This document shows, in pieces, positions 1-64,000 of a stretch of 64,000 nt of DNA; the stretch's first letter is position 1, and the number at the start of each line of letters is the position of its first letter. The stretch covers positions 10,912,001 through 10,976,000 of the forward strand of contig NC_058368.1 of the NCBI RefSeq assembly GCF_018350175.1, in the 5' to 3' direction. The DNA is from Felis catus (taxonomy: Eukaryota). Below the pieces are notes generated by a model that was given only the letters and a program-made list of their open reading frames with translations, ran no database searches and was not told where the DNA came from. A program made the position numbers and the translations under genes.

Positions 1-23
1 TATAGTTATATAAGTCTTCTCCT

Positions 24-393
24 CCTGGAGGGCACTTTGTGATGAGCACTGGGTGTTGTACATAAGTGATGAATCACTACATTCTAAACCTGAAACTAAT
101 ATTTCGCTATATGTTAACTAACTGGAATTTATTTTTTTTTTAATTTTTTTTTCAACGTTTATTTATTTTTGGGACAGAGAGAGACAGAGCATGAACGGGC
201 GAGGGGCAGAGAGAGAGGGAGACACAGAATCGGAAACAGGCTCCAGGCTCTGAGCCATCAGCCCAGAGCCCGACGCGGGTCTCGAACTCACAGACCGCGA
301 GATCGTGACCTGGCTGAAGTCGAATGCTTAACCGACTGCGCCACCCAGGCGCCCCTTAACTAACTGGAATTTAAACAAAACCCTGGAAAAAAT
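24..393 (+). mobile_element. Short 5'-truncated carnivore L1 3' tail, split by a SINE
   Basis: GATGAGCACTGGGTG...GATGAATCACTA...TATGTTAACTAACTGGAATTT; TSD core GTCTTCTCCT at 14-23 and 394-403. Confidence 0.85.
131..355 (-). mobile_element. Young felid Can-SINE (SINEC_Fc type)
   Basis: Full-length with CpGs largely intact; perfect 17-bp TSD TTAACTAACTGGAATTT at 114-130 and 356-372. Confidence 0.97.
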
Positions 394-3300
394 GTCTTCT
401 CCTGGGTTAGATTTTGTAATAGACTCTCTATGCTATGCTGACATATACCTCTAGTTTATTGGTATGGAGGTAAGAGCATGATACACAGTGACTTTGCATT
501 TCAGGGTATCATTACTCTTCAAAAAGGTAGATACAGCTTTAATAGATGGGGGAAAGGATGGATTCTTGGCTGATAAAGAAGGATCAGCAGATGTTGAGTC
601 AATGCAAGTCTCATGACCCCTCCATTACTTTTTGTTCCAGGGCTTGTCCTCACTCTGAATCAACGCTTTGACTCTTACGTAAGTGACCTGGTAAGGCTGA
701 AAACTTAACAGCTTTGTAATACTGTATCTGGATCCAAGTCTATAGATTTTATTTATTGATTTCAGCCCAATGGCTGTAAGACTTGAGAGGGTTTTTGGTT
801 GTTGCTGTTTTTGTTTTGTTTTTAGCACAGTGATAGGAAGGCTCTGGTTTTAAATTAAAGGTAGATGAGCATTGAGAAAACGTCTACCATTCTCTTTCCT
901 AACCTCTTGGGAGGTGAAATAGAACCCTGACCCACAGTTTGCAGAAACCAATCCAAGAAATCAAACCACAACTTCTGTAGTGATCAGCCCAAAGCAGCCT
1001 GGACTTGATTAATAACTGATACCTTCCCTAATACTTGCCCATCACCCTCAATTGGTACTTTATTCCATATAAATACTGGTGATGTTTTTGTTTGGGTGGG
1101 GGGGCATTTCTGGACTTTTCTTTATTAAGTTTTACTATTTTAATTCCAATACTGTTGATATTTTAGTTAGTTTCTTGGTCATTGAGTGTGTAATCATCAA
1201 ATTCCCATCTCCAAATATTGACTGGATTTTCACTGCCTTCAGCCCCAACCAGGTCAGATGATGTTAGATTGCCTGATTATCTTTAAAGTCTATTTGCCTG
1301 CAACCATTGCTGTGCTTGTCAAGTTTCTGTCTCCAGCTGATTCTAGAAGAAAAGAAAATGAGAAGAGAGAAGAGAAAAACAATAAAAAATGAAAATAAAA
1401 AAAGAGAAGAGAGAAGAGAAATTGCAAAGAAGATACTGAATAGTTTTGAACCAGCCAGAAAAGCAGGCTTGGAAAATGAGCAGAAATGGGAAAGATTAAG
1501 AGCAAACAACATCACACTCCCTATTCCTCCCATCTTCTCCCAAGAAAACATTGCTCAGTGAGGACACTGTTCCTGCCACTACTGTCACTATCAGCAACGG
1601 ACATAAGATGCCATAGTTATCATTGCCTCCAGCGATTGTTGAAACCCAATTTTGTTGTGATTGCTGCTGTTACCTATTCCCCAGTAGGACTCTCTGTAGC
1701 CCCCCACCTCTTCATCTGCCTACCTCTTGATTTAAGCTCTATAGCTGATGTTTCTGATTGGTGAATCAGTACTCTTCACATGCTCATGCTCCAAGAGAAA
1801 AGAAAACCCATAGCTGGAATTTTCAACTTCCACAGGGTTAGAGTATATTTGTTTTCCATATAGACTTACAAGGTAGGAAATTTTCAAACATAAGAGTTCA
1901 AACGCCAGATAGATGAAAAATGATGGTAAACATCTATTATGGGGGGAGGGCAGGGGTGCAGTCACTTGATTTCTTGTGTTGGGGAAACCAAGGACCACGT
2001 GAATCAGACCGAGAACCAAGTCCCATCAATATCCAGTAACATGAGGCTCTATACACCAGCTAATGTCACCCTCAGGAAAAGAAAGAAATCGATGTACAAT
2101 TATTATTTTTAAAACAGTATTTTTACTGTATCATGGTTATGATCTAAATGACATTATTCAGAGTTTTCCCACATTGTTCCTCATTTGATGACAAAAATGG
2201 AAAATTCTGATCCTTTTGCTTTTTTTTTTAATTTTTCAGTCTGGAAGAGGGCTACACATTTGATTTCAACTGATTGATCTGGTATTTCTCTTCCCATGTC
2301 TTTTTGCTCGTTTCCTCTATGTTATTTCTGCAAGTAAGGCCTATTTTTAAAATTCATTGTTTCCACATTTTTTTAAAAACGTCATACTATTTCTGTTTTA
2401 AGATTGATAAAAGTCAATTTTCTCCTAAGGAGTGTACAATTACCATTGCATCTGGGTCAGAGGACCTGCCTTCCATTTGTCTCACTGACAATGCTCCTCA
2501 TGAAAAAATCTTCCTCAGACATTTCTAATTCAGAACAAAGGACATTTAGGGAATGACTTACTCAAAGTATATTCCTCATTCAGAGAAAAAAATACATCAA
2601 TTTCCTAGTTTCACATCTCTGATATTTCCAGGTTTTCCTTCAGTGCCATAAGGCTTGCTCTTACAACTCTCTGTATGTATATCCTATTTCTTCATTATAG
2701 TATCTTGCATTTATATAATGTTCCACATCATCGCAACAGCACATATAAAGAAGCAGGCATTCAATGAGATTAAACAACTTGCCCTAAACCTTACAAACAG
2801 CATATGGCAGAGTCCAGATTCAAGTACATATGGCAGAATCAAGATTCAAGATTCCACATCTCTGTGCTTCCTAGTCTACACAGGCTTGACATATGCACCT
2901 GCTCAGTAGATGTTGTTGGATGCAAGAGGAACTTGATAAGTAGAATCAAAATGCATCAAATTATTTTGTGTTCTCTATATAGCCTCTGGTTATTTGAGTC
3001 TGGGGAACTGAAATCCACTGATTCACATTTTGCTATTGATGCTGACGAAATGCTAAACATCCAGATTTCCTGAAAATTCAAATTCACTGACAGCCCAGGT
3101 AATTTTTATCACTCAGAGAAGTTTCAGAAACACTATCTTTAGCCAACCAACTACCAGGAAAACATGAAGGTTTGGTCTAATGAGTCTAATGAGAATAGGG
3201 TTGGATGTCATGAGAGACCCAGTGCATATTTTGAGCCATATAATCTGGGTCCTGATGCAAAGTGAAAATGTCAGTCAACTAGTGGGAAGATCTTTCCCTT

Positions 3301-4097
3301 TTATAGCAATGGCTTCTATCTTTGCTGATTTGTAAAACTCCAAAAAAGAAACTGGATGATTTTTCCTCCATTTCATCTGTATTTGTTGGTCTTCTAGAGA
3401 CATGGCCTAAGTCATATAAAACTTGATTGCATCTGCAAAAATCTCTGTATCTACATAAGATGACAATTGGAGATCCTGGGTGGACATGAACTTGGGAAGC
3501 CTAGTACAGAAGTTAAGTAATACTTGTCCAGAGAAGGCATAAAATGGTCAGATCTCATGCTGTGGACTGTGCTGAGAAGCACATGCAGAAAATTTCTTTG
3601 TAGGATGATCCCTCCCTCAGCGTTTGAGTTACAAACTGGTATGGTTCACTCCAGAGAAAGTAAGCGACTTTTCGCACACAATTCTTTTGTGTTCCTCCTT
3701 CCTGATTACCACTTTTCCTGATCAAGTATTTCCACAGTCTAGTTAACTAGATGCACACTTACAGTTTTAACAATTTTCCCTACCCCAACCTTCGTATTTC
3801 TTTATCCTCTTGGAAGCAGTGCATTTTGTCAGATAAACTAGCATTCCAGAAATCCAGTAAGACTTCTCAGTTGTCAAGGATTGGTAATGAATACAATTCC
3901 TGGGGAGCCCCTCCCCGGGACTTTTGCTAAAAGAATTCAACTTGCAAGATAAATACCCCTCTATCGCTTCTTTCCCAAAGTTACTATTCGTATGATAGCT
4001 GGTTTAAATGAGTGCACAGGCGTAGTCAGAGGAAGAAAAAGACAAAGTTGTCTGAAGAGGGGCATATTGCTTTGTTTCATTGGCGATTAGAAAGTGT

Positions 4098-4098
<1 letters not shown>

Positions 4099-4136
<38 letters not shown>

Positions 4137-4168
4137 ACACGTGTACGCGTGTGTGCATGCACATGTGC
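4099..4168. repeat. (GT)n microsatellite extending into an alternating purine/pyrimidine tract
   Basis: Direct reading. Confidence 0.95.
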
Positions 4169-4463
4169 TTGAGGCCAGGTCATGTTCACTCCCAAGATTC
4201 AGGCATGTCTGAGCTTCTGTCACAGGACAGTGGAAGGTGGCTTCTGAAAATGCTTCTGTCAGAATGACTGAGGATTCTCCTGAGAAAAGAGGCCAAGCCC
4301 AGTCAGATGAGCCTTCAGTGTTGGGGACAAAAGGGGATTCAGAGGGTAAGATCTGCCCCGCCACTGATCTGGGCTCTTCTCTGAATCATGTGATGGAGGC
4401 AGAGAGTAGTGAGAAGGTTATGTATAAAAATATTTTTAAAAAAAAGTTTCCCTAAAGCCCCTT

Positions 4464-4819
4464 TATCTTAATCAGTTTGAGTTACTATAACAGTATACCA
4501 GAGACTGGTGTTATATAGAACACAATTTTTTTCCCCACAGTTCCAGGGACCAGAAGTCCTAGACCAGAGTGCCAGGATGGTCAGGTTCTAGCGAGCACTC
4601 CCTCCTCTGCGTTGCAGACTGCTATTCTCTATACATTCCACATCCTCACCGGGGCTGAGAGGAAGAGGGCTCGAGAGCTCTCTGGGGTCTTATAAGGGCA
4701 CTAATCCCATGCATGAGGGCTTTACCCTCACGACCTAATCACCTCACTTTCAGATGCCATCATATCGGGATGAGGCTTCAACCAATGAACGGGAGGACAC
4801 AAAGATTCAGTCCATAGCA
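4464..4819 (-). mobile_element. MaLR solo LTR (MLT1A-like)
   Basis: TATAAGGGCACTAATCCCAT...ACCTAATCACCTC...ATTCAGTCCATAGCA terminus. Confidence 0.8.
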
Positions 4820-5599
4820 CCTTGTAAGGTACGAGATCGTACACACCGCACTGGTTTGGAGGCACCTTAGTAAAGCAGAAAGCAGTAAAGGAAAAGAGGC
4901 CTTTGTCTCCACTTCTCAGGCTCAGACACCTCAGCACCTGCGAGAAACTACTGGGCCTGGTGGGCTCCAGAGGGGTCGGGAAGACGCAGTGGGATCCAGC
5001 AGACCCCAAAGCAGCAGTGACACCCAGAAGAGGTAGCAACAGCATACGACAACAACGTTGCAGTGCCTGGTAGAAATCTAGCCGAGTGGCACAAAAGAAA
5101 AGAACTAGCAGGCATCTTGCGGCATGTTATCAGACAGGCCGCTATACTTGGACTGCCAGCTTATGTGAGATTATTTCTAGAGATCTACCAAAATACGTGT
5201 GTATGTATTTGTCTCACTTATTCGTGTGTTTAATTACTTGTCTCCCGTGGATCAGTTAGAAAAGCATTCGGTAGCAAGAAAACCTAATTGCCCAAATGTC
5301 TGGCACATGGTTTCTATAACGAGCCATCCTTAAATGAGTGCTAGCTAACAAGTGCTACTCCGAATCTGATTTGTGGACAAGCGCCTGCTGTTACAAGTCC
5401 ACGATAAAATAATCACATGAGTCGAGAGCGTGTAGATGCTTTGATGGCATGCGGACAGTATGGTAACGTTAAAGCACAAGATCGATGGACTTGTCTCACC
5501 GAATGGGGGGAAGACCAAAATTATTCAACCTCAAAGGATTAGGAAACAATTGGCCAAAAAACTGGTCATTGTCCTGACCACAGGACGTTAATTGGAGGA

Positions 5600-6080
5600 A
5601 TGTGATTCAAGGTTCATTTTGTGGCTCAGAGCTCTTTCCAGCCTTCTCCTCTGCTATCCACTGATTTTGACTGTGTCCTGCTTATCCCGAGAGTCACAAA
5701 ATGACCTCTGTAGCTCCAAGTATCACATCCTCACACCAAAACCCCACAAAGGAAAGAAGGGCTGGACACAGAAAAGGTTTCTATGTCCTAAGGCCCTCTT
5801 TTTTTCATTTAGGAAGAAAATCCTCCCAGAATACTTCTGGAAAACATTTCCTTGTATTGCTTAGCTACAGAGTACACTGGGATACTGAGCTTCTAGCAAA
5901 GAGAAGTGGGATTACAATGATTGTGTTAGGCTAATTATAACATAGCCCCTGAATCTGACCAAGGATCTGCCCTTCCTTGAGATCAAAAGACTTCCTCCTA
6001 CTACCCGAACTAATTATGGTGCTATGTGAGAGCATATTCAATGGTTGTTGAATGGCAACAAACAATTTCTGGGAACCTCC
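5600..6080 (-). mobile_element. Old MaLR LTR fragment (MLT1J/K/L-like)
   Basis: GTAGCTCCAAGTATCACATCCTCACAC and GGGATTACAATGATTG motifs; degenerate. Confidence 0.45.
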
Positions 6081-6101
6081 ATTAAGATATGGGCTCCATG
6101 A

Positions 6102-6321
6102 GGGATGCCTGGGTGGCTCAGCCAGTTAAGTGACCGACTCCAGCCCAAGGCATGATCTCGAGGTCTGTGAGTTCAAGCCCTGCATCAGGCTGTGTGCTGA
6201 GAGCTCAGAGTCTGGAGCCTGCTTCACATTCTGTGTCTCCCTTTCTCTCTGCCTGCCTCTCTCACTCTCTCTCTCTCTCTCTCTCTCAAAAATGAATAAA
6301 CATAAAAACAAATTTAGGAAG
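6102..6321 (+). mobile_element. Can-SINE
   Basis: GGGATGCCTGGGTGGCTCAG head, (CT)n, A-tail; 18-bp TSD at 6084-6101 and 6322-6339. Confidence 0.95.
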
Positions 6322-6734
6322 AAGATACAGGCTCCATGAAAATAAGCACTGCTAATCCCCAGTGCTCAGCATATGCCTGGTATATACCAGGTTCTCATGA
6401 CAACTAAATATAATGGTGGAATAGTATTTAGCCTATCTGAATGATCAGTCTTTATAATATCAAGCATCCAAGTATTTGGGAGCATCTTATCCCTCCATCT
6501 CACTTCATCTCCCTTTGTTCCCATCTACTTGTCCTAGATCTTAATATAGGTACCATATTCTCTCTGTTCCAGTCAAGATTCTTGGATGCAATGACCATAG
6601 GCTCTGAGTCATAGCCCAGAAAGTGCTTCTACTTCTCGCTAAAACCACATCTCTCCATATTCTTAAACTCTGAAAATGAATTTGTTCCATTTTAACACTC
6701 ACCAAAAATCATAGGTCTTAAAATGTCCAGTTGT

Positions 6735-7243
6735 ATTCAGCTCTGACATGTAAAAAGTTTGCAAGTTATCACTCCTGTCCTTACAACAAGAAAAGGCCGG
6801 ACAAGGAAAAACCAGTGTCTTTTCTTAGATCTACCAGGGAACTGAGGCCACAGGGCAATCTGCCACTCTAAAATCTAGAAAGTCAGTTGAATCCAGCAGT
6901 CAAAGCCAAGAACTGCTTATGTGGAGCAGAAGCTACTAGAGTCATACTAGTGGGAACACTTAAGTGGACATTTTGATGAATTGCTGGAGACTGAGGGTGC
7001 AGTAACATGAGAATTTCCCTGACACTGTGGTCTTGGGAGGGAGCACACTTTGGGCTTTATCTCCATCGGTCCTACCAAGTTGTCCATGAGTTAAAGAGCT
7101 GATAAAAGAGTCCCTCTCAGGGACACCTGGGTGGCTCCGTTAGTTGAGCATCTGACTTGATCTCAGCTCAGAGCATGATCTCAGGGTTTGTGGGTTCGAG
7201 CTCCCTGTCAGGCTCTGTGCTGACAGTGTGGAGCCATTTGGGA

Positions 7244-7294
<51 letters not shown>

Positions 7295-8370
7295 CCTCCC
7301 TCCCTCCCTCCCTCCCCTGATCATGTTCTATCTCAAAATAAATAAATAAGGTTTAAAAAAATTTTAAAGATTCCTTCCCAGCTCTGGCATGAAAGATGAG
7401 GAATAATGCTTATGAAAGAGGCCAAACCTTCTGCCTAACAAAGGCCTTCTCTCCAGGGGGAAAGACTTTACCAGAGACTTGTCCTACATGTGTGGGAGAT
7501 GGTCCTCTGAATCTTATCCTCTTCTAGACTCTTTGTCTTACCTGCGGGGCCTGGGGAAGGAAACTATAAGAAACTCTTGTGGTCATAGGCTATAGACACA
7601 GGCCCAATAAAAATACTGAGATTTAACTGGAAGATTCTAGAATGTTCCTTCCCTCACATCCCTGTTCCACCACATGAACAGGGCTCTAGTATAATAAGAG
7701 TGAATTAGAGTGAAAAAGTTGCAGAACACACACTCTTTCAGGGAAGTATTTACAGAATCCCAAAGTCAAGAATGGAGACAGAAAAATAAGGACATTAAAA
7801 GAACTTGAAACTTCTGGTACCCACAACTACAGCAAACATTAAACACAGCCCAGCTCCTAGCCAGTTTAACATAAACCTCACGCTAAAGGCTATTTACCTC
7901 ATTTCCTATATGTACCTGATACATAATATGTAGATTGCAACAAAAAATTACAAGCCAGGCCAAAAGGTGTGAAAAAACATTTTGAAGAGACAAAGCAAGT
8001 ATCAGAACCAAACTCAGAAATGTCACAGATGTTAGAATTATAAAATCATTTCAAGTAAGTCTAACTAATACGTTAAGGTCTGGGATGGCAAAATTAGATA
8101 ATATACAAAAGGAGATGGATGATGTAAGCAGAAAGAAACTGTAAGAAAGAAGTGAGAATAAGTCCTAGCAATCAAAAACACTAATGGAAAGGAAGATTGC
8201 CTTGGATGAGCTCCATAGTAAACTGCACACACCTGAGGAAAGAATCAATGAGTTTGTATAGGGGTCAATATAAATTTCCTAAAATGAAAATCTAAAAGAA
8301 ACTAATAGTAAGAAGAACAATAACAAAAAGTGTATATGATGGGAATCCCAGATGGAGACCAAGGAAGAAA
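6735..8370 (+). mobile_element. Old eutherian L1 (L1MD/L1M4-like) 5'UTR-ORF1 remnant; continues at 10291-10576
   Basis: TCACTCCTGTCCTTACAACAAGAAAA 5' motif; decayed ORF1 (GAGGAAAGAATCAATGAG...GGGAATCCCAGA) resumes after a younger L1. Confidence 0.65.
7120..7366 (+). mobile_element. Can-SINE with expanded (CT)n
   Basis: Head with A/B boxes, long (CT)n, AATAAA tail. Confidence 0.95.
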
Positions 8371-8373
8371 GGG

Positions 8374-10290
8374 AACAATCCCTATCAGAATACCAAGACC
8401 ATTTTTTCACAGAACTAAAACAAATAATCCTAAAATTTGTATGGCACCATGGTAGACGTCTAATAGCCAAAGAAATCTTGAAAAAGAAGAACAAAGCTGG
8501 AGGTTGTCACCGTCCTAGATTGCAAGATATACTACACAGCTGTAACAGTATGGTACTGGCACAAAAACAGACACACAGATCAATGGAACTAAATGGAGAG
8601 CCCAGAAATAAATTCACACTTATGTGGTCAATTAATCTACAATGAAGGAGGCAAGAATATACAACGGGGAGGGGCACCTGGGTGGCTCAGTCAGCTGAGC
8701 GCCCGACTCTTGATATGAGCTCAGGTCATGATCTCACGGGTTGGTGGGATCAAACCCTGAGTTGGGTTCTGCACTGACAGTGGGGAGACTACTTGGAATT
8801 CTCTCTCTACCTCTCTTTCCGCTCCTCCTCCGTTCACACGCTTGCACTCTCTTTTTCTCTCTCTAAATAAACATCTTAAAAAATGAATAGGGAAAAGACA
8901 GTCTTTTCAATAAATGGTGTTAGGAAAACTGGATAATTACATGCAAAAGAATGAAATGGGACCACTTTCTTACGCCATATACAAAAATAAACTCGAAATG
9001 GACTAAAAACCTAAAGATAAGACCTGAAACCATGAAACTTCTCAAAGAAAATATGGTAGTAAACTCTTGGACATCAGCCTTAGCAATATTTTTCTGGATC
9101 ATCTCCTTAGGCAAGAAAAATTAAAGCAAAAAAGGAACTATTGGGAGTACACCAAGGTAAAAAAGAGTTTGCAGTGAAGGAAACTATCAACAAAAAATAG
9201 GCAATCTATTGAATGGGAAAGATATTTTCAAATGACATATTCAATAAAGATTTAATATCCAAAACAAATGGAGAACTAATACAACTCCATACCAAAAAAA
9301 AAAAAAATCTGATTTTTAAAAATGTTCAGGGGACCTAAATAGACAATTTTTCAAAGAAGACACAGAGATGACCAACAAACATATGAAATGATGCTTAACA
9401 TCATTAATCCGCAGGGAAATGCAAATCACAGCCACAATGAGTTATCACCTCACATCTGTCAGAATAGCTTGTATAAAACACACACACGCATGCACACATG
9501 TGCGCACACACACACACACACAAGGAATATGGTGTTAGCAAGCATGTGGAAAGAAGGGAACCCTCATGCACTGTTGGTAGAAATGTCAATTGGTGCAGCC
9601 ACTATGGACGACAGTATGGAGGTTCCTCAAAAAGTTAAAAATAGAAATATCCTATAACCCAGTAGATCCACTTCCGGGTATTTACCGAAAGAAAACAACA
9701 ACATTAATTGGAGAAGATACGTGCATTATCCCTATGTTTATTGCAGCATTATTTCCAACAGCCAAGATACAGAAGCAACCCAAGTGTCTGTCAATGGATG
9801 AATGGATAAAGAAGAAGTGGTACACACACACACACACAGGAATATTACTTAGCCATAAAAAAGAATGAGATCATGCCATTACACCAACATGGATGGACTT
9901 AAAGGGTGTTACGGTAAATCAAGGAAGTCAGGCAGAAAAAGACAAATACCACGGGATTTCAGTTATATATGGGCTATAAAACAAATGATCAAAACAGAAA
10001 AAAAACACAGAATATACTGGTGGTTGCCAAAGGGGAGGGGACAGGGTCATGAGTGAAATAGGTGAAGAGAGTTAAAAGGCACAAAATTCCAATTATAAAA
10101 TAAATAAGTCGCAGATGAAAAGTAGAGCATCAGGAATATAGTTCATAATACTGTAATAATTTTGTATGGTGACAGAGGATACACTTACCATGGTAAGCAT
10201 TTCATAATATATATATATAACTCAATCAGTATGTGGTACCCCTGAAGCTAATATAATATTGTACGGTCAACCGTGCTTCAACTGACAAAA
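8374..10290 (+). mobile_element. 5'-truncated L1 (L1MA9/L1_Carn-like), ORF2 C-terminus plus 3'UTR, decayed
   Basis: Peptides [31 protein letters not shown] and MFIAALF; 3'UTR ends CCTGAAGCTAATATAATATTGT. Confidence 0.9.
8671..8884 (+). mobile_element. Can-SINE inside L1
   Basis: GGGGCACCTGGGTGGCTCAG head, CT-rich body, tail. Confidence 0.92.
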
Positions 10291-11289
10291 AGAGAACAAA
10301 AACATATTTAAAGAAATAAGAGTTGAGAACCACTCAAAATTTACGACAAGCAGTAAACCACAGATTCAGGACGCTCAGAGTAATCACACACACACACACA
10401 CACACACCCCAAAAAGCACACTTAGATATATCATATTCAGACTGCAGAAAACCAAAGTCAAAGAGACAACTTTGCAAGGGCCCACAAGCTGGTGGGGGTC
10501 GGGATCAGCACCCCTTACCTGCAGAGAAGCACTGACAGGAGGTACAGCGGCTTTCTGCTGGAAACCCGGCAAGCATTTCTCTCTCTTTCCCCCCCGGGAA
10601 GATGACTGCCTTCTGGAAGAGGCCAGCCTGGTCTGGGTGGGTGGAGCGCAGGGTTTCCCAGGAAGGCAAACCCCGCACAGCTGGAGCCGGCAGGTTGCCA
10701 GGTTGCGCTCTGAGGCTTCCGGTGTGTGTGGGGTGGGGAGTAAATTTGGAAGGGCAGGGAGTGAATGGATAGCTCAGAGGACCGGAGGATCAGGCCCAAG
10801 GTGCCGCAGCTGCAGCCACTCTTCCAGGAGGAAGCCTGATCTCCCAGGACCTTGAGGTCCTACAGGGCTGCAGGCGAGACCGGGGATGACATGCATCTGG
10901 GTGCCTTGAGTGTTGGAGGTCCCCGGCCTCACACTCTTCCACAAGGACTTTGGCCTAGGCCACCTAGCAAGCAAACCTCAGTCCTTGCCAAAGGCTCATC
11001 TGTCGCCACCCACAGGGCGCCTCACCCCTCAGGCCTGGCCAGGTGCAGAGGAACCCACTCTAGCTCAGGTGGTGCCCAAGTTCCCAAGGCTGGTCTGAGG
11101 ATGCAAACTGAGCATGCTCAGGCAACAAATCCATCGCCTTCTTGGAGGCCTGAGGCCCCAGGGCAGCCACACGGTCCTCCAACGGGGAACCCCGGGGCCT
11201 CAATGTGACCTGCCAAGGTTCAAGCTGTACCAACCCAAACCTACTGTTCCATTGCACAGCCTCAGCTGCAAGGTGTCCCAGGAGACTTA

Positions 11290-11538
11290 TAATGTGACAT
11301 CCTGGATGGGATCCGGCAACAGAAATGACATTAGAAAAAAAAAAAAAAACTCAGTTTTTTTTTTTCCTGAACTCTGTTCAGGAATATAATAACAGTGTAT
11401 TAATATTGATTCATTAACTGTGGCAGATATACCACATGAATGTAAGATGTTCATAATAAAGGAAACTGGGTCTGGGATATATGGGAACTCTCTGTATATA
11501 TATATTTTTTTTTTTTAAAGGACATTTATTTATTTATT

Positions 11539-11574
<36 letters not shown>

Positions 11575-11790
11575 CACGAATGAGTGAGCAATGGGCAGAG
11601 AGAAGAGAAAGAGAGAGGGAGAGAGAGAGAGCACGCACGCGCATAGTGGGGCTCAAACTCAGGAATCGTGAGATCGTGACCTGAGCAGAAGTTGGATGCT
11701 TAACCAACGGAGTCACCCAGGTGCCCCTCTCTGAATAATTTTTGCAGTAATTCTGTAAATCTAAAACTGTTTGAAAATATAAAATTAATC
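11290..11790 (+). mobile_element. Old L1 (L1MC/MD-like) 3' end
   Basis: ATCCTGGATGGGATCC...GGATATATGGGAACTCTCTGTA...TTCTGTAAATCTAAAACTG. Confidence 0.7.
11503..11727 (-). mobile_element. Can-SINE
   Basis: Poly-T, (GA)n, ends CCCAGGTGCCCC; short TSD TCTCTG(T/A)ATA. Confidence 0.93.
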
Positions 11791-13197
11791 TAAAAATCTC
11801 TCATTGATATTTAAATGAGCTGCAAACGTAATGGATAACCAAAAATCACATTAGTAACAGATTTTTCTTATACAGATATCAAACTTTGTCTAAGCTTTTT
11901 TTAATGATTGATTTTTAGTGTGGATTTCACATGTGCTTTAACACATGGCTTAAACATGTGGGTTTTTAGGGCTGTGTCATTCGTAGGTGTCCCATACCTG
12001 TGTCAGCAGGAAACTTCTCTGTGACAGCCACCATTAGCATGCCTGTTCTCCCCTTACAGAGGGTTCTGGAGGCTTGAATATTGATCAATTACAATATTGA
12101 TCAAGTAATATTGAATATTAATCACAATTACTTTGTGATTCTTTAACTCTTATTCCTTATGAAACTTCTAGATTCTCCTTACTGTATGATAAATGGCTTG
12201 GCTCTTGGATATTACATGTCTTTCTCTTGTTTTCCTTTTTAAAAATATTAAGTCAATAAAGAACTATCTTTCATTTCTTACCTGCTATTGGAAAAATGAC
12301 AATTCAACCAACTTTTGGTTACAGTATCTTACTGCTATAAATTCCTTCATTTCTTCCCTCTGTCTCCCATTTTCAGATATTTGAGACAACGATGCCTGCT
12401 TAGAGAATGACAATAGATTGGAATCACCTGAAAAGCAACACACGTTAAACTCTATTAAATCACCATTTCAAATCCCCCCCCCCCGATGAAAATTAAAATA
12501 TTTGGATAATCTTCAAAATATCTAATTTGAACAATGTCAGGCATCAAAAATGTTTAGGCACAATTTACCCAGCACCAGTGCAAAGTGATAAGGATTTCTG
12601 GGTTATGTAAATCAACACAGGGATAATAGTTACTAATTCTCAACATAGAGATAGCCACAGATGCGGTTTCATGTCACAGAACTTGCATCTTCTTGTCAAA
12701 TGGTACCAACAAGTGGTCTATGTTGTTTGATCACTGAAAATTTCCAAGTCTCCATTTAGATTCCCCAGCGGTTCCTGCTGTTGCAATCTTTCTCATTAAC
12801 TTCCCTGATCAAAACCATACACCCAATAGCCCTTCCAGAGATCATTTGACAAACTGATCTATTCTGTTTTGCCATGACTCACTGCAGAGACATTTTCATT
12901 TTAATGACAACTTTTGGAAATATTCCAGAGGAATGAGTCTAAGGGCAGGAAATCCAGGAAGATTGTCTGGGGAGATGTTCTGGAGCAGGGTGACCTTTTA
13001 GAACATTTCAACGCTTCTATCCTGCCCTGTCTTGACTTGGGGTTGACAGATTTGTGATATATATACATCTTATCTTCCTTTCTTATGGTGATTTCATTGT
13101 CTTTATATGTCTTTCATATGTCTTCATTGCCTTTAACTGAAGGAAGATGAAAATGTGAATTCTTGTGATTACAGAGCCAGGGACAAATGGTCTCGAT

Positions 13198-13502
13198 CAA
13201 CACTATCCAATCTAAATATAAGCTTTAAATGAAATTTAAAACTTTCTAGGAGTCACATTAAAAAATTTAAAACAAAAGAGGTGAAATTAATTTTAATAAT
13301 ATGCCTTACTCAACCCAATATATCCAAAATATTATTATTTCAACATGTAATAAATATTTAAAAATTATTGTTATTTTAGTTTTCCTATTGTCTTTGAAAC
13401 CTATGTGTGTGTTATGCATACAGCACATCCTGATTTGGACTAGCCATATTTCAAATGCTAAATAACCATGTATGCCTGGTGACTACCACCTTGGACATTG
13501 CG
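13198..13502. mobile_element. MER33-like hAT-Charlie DNA transposon
   Basis: GGTGAAATTAATTTTAATAATAT...ACCCAATATATCCAAAATATT...TTGGACTAGCCATATTTCAA...TTGGACA. Confidence 0.75.
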
Positions 13503-13537
13503 ATATAGATAAGTGGTAATTAAGAGGAGGGAGCTTA

Positions 13538-13770
13538 GGGGCACCTGGGAGGCTCAGTCGGTTGAGCGTCTGACTTCAGGTTATGACTTCAGGCTCAGGT
13601 TATGATCCCACAGTTCATGGGTTCGAGTCCCACGTCAGGCTCTGTGCTGACAGCTTGCTCAGAGCCTGGAGCCTGTTTTGTATTCTGTGTCTCCTTCTCT
13701 CTCTGACCCTCCCCTGCTCATGCTCTGTCTCTCAAAAATAAATAAATGTAAAAAAAAAAAAAAAAAAAAA
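13538..13770 (+). mobile_element. Can-SINE with a small internal duplication in the head
   Basis: GACTTCAGGTTATGACTTCAGGCTCAGGTTATG; long poly-A. Confidence 0.95.
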
Positions 13771-13943
13771 GAGGCAGCTTGGCTTCGGATGGTTTGAGAG
13801 TTGGAGCCAGCATAATACAATGAGAAAAACTCCAGTATCCCTGATTAAGTAAGAATCCTTAGAAAAATTGCCTTAAATGTCTCTAAGTCTCTTTGCATGT
13901 TTGTCAAGTAGAGACAATATTATTCCGTGGGGTTAGAGATCAG

Positions 13944-14128
13944 ATTTTTTTAATGTTTATTTTTGAGAGAGTGCAAGCAGGGGAAGGGCAGAGAAAGGGG
14001 GACAGATGATCCAAAGCGGGTTCTGTGCAAACAGTGGCCAGCCCCACGCAGGGCTCAAACTCACAAACTGAGATCACGACCTGAGCCAAAGTCAGACGCT
14101 GAACCAACTGAGCCACCCAGCTGCCCCC
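13944..14128 (-). mobile_element. Can-SINE inserted in a MIR remnant
   Basis: TTTTAATGTTTATTTTTGAGAG...GAGCCACCCAGCTGCCCC. Confidence 0.9.
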
Positions 14129-14244
14129 TGGGCATTACAGATAAGGTTAATTAAGATGAGGTGGGTAACTCTTTGGCCACACTGTAGGTATTCATCAGAT
14201 CTCACCTTGAATCCTTTAGAGGGAATATATCCTGTGAATTTATT

Positions 14245-15155
14245 AATTCAACAATACATATTTATTAATTGGCTGCTGTTACACATCAGTGAATAAAACA
14301 ATCACACCTAGAAAGTGGAGGAAAACTGACAATAAAGAAATAAAGCATGTTGTCGTATGTTGGAAATGCCAAGTGCTATAGGAAAAATAAAACCAAGCAA
14401 AGTAAGAGAGACCAGATATAAAGAGGATCTAGCATACTTTTAAATAAAGTGGTCAGACTAATTGAGGAGAACACATTTGGGCAAAGACTTAAATGGTGTG
14501 GCAGAGGTGACCATTAGATTTTTGAAGGACTAGCATGCAGGCAGGGTGTCAAGCTGGGACAAACACCCTGAGGTAGGTTATGTCTCGTGTGTTTGAGGAA
14601 CAACAGAGAGAACAGTATGGCTGGAGAGCTGGGAGTGAGGGTAGAGTGGTGGGAGATAAAGTCAGAAAGGCCCCCGATGGGGTGGGTCCTTGTAAGCCAT
14701 TGGTAGAATTCAGGTGTTCACTTGGACTTGAGATAGAAGTTGCTGCAAGATTTCAAGCAGGGACGGACATGTTCTTACTTCTGCTTTAAAAGCATCATGC
14801 TGACATCTGGGTTGAGAGTGAGGTTGAGGGCAAGAGACACTAGGAGTAAGAGAAAAAACAGAGAAAGGTCAGAGCTACTACGATAATGGTGGAGAGATGG
14901 TGCTAGCTTGGACCAGGAGGTAGAGTGAAAGTGTTGAGAAGTGATGAATCTCTAGATCTGTACCGAAGGCAGAAACAACACTGCTTCCCAATCAGTCAGA
15001 TGAGTGTGGAAGAGGGAGAAGGATCAAGGACGAAACCAGCACTTGTACAATAAGAAGCTATGTGTCTATCATTAACTTAAATGAGAGGACTGAAGATGGA
15101 ACAGATTGGGGGAACAGCAGGAGTTGCATTTTTGACATAGTGAGTCTGAGATGTG
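14245..15155 (-). mobile_element. L2 remnant
   Basis: TTCAACAA..ATTTATT terminus, GTGCTATAGGAAAAATAAA, TTTTGACATAGTGAGTCTGAGATG. Confidence 0.65.
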
Positions 15156-15329
15156 CCCCTATTCCCGTGTGGCTCCCAGAACAAAAGCCACAGGTGAGAA
15201 TTTGTAAGGTATCGCTCTGGGGGAACCACTATGCCACTGAAAGGAAAGCACTCGGGGGTCCAGTAGGGCGAGTCTCCCATCAAAATGTCCACTCACTTCA
15301 CTGAGAAGCTCCCCAATACAAAGGCATCT

Positions 15330-15660
15330 GTCAGTTTTGAAGCACTTTTTCTTTCCATTTTAACAACTTTGAAATTTAGATGCATCTTAGAAGAGTACGC
15401 ATTGTACAATCACCATTGAGGTGGACGTCACTTCCCGTGCACGTGCAAAGCAAATTTTTTTGCCCCGATAACAGGACTAACTCCGTATCTGCAACACCTC
15501 ATTGCATATTGATGTAACTAAAAATTATGACCTAATTATAATGTGAGACCTGAATCCTTGTGCTTTGTTAAAGTTGGAAGTCGGTAACAATATCCAATAC
15601 CAAAAACCATCAAAAAGCAGTAGAAACTATTTTCATCATAAACCATGTGGAATCATATAT
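15330..15660. mobile_element. TcMar-Tc2 (Kanga/MER104-like) fragment
   Basis: CATTTTAACAACTTTGAAATTTAGATGCATCTTA resembles the terminal region of this family. Confidence 0.4.
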
Positions 15661-17929
15661 TTTTCTATAGAGTGTCTATAAATAAAAATAGGTTATAAAA
15701 AAAATAGGATGTGATATCACACGGTAACATGCTAATGCTCTGAGTCTTTCCAGAGACCTGTTCTTCCAAAAACCATCTTCCACACCACCACTAGAAGAAT
15801 TTCCTGAATTCCTTACATTTTGAGTATTTCCAGAGATCCGCTTTGAAAATTTTGTCGCGAAGTTTTCACATCTTTTGAGTAACGCAGCAAAGCCAGTATG
15901 CAAAGCACGGGGCTGTCATGGGAACTAGAGCCTCAAAGAAAAAGAGAAACTCCAAGAATCCAGGACACCCAACAGGAAGTGAACAAATATGCCGCTAGAT
16001 TCCCTCTGGGAAGCAGGTGGGCCAGACAATACTATAATTATTCCTGACATGAAGAAAGATTCCATTAGGTGTACCAGCTGAGAGGTTCTTGCCAACTTCC
16101 GATGGCTGTTGGTAGCCCTGTGTGCACACAGCCCCTGTGGATTCCTCTGGGTCTAAGTAGAGTTGACCATCCCTCTGCAAGTAACCAAAACTCGTTGTTC
16201 GTTGTTCACAGCTCAGATGGAACTGTGTCCAGGGCAGGGATTCATATGTTTTTTGTTTTGTTTTGTTTTTTTTAAATAGCCAGAATAACACAAGGTGGGG
16301 AAGATAGGTTTCTAGTCCTATTGTTCTATAGATCGGAAAACTGTGCTAGTTCACAATGAGATATACTCTTTTCAAAAGGAGAAATTGGACGCTAACGTAG
16401 CCCAAGAAGTCGATCTGATGTTAAGTCAAGGGAAGGACGTGCATTTAAAGTAAAAGCGTAATCTAAGTTCAATGATGAAAATAAAAAGTTCAAGCTGCTG
16501 ATGTCATTAAAGAGGAAAATGTGTACACAAAGAGGCAAATTAAAAAAAGAGAGACAAATGTGTTTTTGTTTCATCAATTATCCCAAAAGGCAAGATGATC
16601 TGGAAAGCAAACCTTAAAAGATGTCATCAGTTATGTGTCCCTCAGGAAAGAATGCACAGGGATGACTGTTTCCAACTCCGTAATATCTTTTCCATAAGAA
16701 TAACAACGCAACCACAAATCTTTAGCATGTGCATAAATGAATAAATAAAGGAATGGGTAAATACAGAACTACTCAATAAAGCAGGAGAAGTTAGAAAAAT
16801 GAGAAAATATGAGGAAAAACTCAAGGGCATACTGTGTTGATACAGTAGCGGGGAAAAAACAAAAACAAAAACAAAAACAAACTAAATCCCCTGGTCTCAG
16901 AAGACTGTATCTTACAGGATCAGGGGAAAAACAAACCCCAAAGCAGCAAACCAAAAGCCCAGAGCTTCTAGACCATGTTAATAGCAAAGATGATTTGACA
17001 TTTTTGTTTTGTTTTGTTTGTTCTCTTTTTGACAGAAATGGGATGCATATTATTACTGCCGGTGTCCCTCCGGTGGAGGAAACTTCATAAACGAACATCC
17101 TTTCTCATAGAACCAATTAATTTGGAGGTAGCTGTAGTGTAAGAATTTACCGCCAAATGTCATCCTTTAAATATCAAACCATCCTGGAGTCTTTTTTTTT
17201 TTTTTAACCTAGCTATCCCCCCCAAGTGGGAAATAATTGAATTGGGGGAAATGGCTGAAGAACAAGAGGCTTCTCTACCACTTTGGAGGGGGTGAAAAAT
17301 GTAAGGCTGAGTTCATTTTTCAGCCTGTGAAAAGAGCTGACTGCAATGACCACGTTCCAGAGTGTCACCTAGTGGCCTTGGGGGACGGGCTCCAGAACTG
17401 AGGCAAATACTGGAAAGATGTTCAGTTGGCTTCGGAAGCCTGCCATTCTGGAAAGCAGCCATCCCTTCCGGCTGGGGGAGGGGTGGAACAGGATTAATAG
17501 CTAACCTCAGAGCTCTGTGGGGAGGCCCAAACTCTCAAACTGCTCCTACACCATGTGTTTCCCAGGAGTGACCTCCCTTATTTTTGTAAGTCTAAAACCA
17601 AAGCTTTGCAATCGGGTTTCCACGTATCTGATGTGAAACCCCTCAGTCTGGTATCTTTGAGATTTCTGAGAACCAGACAGAGAAGATATCAGACAAATAA
17701 ATATGTGGTTTTACGCAGGCATCATTTCCAAGTTGGACGGAAAAGACGTACACGAATAGCCTCATTCTCACGTCACACTCTCACTGTGTCTCCTATATTG
17801 GTCTGCCATTTGATTGCAAGGTCACGGGCCTCACGGACACAAAAATGCCATTTACTTCAGAAACACCGTCCTTTGTTTCCAGGATCATTGCAACTGACTT
17901 ACCGGCCTGCAGCCTAGACCCCTCAGAAT

Positions 17930-18455
17930 TTAACCCCTCACTGCCACTTGACCACCTCCTAAAGCATAAAAAAGTGATTGTGTTGTTCCCTTCCTCAAAT
18001 TCTTTATGGAATTCTCTTTGCCCTCCACACAAAGTTCAAATTCCTTAAGCGACACGCAGGGGCCCTCAAGACTCAACCCTGCTCAGCTCCCAGGTAGAAT
18101 CAACCATTCTTACTTGCCTTCCAAGTTCTGCCAGACAGATCCCTACCGGGCACGCCTGGGCCCCGACTCAGGTTTCTTCCGCTGCTGTAACACAATTCTC
18201 CACCCCCTCTTTACCTGTGTTGTTCCGGATCATCCTTTGTCCTTCCCCAACCTCAAGCTTAGGTTAGGGGCCTCTCCCCTCACTCCCCTGGAGTGTTCTG
18301 TATGATCCATGTTGTAATGGTTATACCCTGTTTGACCATTACTCCTCCAGTAAATTATTAAGCTGGAGTGCCTTATATCTCTATATCCCAGTGTCTGGAA
18401 AAGTGCCAGAGACATAGTTAATCTTGGGAAAATTTAAATGAAAGAAGCCATGAAT
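17930..18455 (+). mobile_element. L2 3' remnant
   Basis: Pyrimidine-rich body ending TATATCCCAGTGTCTGGAAAAGTGCCAGAGACATAG. Confidence 0.55.
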
Positions 18456-21316
18456 AATTAAATCAATGGTCTGTTTTCTGTCTCCTAGCACATCCAGACA
18501 ATCAACTTAGTTCTAAATATACATGTGACATAGTGCTTAGTGGGACTTACCTGTGGCTATTAAACCATAGAACCAGACAAAGATGAAGGTCACATTAAAG
18601 ACAACCCATAGCAATAGAAGCCAGAAATTCCCACTGCAGGTCCTATGACAACTACCTACTCCCAGCACCACCCCTTAAGTCTCCTCTGAGGTCTCCTGGG
18701 AGAGGGGAGAGAAGAGGACATCATGAGCCTTATGGACACTGTGATGTTCATGTGGGATTTATTCCCCATTCCCTCCAAAATCAAGTGAAGGAGGAGAGTC
18801 CAAGAGACCTATGTGCATCTACGAAAAGTGGCAGCAATCAAGGAAGCTTGACTCTCGTTCAGCTGGGTACTGGCTGAGTGGGGTGAAGGGAGCCTTGGGA
18901 AAGCCTGGAGTGTCCTCTGGGGTAGGAATGTAAAAAACATGGAAACTTGTGCTTGCTACTCAGATGGCTATTCTTAAAACACAGGCTTGATGGTGAAGCC
19001 CATATTAGTAGGCAAAAAAGGGCTACAGCACAATGTGCCTGGAAAGAAAAGGACAGGAAAGGACACCCTCACTCCAGTTTCTCACGTCCTTTGGCCCCGT
19101 GAAAGAGCCTGGAATAGGGGACAAGCTGCAGGAAGCCTGGAGTGGCCAGGATGACCACCAGGCCAGGAGAAAAATGCCCTGCTGGGCAGGACAATTGAAT
19201 ATCTCTGTCTAAAGGGATCCTCAGTAACAGAGAGAGCAGAGAGATACTCACATTATGTGCTCTGTCTATAGAGACCACCGTATCAGCAGAGGATAAGCAA
19301 GAGTAGACAGAACCTGGGTCAGGCGAGCAACACTCCCCACCACATGTATACAACCAGTGACATGCGATGTTCCTTACCTTCTCCATGTTTCCCTCCTGCC
19401 TCCCTCCAAGTTAGAAGGAGCTAGGCCTGAGAGAAACCCTTTGCACAGATAGACCAAGCTTCCCCATTAGCTCTTTCAATTCTAAGCAGACAGGTTCATG
19501 GTTCAAGCCTGTCCTGGGATGTCGGAGCCAGAAGAGGCTCAGTTTCCCTCACTCTTTTGGAAAAGCCCCATGTCTCAAAGGCCTGACATGACAGGTTACT
19601 TCTCACTCATGCTATATTTGCAAAGCACAGCGGCAGAGGGCTGAGCTGAGGGATGCTTCACCTGGACATGGGCTTCCTCCGCCAGCATAGGAAGGAAGGG
19701 CATGCAGAAAATGATACACCTCTGCCAAGATGTGGTATATGTTATATTTGCTTGACTTTTGTTCGCCAAACACAAGTCATATGGCCACCATAACTTGAAA
19801 GGCTGTGGGGAGTGCTTGCCTGCCATTTTCTCATTTAAAGCACTAGAAGATTCTTAAACAGTCCTAATAATTTACCACATTGGGAATGGAGGAAAAGACC
19901 ATCAAGATGAAACTCAAATTCAATTTAAGCACGAAATATTGAACTAGAGTAGGTTATAATGACTGAAAGTGATCAGAATGATCTAGAATCTGCCAGAGGT
20001 ACAGTCAAGGGATCCCAACAGATGACTCAGAAGAGCATACCTGGAAGTCATGTTTAGAGAAGAAAAGTGTTTCACACTTAGACCCTCTCGGCAGAGGTGC
20101 TTCTTTAAATTGGCTACATATATATTCTCACCTTCTGTCCAGAAGAATGTTCTAGAACAAAACTCTACAGAAATGCTGAATAAATTCCACCTCAAATGCT
20201 TTGTTGGACAGTTTCTTCCTCTGCCTAATGTTTATCCTGCTTATACCTGACCAGGCCTGTTGAGGTTAAGGAATATGTGACAGCAGTATAGAAAAAAGTT
20301 GACAGGAGACATTTAGTTCCGAAATTTCTTCTGAAGAAAAGGATCTTCCGGTAAAAAGATTATATTGACATGTGGAATAATTATTTAAAAATCAGCCTTG
20401 AAGTCCTAAATCAGGACATCAAAATTCTCAAATATTTAAGGAAATTATCTCACTTTAGAAAATTCCTACTTGGAATTATTTTCACTACATTGAGAACACA
20501 AAATTCATTTCAATTCCTTTGAGTTTCAGTTGAAGAAAGTCATGTATTGTGATAAATTAATTCAAATATGGACTCCTTCCAAATAATGAAGAAATTCGTA
20601 GCTTAGATGTTACTTCACTTTTCCCAGTGAAAAACACCACCTGATTCTTGGAGAGGCTCCCAACGCCAACCTTGATAGATATTGGTGATTTCCATTTGCT
20701 GAAATTGTTTGCTTTTGCTTTATTTCCTATAAAATACTGGCAAGGAAAGAATTTTTAGTGTCATGGATGATTTAAGGAAATAATAATTTGATACATTTAG
20801 TGTTGAATTAATGAGTAATTTTTATTTTCACTTGTTCAGAGTAAAGAAGGGAGATTAAAAAAAAGTTGTCTAATAAAATGTGATATACAGTTTTATTTTA
20901 GATCTTACAGCAAATGTTTGGAGGCCGTAAATTTTTACCTTGCGTGTCTAGTATTTTTGTTGAACTACTAACAGCTCTATTAGCAGATGGAAACTTTCAG
21001 TTTGTCAAACCTGTGAATCTACAGAGAATTTTTCATATTTATATGAAACAGAAACACAGCGGGCTTTGTGACTATCTTGAGTGGACTCTATAAATATATT
21101 CATGGAAGATAAACTCTGGTTCATACTGGATGGTACGTCTGCCATTAATGTCTGAATTTTCCTACTTGTAGCCTTCTAAAGATATTTTATTGTGTCTGAA
21201 GAAAACCTCATAGTTCGTACAACTCCCAAGATAACTAACTTCGGGAAAGATCTAGAGGGTGGGGTGAAAATATGCTTTCCATTATATCTGTTGCAATATG
21301 GAGAATAAGTTACACA

Positions 21317-22355
21317 CATGTATACCTCATTTTATTGTGTTTTGCTGTATCGTACCTTTAAAAAAAACAGAGCAGATATTCTTGCTGTTGTTGTTGTTTT
21401 CTTGCAAATTGAAGGTTTGTCGCAACCGTGCACTGAGCAAGTCTATCCGCGCCATTTTCTAACACATATGCTCACTTCTTGTCTGTGTGCTATGTTTTGT
21501 TGCTTGTCACAATATTTCAACCTTTTTCATTACTACTGGATTTGTGATGATCTGTGATCAGTGATCTTTGATGTTTCTATCATGATTGTTTTGGGTGCCA
21601 CAAACCGTACCCGTGTAAGATGGTAAACTTGACTGATCAACGTTGTGTGTGTTCAGACTGCTATATCCGCCAGCCATTCCCTGTCCCTCTGCCTCTCCTC
21701 GGGCCTCCCTGTTCCCAAAGACACGATAATATTGAAATTAGGCCAATTAGTCAGTGGCCTACAGTGGCCTCTAAGTGTTAAAGCGAAAGGAAGAGTCGCA
21801 TATGTTTCACTTTAAATGAAAAACTGGAAATGAGCAAGCCTAGCGAAGAAAGGGCGTCAAAAGTGAAGGCAGGCCGAAAGCTAGGCCTCTCGTGCCAAGG
21901 AGCCAAGTTGTGAAGGCGAAAGACAAGTTCTTCAGGGCAATTAAAAGCGCTACTCCGGGGAACACATCAATGATGAGAAAGGGAAACAGCCTTACTGGCG
22001 ATTCACAGAAAGCTTGAGAGGCCTGGACAGAAGATCAAACCAGCCAGGACATTCCCTGAAGCCAAAGCCTAATCCAGAGCGAGGCCTTAACTCTCCCCAG
22101 TTCTGTGAAGGCTGGGAGAGGTAAGGAAGCTGCAGAAAAGTTTGAAGCTGGCACAGGTAGGTTCATGAGGTTTAAGGAAAGAAGCCGTCTCCAGAACATA
22201 CAGGTACAAGGTGAAGCAGCAGGTGTTAAGCAGGAGATGCAGCAAGTTCTCTAGAAGGTCTCACTGACATAATTCATCAACAGATTTTCAGTGTAAATGA
22301 AATAGCCTTCTATTGGAAGAAGATGCCACTAAGGACTTCCATAGCTAGGGAGGAG
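21317..22355 (+). mobile_element. Tigger1 DNA transposon, 5' ~1 kb with decayed transposase
   Basis: ATACCTCATTTTATTG left end; GATCTGTGATCAGTGATCTTTGATG; peptide ERKSRICFTLNEKLEM...GRKLGL; TTCTATTGGAAGAAGATGCC. Confidence 0.92.
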
Positions 22356-23559
22356 TGAGTACAGGTAAAACACTTATAACGATGCCTGGCGAATAAGAAC
22401 CGGTCGTTTTTATCGTTGTCACTGTTTTTCTCCCTTTTCTCTCACTAGTTTCCTCTTACTCTTTCCCTGCGCCTCCTGCTTGGTACAGTAGTTGATACAC
22501 AGATGATAAATAATGTCTCGTTACATGAAAATGCGGTAGTATTTCAGAAGAGAAAAAGGCCGTGAGACTGGGGGAAGGTCCAGGAAGTTTTATGGAGGAG
22601 GTGGGGCTTGTTTTGGGTTTATAGGCAGATAAAACCTAAATATGTGATAGAAAACACATTAGTATTTTTATAGGTGAAAAAAGAGAGATTATGTATTATA
22701 CGTATACTCCTGGGTTATACATTACAGATTTATTCTTAGATTTAACAAATCCTACATTACTATAATTTCTTCCTTTTCTAGACAATTAGTGGCAAAAATC
22801 TGTTCAAAATACATTACAAAATGTAGCTTTATCTCGCACTTGTATCTCTTATGTTTGCCGTAAATTCCAATTTACATAATCCAAAATCAAACTGAATTCG
22901 TGTTCATTACGAGACATGGAGAAAAATCAAACCGAATGGCCTTAGGGATACTGTTCAGCTGTGTTATAAGAAATGACCCACAATAATGTCACAGAGAACT
23001 TTTATTTACCTAAATTTTATTTTTGCTAAGTGAGTCCAATTACAACTGTTTCTCTTTGTAGCTTGGGACTTTCTTCTTTATGGGCTCCAGGCAAAACCTC
23101 TGTTTGATCTGCCAGGAGTGAAACTCCTTCCCCAGCTGTCAAAGATACACTTGACTTATTAGTATATTTTTCACTTATCTTCACTACCAGCCCTAGAGTA
23201 TCTTGATTTCTTTGTTCTCCAAATGTCTGCCATTGCCAGTGGGGCTATTTTAAGCATATTGTAGCATAATTAACATTGAATGTTCTTCAGAAAGTAAAGG
23301 GAGTATTTGTTTCTTTTTTTAACTCTGCAGTTGTAGCCCTTCCCACAGTATGTTACAACATCCAAAGGAAAGTCAAAAAGTACAGGCGCTGGCTGAACAT
23401 TTGATACCCTTATGATGCTGGTGTCCAGACCCTCCAGCCTTTCAACACATCACCTGAAATTCGCACCATCACACGTGACCCCTTGCTTTTCTTTGTTATT
23501 GTTCTCTGAGGAACCCACCCCACTCCCACTATTTCAGGAAGGGATGACTTCATCAACTA

Positions 23560-24110
23560 AGCTTTCTTTACTTCCCCACCACTACTCCTGTCCTCATTCT
23601 TGACAACTTCAGCATCCATGTAGACAACTGATTCAGCACCCTGATCCCTCAAATCCTTGGGCTCTCTGCTTCCAAAGATCTGTACTTCCTCCAACTCAGC
23701 AGCTATTCTGGAATCTTTAAAACACGCTCTCCCTGAGAACTACACCTCTTCCTTCCAGCTCACCTACCCCTAGTGCTACTCCAGAAATCCCGACCTACCG
23801 AAGCGTCCACCTGACCATTTCCTACTGCCACTCTTCCCGTTGTGCTTGTGTCCCTTCTTGCTCAGCATAAATTCCACAGCCCACGATTCTAAACCCTCTC
23901 ATTCCTCCCTTTCTCATTTAATTGGCCTTGGAAAGCTGAAACTCTATGCCAGCCCTATTACCCACCCGCAAGCCCCACTAACCACCTGCTCCCTGCCTGC
24001 ACTCAAGAAGCTCCACGATGCCACAGCAAATACACAATCAAGCCGACGCACTTCTCCTCAAGATCAAAGTGACAATCTCAAATGAGCACATTTTTAATGT
24101 GTGCTTGTCC
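23560..24110 (+). mobile_element. L2 internal remnant
   Basis: ATTCTTGACAACTTCAGCATCCATGTAGA; pyrimidine-rich. Confidence 0.5.
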
Positions 24111-24158
24111 ACTCTCCAAAAAAGTAATTTGCTGTCTGCTTTCTGTTCAACTCTGCCC

Positions 24159-24159
<1 letters not shown>

Positions 24160-24194
<35 letters not shown>
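24160..24194. repeat. (CA)n microsatellite
   Basis: Direct reading. Confidence 0.95.
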
Positions 24195-24197
<3 letters not shown>

Positions 24198-24470
24198 CAG
24201 TCTCTCTTCTGATCTCTCTTCTGAAAGCAAAGCAGTCTTTCACCAGTGATATGGTTTCATATGTTACTAAAAGAAACAGACACAATCAGATAGGTACAGA
24301 ATTTGATTCACTTTACCTGGACTAACCTAGGTTAAGAACTTTGCTGTTGGGTATAACGACGGATCAAGACAGATATGTGTTGTTGTTGTTGTTTTTAAGT
24401 ATAATTACATTTTTGTTCAGTTGAGTTTGTGGATTGAGAACATTATATCTTCAATAAAAGCAGGTCACTT

Positions 24471-25170
24471 CACTTGTTGTGATGAGCACTGGGTGTGAAT
24501 CACTAAAACTTGTTGTGATGAGCACTGATGAATAACTAAATTCTACACCTGAAGCTAATATTACACCGTATGTTAACCAACTGGAATTTATTATGGTTTT
24601 TCTTCATAGATATTCGTCTTTACTTTTTTGTTATACCTTTTCAAAACAGAGCCATTCAACAGTAGTTAGAATGGCCATCTCCCAACATTTAAAAAAAAAA
24701 ACCCCTGCACCTCCCAATGGGTGAACAAAGTAGAGTAGTAATCTCGAGTTGAGCTGAGTAAGCCTCTGCGGAGCCTTAAGTGGTGAGGTTTTCCAATTTC
24801 AGAGTGATGTGTCTTCAACTTGTATCATCATGTCAGTGGAAAAAACATAATTTAATTTTGGTGAAATGAGATTCATCTTCCGACAGGATTAACGACATTC
24901 ACTGAATGCCATATTCTTCTTTGGGGAACCGTGAAGGAAATGAATGGTAGCTAGAAGATCAACGGTATTCCAACTCCAGCTGCAGATGGAATGAAGATAT
25001 TCCAGGACAAAAACATCTACATTTTGATTTAAAAAGCTAACAGCAGTTTTAAGTCGGCAACTTAATCACAGACCAACTACACCACAAACTTTTCAAACGG
25101 CAAACATGCAAAAAACTTAAGTGTTAACAAACATATTTAACTGAAATTTAAATTAAAATTTGGAGGAAAC
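24471..25170 (+). mobile_element. Short carnivore L1 3' tail hosting the retrocopy
   Basis: Same family as 24-393; 15-bp TSD AAAAGCAGG(T/C)CACTT at 24456-24470 and 25171-25185. Confidence 0.85.
24590..25138 (-). pseudogene. HNRNPA3: 5'-truncated retrocopy of an mRNA 3'UTR end, probably the HNRNPA3 distal 3'UTR
   Basis: The minus strand reads ...ATGATGATACAAGTTGAAGACACATCACTCTGAAATTGGAAAACCTCACCACTTAAGGCTCC...GGGAGATGGCCATTCTAACTACTGTTGAATG..., which I recall as the HNRNPA3 3'UTR. It ends in a decayed A-tail and is flanked by TSD AACTGGAATTT (24579-24589) / AACTGAAATTT (25139-25149). Retrocopy status is well supported; the parent gene is from memory. Confidence 0.72.
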
Positions 25171-25224
25171 AAAAGCAGGCCACTTAAGAGAATCTTTTAC
25201 ATCTTCATCAAAACATATTTTTGA

Positions 25225-25453
25225 GGGGCGTCTGGGTGACTCAGTCATTTAGGCATCCGACTCTTGATTTCGGTCGTCTCAGATCACGATCTCACGGTTC
25301 CTGAGTTTGAGCCCCACCCTGGCTCCATGCTGACCATGCAGAACCTGCTTGGGAGTCTCTCTCCCTCTCTCTGTCTCTCCCCTGCTTGTGCACTCACTCT
25401 CTCTCTCTTTCTCTCTCTCTCAAAATAAATAAACTTTAAAAAATGTATAAATA
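25225..25453 (+). mobile_element. Can-SINE (older)
   Basis: Head, (CT)n, tail. Confidence 0.93.
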
Positions 25454-25671
25454 GGGGCGCCTGGGTGGCGCAGTCAGTTAAGCGTCCGACTTCAGCTAGG
25501 TCATGATCTCGCGGTCCGTGAGTTCGAGCCCCGCGTCGGGCTCTGGGCTGATGGCTTGGAGCCTGGAGCCTGTTTCCGATTCTGTGTCTCCCTCTCTCTC
25601 TGCCCCTCCCCTGTTCATGCTCTGTCTCTCTCTGTCCCAAAAATAAATAAAAACGTTGAAAAAAAAATTAA
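25454..25671 (+). mobile_element. Young SINEC_Fc inserted in the tail of the preceding SINE
   Basis: Near-identical to 131-355; TSD AAAAAATGTATAAATA at 25438-25453 and 25672-25687. Confidence 0.97.
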
Positions 25672-26921
25672 AAAAAATGTATAAATAAATTTTTAATAAG
25701 ACATATGTTAATTACAGAAAACTGATAGTAAACAGGAAAACAGTAGCAAAGAGGAAAATAAAAGATGCCCCCCAAAAGTGCTGTTGACATTATGGACTGT
25801 TTACCTTATTACCATCTTTGTGCTGAAATCGATGACACACTTAAATCTTCAATATTTCTCCATAGTATTGAAGACTCTTGGTACCCGTCAATTTCAGCGG
25901 CTACACAATATTTCTTTCATGAATGTGCTATAATTTGTTTAACTCTGCCCGTGTTGTTGAATGTTTTGATTGCTTCTAGTCTTTGTTATTATGAATTATG
26001 TCATGCCGAGTACGAGCTAAAGCTTTTCCTGCATTTCTGCATTTTTCCACGCGAAATATTCTTAGAAATTGACTAAGAAAAGATAGGATTTTAAAGACTC
26101 CCAATACATAGTACCAAATTGTTTTCTGAAAATATTAGACCAATACTCCCATCTGCAGTTGATTAAAGTTCATTTTTCATAGCACCCTAACCAGAATTGC
26201 ATATCTTTTATAATCCTTTCTGCTTATTTAATTAATTTTTCGGGTCTTGTTTTTGTATTTTAACTTCTTTATTAGTTCAGTTGAACATTTTTTAAATATG
26301 TTTACTGGCCATTTATAATTCTTCTCTTACGAGCTAAGTTAGCATCCACCAGCGTCATAGTGCAGAACTGAATGTTAGCAAAATAATAGGAAGATGCACA
26401 CAGTTCACTCATTTATCAGTTTGAGCTGTTGCAATAACTCTTATATAAGATTATTTGTCAAATTCAGGTTTTAAAAAACAAAACCAAAACCGAAACATAT
26501 AAGGAAGAGCTATACTTACTCAACATTAATTGATAAGCCTTTATGTGCCATTACTGGGCTATAAATTATATACAAAGATAAATTAAACCATATTTTGCCC
26601 TCAAGATGCTTATAAGTTCAATCACGAGTGGTATGAAACAGAGTGTTATCTGCTAGAGAGCTGGAAACTCAAAGTTTACTGTGCACTCATAGGAAAGGAT
26701 CCGACTTCTTCCCGTGAAGCAGAGAAGTCTAAGAAGGGCAAGAGATTTTTGAGAGGCATCCTAAGGATGGGAAGGAGTCCAGCAGGCAGAAAAGGGACAG
26801 GAGTGCCAGATAAAGAGGTCTTGTTCAGCAAGATTCCAGTTATTAAGAGACCTGTCTTACTATGAAAAGGTGAGATTCTTGGTGGGGTTGGAGAGATAAG
26901 GCGTATTAGGAAATTGTGAGA

Positions 26922-27127
26922 GGGGCGCCTGGGTGGCTTAGGCGGTTAAGCGTCCAGCTTCAGCTCAGGTCATGATCTCACAGTTCCTGAGTTCGAGCCC
27001 TGCATCGGGCTCTCTGCTGTCAGTGCAGAGCCTGCTTTGGATCCTCTGACTCCCTCTCTCTCTCTGCCCCTCGCCCATTCGCATGTTCTTTCTTTCCCTC
27101 TCTCAAAAATAAATAAATGTTAAAAAA
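26922..27127 (+). mobile_element. Can-SINE within an L2 remnant
   Basis: TSD AAATTGTGAGA on both sides. Confidence 0.95.
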
Positions 27128-30100
27128 AAATTGTGAGAGCCAAGAGTGGTTAGTCTGAGGCCAAACTATGAAGAAATGTATATGTATTAAAGAAGAATTT
27201 GAACTCCTTCTATTTTTGGTGTGAAGTCAGCATTTTTTTAAAGCGGTACTACTAACCTCATTTTCAGATGCAGAATTGGAGGTGGAGAGATGTGTGGTGA
27301 TTTGCCACATGATGCTGTTAGGAAGTGACAGATTTTTGAACCCATTTCGTGTGACTCCTGAAACAGGGCTTTTCCACACAAGGCTGTTCTGCTTCCCAAG
27401 ACTCTGCTCATCCTCACCATATCCACACAGAGTATGCCCTGCGAACCGTGTTGAGTAATAAAGACTGCAGGGGAGGAGCCAGTTCTGCTCTGCCTGCCCC
27501 TATCACACACCCGTGCCTAATACACATACACCCCCGCCTCACCCCACCCCCATACACCCCTTTCATCCCATGCCCCCCAAGAGAAAAAAAGGTACCGGTC
27601 TACCTGGCAAAGGAGAGCGCTGTGGAGGGCGATGCAGTGGGCACTGGCATCTCAACATACTTTGTTTTAGGCTCAGAACCAAGGAGTATATCTAGTGCCA
27701 ATAAAAATGTCAACCACGCCGCTCTTCACCTTCCCACAGGCTAGTGCGGCCTCAGAAAGCAAGGGTTACCAAAGTATTTTTTTTCTTCACACTCACCTTG
27801 GTAAAAGCACATTCCTGATCAGATAATTAGGCTCTGTAAAAGTGAATGCGAGAAAGAAAAATGCTTTTTTTCCTTGGTCTTCAGGGGAACCATTCTGTCC
27901 CTCATTAAAGATCCACTGTTAAAAAAAAAAAAAAAAAGACCCAGGATCTAGAAAGCCAAATCCTGTCTTCTGACACCATCCACGTAAACAAGTTTTCACT
28001 TCTGTCTTACTGATCTCTTCTTCCCTTTTAATGTCCCTGGTCTCCAAAATTAAAGAAAACCTAAAAATACCAGCGTGTTCTTAAGACCTATTGTTCTCCT
28101 CCCTGCACTTCAAAGTTACTGGAGACATTTTGCAGATTTGTTCAGTTTCTATGAATTGTTACCATATGAATCAGTAGAAGCAAAGAGCTGAAAAGCTTGA
28201 TGTGGAAGAAGTTTGCTGTATTTTGGCAGATGCTCTGCTGGATAGCAGCTAATAAAGTGCAAAGCCAGCTGGTGAGCCCTCCGCCTAGATGCTTCCCGAT
28301 GGGTGGGAGGTGACCTCTCCAGAATACACTGGAATTCGTTAACCACCATTTGGAGATGGTGTTAAGAATCCTCCCATGATCTGGTGCACATGAAACCTTC
28401 TTATTTTTCTGCAGCCCACTTATCCCTCCATGGATGCACATTTAACCCTTTGACAGAAATCCAACGCCGGTCGTAGAGATCAACGGCATAGAATTTCTTC
28501 ACTTTCACCACGCTCTTGACCTGACAAACCCATTTATTTTGAATTGATTTATTTTATATTTATAAAATACATTTAAATATTTGTATTTATTTTATTTTTA
28601 TTTGTTTTGACTCCCCGTTTACTCTTTATAACCTGTCTTTGTATGTCATTCTTGAGTCATGTTTTTCTACAGAGAGGATTTCCCCCTTTCCTCCAATAGT
28701 CGCTACTGCATGCATAAGGAGGAGACGTGAGAAATGCTGGCAGATGTCTGGATATTTATTATTAATTTGTATTAGCTACGTGGCTGCTCAGGTTTTTTTA
28801 AGGAAATACAAAGTATACAACTTGGAATGCATCTACTGAAAATCTACCCATTTTCATCTGAAATATATTAACCAGCAAGATAAAGTAACTTCCTCAAAGA
28901 CACAGGTAAGGATTTGAGTTTGGTCGAATATGTTTCTAGAACCAGATGATTCTCAGATTACTCAGAATAAGAGTCAAAACTAATGAACGCCTGTCTAATA
29001 TTTTAAGCAGATGTTTGTTTTATCTAGAATTCAGAAGTTGACTATCTATGGTATTTTTTATGGGTGAAGATGAGATATTGATTACCGAGATAAACCAGAG
29101 ATAAATAAACACAGTTATGCAAAATTTCTTCTGATATAAATAAAATGAGATTTGAGTTTCTGCTTTGTAGCCCGAAGCCATATATGTAATAACCTTTTGA
29201 AAGATTTATTGATCCTTCTGGGAAAAAGTAATTTTCCCCAGAAACTAAGAAATAGTATCTTTTGTTTATTGTGGAGAGAGCATCTGTTAATTACGATTTT
29301 TCTCTTAATTCAGAAATCTTTAAATGAACAAAAAGAGGGCATTTACCAATAAGAGAAACATTAAGGCAGTAGATAAATGAGCAAAGAACCTGACCAGAAA
29401 ACACGTAAAGGAGAAAATATGGCCAGAGAAATGGGAAGGAAAAAATAATGGTTGAAAGTTATTGACATAATTATTCAAGGAGAAAACTGCATTTTTTTTT
29501 AGCAAAACACTGATGGGCCACTTTGGGTTGTGAAAGACAGTTGTAGGCCAATGCCAAGTGGAATCGAGAGGGGGCTAGAGGCAACAAAGGAACACAGCAC
29601 AGGGCTGGAAGGAGAGAAGGGGGTTTGATGAGGTGTGGTCTGGAAGAGGTTGCCTGGAAGACGCAGGAAGCTGGGATCTGGAAGGAAAGTCGGTGAGCTT
29701 CCAGAAACAGGAATAGCTGTGTCCTTTTACAAACAGAGATGTCCACTATTCAACTGTCAGGGTTTTGCCATGCTAAGAGGTTTTGTTTACTTGCAAACTC
29801 CACCCCTCTTTTGCTGTCCCCGGTATGAGGAGCCTTTGAGGGAAATGAAGAAGGGACGGTGTGATCATGGAAGGTTAAGAAATGGGGGGCGGGGGAGACT
29901 GACAATTCTGTCCATTCAGGAAATTGACACAAGAAGTGCCTGGAAGAAAAATAAGACCCTCAGATCTCCAGACTTGTCCCGGCAGACAGTGGGTTTCTAC
30001 CACCCAAGGGAATTGAAACTATTTTATTTTAAAAATAATGAGAACAAGGTGAAACTAGCAAACAGGAGAACTTGCTAACACTCCTGCAAGCTAATGTGAC

Positions 30101-31494
30101 CCCTTCTTTCTCAAAAGAATAAAAGACACACAAATTAAAATAAGCAGCAGGTACTGTTTTAGCTACCAAATTAGGGAGGAAGAACGGTAATGATGAGCTC
30201 GTCTTGCCATTTTGTACCTTCATTTATCATTGATAGCACTGTAAATTGGATCGACCCTTTGGAAAGGCAAGTTAGCAATTATACATCAAGAGACTTCAAT
30301 ATGTCGATATGCGTGGGCCAGTAATCACACTGCGGGACCAGATTTTAAGATTATCCAAATACAAAAATGGCATCACTGTTTTAAACAAGTTAATCATCGG
30401 AAATGATATATTTTAAGGTAACTGTTGGATCCACCTGACCTGCCTGCTTCTCTGCCAAGCCCCACTAAAATTGCCAAAGGGGCGTTTTATTTCCTGAAAG
30501 AGAAAACCCTGTGTCAGTTCTGAAAACTAGGAACATTATTATAAGGCGGGAAATAATGCTGAATAATTTCCAGACCGTAGAGTGGTAGCCAGAATGGACT
30601 GCTCGCATTTGGACATAAGCAAAGGAGGAAACCCACCTAGGAAATGAGTGGACAAGGGTCCCTCAGAGAACCTCAAAGGCCAAGGAAGCCCAGGCCATCA
30701 GTTACCCCGTGAAGTGCGGAGGTGACAGAAGGATACAGTGGAGACCAGCCCAACTGCACCAGTTTCCTGCCTCCGAGTCCTGGTACCACCTCTGCCCCGT
30801 TCTTCGCGGATAGTCAGCAGCATCCTCCTGATGGTGGCAGTCGCTTAATGAGAGGAAATGAGGGTCCTACCCAACTCACGTGGGGTCTGCTCTACCCCGT
30901 GGGGGCGTGGTGTCAACCCGCCCCCGTGCCCCGCAGGGACGTTCTGCCCCAGGGCAGCTTCGATACCCCCTCCCCTCTGCTCCTCCTCCCGCTCCACGCA
31001 CACCTTCTGCAGGCCAGCAGGTCAAGTCAGACCCCATTCCTGGACCTGACAGCCCCCCAGGCCGGGAGCGGCCCCTTCACAGCTGTGCCTGCCAACGACC
31101 CATCCGTCCAGGACAACACTTCAGCCGGTCAATGGTTTCCTGTAGCTCATTTTACATTAAGGTGTAAAAAAGAGGGGAATGGCGAGGAGGAACCCAAAGT
31201 GCAGGTGTAATCAGGAGTGTGGGGTGAATCGGCCAGTAGACAAAAAATGGGCCCATTGCACAGAGGAGCAGGGGAGAGGGGAGCACGTGCACAGGGGAGC
31301 AGGACCCTCTAGGACTTAACTTCTATCTCTCCCGAGTTGTGAAATTGCCGAGCCAATCAAGTGCACAGGTCCCCGCAAAGTTCAACAACCTGTGAGTCTT
31401 CTAGACCGGGAATCTGAGAAGGTGTTTTGCAAAAATATTTCTGCAGATATTTTGAGGGTCAGAAGGTCTCTGTCTCAACAACTCAGCTCTTCCC

Positions 31495-31700
31495 AGGCGA
31501 GCGACGACCGGGGCAGCTCCCCCAGGGCTCCCTGCTCAGAAGGACCCTGTGCTTGGGATTTAATGCTCTGAGCTCCCAGTCTCGACAGTTTTCATGATTT
31601 TATCTTTGAGTTTGTGTTTCATAAATGAAGTCCCAGGGGACATTGGAGCACGTGCTGAGGACGTGGAACTTGCTCATGCGAAATATCGCCTCTTGCAGGC
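31495..31700 (+). mobile_element. hAT-Tip100 fragment (Zaphod/MER115/MER91-like)
   Basis: GCTCAGAAGGACCCTGTGCTTGGGATTTAATGCTCTG...TTATCTTTGAGTTTGTGTTT...TGAAGTCC..GGGACATTGGAGCA. Confidence 0.6.
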
Positions 31701-32174
31701 TCCCAGCCTCCTGTTCCTTTCAGGCCAAATAAGGAAAATGGCATATGATTCCAAGCTGGAAATTGACTCTAAGTGTTTCTAGCCATTTCCTCCCCCTCCA
31801 CTCCATTTGCTTATACTTATTTTCCTTTCCTGGCAGCAGACTATAATTCTCATCTTAATCCCATCCGACCTATGTTCTATCTGCTGTAATTGTTTTCAAG
31901 TTTGGTTTTCAACTTTGATTTGTACGTGTGCTGCGTGTATATATATGAGCGTTTGTAACAACATGGACGTAAATTTTTAGAGGATTACTTTCATAGATGT
32001 TTTCCTTGTGTCTTATGTCATCACTTTTTACTAAGAAGATCATCCCAGGCTTTCTAGTCTGTTCTACATGCAATCCCCCTCTTCTCTCACCAGCAGCAAA
32101 TGGGTTTCGAGCCCATGGGACACGGGTGAAGAGAGGCTCCAAGTAATCGGGCCAACCTGGCTTCACAGCGGATT

Positions 32175-32365
32175 AGCTGTCAGGTCTTCAACGAGTTAGT
32201 ATTTAACCCCTTGAATTCTGTCACCTTTGTAAAATATGGATAATAATCGTGCCTATTTCATAGCATTATTGTGAAGATGAGATACACAACGTACAGAAAG
32301 TGTTTGGCATAATGCTGAACGCATCCTAAGTGCTCAACAAGGGTTAGAGCATCATCATCATCATT
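32175..32365 (+). mobile_element. MIR
   Basis: TGTAAAATATGGATAATAAT..GCCTATTTCATAG...ATTGTGAAGAT core. Confidence 0.7.
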
Positions 32366-32389
32366 AGCCTTCTTTAAAATGGATTTCAA

Positions 32390-32607
32390 GGGGCGCCTGG
32401 GTGGCTCAGCCGGTTAAGCGTCCAGCTTTGGTTCAGGTCATGATCTCATGGTCCGTGAGTTTGAGCCCCGAGTCAGGCTCTGTGCTGACAGCTCAGAGCC
32501 TGGAGCCTGCTTCAGATTCTGTGTCTCCTTCTCTCTCTGCCCCTCCCCCATTCATGCTCTGTCTCTCTCTGTCTCAAAAATAAATAAACATTAAAAAAAA
32601 ATTTTTA
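32390..32607 (+). mobile_element. Can-SINE
   Basis: TSD AATGGATTTC. Confidence 0.95.
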
Positions 32608-33054
32608 ATGGATTTCCAAACTTGGTAGTTCGCTTCATAATTCATCTTTTGCAAGTAACTTTTGCTACTTAGTTTTTCAATAATTCACAATCCATTTGTA
32701 AAGTTCCAAACATTTATTGGGATTTTTTTTTATCATAAATGTGTTTACCCTCTGAGATAATAGGATCATCATCCTTAAATAAATCAGTATTTCTACCTGA
32801 GGACACTACAGGTCTCTCCATTTATTCAATTTCTTCCATCTATTGGGAAAATTTTGTCATTTTCTTTATATTGGGTCCTAGACTGTATGCAGGACGGACA
32901 TTTATCAAGGAGAAGCCCATTGTCCATGTAAGGGGCAAGATTTAGCATCATGCCAGGTTCAGAGGAAAGACGTCACCATGAGGACCCATTTAGAGGGTCC
33001 GGGGTATGCAAGCTCTGAGAAAGGTTCATAACTACAGACTAAATGTGTGCCTCT

Positions 33055-33229
33055 GACATGTGACAATAAATACAAGGAGAAGATGGCCATCTGAAAACCA
33101 GGTGGCAGGCTCTCATCAGACACCTTGATCTTGAACTTCCCAGCTTCCTGAACTGTGAGGAATAAATGCTGTTGTTTAAGCCACCCAGTCTGTGGTGTTC
33201 TGTTATGGCAGCCCAAGCAGGCTAAGACA
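33055..33229 (+). mobile_element. MaLR LTR 3' half (MLT1A-like)
   Basis: CACCTTGATCTTGAACTTCCCAGC...AATAAAT...TTTAAGCCACCCAGTCTGTGG...CTAAGACA. Confidence 0.8.
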
Positions 33230-35104
33230 CTTGTCTTGCTTCTTTTTGAAGTTTCCCTGTTCTCCCAGCCTTCTGTGCATTCCCGTCAGATGTTAGCTGG
33301 GTCCGCAATTGTGCCTGAGCCCGTGTGGGGGCAGCACAGCCCCGCCCAGCCTGGAGAAGCCTCCTGAGGAGGCTGTAGAAGACTGTTGCCAGGCAGGCCC
33401 AGACATAGGTCATCGATTGGGTGCCTATCAGGATGGATTTCTGGAAATGTAAATACAGAAGCCTTTACCCTCCTACCCTGCCTCTCAATTCAGTTGCGGA
33501 TGTCATAGACAGGAGTAGAGACCCCTGACAGACACCAGAGACATTTTAAGTTAAAGGCAACACTTTTGGCCATGGGTTCTGTCCTTCTCTTTGCTTCTCT
33601 CCCTTTATGAATGGCCTGAGGCGTGGAAGGTGTCCCACTGGTTTCATTCGGGAGATCTGAGGGTTGGGTAGTACCCCACAAGAGAGAAAAATTGAAACTG
33701 GCTATTTGCTTGCTCTGAGCCCAAGGGGGAGCAGAAGGAATGAGGCAGAGAATCTGCTTCCATTCTGTATTATAGAGGGTATCTGGAGAGAAAAATGAGG
33801 ATCCCCAGTGCAGGCACTCAATTGACTTTTTGACAAATTGAGATGAAGCAATCTTGTCATGGTTTAGAAATGGCTCACTCCTGCGTGCTTCAGGATGAGG
33901 AGAACACTGGTGCTGGGGCCTCCTCTCAGGCCAGGACCAAGGTTTAAGTTGGTGAAGCTTCTTCCCCTTCTCTGACTTCCTGACTACCCCTTTGAGATCT
34001 GGAGGTCTCAGATTTTATCCAATTCTCAACAGGACTCGTGGAGACACTTTTAAGGCTAAGCCAGGTCTACCCCACTCGTTCACCTCAGATTTACGGTCAA
34101 GTGTAGGTTGTGGTTCACATATTTGAGACAAGAGCTCTCCCCCTGGGGATGTTGCCACACACATCCCATTGTGAGTTTTGTACACATCCACTCACTGCTC
34201 TGCTCTCCTGCCCTCACAGTGGGAACTGCTGCCTTGGCAAGGAGAAGTCCCAGGTAGCTCCCTGTCCAAGGCCAGCTTGCCGTTCCCCACCATGTGTCTC
34301 CTCATGGGCAACCAATGTGCTGAAGGGCAGAATCTACAGCTCACTTGCTGCAGTGGGTACTAGGTCAGTGACCAAGGCTGCAAAGTGCCCTCCCCAGCCA
34401 TCCAATAGGTCAGTAAGGGGGGATTCCCAATCTGATATCTGTTGTTTCTTTCCTCTATATCCTCCCAAGTGTGGGCCTGTGCATAAATTTAGGATCTGTA
34501 GCTGAACGTAGAAGCATCAAGGAATATCAAGCACCAAAGAGTGGAAGATGTAATCCAGGGTAGGGAGAAGGCATCCCCTTGTCTAACAAACTGAAGCCCG
34601 ATTTCTAGGGCTTTCTTATCATGAAATGACTACATGAATATATCCTTCCAAAACAAATATCCACATTAATATAGAACCTGGGAAAAGGATCTTCTTCCAC
34701 ATTCTTTAGGGCCCCCGGTACTATTGCAGGCCTTATGGCCCTGTTCTGAATGGCTAACTTGACTTCACACTGCTAATTAATGTAGTCAATGCAGAGCCTG
34801 CCGCAATTCTTGGGGAATGTGAACTGCAAGGTCTGACATAGATTGTTGGCCAGGCCAATGCCCTAGAGTCTAGTCGATGTCCAAGGACGTGAAAAGGGCA
34901 TGTCTCCCTTAACCACTCTTCTGGCCAAGGGAAACCCCTTTTGGGTGTTTGGGTGAACACCTTTTTGGGTGTCTCCCAGACAGCAGAGCTCCCCTTGGCA
35001 AAAGTGAAATCACTCTTGTGAAAGGGGACAGAGCAGAGTAAGTGCTCACTGAACCAGGCCCCACACATATACCACAAATGTTGATGCTGCAAAGGGAAAG
35101 GGTG

Positions 35105-36805
35105 GCTGTTTCAAAAAATGGTACCAAGTCAAATGAACATTATATAGGCAAATAAATGAATTTTAACCTCTGCCTCCTACCACACTCAAAAATCAATTCC
35201 AAATTTATTGCATATCTCAGTGTAAAAGATTTTAAGAAAACACGGGAGTATGTCTTCATGACCTTGGAGTAGGCATAGATTTCATAAATAGTATGCAGAA
35301 ATTGCTAGCCATAAAAGAAAGAAAAATAAACTACACTGAAGTTAAGAACTCCAATGTGTCTAAGAGTATCATTGTGGGAGCAGGGAGGTCAGGCCACAGA
35401 CTGCTAGAGGATGTATAAAGTGCTTAGTCTAGAAAGGAGACTATTCGGAGAATATTAAAAGTACCTACAGATAGCGAGAATTCTATCCGTTTCTTACTAT
35501 CACTGTGACAAATTGCTATACTTAGCGGCTTAACACAAATGTATATATTATCTTATAATTCTGGAGGTTAGATGTCCTAAGTCAGTTTTGCTGGGTTAAA
35601 CTCAAGGTGTTAGCAGGCCTGTGTTCCTTTGGAGGATCTAGAGGAGAATTCATTTCCTTACTTTTTCCAGCTTCCAGAGGCCACCTGCACTCCTTGGCTC
35701 GTGGGCCCATTCCTCCATCTGCAAAACCAGCAGGGTAGCCTCTAACCTGTGCTTCTACTGTTAGATCTTCTTTTTCTAACTTTGATCCTCCTGCCTCGCT
35801 CTTATCAGCACTCATGTGATTATATTGGGCCCAACTGGATAACCCAGGATAATCTTCCCATCTCAAGAACTTTAACTTAATCACATGTGCAAAGTCTCTT
35901 TCCCAATGAAAGGTAGCATACTCACAGCTTCAGGGGATTAAGGCATGGGCATCTCTAGGAGCCATTAGTCAGTTTACCATAAGAGAATATACACCCAGAG
36001 GAGAGGTCAACAGGAGAGCTGGGTGGGTTACAGGAGAGGATATCCAAATGGCTATTAAGCAAAGAAGTTATCAAGGAGGTACAGATTGAAGAGTTCACCA
36101 GGCACCAAGACTGCCCCACAACCAAAACAGCTAAAATCAAACAGAGAGACGACATTAGGTATTGATGAGAATGTAGAGCAGCTAGAGCAGTGGCACTGTT
36201 GGGAGTCAAAGGATTGGAACCATCAATAAGGAGAACCCTTTGTCACCATCTACTGGATTCAGACATGCACATAACCTGTGGCTCAGTAATTCCACTCCTA
36301 AGTATATACACAACTGTGTACATATGTTTGCTAAAAGACACATCCACAGGTATTCATGGAACCACTATTTGCAATGGCCACAGAGATGTCCATCTGTGAT
36401 GGGTGATGGATGACTTTTGATAGTGTCTTATGGTGAAAAACAATGAAGAATAAAGTTTACTTGCATTCCTCAGCACGGATAAATTTTAGAGATGTGATGT
36501 TGAGTGAGGAAAGCTGTTCCCAAGGAAATATGTCCATCATTCCATGTGTATGGAAGAAAAGAAGAGGCAAAACTAATGTATGGTTTCGGAAGTCAGGATG
36601 GTGGTTGCCCTAAGTGGCGAACCATGACAGGAGGGAGACGCAGGACAGGGAGGTCTCTGGTGCAGTGTTCTGTTTCATAATCTGTGCACAGATCACATGA
36701 GTGTATCCACTATAAGAAAATATATTCAGCTGTGCGATTATAATTTGCATACTTTTTTACATGTTATACTTTAATAATAATATTTACAAAAATAAAATAA
36801 AATAA
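35105..36805 (+). mobile_element. Old L1ME-like 3' remnant, interrupted by an MLT1D
   Basis: AAAATCAATTCCAAA; TCTTCATGACCTTGGAGTAGGC; CAGTAATTCCACTCCTAAGTATATAC; GAAGTCAGGATGGTGGTTGCC. Confidence 0.7.
35482..35981 (-). mobile_element. MaLR solo LTR (MLT1D-like)
   Basis: TTTTCCAGCTTCCAGAGGCCACCTGCACTCCTTGGCTCGTGG; TTGGGCCCAACTGGATAACCCAGGATAATCT; TTAACTTAATCACAT. Confidence 0.85.
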
Positions 36806-36953
36806 AACCAACTTTGGGAGAGTTTTTCTTTCCTGCTTCTCCACTGCAACATGCATAGTTACAAGCCCTTGCCCTCTGACTACAAAGGTCTGGAGGAGTT
36901 GAACAGCTGTCTTCTGTCTTCCCAACTTCCAATCAAAGATCCCCAAGCAATCA

Positions 36954-37690
36954 GGGCTTCCAAATTATTGTATCTGGCTTTTACTTAATCAATAAATTAG
37001 TGGGAGGGGAAGCCAAGGCTCTAAATGGTGCATTAGACCTGAGATAATGACTGGTCCAATCCAGGAAAATCTGCAGCTGCTTCTCTGTTTTCAGACTCCC
37101 CCATTTGTAAACAGATTCAATTCTGTCCCTAAGGAGTGATATTGTGACCTATCATATACCTCAGGCAATCCAAATTACATGCCTGGGTTTCATCATTAGC
37201 CTGGACTTCCATAGTTCCAAGTCATCCAGATGTTTTCCCATATTTTGGATTAAAAAATGTAATATTGTCTACATACATAATCATAATGGATTCCATTTCC
37301 AGCAAAAAATTATGGACCAGCCCCTGCAAGGTGGTTAGAGCTTTGCTTATCCAGAAAGGCAAATGCCTTAAAGTCATAAAATCCCTCTGGATCAACCAAA
37401 TCATCTTGGCCCTGTTTTCTGGACTTACTTCTACTTTCCAGAATCCTTTCTTCAAATCTATACCTTTGATCACCTTACTGGACCCTGATGGTCCTTCCAG
37501 ATAATAAGTTCTAAACATGGAGAAGCCGTATGGTTTATTAACAGCATATGTTCCCTGTTGTCGTCACTTACACATTGGCTGCTTTGAGCACCCAAGCCAC
37601 TAGCAAAGTGCCCAAACTCTCCAACTAGAGATGTCATTCTCACATACCAGCATGCCAACTTTTTCTCTTAATATTCTACAGAGTTCTTCA
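36954..37690 (-). mobile_element. Ancient Ty3/Gypsy LTR-retrotransposon pol remnant (reverse transcriptase plus thumb/connection), MamGyp-like
   Basis: Minus-strand translation gives colinear Gypsy RT blocks across frameshifts: AVNKPYGFSMFR; IDLKKGFWKVEVSPENRAK; LPFWISKALTTLQGLV; YVDNI (YVDN at 37264-37275); DRIESVYKWGSLKTEKQLQIFLDWTSHYLRSNAPFRALASPPTNLLIK*KPDTIIW. Confidence 0.88.
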
Positions 37691-37739
37691 TTTGCTCATG
37701 ACATCACTTAGTCCCTCCACAAGTAATTTCTTGAGAGTC

Positions 37740-38060
37740 TACTGCAGCCCAGCATGTTGTAGGCCCTGGGGACAGGTAATGAGGTAAATAGTCACAGACT
37801 TGGCCTTGTGACAGAGAGAGGGGACAGACAACGAAAAGATAAATACATGATATGATTGCAGGTGGAGGCAAGGCTAGGAAGAGGTAAAGCAGAGTGAGGG
37901 GAGGTGGCAGGGTGGAGTTTGATATTTTGGGCAACCTAGTCAGAAGGGCCTCTCTGAGCATGGACCTGAGTGAGGAGCTTCAGTATCCAGTATCTGGGGA
38001 AGGAGCATTCAGGTAGAGGAAGAGGTGGAAAGTCTGAGGAAGGAGGAAGTTTGACATACC
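37740..38060 (-). mobile_element. L2 remnant abutting the Gypsy fragment
   Basis: TAGGCCCTGGGGACA...GTCAGAAGGGCCTCTCTGAG...TCTGGGGAAGGAGCATTC. Confidence 0.6.
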
Positions 38061-40258
38061 CAGATTTGCCTCCCGGTATCTGGCCTATCGGTCACCAGTG
38101 GGTTCCAAGTTTTACCCTCTAAAATAACATATAGCCACATGCCCTTTATCCTCTTCTTGGCAATTTGCTCTCCAAAGTGGGTTTTTTATTTTAACCTGAA
38201 GTTACCATTTCCAGAACCAGGTCATCTGAGGAGTATGGCTGGAAATGCCAGCAAAGATCCCTTCATCGTTGCCTACCGAGCCCTCCTTTGATGGCAGGAT
38301 TTAACCCTCAGCACAGGGGGTTGTATAAATCCATTCTTTGGAGAGCCACTAATAATAACAAGCTCTTTCTGGATTGCGGCTTTGGGCGCCTAATGCCCAT
38401 GCCTCAAAAGCCAGGAACATGTAACAGGATGGAACAGAGACCCCAGCCTGAAATTGGATTCTGGTCTACCTATGTCAAACAACTTGACCTCTTTTTGCCT
38501 CCGTTTCTTTATTTAGAAAAAGGGAATAGTGATAGAAACCCCCTCTTAGGATTGCTGTAAGTAATGCAAATGCTTAAAATTATGCCTGGCACAAAAGAAG
38601 AGCTTCATAAGTGTTAGTTTTTGTTGTAACTATCACTCCCTGTCCTAACCATATTCTGCAGTGCTTCTAGACACATCTTTTCAAAATAAGCTGTATGATT
38701 ATCAAGCTCATTATAAAAAGTGGGAAAATACAGAAACGTGTAATAGAAGAAAATTAAAATAGTCGATAATTTCATCACCCATTGGGATTATAATTTCAGT
38801 TCTTTCCAGTTTTTTTCTTCCTTGTACATATCCATGCTGTTATTTTATTTTAAAAAATTTAGATCATACTGCCTAAATGTATTTACCTTTCTTGTTCCAC
38901 TTACCACGAACGATGAGTATCTTCCAGACCCTTAAGTATTCTTTTTTGACACAATTTTTAATAGTTGCGTAACATCCCTTCCTACATATTCATAATAGTA
39001 TTTACTTCATGGGGTTGTTGTGAGGATTAATGATACATACAAACAAGAGTAGTAAAATGTGGTTAGAACAGCACCATTTTCATATAATAATAAATAAATA
39101 GTAGCTAAAATAAATAGTAGCTAAAAATAATAATGGTAATGATGCTGAAACCACATTTGGGGGTGAATTAACATATTTCTGGTTATAACCAGACATTTTC
39201 TGCTTGAGCAGGACAGACAACACCCCTCGTCACTTGGTGTCTATTTGTACACAGCATTTTGGTTGTGTGAGTGGACAGCAGGGAGACGCTTAGTTTGAGC
39301 AGGAATTTGAGGGGAGGAAGGCGTAAGGGGAGGAAGGGTGGCAAGGTGTCTATTGCTATAGAGCCTCATGAACTGAGTTTGAGCCTCTGCAATCAGAAGA
39401 AAGAGCTGCATAACCATTTCCATGAGAGATGGCATGAGGGTCCCAGCAGTGTGAAGCCACCAGCTGATTGTATGTTTTCCACTGAAAGAGGCTCTGAGGA
39501 CAGACACAGTTACTTGGAAAATAGGTGTCCACGTGTGGCACATGGTTCTGGGGAGCTGTCTTCTCCTGACCTCCCTGTGGAGCCCAGCTCTGCTCAGAGT
39601 CCCTAATGTTCATGACATCTGGAGCCTCCTCAGAGGGCAGCCTCCCTAGCAAACCATTGGTGTCCTCACATTGGCTTCTTAGCTGCGGCTACCTTGAGAA
39701 TTCCAAATGACTTCTCAGGTAATTGAAGTTAAAAGCAGGGGAGCCAGAGGAAAAGGAAGCAAGGATATATTACTTCTGGAACAAATGTAGGACACTCAGG
39801 AGAGGAAGACCATCTAGAACCATTTTAAATATTGCCTAAGAGGACAGCCAGGAAGAATGAGCCATCCAATTCTCAGCAGCCAGTGGAGAAACCCCAAGTG
39901 GTCAGTCAGAGGAGACTGCACAGTTATTATGACCAAGTGTTGCTGATGGGGACCTCTGAAAGTCACCAAAGAGTCACCTTTGCTCACTTGCCACCCACCA
40001 CACCCAGAGAATCAGTTTTAAAATCGACCAAAGAGAGAGCCAAATCTTAATTGAATGAATACAAATCAAGTAAGAGCTTTCCTACTTCTCACCTTTCTTC
40101 CATGGGCTCCACTTAGACCCTGGATGGAGTAGAGAGAACACCAAGGACCAGGCAACTGTGCAAAGAGACAGAGACATTCTAGATAATGGAAAAGAGAAGA
40201 GGTTGATGATGTCCGTGATGTTGAATACAAAAGTGGCATGGCATTCTCTCTTTGCAAC

Positions 40259-40653
40259 TGTTACGGGCTGAATTGTTTCTCCCGTTCCAAAAACATTCAC
40301 ACATTGAAGTCCTAGCCCCCTAGTGCCTCATAATGCGGCAGTTCTTGGAGACAGGGTCTACAAAGAGATAATTAAGATTAAATGAAATCATTAGAATGGG
40401 CCCTAATCCAATATGACCAGTGTTCTTATAAGACGAGGAAATTTGGACATAGATATGTACAGAGGGAAGATCATGTGAGGCCACAGGGAAAAGATGGCCA
40501 TCTATAAGCCAAGAAAGAAGTCTTAGAAGAAACCAACCCTGTTGACACCTTGATCTCGGACTTCCACGTTCCAGAATTGTGAGAAAATAAATTTCTAGTT
40601 TTTAAGCCACCCAGTCTGTAGTGTTTTTATGGCAGCCTTAGCAAACTGGTTCA
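40259..40653 (+). mobile_element. MaLR solo LTR (MLT1B-like)
   Basis: TGTTACGGGCTGAATTG start; CCCTAATCCAATATGAC; GAAAATAAATTTCT...TTTAAGCCACCCAGT; ends in CA. Confidence 0.88.
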
Positions 40654-41463
40654 GCTGCCCGGGATCACTTAGATTTGGGAAAATGATTTATGCCTTTGAA
40701 GAACTACTTTGTAAACCTATATTAATATCCTACAATGTTCTGGAACTTAATTTGTAAATAAGTCTTCTAATGTTGGCTGCATTTCCCCCCCGAAGTCAAT
40801 CGAAAAATCTTCAATCAAAGGGTTTTAACAAATGAAGTGCCAAAAATACCAGCTTTTGGAGATTCTAGTGAATTGCATTTATTGAAAACAAACTTTCTGG
40901 ATTTTCCTTTATCAAAGCCAACGAAAAGTGAACATATTAAAGAAGAGCCTCGATCATGCACAAGATTTCATTTTGAAAGTTTATAACCCAGTTTTGGAAC
41001 ATCTTGACTTATGGGCAGAATCTTTTAATGGAGCTCTTTTATATTTTAATTGGATAATATTTATGTACTACATCAGGATTAAATGAAATTGAGGAGGAGT
41101 ATAATTTTTCTGCCCTAAAAACAATTAGCAAAACAATAAGAATCCTAGAGACAATTTGCTTAATAAGCTTTGTCTTGTAAAAATATATGATAAAGAAATA
41201 TAGCTCAATGGAGACCAAAGAATAATACCTATGAGAACATTTGGGCTGAACTGTACATTGCAACATTAAAAATAATAAGTCTGAATCGAATATACTCTTC
41301 ATTTGGCAAAATTTTCTCTGAGCTTGCCGCTTAGCGTGTTTCCTTTGTCCTCCCTTCCCCTACTCCTACCCTTAGGTTGTTACCAACAAATTCACCAATT
41401 TTAAAGCCTGAAACCAAGTTTGGGATCCTGCTTTTAAATGAGCTATTTGGTTTCCCAGAAAGG

Positions 41464-42298
41464 TGTATAAGGGTAACCGTGAAAAACACACAGTGTTTTC
41501 CTTCACTCTCAAACTCACAATACTCCTGATACCAGATGTGTTTTTCTCCCCATATCTACCAATTCTCCCACACCAACTGGGTATCATACAATTCAATTTA
41601 AAAAAATCATTTCTGACTCTAACTGGAGTTAACCTAGATCCCACAAGTTAAGGGCTTAATCCCACCAGACTGATCCCTACCTCAGATGCCAATCACCAGT
41701 ACTAGGTCCCTAGGTTACTCACAATTTCTGTTCAACTTGGCTACAGATGAGAGCATCCCATGACCCTCTCCTCAGGTTCAATAATTTGCTAAAGCAGCTC
41801 ATAGAACGCAGGAAAACAGTTCACTTGTTATTGCCAACTTACTACAAAGGCTATTTTAGCAGATAAAATTGAACAGTAAGATGGAAGGGATATGTAGGGT
41901 GAGGTCTGGAACGGTTCCAAACACAGGAGCTTCTGTTCTGGTAGAATTGGAGTATGCCACGCTCCCAGCATGTGAATGTATTCACCAACAGGGAAGTCTC
42001 TCTGAACCCTACACTTTAGGGACTTTTACAAAACTGTCATCATGTAGAAATGATCAAGTATTAACTCAATTTCCAGCCCCTCTTCCTTCCCCAGAGAACA
42101 GAAGGACAGACCAAAAAGTCTAAGCTTCTAATCATAGCTTGGTCTGTTTAGTGACCAACCCCCCTCCAGGACCCACTGAAAACCACTTTATTAGAACAAA
42201 AGACACTCCAACCAACTGGGGAAATTACAAGTTTGGGGAGCTCTGTGTCAAGAACCAGAGGCAGAGACCAATATATATTTATTTCTTGTTATTTCACA
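41464..42298 (-). mobile_element. ERVL solo LTR (MER21-like)
   Basis: TG...CA termini with perfect 5-bp TSD AAAGG (41459-41463, 42299-42303); CAGATGCCAATCA and ATAATTTGCTAAAGCAGCTCATAGAAC motifs. Confidence 0.85.
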
Positions 42299-42336
42299 AA
42301 AGGTTTGTCCCAATCTCATTTTCACTAGTGCCTGCC

Positions 42337-42719
42337 TGTTACAAGCTGCATATATCTCCAAAATTCATATGGTAAAGTCCTAACCCTCAGTACCTCAGGA
42401 TATTATAGTATTTGAAGGTAGGGTCTTGAAAGAGGTAGTGAAGTTAAAATGAGGACATTCTAGTAGGCCTTAATACAATATGATTGGTGTCCTTAAAAAG
42501 AGACTATGAGAACATAGACACACAGAGGGAAGACCAGGTGAAGACACAGGGAGAAGACATCCATGTACAAGCTAAGGAGAGAAGCCTCAGAAGTAACCAA
42601 TGCTGCCCACACCTTGATGTCATATTTCTAAACTCCAGAACTGTGAGAAAATAAATGTCTGTGGTTTAAGTCGCCCTGTCTGTGGCACTTTGTTATGGCC
42701 GCCCTGACGAACTAACACA
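42337..42719 (+). mobile_element. MaLR solo LTR (MLT1B-like)
   Basis: TG...CA termini with perfect 5-bp TSD CTGCC (42332-42336, 42720-42724). Confidence 0.9.
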
Positions 42720-44999
42720 CTGCCACTGTGTCTCAAATAGTTTTGTTACCTACTGCTGGCTTTAAACCCAAAGTCTGTGACTCTACAGGCATTTAGTTGG
42801 TAGGATATTTTATTATATTGTGCTTGGGACCAAGTCGAGCGGGTACAAAGAACTTCCCTGAAAGCTACATGTGGTGTCCTTCCTCTAACAAGAGATGTCT
42901 GCCTTCTGCTCACACCCAGATCAGCTGATTGCTCTCGAGCCGATGTCCTTACTAAGAACATCGCACCAAGCTCCTAGGTGTTGTTGGTGTTTTTATATAG
43001 CTTGTTTTGTTACCTGGCAGATGAAACCAAAGACCCTCTCTCTTTCCTCACAAACACATAACACTTCCCTTGGAAGTGTCTTCATTGTTGCCTCTTTAAA
43101 TTTTTCTTGCTCCCTGTATGTGTCCTGTGGGGGTAAAAATCCTGTTTGTTTGTTTGTTTGTTTGTTTGTTTTTATGGTGAGCTATGATTTAAAGAAGGAT
43201 CCTCTACCTCTGCTTCCCCTGTCTGTCTGGTAACTCCTAAAGGTTTTCTTCTGGCCATTCTCCTAGCTGCCCTGTCCTCAAATGTCACACTGGGCCAGAC
43301 TGGGCCCCATTCCTCCTTTCAGAACCAGCACACCCCCTTGGCCCTCACACTGGTTTGGGCCTGGTTCTGCCCCTTGTCCTGGGCTCTGGATTTCGCCTGT
43401 GTCCCACAGTGTTTCCTCTGTTCCCCACGCTGGAGCTGTTGCTTCTGCAAGGTTTCCTGAGAAGCCCATTGCTCTGTGTCCCACCAGTGAATCTCAGACA
43501 AGGGGATCACTGGCAAGTGAGGGAGAGAGTCTTCTCTTGACTTTGCTTCTCTAGTTATTAGGAGGTCTACTGGCATCCCCGGCTTGCTAATGCTTCTCTG
43601 CTCTTCATTTGGGCACTGCTGATCTCCACATGTTCACTGAGTATGAGAGCAGGTGGTTTTTTGCCTCTCTGCCCATCAGATGTTGAGAACAGGAAGGCTC
43701 CCTTACCTCCACACACCTCTGCCTCTTAAACCAGTCTCCAGGCCATTTTTTCCTTATCACAGACCCCAGGGATTTGTTCCAATTGCTTCCCTCTTTCCAG
43801 ACATCCTGATTTTCACTCTTTACCCCTCCTCAGGACCAACCTATAAGGTAGAATTCATATTTCGTGATTCCTCCTTCTCACCTTGTTCCTTTATATACTT
43901 TTCCCATTCATCCTCCCATTTCAAAGAACTCTTGTTTCACACTTATTTTACAACTAATAACACAGGAAAATGAAGACTTTGGGGAAGAATGCAATTAATT
44001 ACAAGAAATGCCACAATATACATAAGATTTCTTGCCCTTATGTGTCCCTCCCCAAGAACCCCATGTCGAGTGGTATTAGGGAAGATCTATATGGCCTCTG
44101 CCCCAGTGAGCCTATCAGCAATCTTCGGTACATTCCTGCTGTAGAATGAAGATAGGGGGTAATCACATCTGTTCCACGTGACACTGAGGGATGCTAGATG
44201 AATCAAAGGAGAATATGTATTTGAAATTGATTTGTAAACTATAACCATAAAAAGTTCTATTCGGATATTTTGGATATTTGGTTTCCAAAACAGGGCTTAC
44301 CCACGGGGAGAAAAATGTGTTGACATTCCTTGTCCACATGATTTTGGCAGTCATTTTCCTCATTAAGAATGATGAAGTTGGCTTTCTGCCTCAACTTGAA
44401 TTGCAGTGGGTTTGGGAAGCGTTCTGTTTCCCAGGGCATGTGTGGTCTAAGTCGTTTCAACCACAGAAGTGTTAGGTTTCATTTTGGCCAAGCTGGCAGA
44501 CCAAACAGAAGTCAGTCCTTTCCCACTGCAACAGGGAAATAATTATAAAACATGTATCTTTAAAATGGGTCAAGTGCATTGGACAAGGAACTGAGAATGG
44601 GCAGTGGTGAAATGACCTTGAACAAGCCATCTGAACTCTATCAGCCCTAATTTCTCGCCCATAAAAAACTCAGTGAATCATACCAACCCTGCCTATTTCA
44701 GAGTTGTAATAAAGATTAAACGAAGGCTGCAAAAACACTTTGCAAACTATGAAGTGACCTGTGGAAGTGAAGTGTTATCAGTTATTAAATTTATGATGAT
44801 AAAACTGAATTACTGATTAGGATATAATCAAATTCAAACCTAGTTGAAAAGGCAGGTTTAAAGGCACTCTCTCATTTACTACTCATAATAACAAGTTCCC
44901 AAGATCAGGGAAAGGTCTCCAACTTTTATTCTTCAAACTTGAAATCAGCTATGATCTTTAATATTACAATGAGCACATAATTACAGAGGAATAACTAGT

Positions 45000-45770
45000 C
45001 AAGTCACTAAATTCACTGTAAACATTGAAGTCTCTGCCATTGGTAGCTTAGAATTTAGGAGAAGAATGCGAACATATAGGCAAAGGAACAGATAACATCA
45101 CAAAATTATATAGACAGCAATGAGTTATATATTACAGACAAAAATTACCATAAGAGGAGGGAGAAATCTATGTGAGCTGGGAAATCTGGAAAAGGTTCAA
45201 GGAGAAGGTAGCAGGATGTTTACTAGATCTTCCAGGACACATCACACGTATGTGGACAAACATAGATTCTTGGGCAACCACTGCAGGCAAGGAGAAGGGT
45301 ATGTGAGCAACAGCCTATAGGTGAAAGATCGTGGGTGTATTTGAAATACATTAAGGTAGACTGGCAGGAGTGAAGGAAGCATGAAGTGGCCAGTGGTAAA
45401 TAGGGTTGGAGAGAAAGATTTTAAAAGCCAGAATAAAGGTATCAGATTTAATTATGACGGCAATGGGGAGTGATGGAAAGTTTTGACCCAGTGTGTCAAA
45501 TGTTATGTCAGGGTGGATAATGTAAGAGTGAGAGAGACTGCATTAGAGAGGAGTGATGCAGCTTAGTTAGGAACCCTTTCTAGTGTGTAGATGTGACAGT
45601 ATATGAGCTTGAATGAAAGGAAGATATTGGAAAAGGAAACAAGTAAATGATGGCAAGATCATCAGTCAAAGACAAAGCTGGCACTCAAACTGAGTCAAGG
45701 CTGGAAATCCAGATTTGGAAGGGATGATGGCTGAATCTATGAAAATAAGTAACATTTACTAGACAAAAGC
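45000..45770 (-). mobile_element. L2 remnant
   Basis: GGCAATGGGGAGTGATGGAAAGTTTTGA and related purine-rich motifs; very degenerate. Confidence 0.45.
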
Positions 45771-48356
45771 CTAGAGATGGGAAGACTGAGGGTAAAGGTA
45801 AACCTACAGGAGCTGGAAAAAGAACAGCAAATAAAGCCCCAAACCAGCAGAAGAAGGGAAATAATAAAGATTAGAGCAGAAATCAATGATATTTAAATTA
45901 AAAAAAAAAAAAACAGAACAGATCAACGAAGCCAAGAGCTGGTTCTTTGAAAGAATTAACAAATTGATAAACCCCTAGCCAGTTTGATCAAAAAGAAAAG
46001 GAAAGAACCCAAATAAATAATGTCACGAATGAAAGAGGAGAGATCACAACCAACACTGCAGGAAAAAAAAACAATAATAAGAATATTATGAGCAATTATA
46101 TGTCAACAAATTGGCCAATCTGGAAGAAATGGACAAATTCCTAGAAACATATAAATTACAAAAACGGAAACAGGAAAAAATACAAAACTTGAAAAGACTC
46201 ATAACCAATAAAGAAACTGAATCAGTAATCAAAAATCTCCCAACAAACAGGAGTTCAGGGCTGATGACTTCCCAGGGGAATTCTACCAAATATTTAAAGA
46301 AGAGTTAATACTGATTCTTTTGAAGCTGTTCCAAAAAAATAGAAATGGAAGGAGAATTCCCAAACCCATTCTATGAGGACAGCATTACCATCAATTCCTA
46401 GATGAATTGTTTCCAAAACCAGATAAAGACCTCACTAAAAAGGAGAACTATAGACCAATTTCCCTGACGAACATGGATGCAAAAATTCTCAACAAGTTAC
46501 TAGCAAACCGAATCCAATAATGCATTAAAAGAATTATTGACCACGATGAAGTGGGATTTATTCCTGGGCTGTAGGGGTGGTTCAATATCTGCAAATCAAT
46601 CAGTGTGATACATCACATTAATAAAAGAAAGGATAAGAACCACATGATCCTCTCAATAGATGCAGAAAAGGCATTTGACAAAATACAGCATCCTTTCTTG
46701 ATAAAAACCCTCAAGAAAGTAGGGATAAAGGATCATACTTCAAGATCATAAAGGCCAAATACAAAAAACCCACAGCTAGTATCATCCTCAATGGGGAAAA
46801 ACTGAGAGCTTTCCCCCTAAGGCCAGGAACAGAACAGGGATGCCCACTCTTACAACTGTTGTTCAACATAGTGTTGGAAGTCTTAGCCTCAGCAATCAGA
46901 TAACACAAAGAAATAAAAGGCATCCAAATCAACAAGGAAGAAGTAAAATTTTCACTTGTTACAGATGACATGATACTCTATGTGGAAAACCCAAAAGACT
47001 CTACCACAAAACTGCTAGAACTGATACATGAATTCAGCAAAATTGCAGGATATAAAACCAACGTTCAGAAATTGGTGGCATTTCTGTACACCAGTAATGA
47101 AGCAGCGGAGAGAGAAACCAAGGAATCAATCCCATTTACAATTGCACTGAAAACCATAAAATACCTAGGAATAAACCTAACTACAGAGGTAAAAGATGTG
47201 TATACTGAAAACTATAGAAAGCTTATGAAAGAAATTGAAGAAGTCACAAAGAAATGCAAAAACATCCCATGCTCGTGAATTGAAGAACAGATCTTGTTCA
47301 AATGTCGATACTACCCAAAGTAATCTACACATTCAATGCAATTCCTATCAAAACAACACCAGCATTCTTCACAGAGCTAGAATAAACAATTCTAAAATTT
47401 GTACGGAACCAGAAAAAAAAAACCCTGAATAGACAAAGCCCTGTTGAAAAAGAAAACCAAAGTGGGAGGCATCATAATTCTGGACTTCAAGTTGTATTAC
47501 AAAGCTGTAATCATCAAGACAGTATGGTACTGGCACAAAAACAGATGCATAGATCAATGGAACAGAATAGAGAACCCAGAAATGGACCCACAAATATATG
47601 GCCAATTAATCTTCAACCATGCAGGAAAGAATATCCAATGGTAAAAAGTCTCTAGCAAATGGTGTTGAGAAAACTGGACAGCAACATGCAGAAGAATGAA
47701 TCTGGACTATGCTCTTACCCCATACACAGAAATAAACTCAAAATAAATGAAAGACTTAAATGTAAGACAGGAAACCATTAAAATACTAGAGAAGAAAATA
47801 GGCAACAACCTCTTTGACCTCGATCATGGCAACTTCTTATTAGACATGTCGCTGGAGGCAAGGGAAACAAAAGCAAAAATGAATTTCTGGGACCTCATCA
47901 AGATAAAAAGCTTATTCTCAGTAAAGGAAATAATCAACAAAACTGAAAGGCAACTGACTGAATGGGAGAAGGTATTTGTAAATGACATATTGGATAAAAT
48001 GTTAATATCCAAAATTATAAAGAACTTACCAAACTCAATAAACAAAAAAACCCAAATAATTCAGTGAAGAAATGAGCAAAAGACATGAATAGACACTTTT
48101 CCAAAAAGACATCAAAATGACTAACAGACACAAAAAAATATGCTCAACATAACTCATCATCAGGGAAGTACAAATCAAAACCACAATGAGATCCTACCTC
48201 ACACCCGTCAGAATGGCTGAAATTAACAGCTCGGGAAACAACAGATGTTGGTGAGGGGGCAGAGAAAAGGGAACACTTTTGCACTGTTTGTGGGAATGCA
48301 AACTGGTGCAGCCACTCTGGAAAACAGTATGGAGGTTCCTCAAAAAGTTAAAAATA

Positions 48357-48565
48357 GGGGCACCTGAGTGGCTCAGTGGGTTAAGCGTCCGACTTGGGCT
48401 CTGGTCATGATCTCGCAGTTCATGGGTTCGAGGCCCATGTCAGGCTCTGTGCTGACAGCTCAGAGCCTGAAGTCTGTTTTGGGTTCTGTGTCTCCCTCTC
48501 TTTCTGTTCCTCCCCTGCTTGCACTCTGTGTCTCAAAAATAAATAAAAGATTAAAAATTTTAAGG
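48357..48565 (+). mobile_element. Can-SINE inside L1
   Basis: Head, CT body and tail; L1 target sequence duplicated. Confidence 0.93.
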
Positions 48566-48759
48566 AAAAAACTTAAAAAGAGAGCCACCCTATGACCTAG
48601 CAATTACACTATAGGTATATATGCAAAGGATTCAAAAGTGCTGAATCAAAGGGGCATATACACCCCAATATTTATAGTAGCACTATCAACAATAGCTAAA
48701 TTACAGAAAGAGCCCTAATGTCCATCAACTGATGATTGGATAAAGAAGATATGGTATAT

Positions 48760-48985
48760 GGGGTGTCTGGGTGGCTCCGTCCGTTAAGCATCTGACTCTT
48801 GACTTTGGCTCAGGTCATGATCTCATGGTTGTGTGTTTGAGCCCCGCATTGGGTTCTATGCTGACAGCGTGGAATCTGCTTGGGGTTCTCTCTCTCTCCA
48901 CCCCCCCGCCCCTCCCCCACTGGCTTGCTCGCTCTCTCTCTCCCTCTCTCTCAAAATGGATAAATAAATAAATAAATAATTTTAA
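48760..48985 (+). mobile_element. Can-SINE inside L1
   Basis: Head, CT body, (TAAA)n tail; TSD core TGGTATAT. Confidence 0.93.
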
Positions 48986-49849
48986 AAGAATTGGTATATA
49001 CATACAATGGAATATTACTCAGTGATCAAAAAGAATGAAATCTTGCCATTTGCAACAATGTGGATGGAACTAGAGAGTATTATCCTAAGTAAAATAAGTC
49101 AGTCAGAGAAAGTCAAATATCATATGATTTCACTCATATATGGAATTTAAGAAACAAAACAGATGGACATAGGGGAAGGGAAGGAAAAATTAGATAAAAA
49201 CAGGGAGGGAGGCACACCATAAGAGACTCTTACATATAGAGAATAAAGTGAGGGTTCCTGGAGGGGAGGTGGGTGGGGGATGGGCTAAATGGGTGATGGG
49301 CATTAAGAAGGGCACTTGTTGGGATGAGCACTGAGTGTTACATGTAAGTGATGAATCACTAAATTCTCCTCCTGAAACCATTATTACACTAGATGTTAAC
49401 TAACTTGGATTTAAATAAAATTTTTAAAAAGAGAAAACTGTTCATTAATTACGTAATATTAGGTGTTCAGCAGCGTACCGAGCAGTGTGGGGTACAAGAT
49501 GGTCAGATATGAATGGTCCTTTAGGAGGTTTCCTGTCTGGATGCTGAAGCAATCTAATTCCCCACAACAAACCAAGGTTGTAACCACACAAAACAGTTTC
49601 TGAGTGAGGGCAAGGTTACCTGTGATGATCTTCATTGCCAGCAGAATTCGTGGATTAAGTCTGTCAACTTCAGCCACCTGAAATTCAGCTCCTAGTCTTT
49701 CCTCTGCTAGTGAAACACATCCCTTTAAGACAAAACTATATTCAGATCCTGTTGGTAAGCCTTTGCCGCAACTTCCACCATTCCCCACATCCTTCAGTGT
49801 AGTTGTGAACTTGTCGTCACAGATACTCAACCCTAACACCATCCTCCCC

Positions 49850-50555
49850 TGTTATATTAACATTATTCATAGGGACAAACGGAAGCTGTGTGCCTCTACA
49901 CGTGATACCCCAAGAACACATCCCCTTTGCCGTAGTCCAGTCTATAAAGCATAACCCAAATCTAAACATAAGTAAACATTAGACAAACCCATAATGGGAA
50001 CCGTTGTATTTTTTTAAAACTGAAGTGCAGGGAATGTATACTTCAAAAATATCAGTGTCATAAAAGATTACAAAAGGCTGTAGAAATATTCCAGATTGAA
50101 AGAGAATAAAGAAACACAACAACCAAATGCAATACCTAACCCTAACCTAGACCTTGCACTCGAGGGATAAAATGCCAAAAAGAACATCATCTGATCAATT
50201 AACATAATTGGAATATGGATGATAGGTTAAGGTGCTGCATCAATGTTAAATTTACTCATGTTGAAAGTATATTACGGTTACCTAAGGGAATATTCCTCTT
50301 CTTAGGAAATATACATTGAAGTATTTAAAGGGCCATCAAGTATGCAACTGGACTTCTAACGATCCAGAAAAAAATTCATATGAGATTAGATAGATAGATA
50401 GATAGATAGACAGAACAAGTGACAAAGGAAATAGGGTAAAACATTAACAAAAGTTGAATTTGGTTAGAGAGTATACAGATATTATTTGTGCTAATAGTAT
50501 GTTTGCTACTTTTATATAGGTTTGAAATTACTACCAAAAGTTAAAGATTTTTTAA
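49850..50555 (+). mobile_element. Old L1 (L1MC3/4-like) 3' end containing (TAGA)n
   Basis: AACATTAGACAAACCCA; TATTCCAGATTGAAAGAGA; CTTAGGAAATATACATTGAAGTATTTA. Confidence 0.7.
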
Positions 50556-50932
50556 CCTGAAAGCATTCTCTAAATAGGGCATTAGAAACACAACAAAAGA
50601 ACTAATTGAAAATGACTTAGTTACACTATAGAATTCACTCTGCCACAGTGACTGAGTTATGGATAAGCAAACCACCAATGCATTGCCTATCCTTATGTTA
50701 ACATCTAATCCTTCCTTGCTCAGAAATTGACTGAAGAAAATGCCTCTATTCTGTTCTCACCAGATTCTTTTCTTCTTCTATATCCTGGCTTTTACAACAT
50801 TATTCTGTATTCTATTGAAGCTGAGCTAGAATGGCTATTTCTCCCTTTCCATGTCTGTAAAGAATCAGTGATCTGATTTTAAGTATATTTACCTTATTTG
50901 TCTGCCATATTTCTCTAGCCCTAGTGCTTTCT

Positions 50933-51143
50933 TTCTTTCTTTTTTTTTTTAAGTTTATTTATTTTGAGAGAAAGCAAGCCAGCAAGGAGAGGAAGAGAGA
51001 GAGAGGGAGAGAGAGAATCCCAAGCAGTCTCCGTGCTGTCAGCACAGGGCCTGATGTGGGGCTCAATCCCACAAACTGTGAGATCATGACCTGAGCTGAA
51101 ATCAGAGTCAGACGCTTAATTGGCTGAGTTACCCAGGCACTCC
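50933..51143 (-). mobile_element. Can-SINE
   Basis: Poly-T, (GA)n, ends ACCCAGGCACTCC. Confidence 0.92.
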
Positions 51144-51904
51144 CAGCTCAAGTGGTTTCTATTCCAAATTTGCTCCTGCACAACCCCACGTAACTATTGA
51201 AAAGCAACACTCTCCTCCAATTCAGGTTTTGCCCAGTGCAGGCTCCCATTTCTTCAGGAACATCTTTCCTGTGTTTATAGCCAATTTCTCCAAGAGGAAG
51301 TAGAATCCAGGATTGTTGCAGCTACTCTGACATTTGGTAAGAGAACAGCTTCCAAGGGCCTGGAAAGTTCTTCTCAGCTCTTCAGAAGTCCTGGGTTCTT
51401 GGATTCCTTGTGTGATCTGATTCAGACGTCACCACACAAGCTCTGGATGTTTCGCTTCCAGATGTTGATGTTTAACTATTTTATGGTCACGTCTTTGTGG
51501 GCCACACAGGGATTTGATGACTCAGAAATGGACTCTGCAGGCCTTTCCAGATCTGCTTTTTCCTCTATCAATAATTAGCTTCAGGGATCCCTCCATCCCC
51601 CACTTCGACCCTGGCTGAATCACCAGTCTTACCTCATTTGCAATGACACCCCAAGGGAACACCAATGCAGGCACCACTTCAAGTTAGGAAAGAACCTCAA
51701 AGGAGGAAAATTCTAAGAGAATACTTTCATTAGAGCGCTTTTCCTCATCACAATTAAGTATCCTTTAGTTAGGACATATCTGGTCTTGATCTATATAATA
51801 TGGTTATGCTTAGAATCAGGATGCTATTTTTCTTAAAGTATTGTTCTCTTCGAAAGTTAAAAAACATGACTAACTACCCTGGGTATTTAAAATAAACCTC
51901 TAAT

Positions 51905-52110
51905 GGGGTGCTTGGGTGACTCAGTTGGTCACTATCTCACAGTCATGGGTTCAATCTCCCAGTCGGGCTCTGCACTGACAGTGCAGGGCCTGCTTGGGAT
52001 TCTCTCTCTTCCTCTCTCTCTGCCTCTCCCGGGCTTGTTCTCTTTCTCTCTCTAAGTAACTGAGTAAGTAAATAAATAAATAAATAAATAAACGTAAAAC
52101 AAATTTTAAA
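51905..52110 (+). mobile_element. Can-SINE with an internal deletion in the tRNA-derived head
   Basis: The head runs from CAGTTGG directly into ATCTCACAG; (TAAA)n tail. Confidence 0.88.
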
Positions 52111-52446
52111 TTAAAACAAAACCTTAAGTCACGTAATATTGTGTAACACAACACTTAGCAAGAGTTTTGCCTACTTCAATGCTGGTACCTTAAAAATCAT
52201 TTCATTATTTTTATAATAATGGTATGTGGTTCATCAAGTAATCATGAAGAATAAAACAAAAATTTTTCCATCAGGAACTTGTAATATTAAGCACAGAAAT
52301 CAATCAAAGTTTAAAAACAATCTTCTCTTTTTTCTTCTCCATGAGCTATAACACAGTAAATTTACTAATTCCACTCATGGATTACATGAATCCTAAAATT
52401 CTTTTCAGTAGAGAAGTTTTAATTCTTTATTGAACTAAAATCATTT

Positions 52447-53015
52447 CTTTTCCTTTTTTTTTAATTTAAAAAAAAATTTACATCCAAATTAGTTAGCATA
52501 TAGTGCAACAATGATTTCAGGAGTAGATTCCTTAATGTACCTTACTCATTTAGCCCATTCCCCCTCCCACAACCCCTCCAGTAACCCTCTGTTCGTTCTC
52601 CATATTTAAGAGTCTCTTAGGTGTTGTCCCCCCACCCTGTTTTTATATTATTTTTGCTTCCCTTCCCTTATGTTCATCTGTTCTGTGTCTTAAAGTCCTC
52701 ATATGAGTGAAGTTATATGATATTTGTTTTTCTCTGACTGACCAATTTCACTTAGCATAATACTCTCTAGTTCCATCCACATAATTGCAAATGGCAAGAT
52801 TTCATTCTTTTTGATTGCCGAGTAATATTCCATTGTATATATGTACCACATCTTATTTATCCATTCATCCATCGATGGAGATTTGGGCTCTTTCTATACT
52901 TTGGCTGTTGTTGATAGTGCTGCTATAAACATGGGGGTGCATGTGTCCCTTTGAAACAGCCTACGTATATCCCTTGGATAAATACCTAGTAGTGCAGTCA
53001 CTGGGTCATAGGGTA
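52447..53015 (-). mobile_element. Felid L1 3' end, 5'-truncated
   Basis: Perfect 16-bp TSD TGAACTAAAATCATTT at 52431-52446 and 53016-53031, with TTTT/AA endonuclease context. Confidence 0.95.
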
Positions 53016-54319
53016 TGAACTAAAATCATTTTAATCAAAATATATTTGAGTTCCACATCGTGTTCATTAAAATGAGGGAAATGGCAAGAGAGAAAGAAAA
53101 TGAAACAGAAAGGTAACAGGAGATTGAGAGAAACACAAAGCAATGAGAAAGATTGGTGAAGGAAACATCACCCTTGTACCCCATTTGCAGATATTTCCTG
53201 AGGGTCTCCTGTGTGCCTGGAATGGTGCTAAAAGGTGGAAGGGGAGGAAGAAGGGAGGAGTAAAAGCAAGGGAGAAGCCCTGTGGTTTCCAAATAAGAGG
53301 AAGTCCAGAGTTAACTGCTGTCCTCCCACACTGTGCCATTGGAGGGGTAGTCACCTGAGGCCCACCCTGCTTCCCATTGACATTTTGAAGTGCAGTTCAT
53401 GTAGGGAATATTTGCCAAGATTCAGATGAGTTAGAGTCGGGGGCCAAATTTGGCCCGTGGGCAGGAGGTTTGCCAAATACAAAGAAATCCAATATGTTTT
53501 TGCAACAACTATTCTGCAGTAGGTGGTCCTGTCCTGTGTTCAGAGTTTCATGGAGTGAAAAATTGATTGTCATCAATGGTTGCTTTTTAATTGAATGCCA
53601 ATCTATTTATACTCCTAAAAGAGACATTAAATGAGAAGCATTCAAGTGTAGATAAAATATGTCATTTGTATCTGTTATAAATTTCAAGAAAGACAGTTTT
53701 CAAACCATAAAACTAGTTCACCATATGCCAGCTAAAGACATACTAGGCCCTGTGTTTGGCCCCAGCTATTTGGGCTCATTGACTTGATCATGAAGTTATC
53801 CGTTAAATCATACCTCATGAAAAGAAAACTCCACAACATTTTCAGAGTTTAGTGGTTACTCCTATTCATTTGCCAGCCTTGTGAGCCTTCACTCTCCATT
53901 CCGAAATCCAATAGCATTATGTTGAATAGGATCTAGATAATTGTCTACATATGTGCTTGGATATGCACAGGTGCACATAATCACTTACGTAACCTCATCA
54001 CCTATGCTATTATAATAATTTTTCTTTTCTTAGCTCTTTTCCTTTGGTTTACCAAAATGGAGCTCATATATGCTAGTCCTAGAATGAATGCTCAGTAGAT
54101 ACTAATCTGAAATTAGCTACATGTAGCGCCGGTTCCTTGAGTGCCTTGGAATTTTAATGACTTTTAAATAAAGCTTCTAATGACTATCTTCTTATATATA
54201 GCAACTGAATGAGTTAAAAGTTTTGATTCTAGCATTTTAATCCCTTTATTGTAAAGTATTTTCGGTAACTATTTTCACAAGTAAGACTCCTTGCTTCCCA
54301 CACCATACCTCTTTCCTGA

Positions 54320-54930
54320 ATCCTAACTTCTATTTCCACCTGTTTAACTAGGCATTGCTATCTAGACGTCCCTCGGTCCCCTCAAATTCAGCACGTGGAA
54401 ATATTCATTCAGTGTTGTGTCTGACCAGACACTCCTCCTAGCTCTAATACCAAATGGCTTAGTCTGAAGATTAGAGAGTCACCCGAGGCTTCCCTCTATT
54501 CCTTTGTCTCATTGGTCATCATATCCCCTCAATTCTACTTCTTAAAGGTGTCTTGCATTTGTTCCCTCTTCTCCATTTCCTCCACCACAGCCTTGGCTCA
54601 TGCCTCCCTGTGGGCTATTGTGGTAGAGCTGATGGGTCCTCCAGCCTTCAGGAACCATCCTCCCCGCTTCACCTTCCACAGTAGCCACACCAACTTCTCT
54701 CCCCTTCTGTTTGATTAAAGCTTCTCAACACTTTCCCCCTTCTAGCCACAAGAAGTCTACCTTTCTTCCCACAGTTTAAAAAACACTTCAGAGGCTCATT
54801 CCAATTCCACACAAGCGCTTGGCTTCCCCCCAGAGCCCCCTTCACTCTGGTCCTCCATACAGGACATACTCCCTCACTCTTCAGCTTAAACCACATTTAA
54901 ATTCAGTAACTGTTTGCTGAATGAACATGT
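54320..54930 (+). mobile_element. L2 3' remnant
   Basis: CCTCAAATTCAGCACGT; CTCCATTTCCTCCACCACAGCCTTGG; terminal TTTGCTGAATGAA. Confidence 0.6.
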
Positions 54931-55818
54931 CAACAAATGAAATAAAAACACACGTCATGAGTTGTCACAGGGTTGCCCGAAGGCGAGCAGTTAACTCTGC
55001 TGTCCAAGATGATCCAATCTATTGGTTGTGTGGGGCCTTGCTTTTGCTCGTTCTCCCATCTGAAGCCAACAGATTGGGTGCCTTTCTGAATATTTCATCA
55101 AGCTGTCAAAATGTGAAGTAATATCTCTGAAGAAACACTGATCAGTGTTCATACTCAAGCAAAGGGCAAAGTGTGAGAAGATGAGAGTAATGGCCGTTGT
55201 GAGCATTCCAGCTGCTTTGAGGGCTTAAGCGGGCTCTGCCAGGCTTCTGGTTGTGTAATTCTATAAAATGAAGGGCTGACTAAATGACTTCAAAAAGAAT
55301 CTAGATAAAAATGATTTGTTACTTTTCACTTTAAATCAAAGATAATTACCCAGCAGTACACATGATTGTACTTTATAAATAAAAGTACCTTCATTCAGGG
55401 TAAACTCAATACACAGACTTGAAAATGAAAGCAGTCATCAAATAGTGTTCTAATTTATTTTATGTTACCTCAAGCTTTAAAAGGTAGGCACTAGAAAATA
55501 GCATCTATTTCCTGAGTACATACTGAAGTTCAATCATATTACAGAGAATTTCAGAAAAATCAAAGACTATAGTTCATGTTTAGGAATCATTTTGCATATA
55601 ATGCAGGAATGCCTTCTCTGGAAGTAATCCTTGCATAATTTACTCTGAGAAACTTAGGAATACTATATAATAAAGAGGGTATTCCAAAAGGAGAAAATTT
55701 CTGCAAAGAAAAATGGGATTCGTGCATAAACTTACTCATCCTACATAGCACATAACTCTAGGCCAATGCCTTCAGTTTTTGTCCTGAATAATGAACCGCA
55801 GGACTCATGACTTCCATA

Positions 55819-56250
55819 TCTATCCGTTTAAGTTTTGCTGTGGAAATCAAAACAGCAACAATAAAGTCAAATTTTTAGTGGCTTGTAACCATAAACATCT
55901 ATGCGTTGCTCATAGGTCTGCGGTCATCTATGGCTCTTCTGGGCTTAGCTCGGCTCAGGTTTAAGCATGTGGCGTGCCACTCTCATTCGGGCTGAGAAGT
56001 CACACCATACAAGGTCAAGCCACACCACAACGAGGACTTCTAAGCCTCTGCTGGAACCTGGCACGTGATACATCTGGCCACATTGAACTGGTCAAAACCA
56101 GTCTCATGGCCAAGGGAAAATAGACCAGAGCCACCTATAAGAAGTATTGTCAATCACATGGCAAAAAAAAAAACAAAAAAAAAGTGGGTGTGTATAGTCC
56201 TTTCACAGGGAGGGGAAGAATTAGGAGCAATGCTGTATCATAATACCTCT
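55819..56250 (-). mobile_element. Old MaLR LTR (MLT1G/H/I-like)
   Basis: TTAGTGGCTTGTAACCATAAACAT...TGGTCAAAACCAGTCTCATGGCCAAG...TCACATGGCAAA. Confidence 0.55.
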
Positions 56251-56559
56251 GATACACTCTGAATATCTTTCCTGTTGTTGTCCTGGCCATGTATGTGTGG
56301 GCAGGATTCTCTCAGTTTTACACAAATACAAGAATCTGCTTAGCGTTCTTCTCCCTTCAGCCTTACTTGAGCGCATCTTATTATCACTGTGAGAAGAGTT
56401 GATGTTACTTCCTAATATCACAATCCATTATTCAAGATGGGCAGGGTTCAAGTTTTACCTAATTGTCTCTGCAACTCAAGCAGAATATTCCCTTCCCTGA
56501 AATGCCATTGAACTTCTTATCCGCATTTTCATTTTGGTTCCTATTTAACTCTCTAGCAT

Positions 56560-57660
56560 ATCTTGTGCTTGACTTTATTTTATACTCCCTTTAAAAGATA
56601 GCTTTCCTCGGTGCACAATTTTTAGTTGCCAGCTCTTTTCTCTCAGAACTTTGAGTGCTGTGTTATTTATTCTGGCCTCCATCTCTGTTGTTAAGAAGTC
56701 TAGGAGCACCTGGGTGGCTCAGTCGGTTAAGAGTCCGACCTTGGCTCAGGTCACGATCTCACGGTTCGTGGGTTCCAGCCCCGCGTCCGGCTCTGTGCTG
56801 ACAGCTCAGAGCCTGGAGCCTGCTTCAGATTCTGTGTCTCCCTCTCTCTCTGCCCCTCCCCTCTCATGCCCTCTCTCTCTCTCAAAAAATAAATAAACAT
56901 TAAAAACTTTAAAAAAAAAGTCTAGCATTCAAGTATTCCCTTTGTTGGTGATCTGTCTTTCCCCTCTGGTTTCTTTTAAAGCCTTCTCTGTACATCTGAT
57001 ATTATGCAATTTCAATGCTGAAAGTCTAGAAGTGGATTTGTTACTTGTACTGCCTGATAGATATTGTTATTCCCATATTTGTAAATTTTATATGTTATCA
57101 TTTCTAGAAAATTCTCAGTCATTATCTCCTCAGATATTATGTCTTCTTCATTCTCACCATTCTCTTGTTCTGGGACTCTAATTATCTGTATGTGGAAACT
57201 TTTCACGCTTTCCTTCCAATCTCTTAACTTCCTTAATTTTTTCCATTTCCTATACCACCTTCTGGATAATTTCTTCACCTCCTTATTCCAATGTACAACT
57301 TTTTTCTTCAACTTACGTCTTAACAACTATTTTACCCACCCATTGAGTTCTTAAGTTCTACAAGACTTATTCTTTTCTAAAAATTCTCTTCGTTTCTTTT
57401 GAATGGTTTCTTATTTCTTAGTCATGTTTGTGATTTCATATATCTTTCTTTAAACATTTTATATTCCGTAACTGATCATTTTAATATTTGAAAAGGCTAG
57501 GGTTTTAAATCTGCTTTTATTTCTGCCGACTCTCACCCAAGTGTGCTCGCTTGATCTTGGATAATGAGCCAATGTGTGGTTGATGTTAGTCTGGGTAAAC
57601 CCTAAGAATCTAAACTGAGGATATTTCCTACAAGGTTCATATTTGTTTTGAATGGTGCTA
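56560..57660 (-). mobile_element. Old L1/HAL1 ORF1 remnant
   Basis: ORF 57012-57326 (-) contains IQIIRVPEQENGENEEDIISEEIMTENFLEM, matching the L1 ORF1 motif I-I-GVPE...EEIMAENFP. Confidence 0.7.
56703..56918 (+). mobile_element. Can-SINE
   Basis: TSD core AAGTCTAG. Confidence 0.95.
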
Positions 57661-57766
57661 AAAGGCACTGCCTTTAACAGTGCTCAGCCGAATCCTCTAA
57701 GGAGGCTAACATCAAGCCTCAGAACTTGCCACGACCCAAGGCTTGGTCTAAAAGTTGCAGTGCTGT

Positions 57767-57964
57767 GGGGCACCTGGGTGACTCAGTCAGCTAAGCTTCC
57801 GACTTCACCTCAGGTCCTGATCTTGCAGCTCATGAGTTTGAGCCCCTCTGTGGACCCCGCACTGACAGTGCGGAGTCTGTTTGAGATTCTCTCTCCCTCT
57901 CTCTCTGCCCCTGCCCCACTTGTGCACACACTCTCTCTCCCCCTCAAAATAAGTAAACTTAAAT
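57767..57964 (+). mobile_element. Can-SINE
   Basis: Diverged 16-bp TSD at 57750-57765 and 57965-57980. Confidence 0.93.
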
Positions 57965-60206
57965 AAAAGGTGCAGCACTGATACCCACATTCGTTTGCGG
58001 GAGCATCTTGCCTTTTCTATTTGGTCACCGCTATTCATCGCCATTTCAGCATTTTGGTTTGGTTTGTCTTGTGTTTTCCTCTTACACTTAATTCCCCTCA
58101 TTTCAGAGACTTCAGAAATGCAGTAAAACTTGTTTTATGCAGGGGCTATTATTTTCAAGCAAGAAGGCCTTTCGGAGCTTCTAATCTACCACACTGCCAG
58201 GAGTGGCTGCCTTGGTGATATTTTTTACTCTGGGTTTATAGCTCTGCTCCTAAAAGCAGAGCTTGCCAAGAGTTGAGATTCCCAGATAAATGGAGCATGG
58301 CTTAAATTATTTTAAACGTTGAACATCAGAGTTAGAAAGCTTAACTTAGACTTTCTTGCTCAAAATGGGCCCTATTTCAGGACTGGTTTGCTTAACTGAC
58401 TGACAGCTTATGCTAATGACATCACATGATTCAGTGCCGTTTGCTCACTGCCAACAGGGTGCATATAAACCTGTTACCCCTACTGAAAAGGTTACTCAAA
58501 ATATCACTCATTGAAGGATGAATTAGTGACATAATCTCGTGAAGAAAGGTTAACAATAACTATCATCACAAATACTTAGCTAACATAGCGGAATTACTAA
58601 GGTTTTACTATAACTTTATTTATGGTATAGTGACTACTCAAGCGAATGTTGCCATTGTTGGGTCGCCATCATGAGCTTGGAATTCTGATATTTTTTTATT
58701 GTATAACTTATCTTTTTGAGGAAAATATTATCTATTAACATAACTCATTCATTGAATATCACTATATCCTTTTCCCTCCAAACAGAAAATGATAGCAAAC
58801 AGCTAATGGATCAGGTTTGGGGAATAAAAACCAAGATAATGTGTAGAAGGGAGCGGTGTTTACAAGCCTATATTGGCATTAAGTACAGTGAATGGTTAGT
58901 AAATTTCAATCCTGATTGAAAACATTAGTTTGGCAAGATAATGAATTATAGCCTACATAAAAAATGATCACATCATTCTAAATATGTGTCAAAATCAGGG
59001 TTTTCTGGCTATATTTAAATAAATTATGTTCTGGATTTCAGAGCTTTACGTGTAACAATCGTGTCTAAGACATGAGTAAGAGTTACAGTGGAAACTAAGA
59101 AAATGCCCCTACCCACCCCCACAGAACTAGGTAATCAGTACTTACAGTAAATAAACTCCTTCGAATTATCCAGAATTATGATGAATCATGCAATACAGTG
59201 AATGCTATATTTACATGAGCTTTTACTACTATTGCTGAGAGCATGGGTACTAACACAGGAGACTGGAATGGAGGAATAAGTTGATTTAGGTAAGGATCAA
59301 TAAAGTACATTTGTGCAAATTTGACGTTAGCATCTGGGGATGAATTGGCTTGCATAGTGTCTTCTCAGCTCTGCATGAAGCGCTCTCTGGAACTTCCTCC
59401 CCAGCAGTGTCTCCAAGGAAAGAGGAAATTCATTCACCCTCATTTAAACACATACATCATACCTTGTGCACATATCAGCCATTTCAGTTTCTGTTCAAAA
59501 TCAAAGTTAAAACATATTAACTGAAACACGTTTTAATACTTGCACTTTCTGCCTTTAGAAATCAATAATGAATCAAAGATATTCTTAACTATTATTTACA
59601 GTTACTGGGTTCTGAATTGTGTGTGTTGAACGCTAATATTTCAAAGATTAACTCTGAAAAGCCTAACACAAAGGGATGATGATTCAACTCTTATTTCTTT
59701 CATGAGTAAGTCTGGTAATTTCTTTGAAATCTTGACAATTCTTGCTCTAAAAATTGTATTTTCATGGACTATATATTTAAATTTCCAATAGATTTGTGAC
59801 GGGCAATTCATGGCATTTACTTGCACTTAAAAATTCATGCCCAAAGTTTCAATACCAGAAACTATCAACCATCCTCTTGATGGCAGAACACAAAATAGAA
59901 GAAAGAGTGATCCCCCTGATTTTTTTAAGTGAAGTAAGGCAATTTTTATTTAAAAAGTCCTCGAGGTTAGTGAAGAAAAAAAGGTGCCTGAAACGTAAGG
60001 AAAGATTTTGAAATTTTTCTTCTCATCTAATACTTGATTCTCTTTGTTGCTTTCTTGGTTTGAAAAATAAGAGGAGAACAAACACATCTAAACGTATCTG
60101 GAGAATTTAGCTCACTTCTTAAAAGAGAAAGAACTAACACGTCATGTAATTGATAAAATATTTTCCCTTTCAAATCCCTTTTGAATCCTTATTCTATCAA
60201 AGCCTG

Positions 60207-60214
60207 GAAAGAAA

Positions 60215-60291
<77 letters not shown>

Positions 60292-60292
60292 A
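60207..60292. repeat. (GAAA)n tetranucleotide STR, 18 uninterrupted units from 60218
   Basis: Direct reading. Confidence 0.97.
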
Positions 60293-60677
60293 CAATGAAA
60301 ACTCTGTCTCTTATGATGAGTGACCACAATGGCCAGCCATCACTGGACAGTTTTTCAAACAGCGTTGTTAATGACACGATTAATAACGACATGTAAGAGA
60401 ATCCCTATCATTCACTTACAAAATCCTCCATCCAAATTAGGACTACAAGCTGTTTTATATATGTCTACATAGGCATTTCCTAGTCAGTGAAACTCTGACA
60501 ACAAAATTCTACACTGAAGTTTTGTAGAAATCTTTCTGATTATGCGAGGATCAACCAAAAGTCCCTTCCTATACTTGAATTTGCACTAACTGTGCTGTCT
60601 TAGAAGCCACTTTCAGGATGTAAGAACTAAGCTGTAATTAATGTTTTCTGATAGGCATGCAACACCGCATTGAAAGC

Positions 60678-60720
60678 AAAATTATCCACTTTAAAATTAT
60701 CCACTAAAATTATCCACTTT
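60678..60720. repeat. Triple tandem repeat AAAATTATCCACT(TT)
   Basis: Copies at 60678-60692, 60693-60705 and 60706-60720. Confidence 0.95.
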
Positions 60721-61189
60721 AAAAAAGGAATATGGTTACAGAGTAAGTAAATGCTTAAAACATTGTGTAAGTGTTTGACAATAACTATTAAACCCAAGGC
60801 CATATATTTTCATTATTACTATCTTTCTGTATGTTATTTGAAAACATTGAAAAGCATTTGAATAGGTGTTCTTCATGTATTTGTCAGTAAGTAGCTTTTT
60901 GTCACTTGCTTCTTGCATTAAAAATATGCTTGTAAAGAGTTTCATCACCTTTTCACTGTAAATCTATATCCCTTCATATGCAAGAACTGTGTATGTTTAG
61001 ATTTTAAGTGAGAGCAAATTGCACTACATGCTTTGAGGGGAAACAAATTTTAAGTGATTTAAAACAATGTTTCTTATCTAATAATGCCCAAGTCTTATTT
61101 ATGTCTCTCTGTCCATACTATAAGGAAATAACGACCAAGAATACAACCGCAGATTTAAAATAATATGAAACAAAAAAGAAAGAGCAAAA

Positions 61190-61397
61190 AAGATAGGCTG
61201 CAGAGTGACAAGACCTTCTCCCCTCAATGCCAGTAAGGTTCTAGCTCTGAGCATGCTCAGACACATGGGAGGCACCGAAGTTACTATGTCAGAACTCCTT
61301 CAGAGATATAAGGAGGATACATCTAATACTTCAATTGCTGAAAACCTATTGTTATTTTTCTGGTATTAAACATCTCTTCAGCCTCAGACTGATTGCA
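61190..61397 (+). promoter_or_regulatory. RXFP2: RXFP2 proximal promoter / 5'UTR
   Basis: Repeat-free sequence directly 5' of the ATG. Contains palindrome TCTGAGCATGCTCAGA (61246-61261), TATAA (61307-61311) and SOX-type CCTATTGTT (61345-61353). TSS cannot be fixed from sequence. Confidence 0.6.
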
Positions 61398-61440
61398 ATG
61401 TTCCTTCTACTTCATTTCATCATCCTGATAGATGTCAAAG
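61398..61440 (+). CDS. RXFP2: RXFP2 (relaxin family peptide receptor 2 / INSL3 receptor) first coding exon, signal peptide
   Basis: ATG TTC CTT CTA CTT CAT TTC ATC ATC CTG ATA GAT GTC AAA G|gtaagt = MFLLLHFIILIDVK plus a phase-1 donor. In-frame upstream [10 protein letters not shown]. Matches my recollection of the human N-terminus (...[25 protein letters not shown]). Too short for the ORF track. Confidence 0.93.
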
Positions 61441-64000
61441 GTAAGTCTGCTACTTTCTCGCTTAAATGAGTGCAATTCCAAAAGAATAGAAAATAGACTA
61501 TTTCTATTTAGTTCTAGCATATTTATAATAGACTCATTGCAGCGTTTGAGAAACAGACATCGAGTTTACGTTGTCATTGTCATCACCACTAATTGCTTGT
61601 AGTCCCATCCTAGCAATTTCTAGCAGCAACAAATTTTTCATGGGAACTTGCTTTTGTGTGTTAGTAAAATTGTAGGTAAAACATTTTTTAAAAACCAATG
61701 TGGAATATATCAATTATAATGGCGAAAATAGTTCTTAGTATTTGTAAAGAAAAAAAAAAACACAAGCATGACAAATTAAAAAATTAAAATTTTGCCTTAT
61801 GAAATTTCAACCTGTTGAAATATCTTCATAAAATGTATGTAATTGTTAGTTGCTATGTTTCGTTGTTAACATAGCTGAACTGGGAACTGCCCAAAAAAAA
61901 AAAAAAAAAAAAAAAAACAAAGAAAAAAAGAAAGAAAGAAAGAAAGAAGGAAAAGAAAAAGCCACAAATCTAAAAATCAGAATCTCTCCCTTAGAGCAAA
62001 CCTATGTAAAATAAAATCATTAAAAATGTACAAAAGGACTCTCCTTACTGGTTTTGATTTTAAACATTTTAATTTCATCCATATTTATAACTTGGCATTT
62101 TTCTTAGGAAAAAAATTAATATTCACCTGGTGTTAAAGAAAAATATACCCTTGTTTTATTGTGAGCTTGTACACTTGTATCTATTTATTATATCCAAAGC
62201 ATGTTGGGTTTATTATTATTCAAAATGTGTCTAAGTTCCTAGTCTTTCTTAAAGAATTTTGATAAACTTCTGAGAATAAGAGTTAGAATTTGAAATTATT
62301 TTTGTTTTCTGAGAAATTGGTTTTAGGTTTCTAAAATACTCAGTTTTCATTAAATGAACTCAATTGAGTATTTTTAATCTTGAAATAAAATGCAGTTATT
62401 TATGAACAATTATTTACAAACTTCTAACAAATAGAAGATTTTTAAAGTATTTCAGTTTTAGTTTGAATTTGAAATACTAAAATTTTCTTCAGATTATTTT
62501 AAAGTATTAACCTAATACAGTTAGCATGATTTTTATTTTGCATTTTAATCTCCTTTACATAAAAATTTAAGTTATCATTTAAGTGTTGCCTTATGTGTTT
62601 CTTAAAGACAAGGAATATATGAACTCACTTGACATGAAATATGTTTGTGGAGAGCAGTCTATTTCTTTGATTTAGGGTCTTCCTTCAATTTATATCCTAT
62701 GCACATCTGTAATATTAAATTTTATATGATTTTTAAGAATAAAAGTTAAAAAGAAGGTTCTTGGATCCAATACACTTTGTAGAGGTAATCTGTACCCTTA
62801 ATTCCTTACTGTACAGGAATTGCAATATAGTTAACCAGTTTTAATAGAATATATGGTATAAAATATATATATGGTATAAAGGATATGTATAAAATATAAA
62901 GTATAGTATTGCTTGTGGTGATACATTTAATTGACTTTGTGAACAAAATTTTTATGAGATGAAAAACATCTATTACTGAAATAGTGTTTTAAGGTTTACC
63001 ATAACGTAATGGTGTTCTTTAAACTAAAAAAGAAAGGAAAGAAATTTTAAAGAGATGATTTGGGTTTATTTCTAAGCAAATGCCATGTTTCAGATCCACA
63101 GTCCAACCTGATAAATATTTTCATTGTAATTCCTTGGAAATTTTTATTTTCCAATTGACCTTTCATTTCAATTGCTAGTTTAACCCTTTCTTTTTAACAT
63201 TATTTTCAAAGCTAGACATGTTAATCCTTTGATATCTTATTCCTATTTATAAAGATAATTATCATTTGCTATATAATTAGTGGAAGGTTTCACAATAAAA
63301 TTATAGACAGTTAAAGTAGTTCGGCTATAATAAAGAAAATCATCCGGAATTATATAAGAGCACAGATTGCTTCTTAAATTTACATAAATAGGTGTCATAA
63401 TTTTTTAGGTCAGACCTAAACAAAAGGAAAAGGCAGACATTATGTTTTACCTTTTCTCTTCTGGCCATCATCACCCTTGAGTGTCTAAGGGACTAGTGAT
63501 ATTGGCTAACAAGCTACAGACATTAACTGATGAGTAAAGATAACATATCTTATTATAACTTTGTACATGTATTTTATCATCAATTTATTCACTGGGTATC
63601 CTTGTTAATCAGACTCAAGCCACCTCCTCCCCAACAAGTTTTTTGTGGATTAATTACGGATAATATTACAAACCGAAAACATGGGTTTATATGAGAAATT
63701 AAAAGCATAAAGTGCCCACAATGCTACTGGGTAACTCTAGGTTGCTAGCTACTCAAAAAATTTGCTAACCTTCAAAAAATGAAGTCATTGAAAACAGGGG
63801 CCTAACATTTTGAAGTGAGCAGTATTTGACTGCCCCCTAATGGACAAGTTCAAAGCTCGCGTTGGATGCTCCTTTTTCTAAGAAATGTCGCTTCTACTTG
63901 GTTGCTGTCACTTGAGAAAAGGTTCTCCAACTAAATTTTAATTTCACACAATTACATCATGCTGCCGGTAGCTGTGAAAATCTATTATATTGCAGGCCAG
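61441..64000 (+). other. RXFP2: RXFP2 intron 1 (5' part)
   Basis: Consensus donor AAG|GTAAGT at 61441; AT-rich; no LDLa-module (CQKGYFPCGN-like) exon seen before the window end. Confidence 0.85.
61893..61960. repeat. Poly-A / (GAAA)n tract in RXFP2 intron 1
   Basis: Direct reading. Confidence 0.9.

Follow-up and report, generated by a model that had tools for sequence, protein, structure and literature searches.

Gmr1-like elements, a lineage of Ty3/Gypsy retrotransposons present in turtles, squamates, crocodilians and amphibians, have the domain order PR-IN-RT-RH, with the integrase upstream of the reverse transcriptase (RT), and are linked to the SCAN domain; a 2025 preprint describes them as depleted in mammals (bioRxiv 2025.03.03.638093). 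In a 2013 survey, none of the Metaviridae clades listed, Gmr1 among them, is scored as present in Prototheria or Theria, and Gmr1 does not carry the mark for remains there either (PMC3670739 Table S2); a passage of its text allows for rare fragmented Metaviridae fossils in mammals (PMC3670739). In the human genome, MamGyp-int and X1_LR to X4_LR are Gypsy internal relics (PMC5753468). Among the domesticated Metaviridae genes (PEG10, RTL1, PNMA, NYNRIN, GIN1, GIN2, KRBA2 and SCAND3), GIN1, GIN2, KRBA2 and SCAND3 were placed under Gmr1 (PMC3670739 Table 1), and a GINGER2 origin has been argued for SCAND3 and KRBA2 (PMC3575427). Mammalian Gypsy relics form a class that is rare but already known, and the notable point of the locus described here is its probable Gmr1 lineage, which the 2013 survey had scored absent from therians. 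No report specific to this locus was found in the literature searched, a scope outside which most subscription papers and the repeat databases fall, and passages of PMC9447858, PMC4350176, PMC5857283 and PMC13445738 contain nothing on it.

The window analysed, a stretch of 64,000 nucleotides from Felis catus, holds on its minus strand (37695-36960) about 245 codons of a Ty3/Gypsy RT, split over two frames and interrupted by several stops. Profile and frameshift-aware alignment place the whole recognisable relic, an RT domain probably from a Gmr1-like pol, at 36960..37695 (minus strand, about 735 bp). With Gmr1-like elements, examples of which are P0070 of Sceloporus and the Gmr1 sequences of Anolis and Chrysemys (PMC3670739 file S2), the relic shares the RT motif order, a lysine before G[YF]W and a P-x4-W linker, at best identities of 25-29%; unlike these elements, it consists of RT alone, with a broken catalytic motif, stops and a frame change. 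Like MamGyp-int and X1_LR to X4_LR of Repbase, it is a fragment of the internal part of a Gypsy element, lies in a eutherian genome and is old enough for other species to share it. The domesticated Metaviridae genes have their Ty3/Gypsy origin in common with the relic, but they keep open frames under selection, whereas the relic has neither an intact frame nor a sign of selection at the protein level. The best overall explanation is that the locus is a neutral molecular fossil of a Gmr1-like Ty3/Gypsy element, a reading to which we assign a probability of roughly 0.8.

The identity of the relic as an RT was assessed by family, protein and profile searches. An earlier note, made from the letters alone, had called the locus a Gypsy RT; HMMER and profile searches bore this out as colinear RT homology, and Pfam RVT_1 taken alone, the sole Pfam family matched by frame A, stayed below its cut-off (E 0.018, 15 bits against 29.6), with no Pfam match for frame B. 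A HMMER search of 1.84e9 representative proteins gave 65 matches at E<=0.001, three of which are near copies of the locus; RVT_1 was present in all 32 proteins scanned out of the remaining 62. The species named as sources of these relatives are turtles, a lizard, an alligator and a newt, and the top single-domain match is a turtle protein (P0017, Emys orbicularis). Two of the matches, P0062 and P0063, carry an integrase before the RT, and P0070, a cluster-mate of P0063, has the full order of SCAN, zinc knuckle, integrase, RT and RNase H. With P0063 as the query, 120 proteins of this kind were listed, and 41 of the 81 full-length ones were used to build five domain profiles. The RT profile from these 41 Gmr1-order polyproteins matched 37524-37240 (E 3.9e-13, columns 85-179) and, colinear with the first match, 37187-36975 (E 3.9e-5, columns 209-279); the lowest E-value of any profile in the reversed window, used as a control, was 0.097. 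Frameshift-aware alignment scored 71.2 over 37545-36984 with a single frame change near 37236, compared with a maximum of 18.8 among the other 63 of the 64 tile-strands. Searched against PDB sequences at E<=10, frame A had one weak match (8r0s, 'Enzymatic polyprotein', E 0.3) and frame B none. As judged from sequence, the locus is confirmed as a real, dead Ty3/Gypsy RT remnant.

All Gypsy RT peptides that the earlier note had read in order on the minus strand were found where it had placed them, in two frames, and the two stop-free stretches of 113 (37563-37225) and 55 codons were also as described. The N-terminal RT piece (37621..37695, minus strand, frame A, profile columns 29-53) is not significant alone, since 44 of 300 random stretches reach its score, and becomes significant once the match is confined to the colinear register (20 of 4924 as high). 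The fingers and palm core (37240..37545, minus strand, profile columns 78-179) lies inside the 113-codon stretch, and the thumb and the start of the connection (36960..37187, minus strand, E 3.9e-5) follow in frame B and end in KPDTIIW. Shorter minus-strand landmarks are REKVG (37668-37654), AVNKPY (37545-37528) and LPFW (37362-37351) in frame A and KWGSLK (37106-37089) in frame B. Two peptides on this strand hold characters of Gmr1 type: IDLKKGFWK (37435..37461), with a lysine before G[YF]W, and KPDTIIW itself (36980-36960, frame B), a P-x4-W linker. The catalytic motif reads YVDNI (37261..37275, minus strand), in which one of the two catalytic aspartates is gone. Together with three stops in frame A (37683-37201), six in frame B (37223-36909) and the frame change, this agrees with the earlier statement that no working enzyme can be made. 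The observed/expected CpG ratio is 0.07 in the relic and 0.27 in the whole window.

No significant signal for gag, protease, integrase or RNase H was detected in the window, either in six frames or with frameshift-aware tiles. Targeted searches for an integrase C-terminus or linker in 37700-38460 and for RNase H in 36810-36975, 34400-35100 and 33300-34400 gave background scores throughout, null stretches scoring as high in 139/199, 87/98, 76/199, 17/98 and 57/57 cases. No SCAN-like capsid or gag remnant was present, the top gag-profile tile (24.5 at 16776-17021) being a low-complexity stretch 20 kb away; a long GAAA simple repeat at 60210-60295, about 1.1 kb upstream of an RXFP2-like exon, is the origin of spurious low-complexity profile matches. 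Paired LTRs were not evident among seven two-copy families in 28000-46000. Two 63-base copies (33169 and 42659; 75%) bracket the relic but are part of a dispersed repeat, presumably of MLT1 type, that occurs once more near 40500. The 5' end of the relic adjoins a non-RT flank (37705..38050, minus strand), which we take to be the 3' end of an L2-type LINE and which served as the neutral control; the 3' side is bounded by a repeat at approximately 35090..36815 (plus strand), presumably an old L1-type 3' fragment enclosing an MLT1-type LTR, with no RNase H signal on either side. We take the SINEs of the window to be of cat type. Rfam gave no match in 33000-41000, nor did Pfam in six frames of 39250-40232 and 33300-35101. 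Elsewhere in the window, about 1 kb of non-repetitive-looking sequence at 39250-40230, both strands of which hold overlapping runs of 110-122 codons without a stop, resembles a processed pseudogene and lacks a Pfam match in six frames, and an L1 ORF2 remnant lies at 46400-48070 (plus strand).

Near copies of the locus in the protein collection (P0003, P0004, P0049 and P0041) are 68-82% identical to the window translation in their main alignments. P0003 and P0049 extend into a match with the non-RT flank at 37705..38050, and the four copies are therefore most likely orthologues from other mammals, to judge by their translations. A tryptophan stands opposite the window's TGA stops in P0003 (five of the six stops in its main alignment), in P0004 (its only one) and in P0049, and P0041 has a leucine; the tryptophans suggest that P0003, P0004 and P0049 are most likely read-through gene calls made under a TGA=W code rather than longer intact genes, in which case the breaks would be shared between copies. 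P0003 (292 aa) was considered as an intact orthologous gene and rejected, given these tryptophans, its crossing of the flanking repeat and a frame switch relative to the RT. In the three other copies that cover YVDNI, both catalytic aspartates are gone. Mammalian non-coding DNA can enter the protein collection as TGA=W calls, which may pass for intact orthologues of pseudogenes. None of 125 pattern matches to orthologous DNA in JGI metagenomes was confirmed. Five RNA runs (gut, mammal or feline metagenomes) hold 0.21-0.80 of the relic's words, possibly from host DNA, and are no evidence of expression.

Two characters of the RT were used as empirical markers of lineage, with no published clade definition behind them, and were scored in RT domains sorted according to domain order into 114 integrase-first, 26 canonical or tandem and 22 lacking an integrase. 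The tandem label covers three concatenated multi-RT proteins, grouped with the canonical ones, and this canonical set (26 rows, 14 clusters) contains no named Sushi, Barthez, Cigr2, Mag or retroviral RTs. A lysine or arginine precedes G[YF]W in 104/114 integrase-first and 4/26 canonical RTs (44/47 versus 3/14 after clustering at 70%), and the P-x4-W linker past the thumb occurs in 98/114 and 0/26, respectively (39/47 versus 0/14 after clustering). Both characters together, as in the relic, are found in 36/47 integrase-first clusters and 0/14 canonical ones. The exact form KPD-x3-W belongs to a subgroup made up mostly of turtle sequences (15/114 integrase-first RTs). Among the published reptile representatives in file S2 of PMC3670739, a comparison made by eye that excludes New Mag and SURL, the lysine before G[YF]W is present in 3/3 Gmr1 and absent from two Chromovirus, three Barthez, one Cigr2 and three Mag sequences, and P-x4-W is present in 2/3 Gmr1.

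Given that the locus is a Gypsy RT, it very probably belongs to the Gmr1 lineage. A rival reading, which we regard as unlikely, traces the same dead RT to a different Ty3/Gypsy lineage, such as an Osvaldo/Cigr2-like one, SURL or New Mag, and its two characters to convergence or decay artefacts. It gains from the loss of the integrase, which leaves the domain order of the relic unreadable, and from the canonical-order RTs P0023 and P0029 among the top matches. The trees bear on it in both directions. In a first maximum-likelihood tree (46/114 integrase-first, all 26 canonical or tandem and 9/22 other rows), the relic falls on the integrase-first side of a branch with support 100/99, on an end branch of 3.84 and beside another long row. 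In a second tree, restricted to the two significant stretches and with 28 near-identical or long rows dropped, no starred set contains the relic, and its highest identity in the alignment (28%) is to a canonical-order row. The relic forms a very long branch in the trees (2.97-3.84), and its nearest neighbours in both, neither of which contains a retroviral RT, are rows labelled integrase-first or rows on that side without a label; the AU test did not reject a placement with the canonical-order clade (p 0.377). Against a different lineage stand the joint distribution of the two characters over the clusters, their absence from the Cigr2, Barthez, Chromovirus and Mag representatives (PMC3670739 file S2), and the profile scores, which side with Gmr1 in every draw: each of 12 profiles made from a random draw of 26 integrase-first rows gives the relic a score of 65.9-72.2, compared with 62.3 for the canonical profile, whose rows were all chosen as matches of the relic. 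The Gmr1 resemblance proposed in the earlier note thus stands as far as its two signatures are concerned, both of which discriminate in our sets and in the published representatives, while placement in an RT tree amounts to a lean toward the integrase-first side. The link to the origin of SCAN domains that it also drew holds through lineage alone, because the relic itself has no SCAN or capsid remnant.

A second question is whether the relic, once dead, was retained for some other role. P0004 (core) and P0049 (flank) each lie on a 3012-base contig, taken as one and the same, which allowed a comparison at the peptide level for one pair of calls over 37557-37183. Identity to the window is 103/124 in the core and 95/115 in the flank (Fisher p 1.0), and simulating neutral change with about 0.09 substitutions per site yields identities of 0.82 and 0.83 that match both. 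Changes to P0004 have a mean BLOSUM62 score of -0.38, compared with -0.34 +/- 0.36 expected under neutrality; those relative to P0003 lie a little further to the conservative side than neutrality predicts (+0.26, about 1.6 SD). Just 6/15 strongly conserved profile columns are kept, and no intact frame under purifying selection was found, given the stops, the frame change and changes of neutral type. These values suggest that the relic likely drifts at the rate of the adjoining repeat, as an apparently neutral fossil. The earlier note had proposed that the DNA might be retained as a regulatory element and that substitution rates be compared with the flanking repeat; on the one orthologous contig, at the peptide level and for the core only, divergence is equal, and conservation of the RT core does not exceed that of the flank, which lends the proposal no support.

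That the relic DNA was exapted to enhance or silence the receptor gene at a distance of 23.7 kb, with selection at the DNA level keeping the RT readable, appears quite improbable in the light of this equal divergence, to which a single neutral rate fits. The relic is kept in at least three other database copies, but the same copies also keep the flanking repeats, so that its retention is not special. The 375-base core has no frame break relative to P0003 or P0004, compared with about five breaks or gaps within roughly 540 flanking bases, a contrast (p ~0.07) that was counted by hand and is biased, the query being the longest open frame. The depletion of CpG, the lack of an Rfam match around the relic and the papers found to mention RXFP2 together with upstream enhancers and transposable elements, none of which concerns this locus, also argue against a regulatory role. 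That the 113-codon stretch encodes a domesticated small protein is barely credible. Besides the window, two other copies have the stretch open, and a 98-aa gene call for it exists (P0069), but when neutral drift is simulated at the fitted distance, 26-31% of runs gain no new stop across 111 codons, or 41-47% under the TGA=W code (simulation without indels), and the search itself selected open copies. Radical changes pile up in the stretch, P0003, P0004 and P0049 are the likely read-through calls described above, and a search of 5.8e9 proteins returned only two matches, one of them the window's own.

On the preferred reading of a neutral Gmr1-like fossil, a Gmr1-like Ty3/Gypsy LTR retrotransposon would have entered an early mammal's germ line before the compared lineages diverged. 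The element probably died early: none of the four copies spanning the catalytic motif has it intact, and the stops appear shared at the protein level. Later LINE insertions and deletions may have removed or scattered everything other than the roughly 735 bp of RT, the rest of the element being absent, and CpG was lost almost completely, as would be expected of a methylated repeat. The remnant, which makes no working enzyme and is presumably inert at present, would then have drifted at the pace of the adjoining repeat, as it does at the peptide level on the one orthologous contig. It would still be readable because RT is the best-conserved domain and because turtles, lizards and amphibians are rich in its close relatives. 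An RT remnant that can be dated would seed a search for an extinct mammalian Gmr1 family and would bound its last activity. That this is a neutral Gmr1 RT fossil hitherto uncatalogued in placental mammals is a tentative suggestion, toward which we do not lean. It is highly improbable that an uncatalogued Gmr1 RT remnant has had its core DNA kept free of indels as a cis-regulatory element of RXFP2; if true, this would be physical evidence that the SCAN-donor lineage was still inserting on the mammalian stem.

The relic had been placed about 24 kb upstream of RXFP2. The distance holds, at 23.7 kb from the relic to a signal-peptide-like hydrophobic exon recognised by its translation (61365..61442, plus strand), a neighbour outside the relic that ends at a GT donor and is presumably the first coding exon of RXFP2. 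No bearing of the relic on RXFP2 regulation is demonstrated, and its exaptation for this gene is without support in the sequence comparisons; RXFP2 has 0 occurrences in the four searched supplements of PMC3670739. The segment 30600-31200, which precedes the RXFP2-like exon by about 30 kb, has a GC content of 0.59 and a CpG observed/expected ratio of 0.46, and on composition alone would outrank the RT relic as a candidate regulatory site. In the RXFP2-like exon (61345-61442), the first in-frame ATG lies near 61398 and the open frame begins further upstream without an ATG. The human RXFP2 protein presumably starts with a longer leader, and the start is possibly shifted in this lineage.
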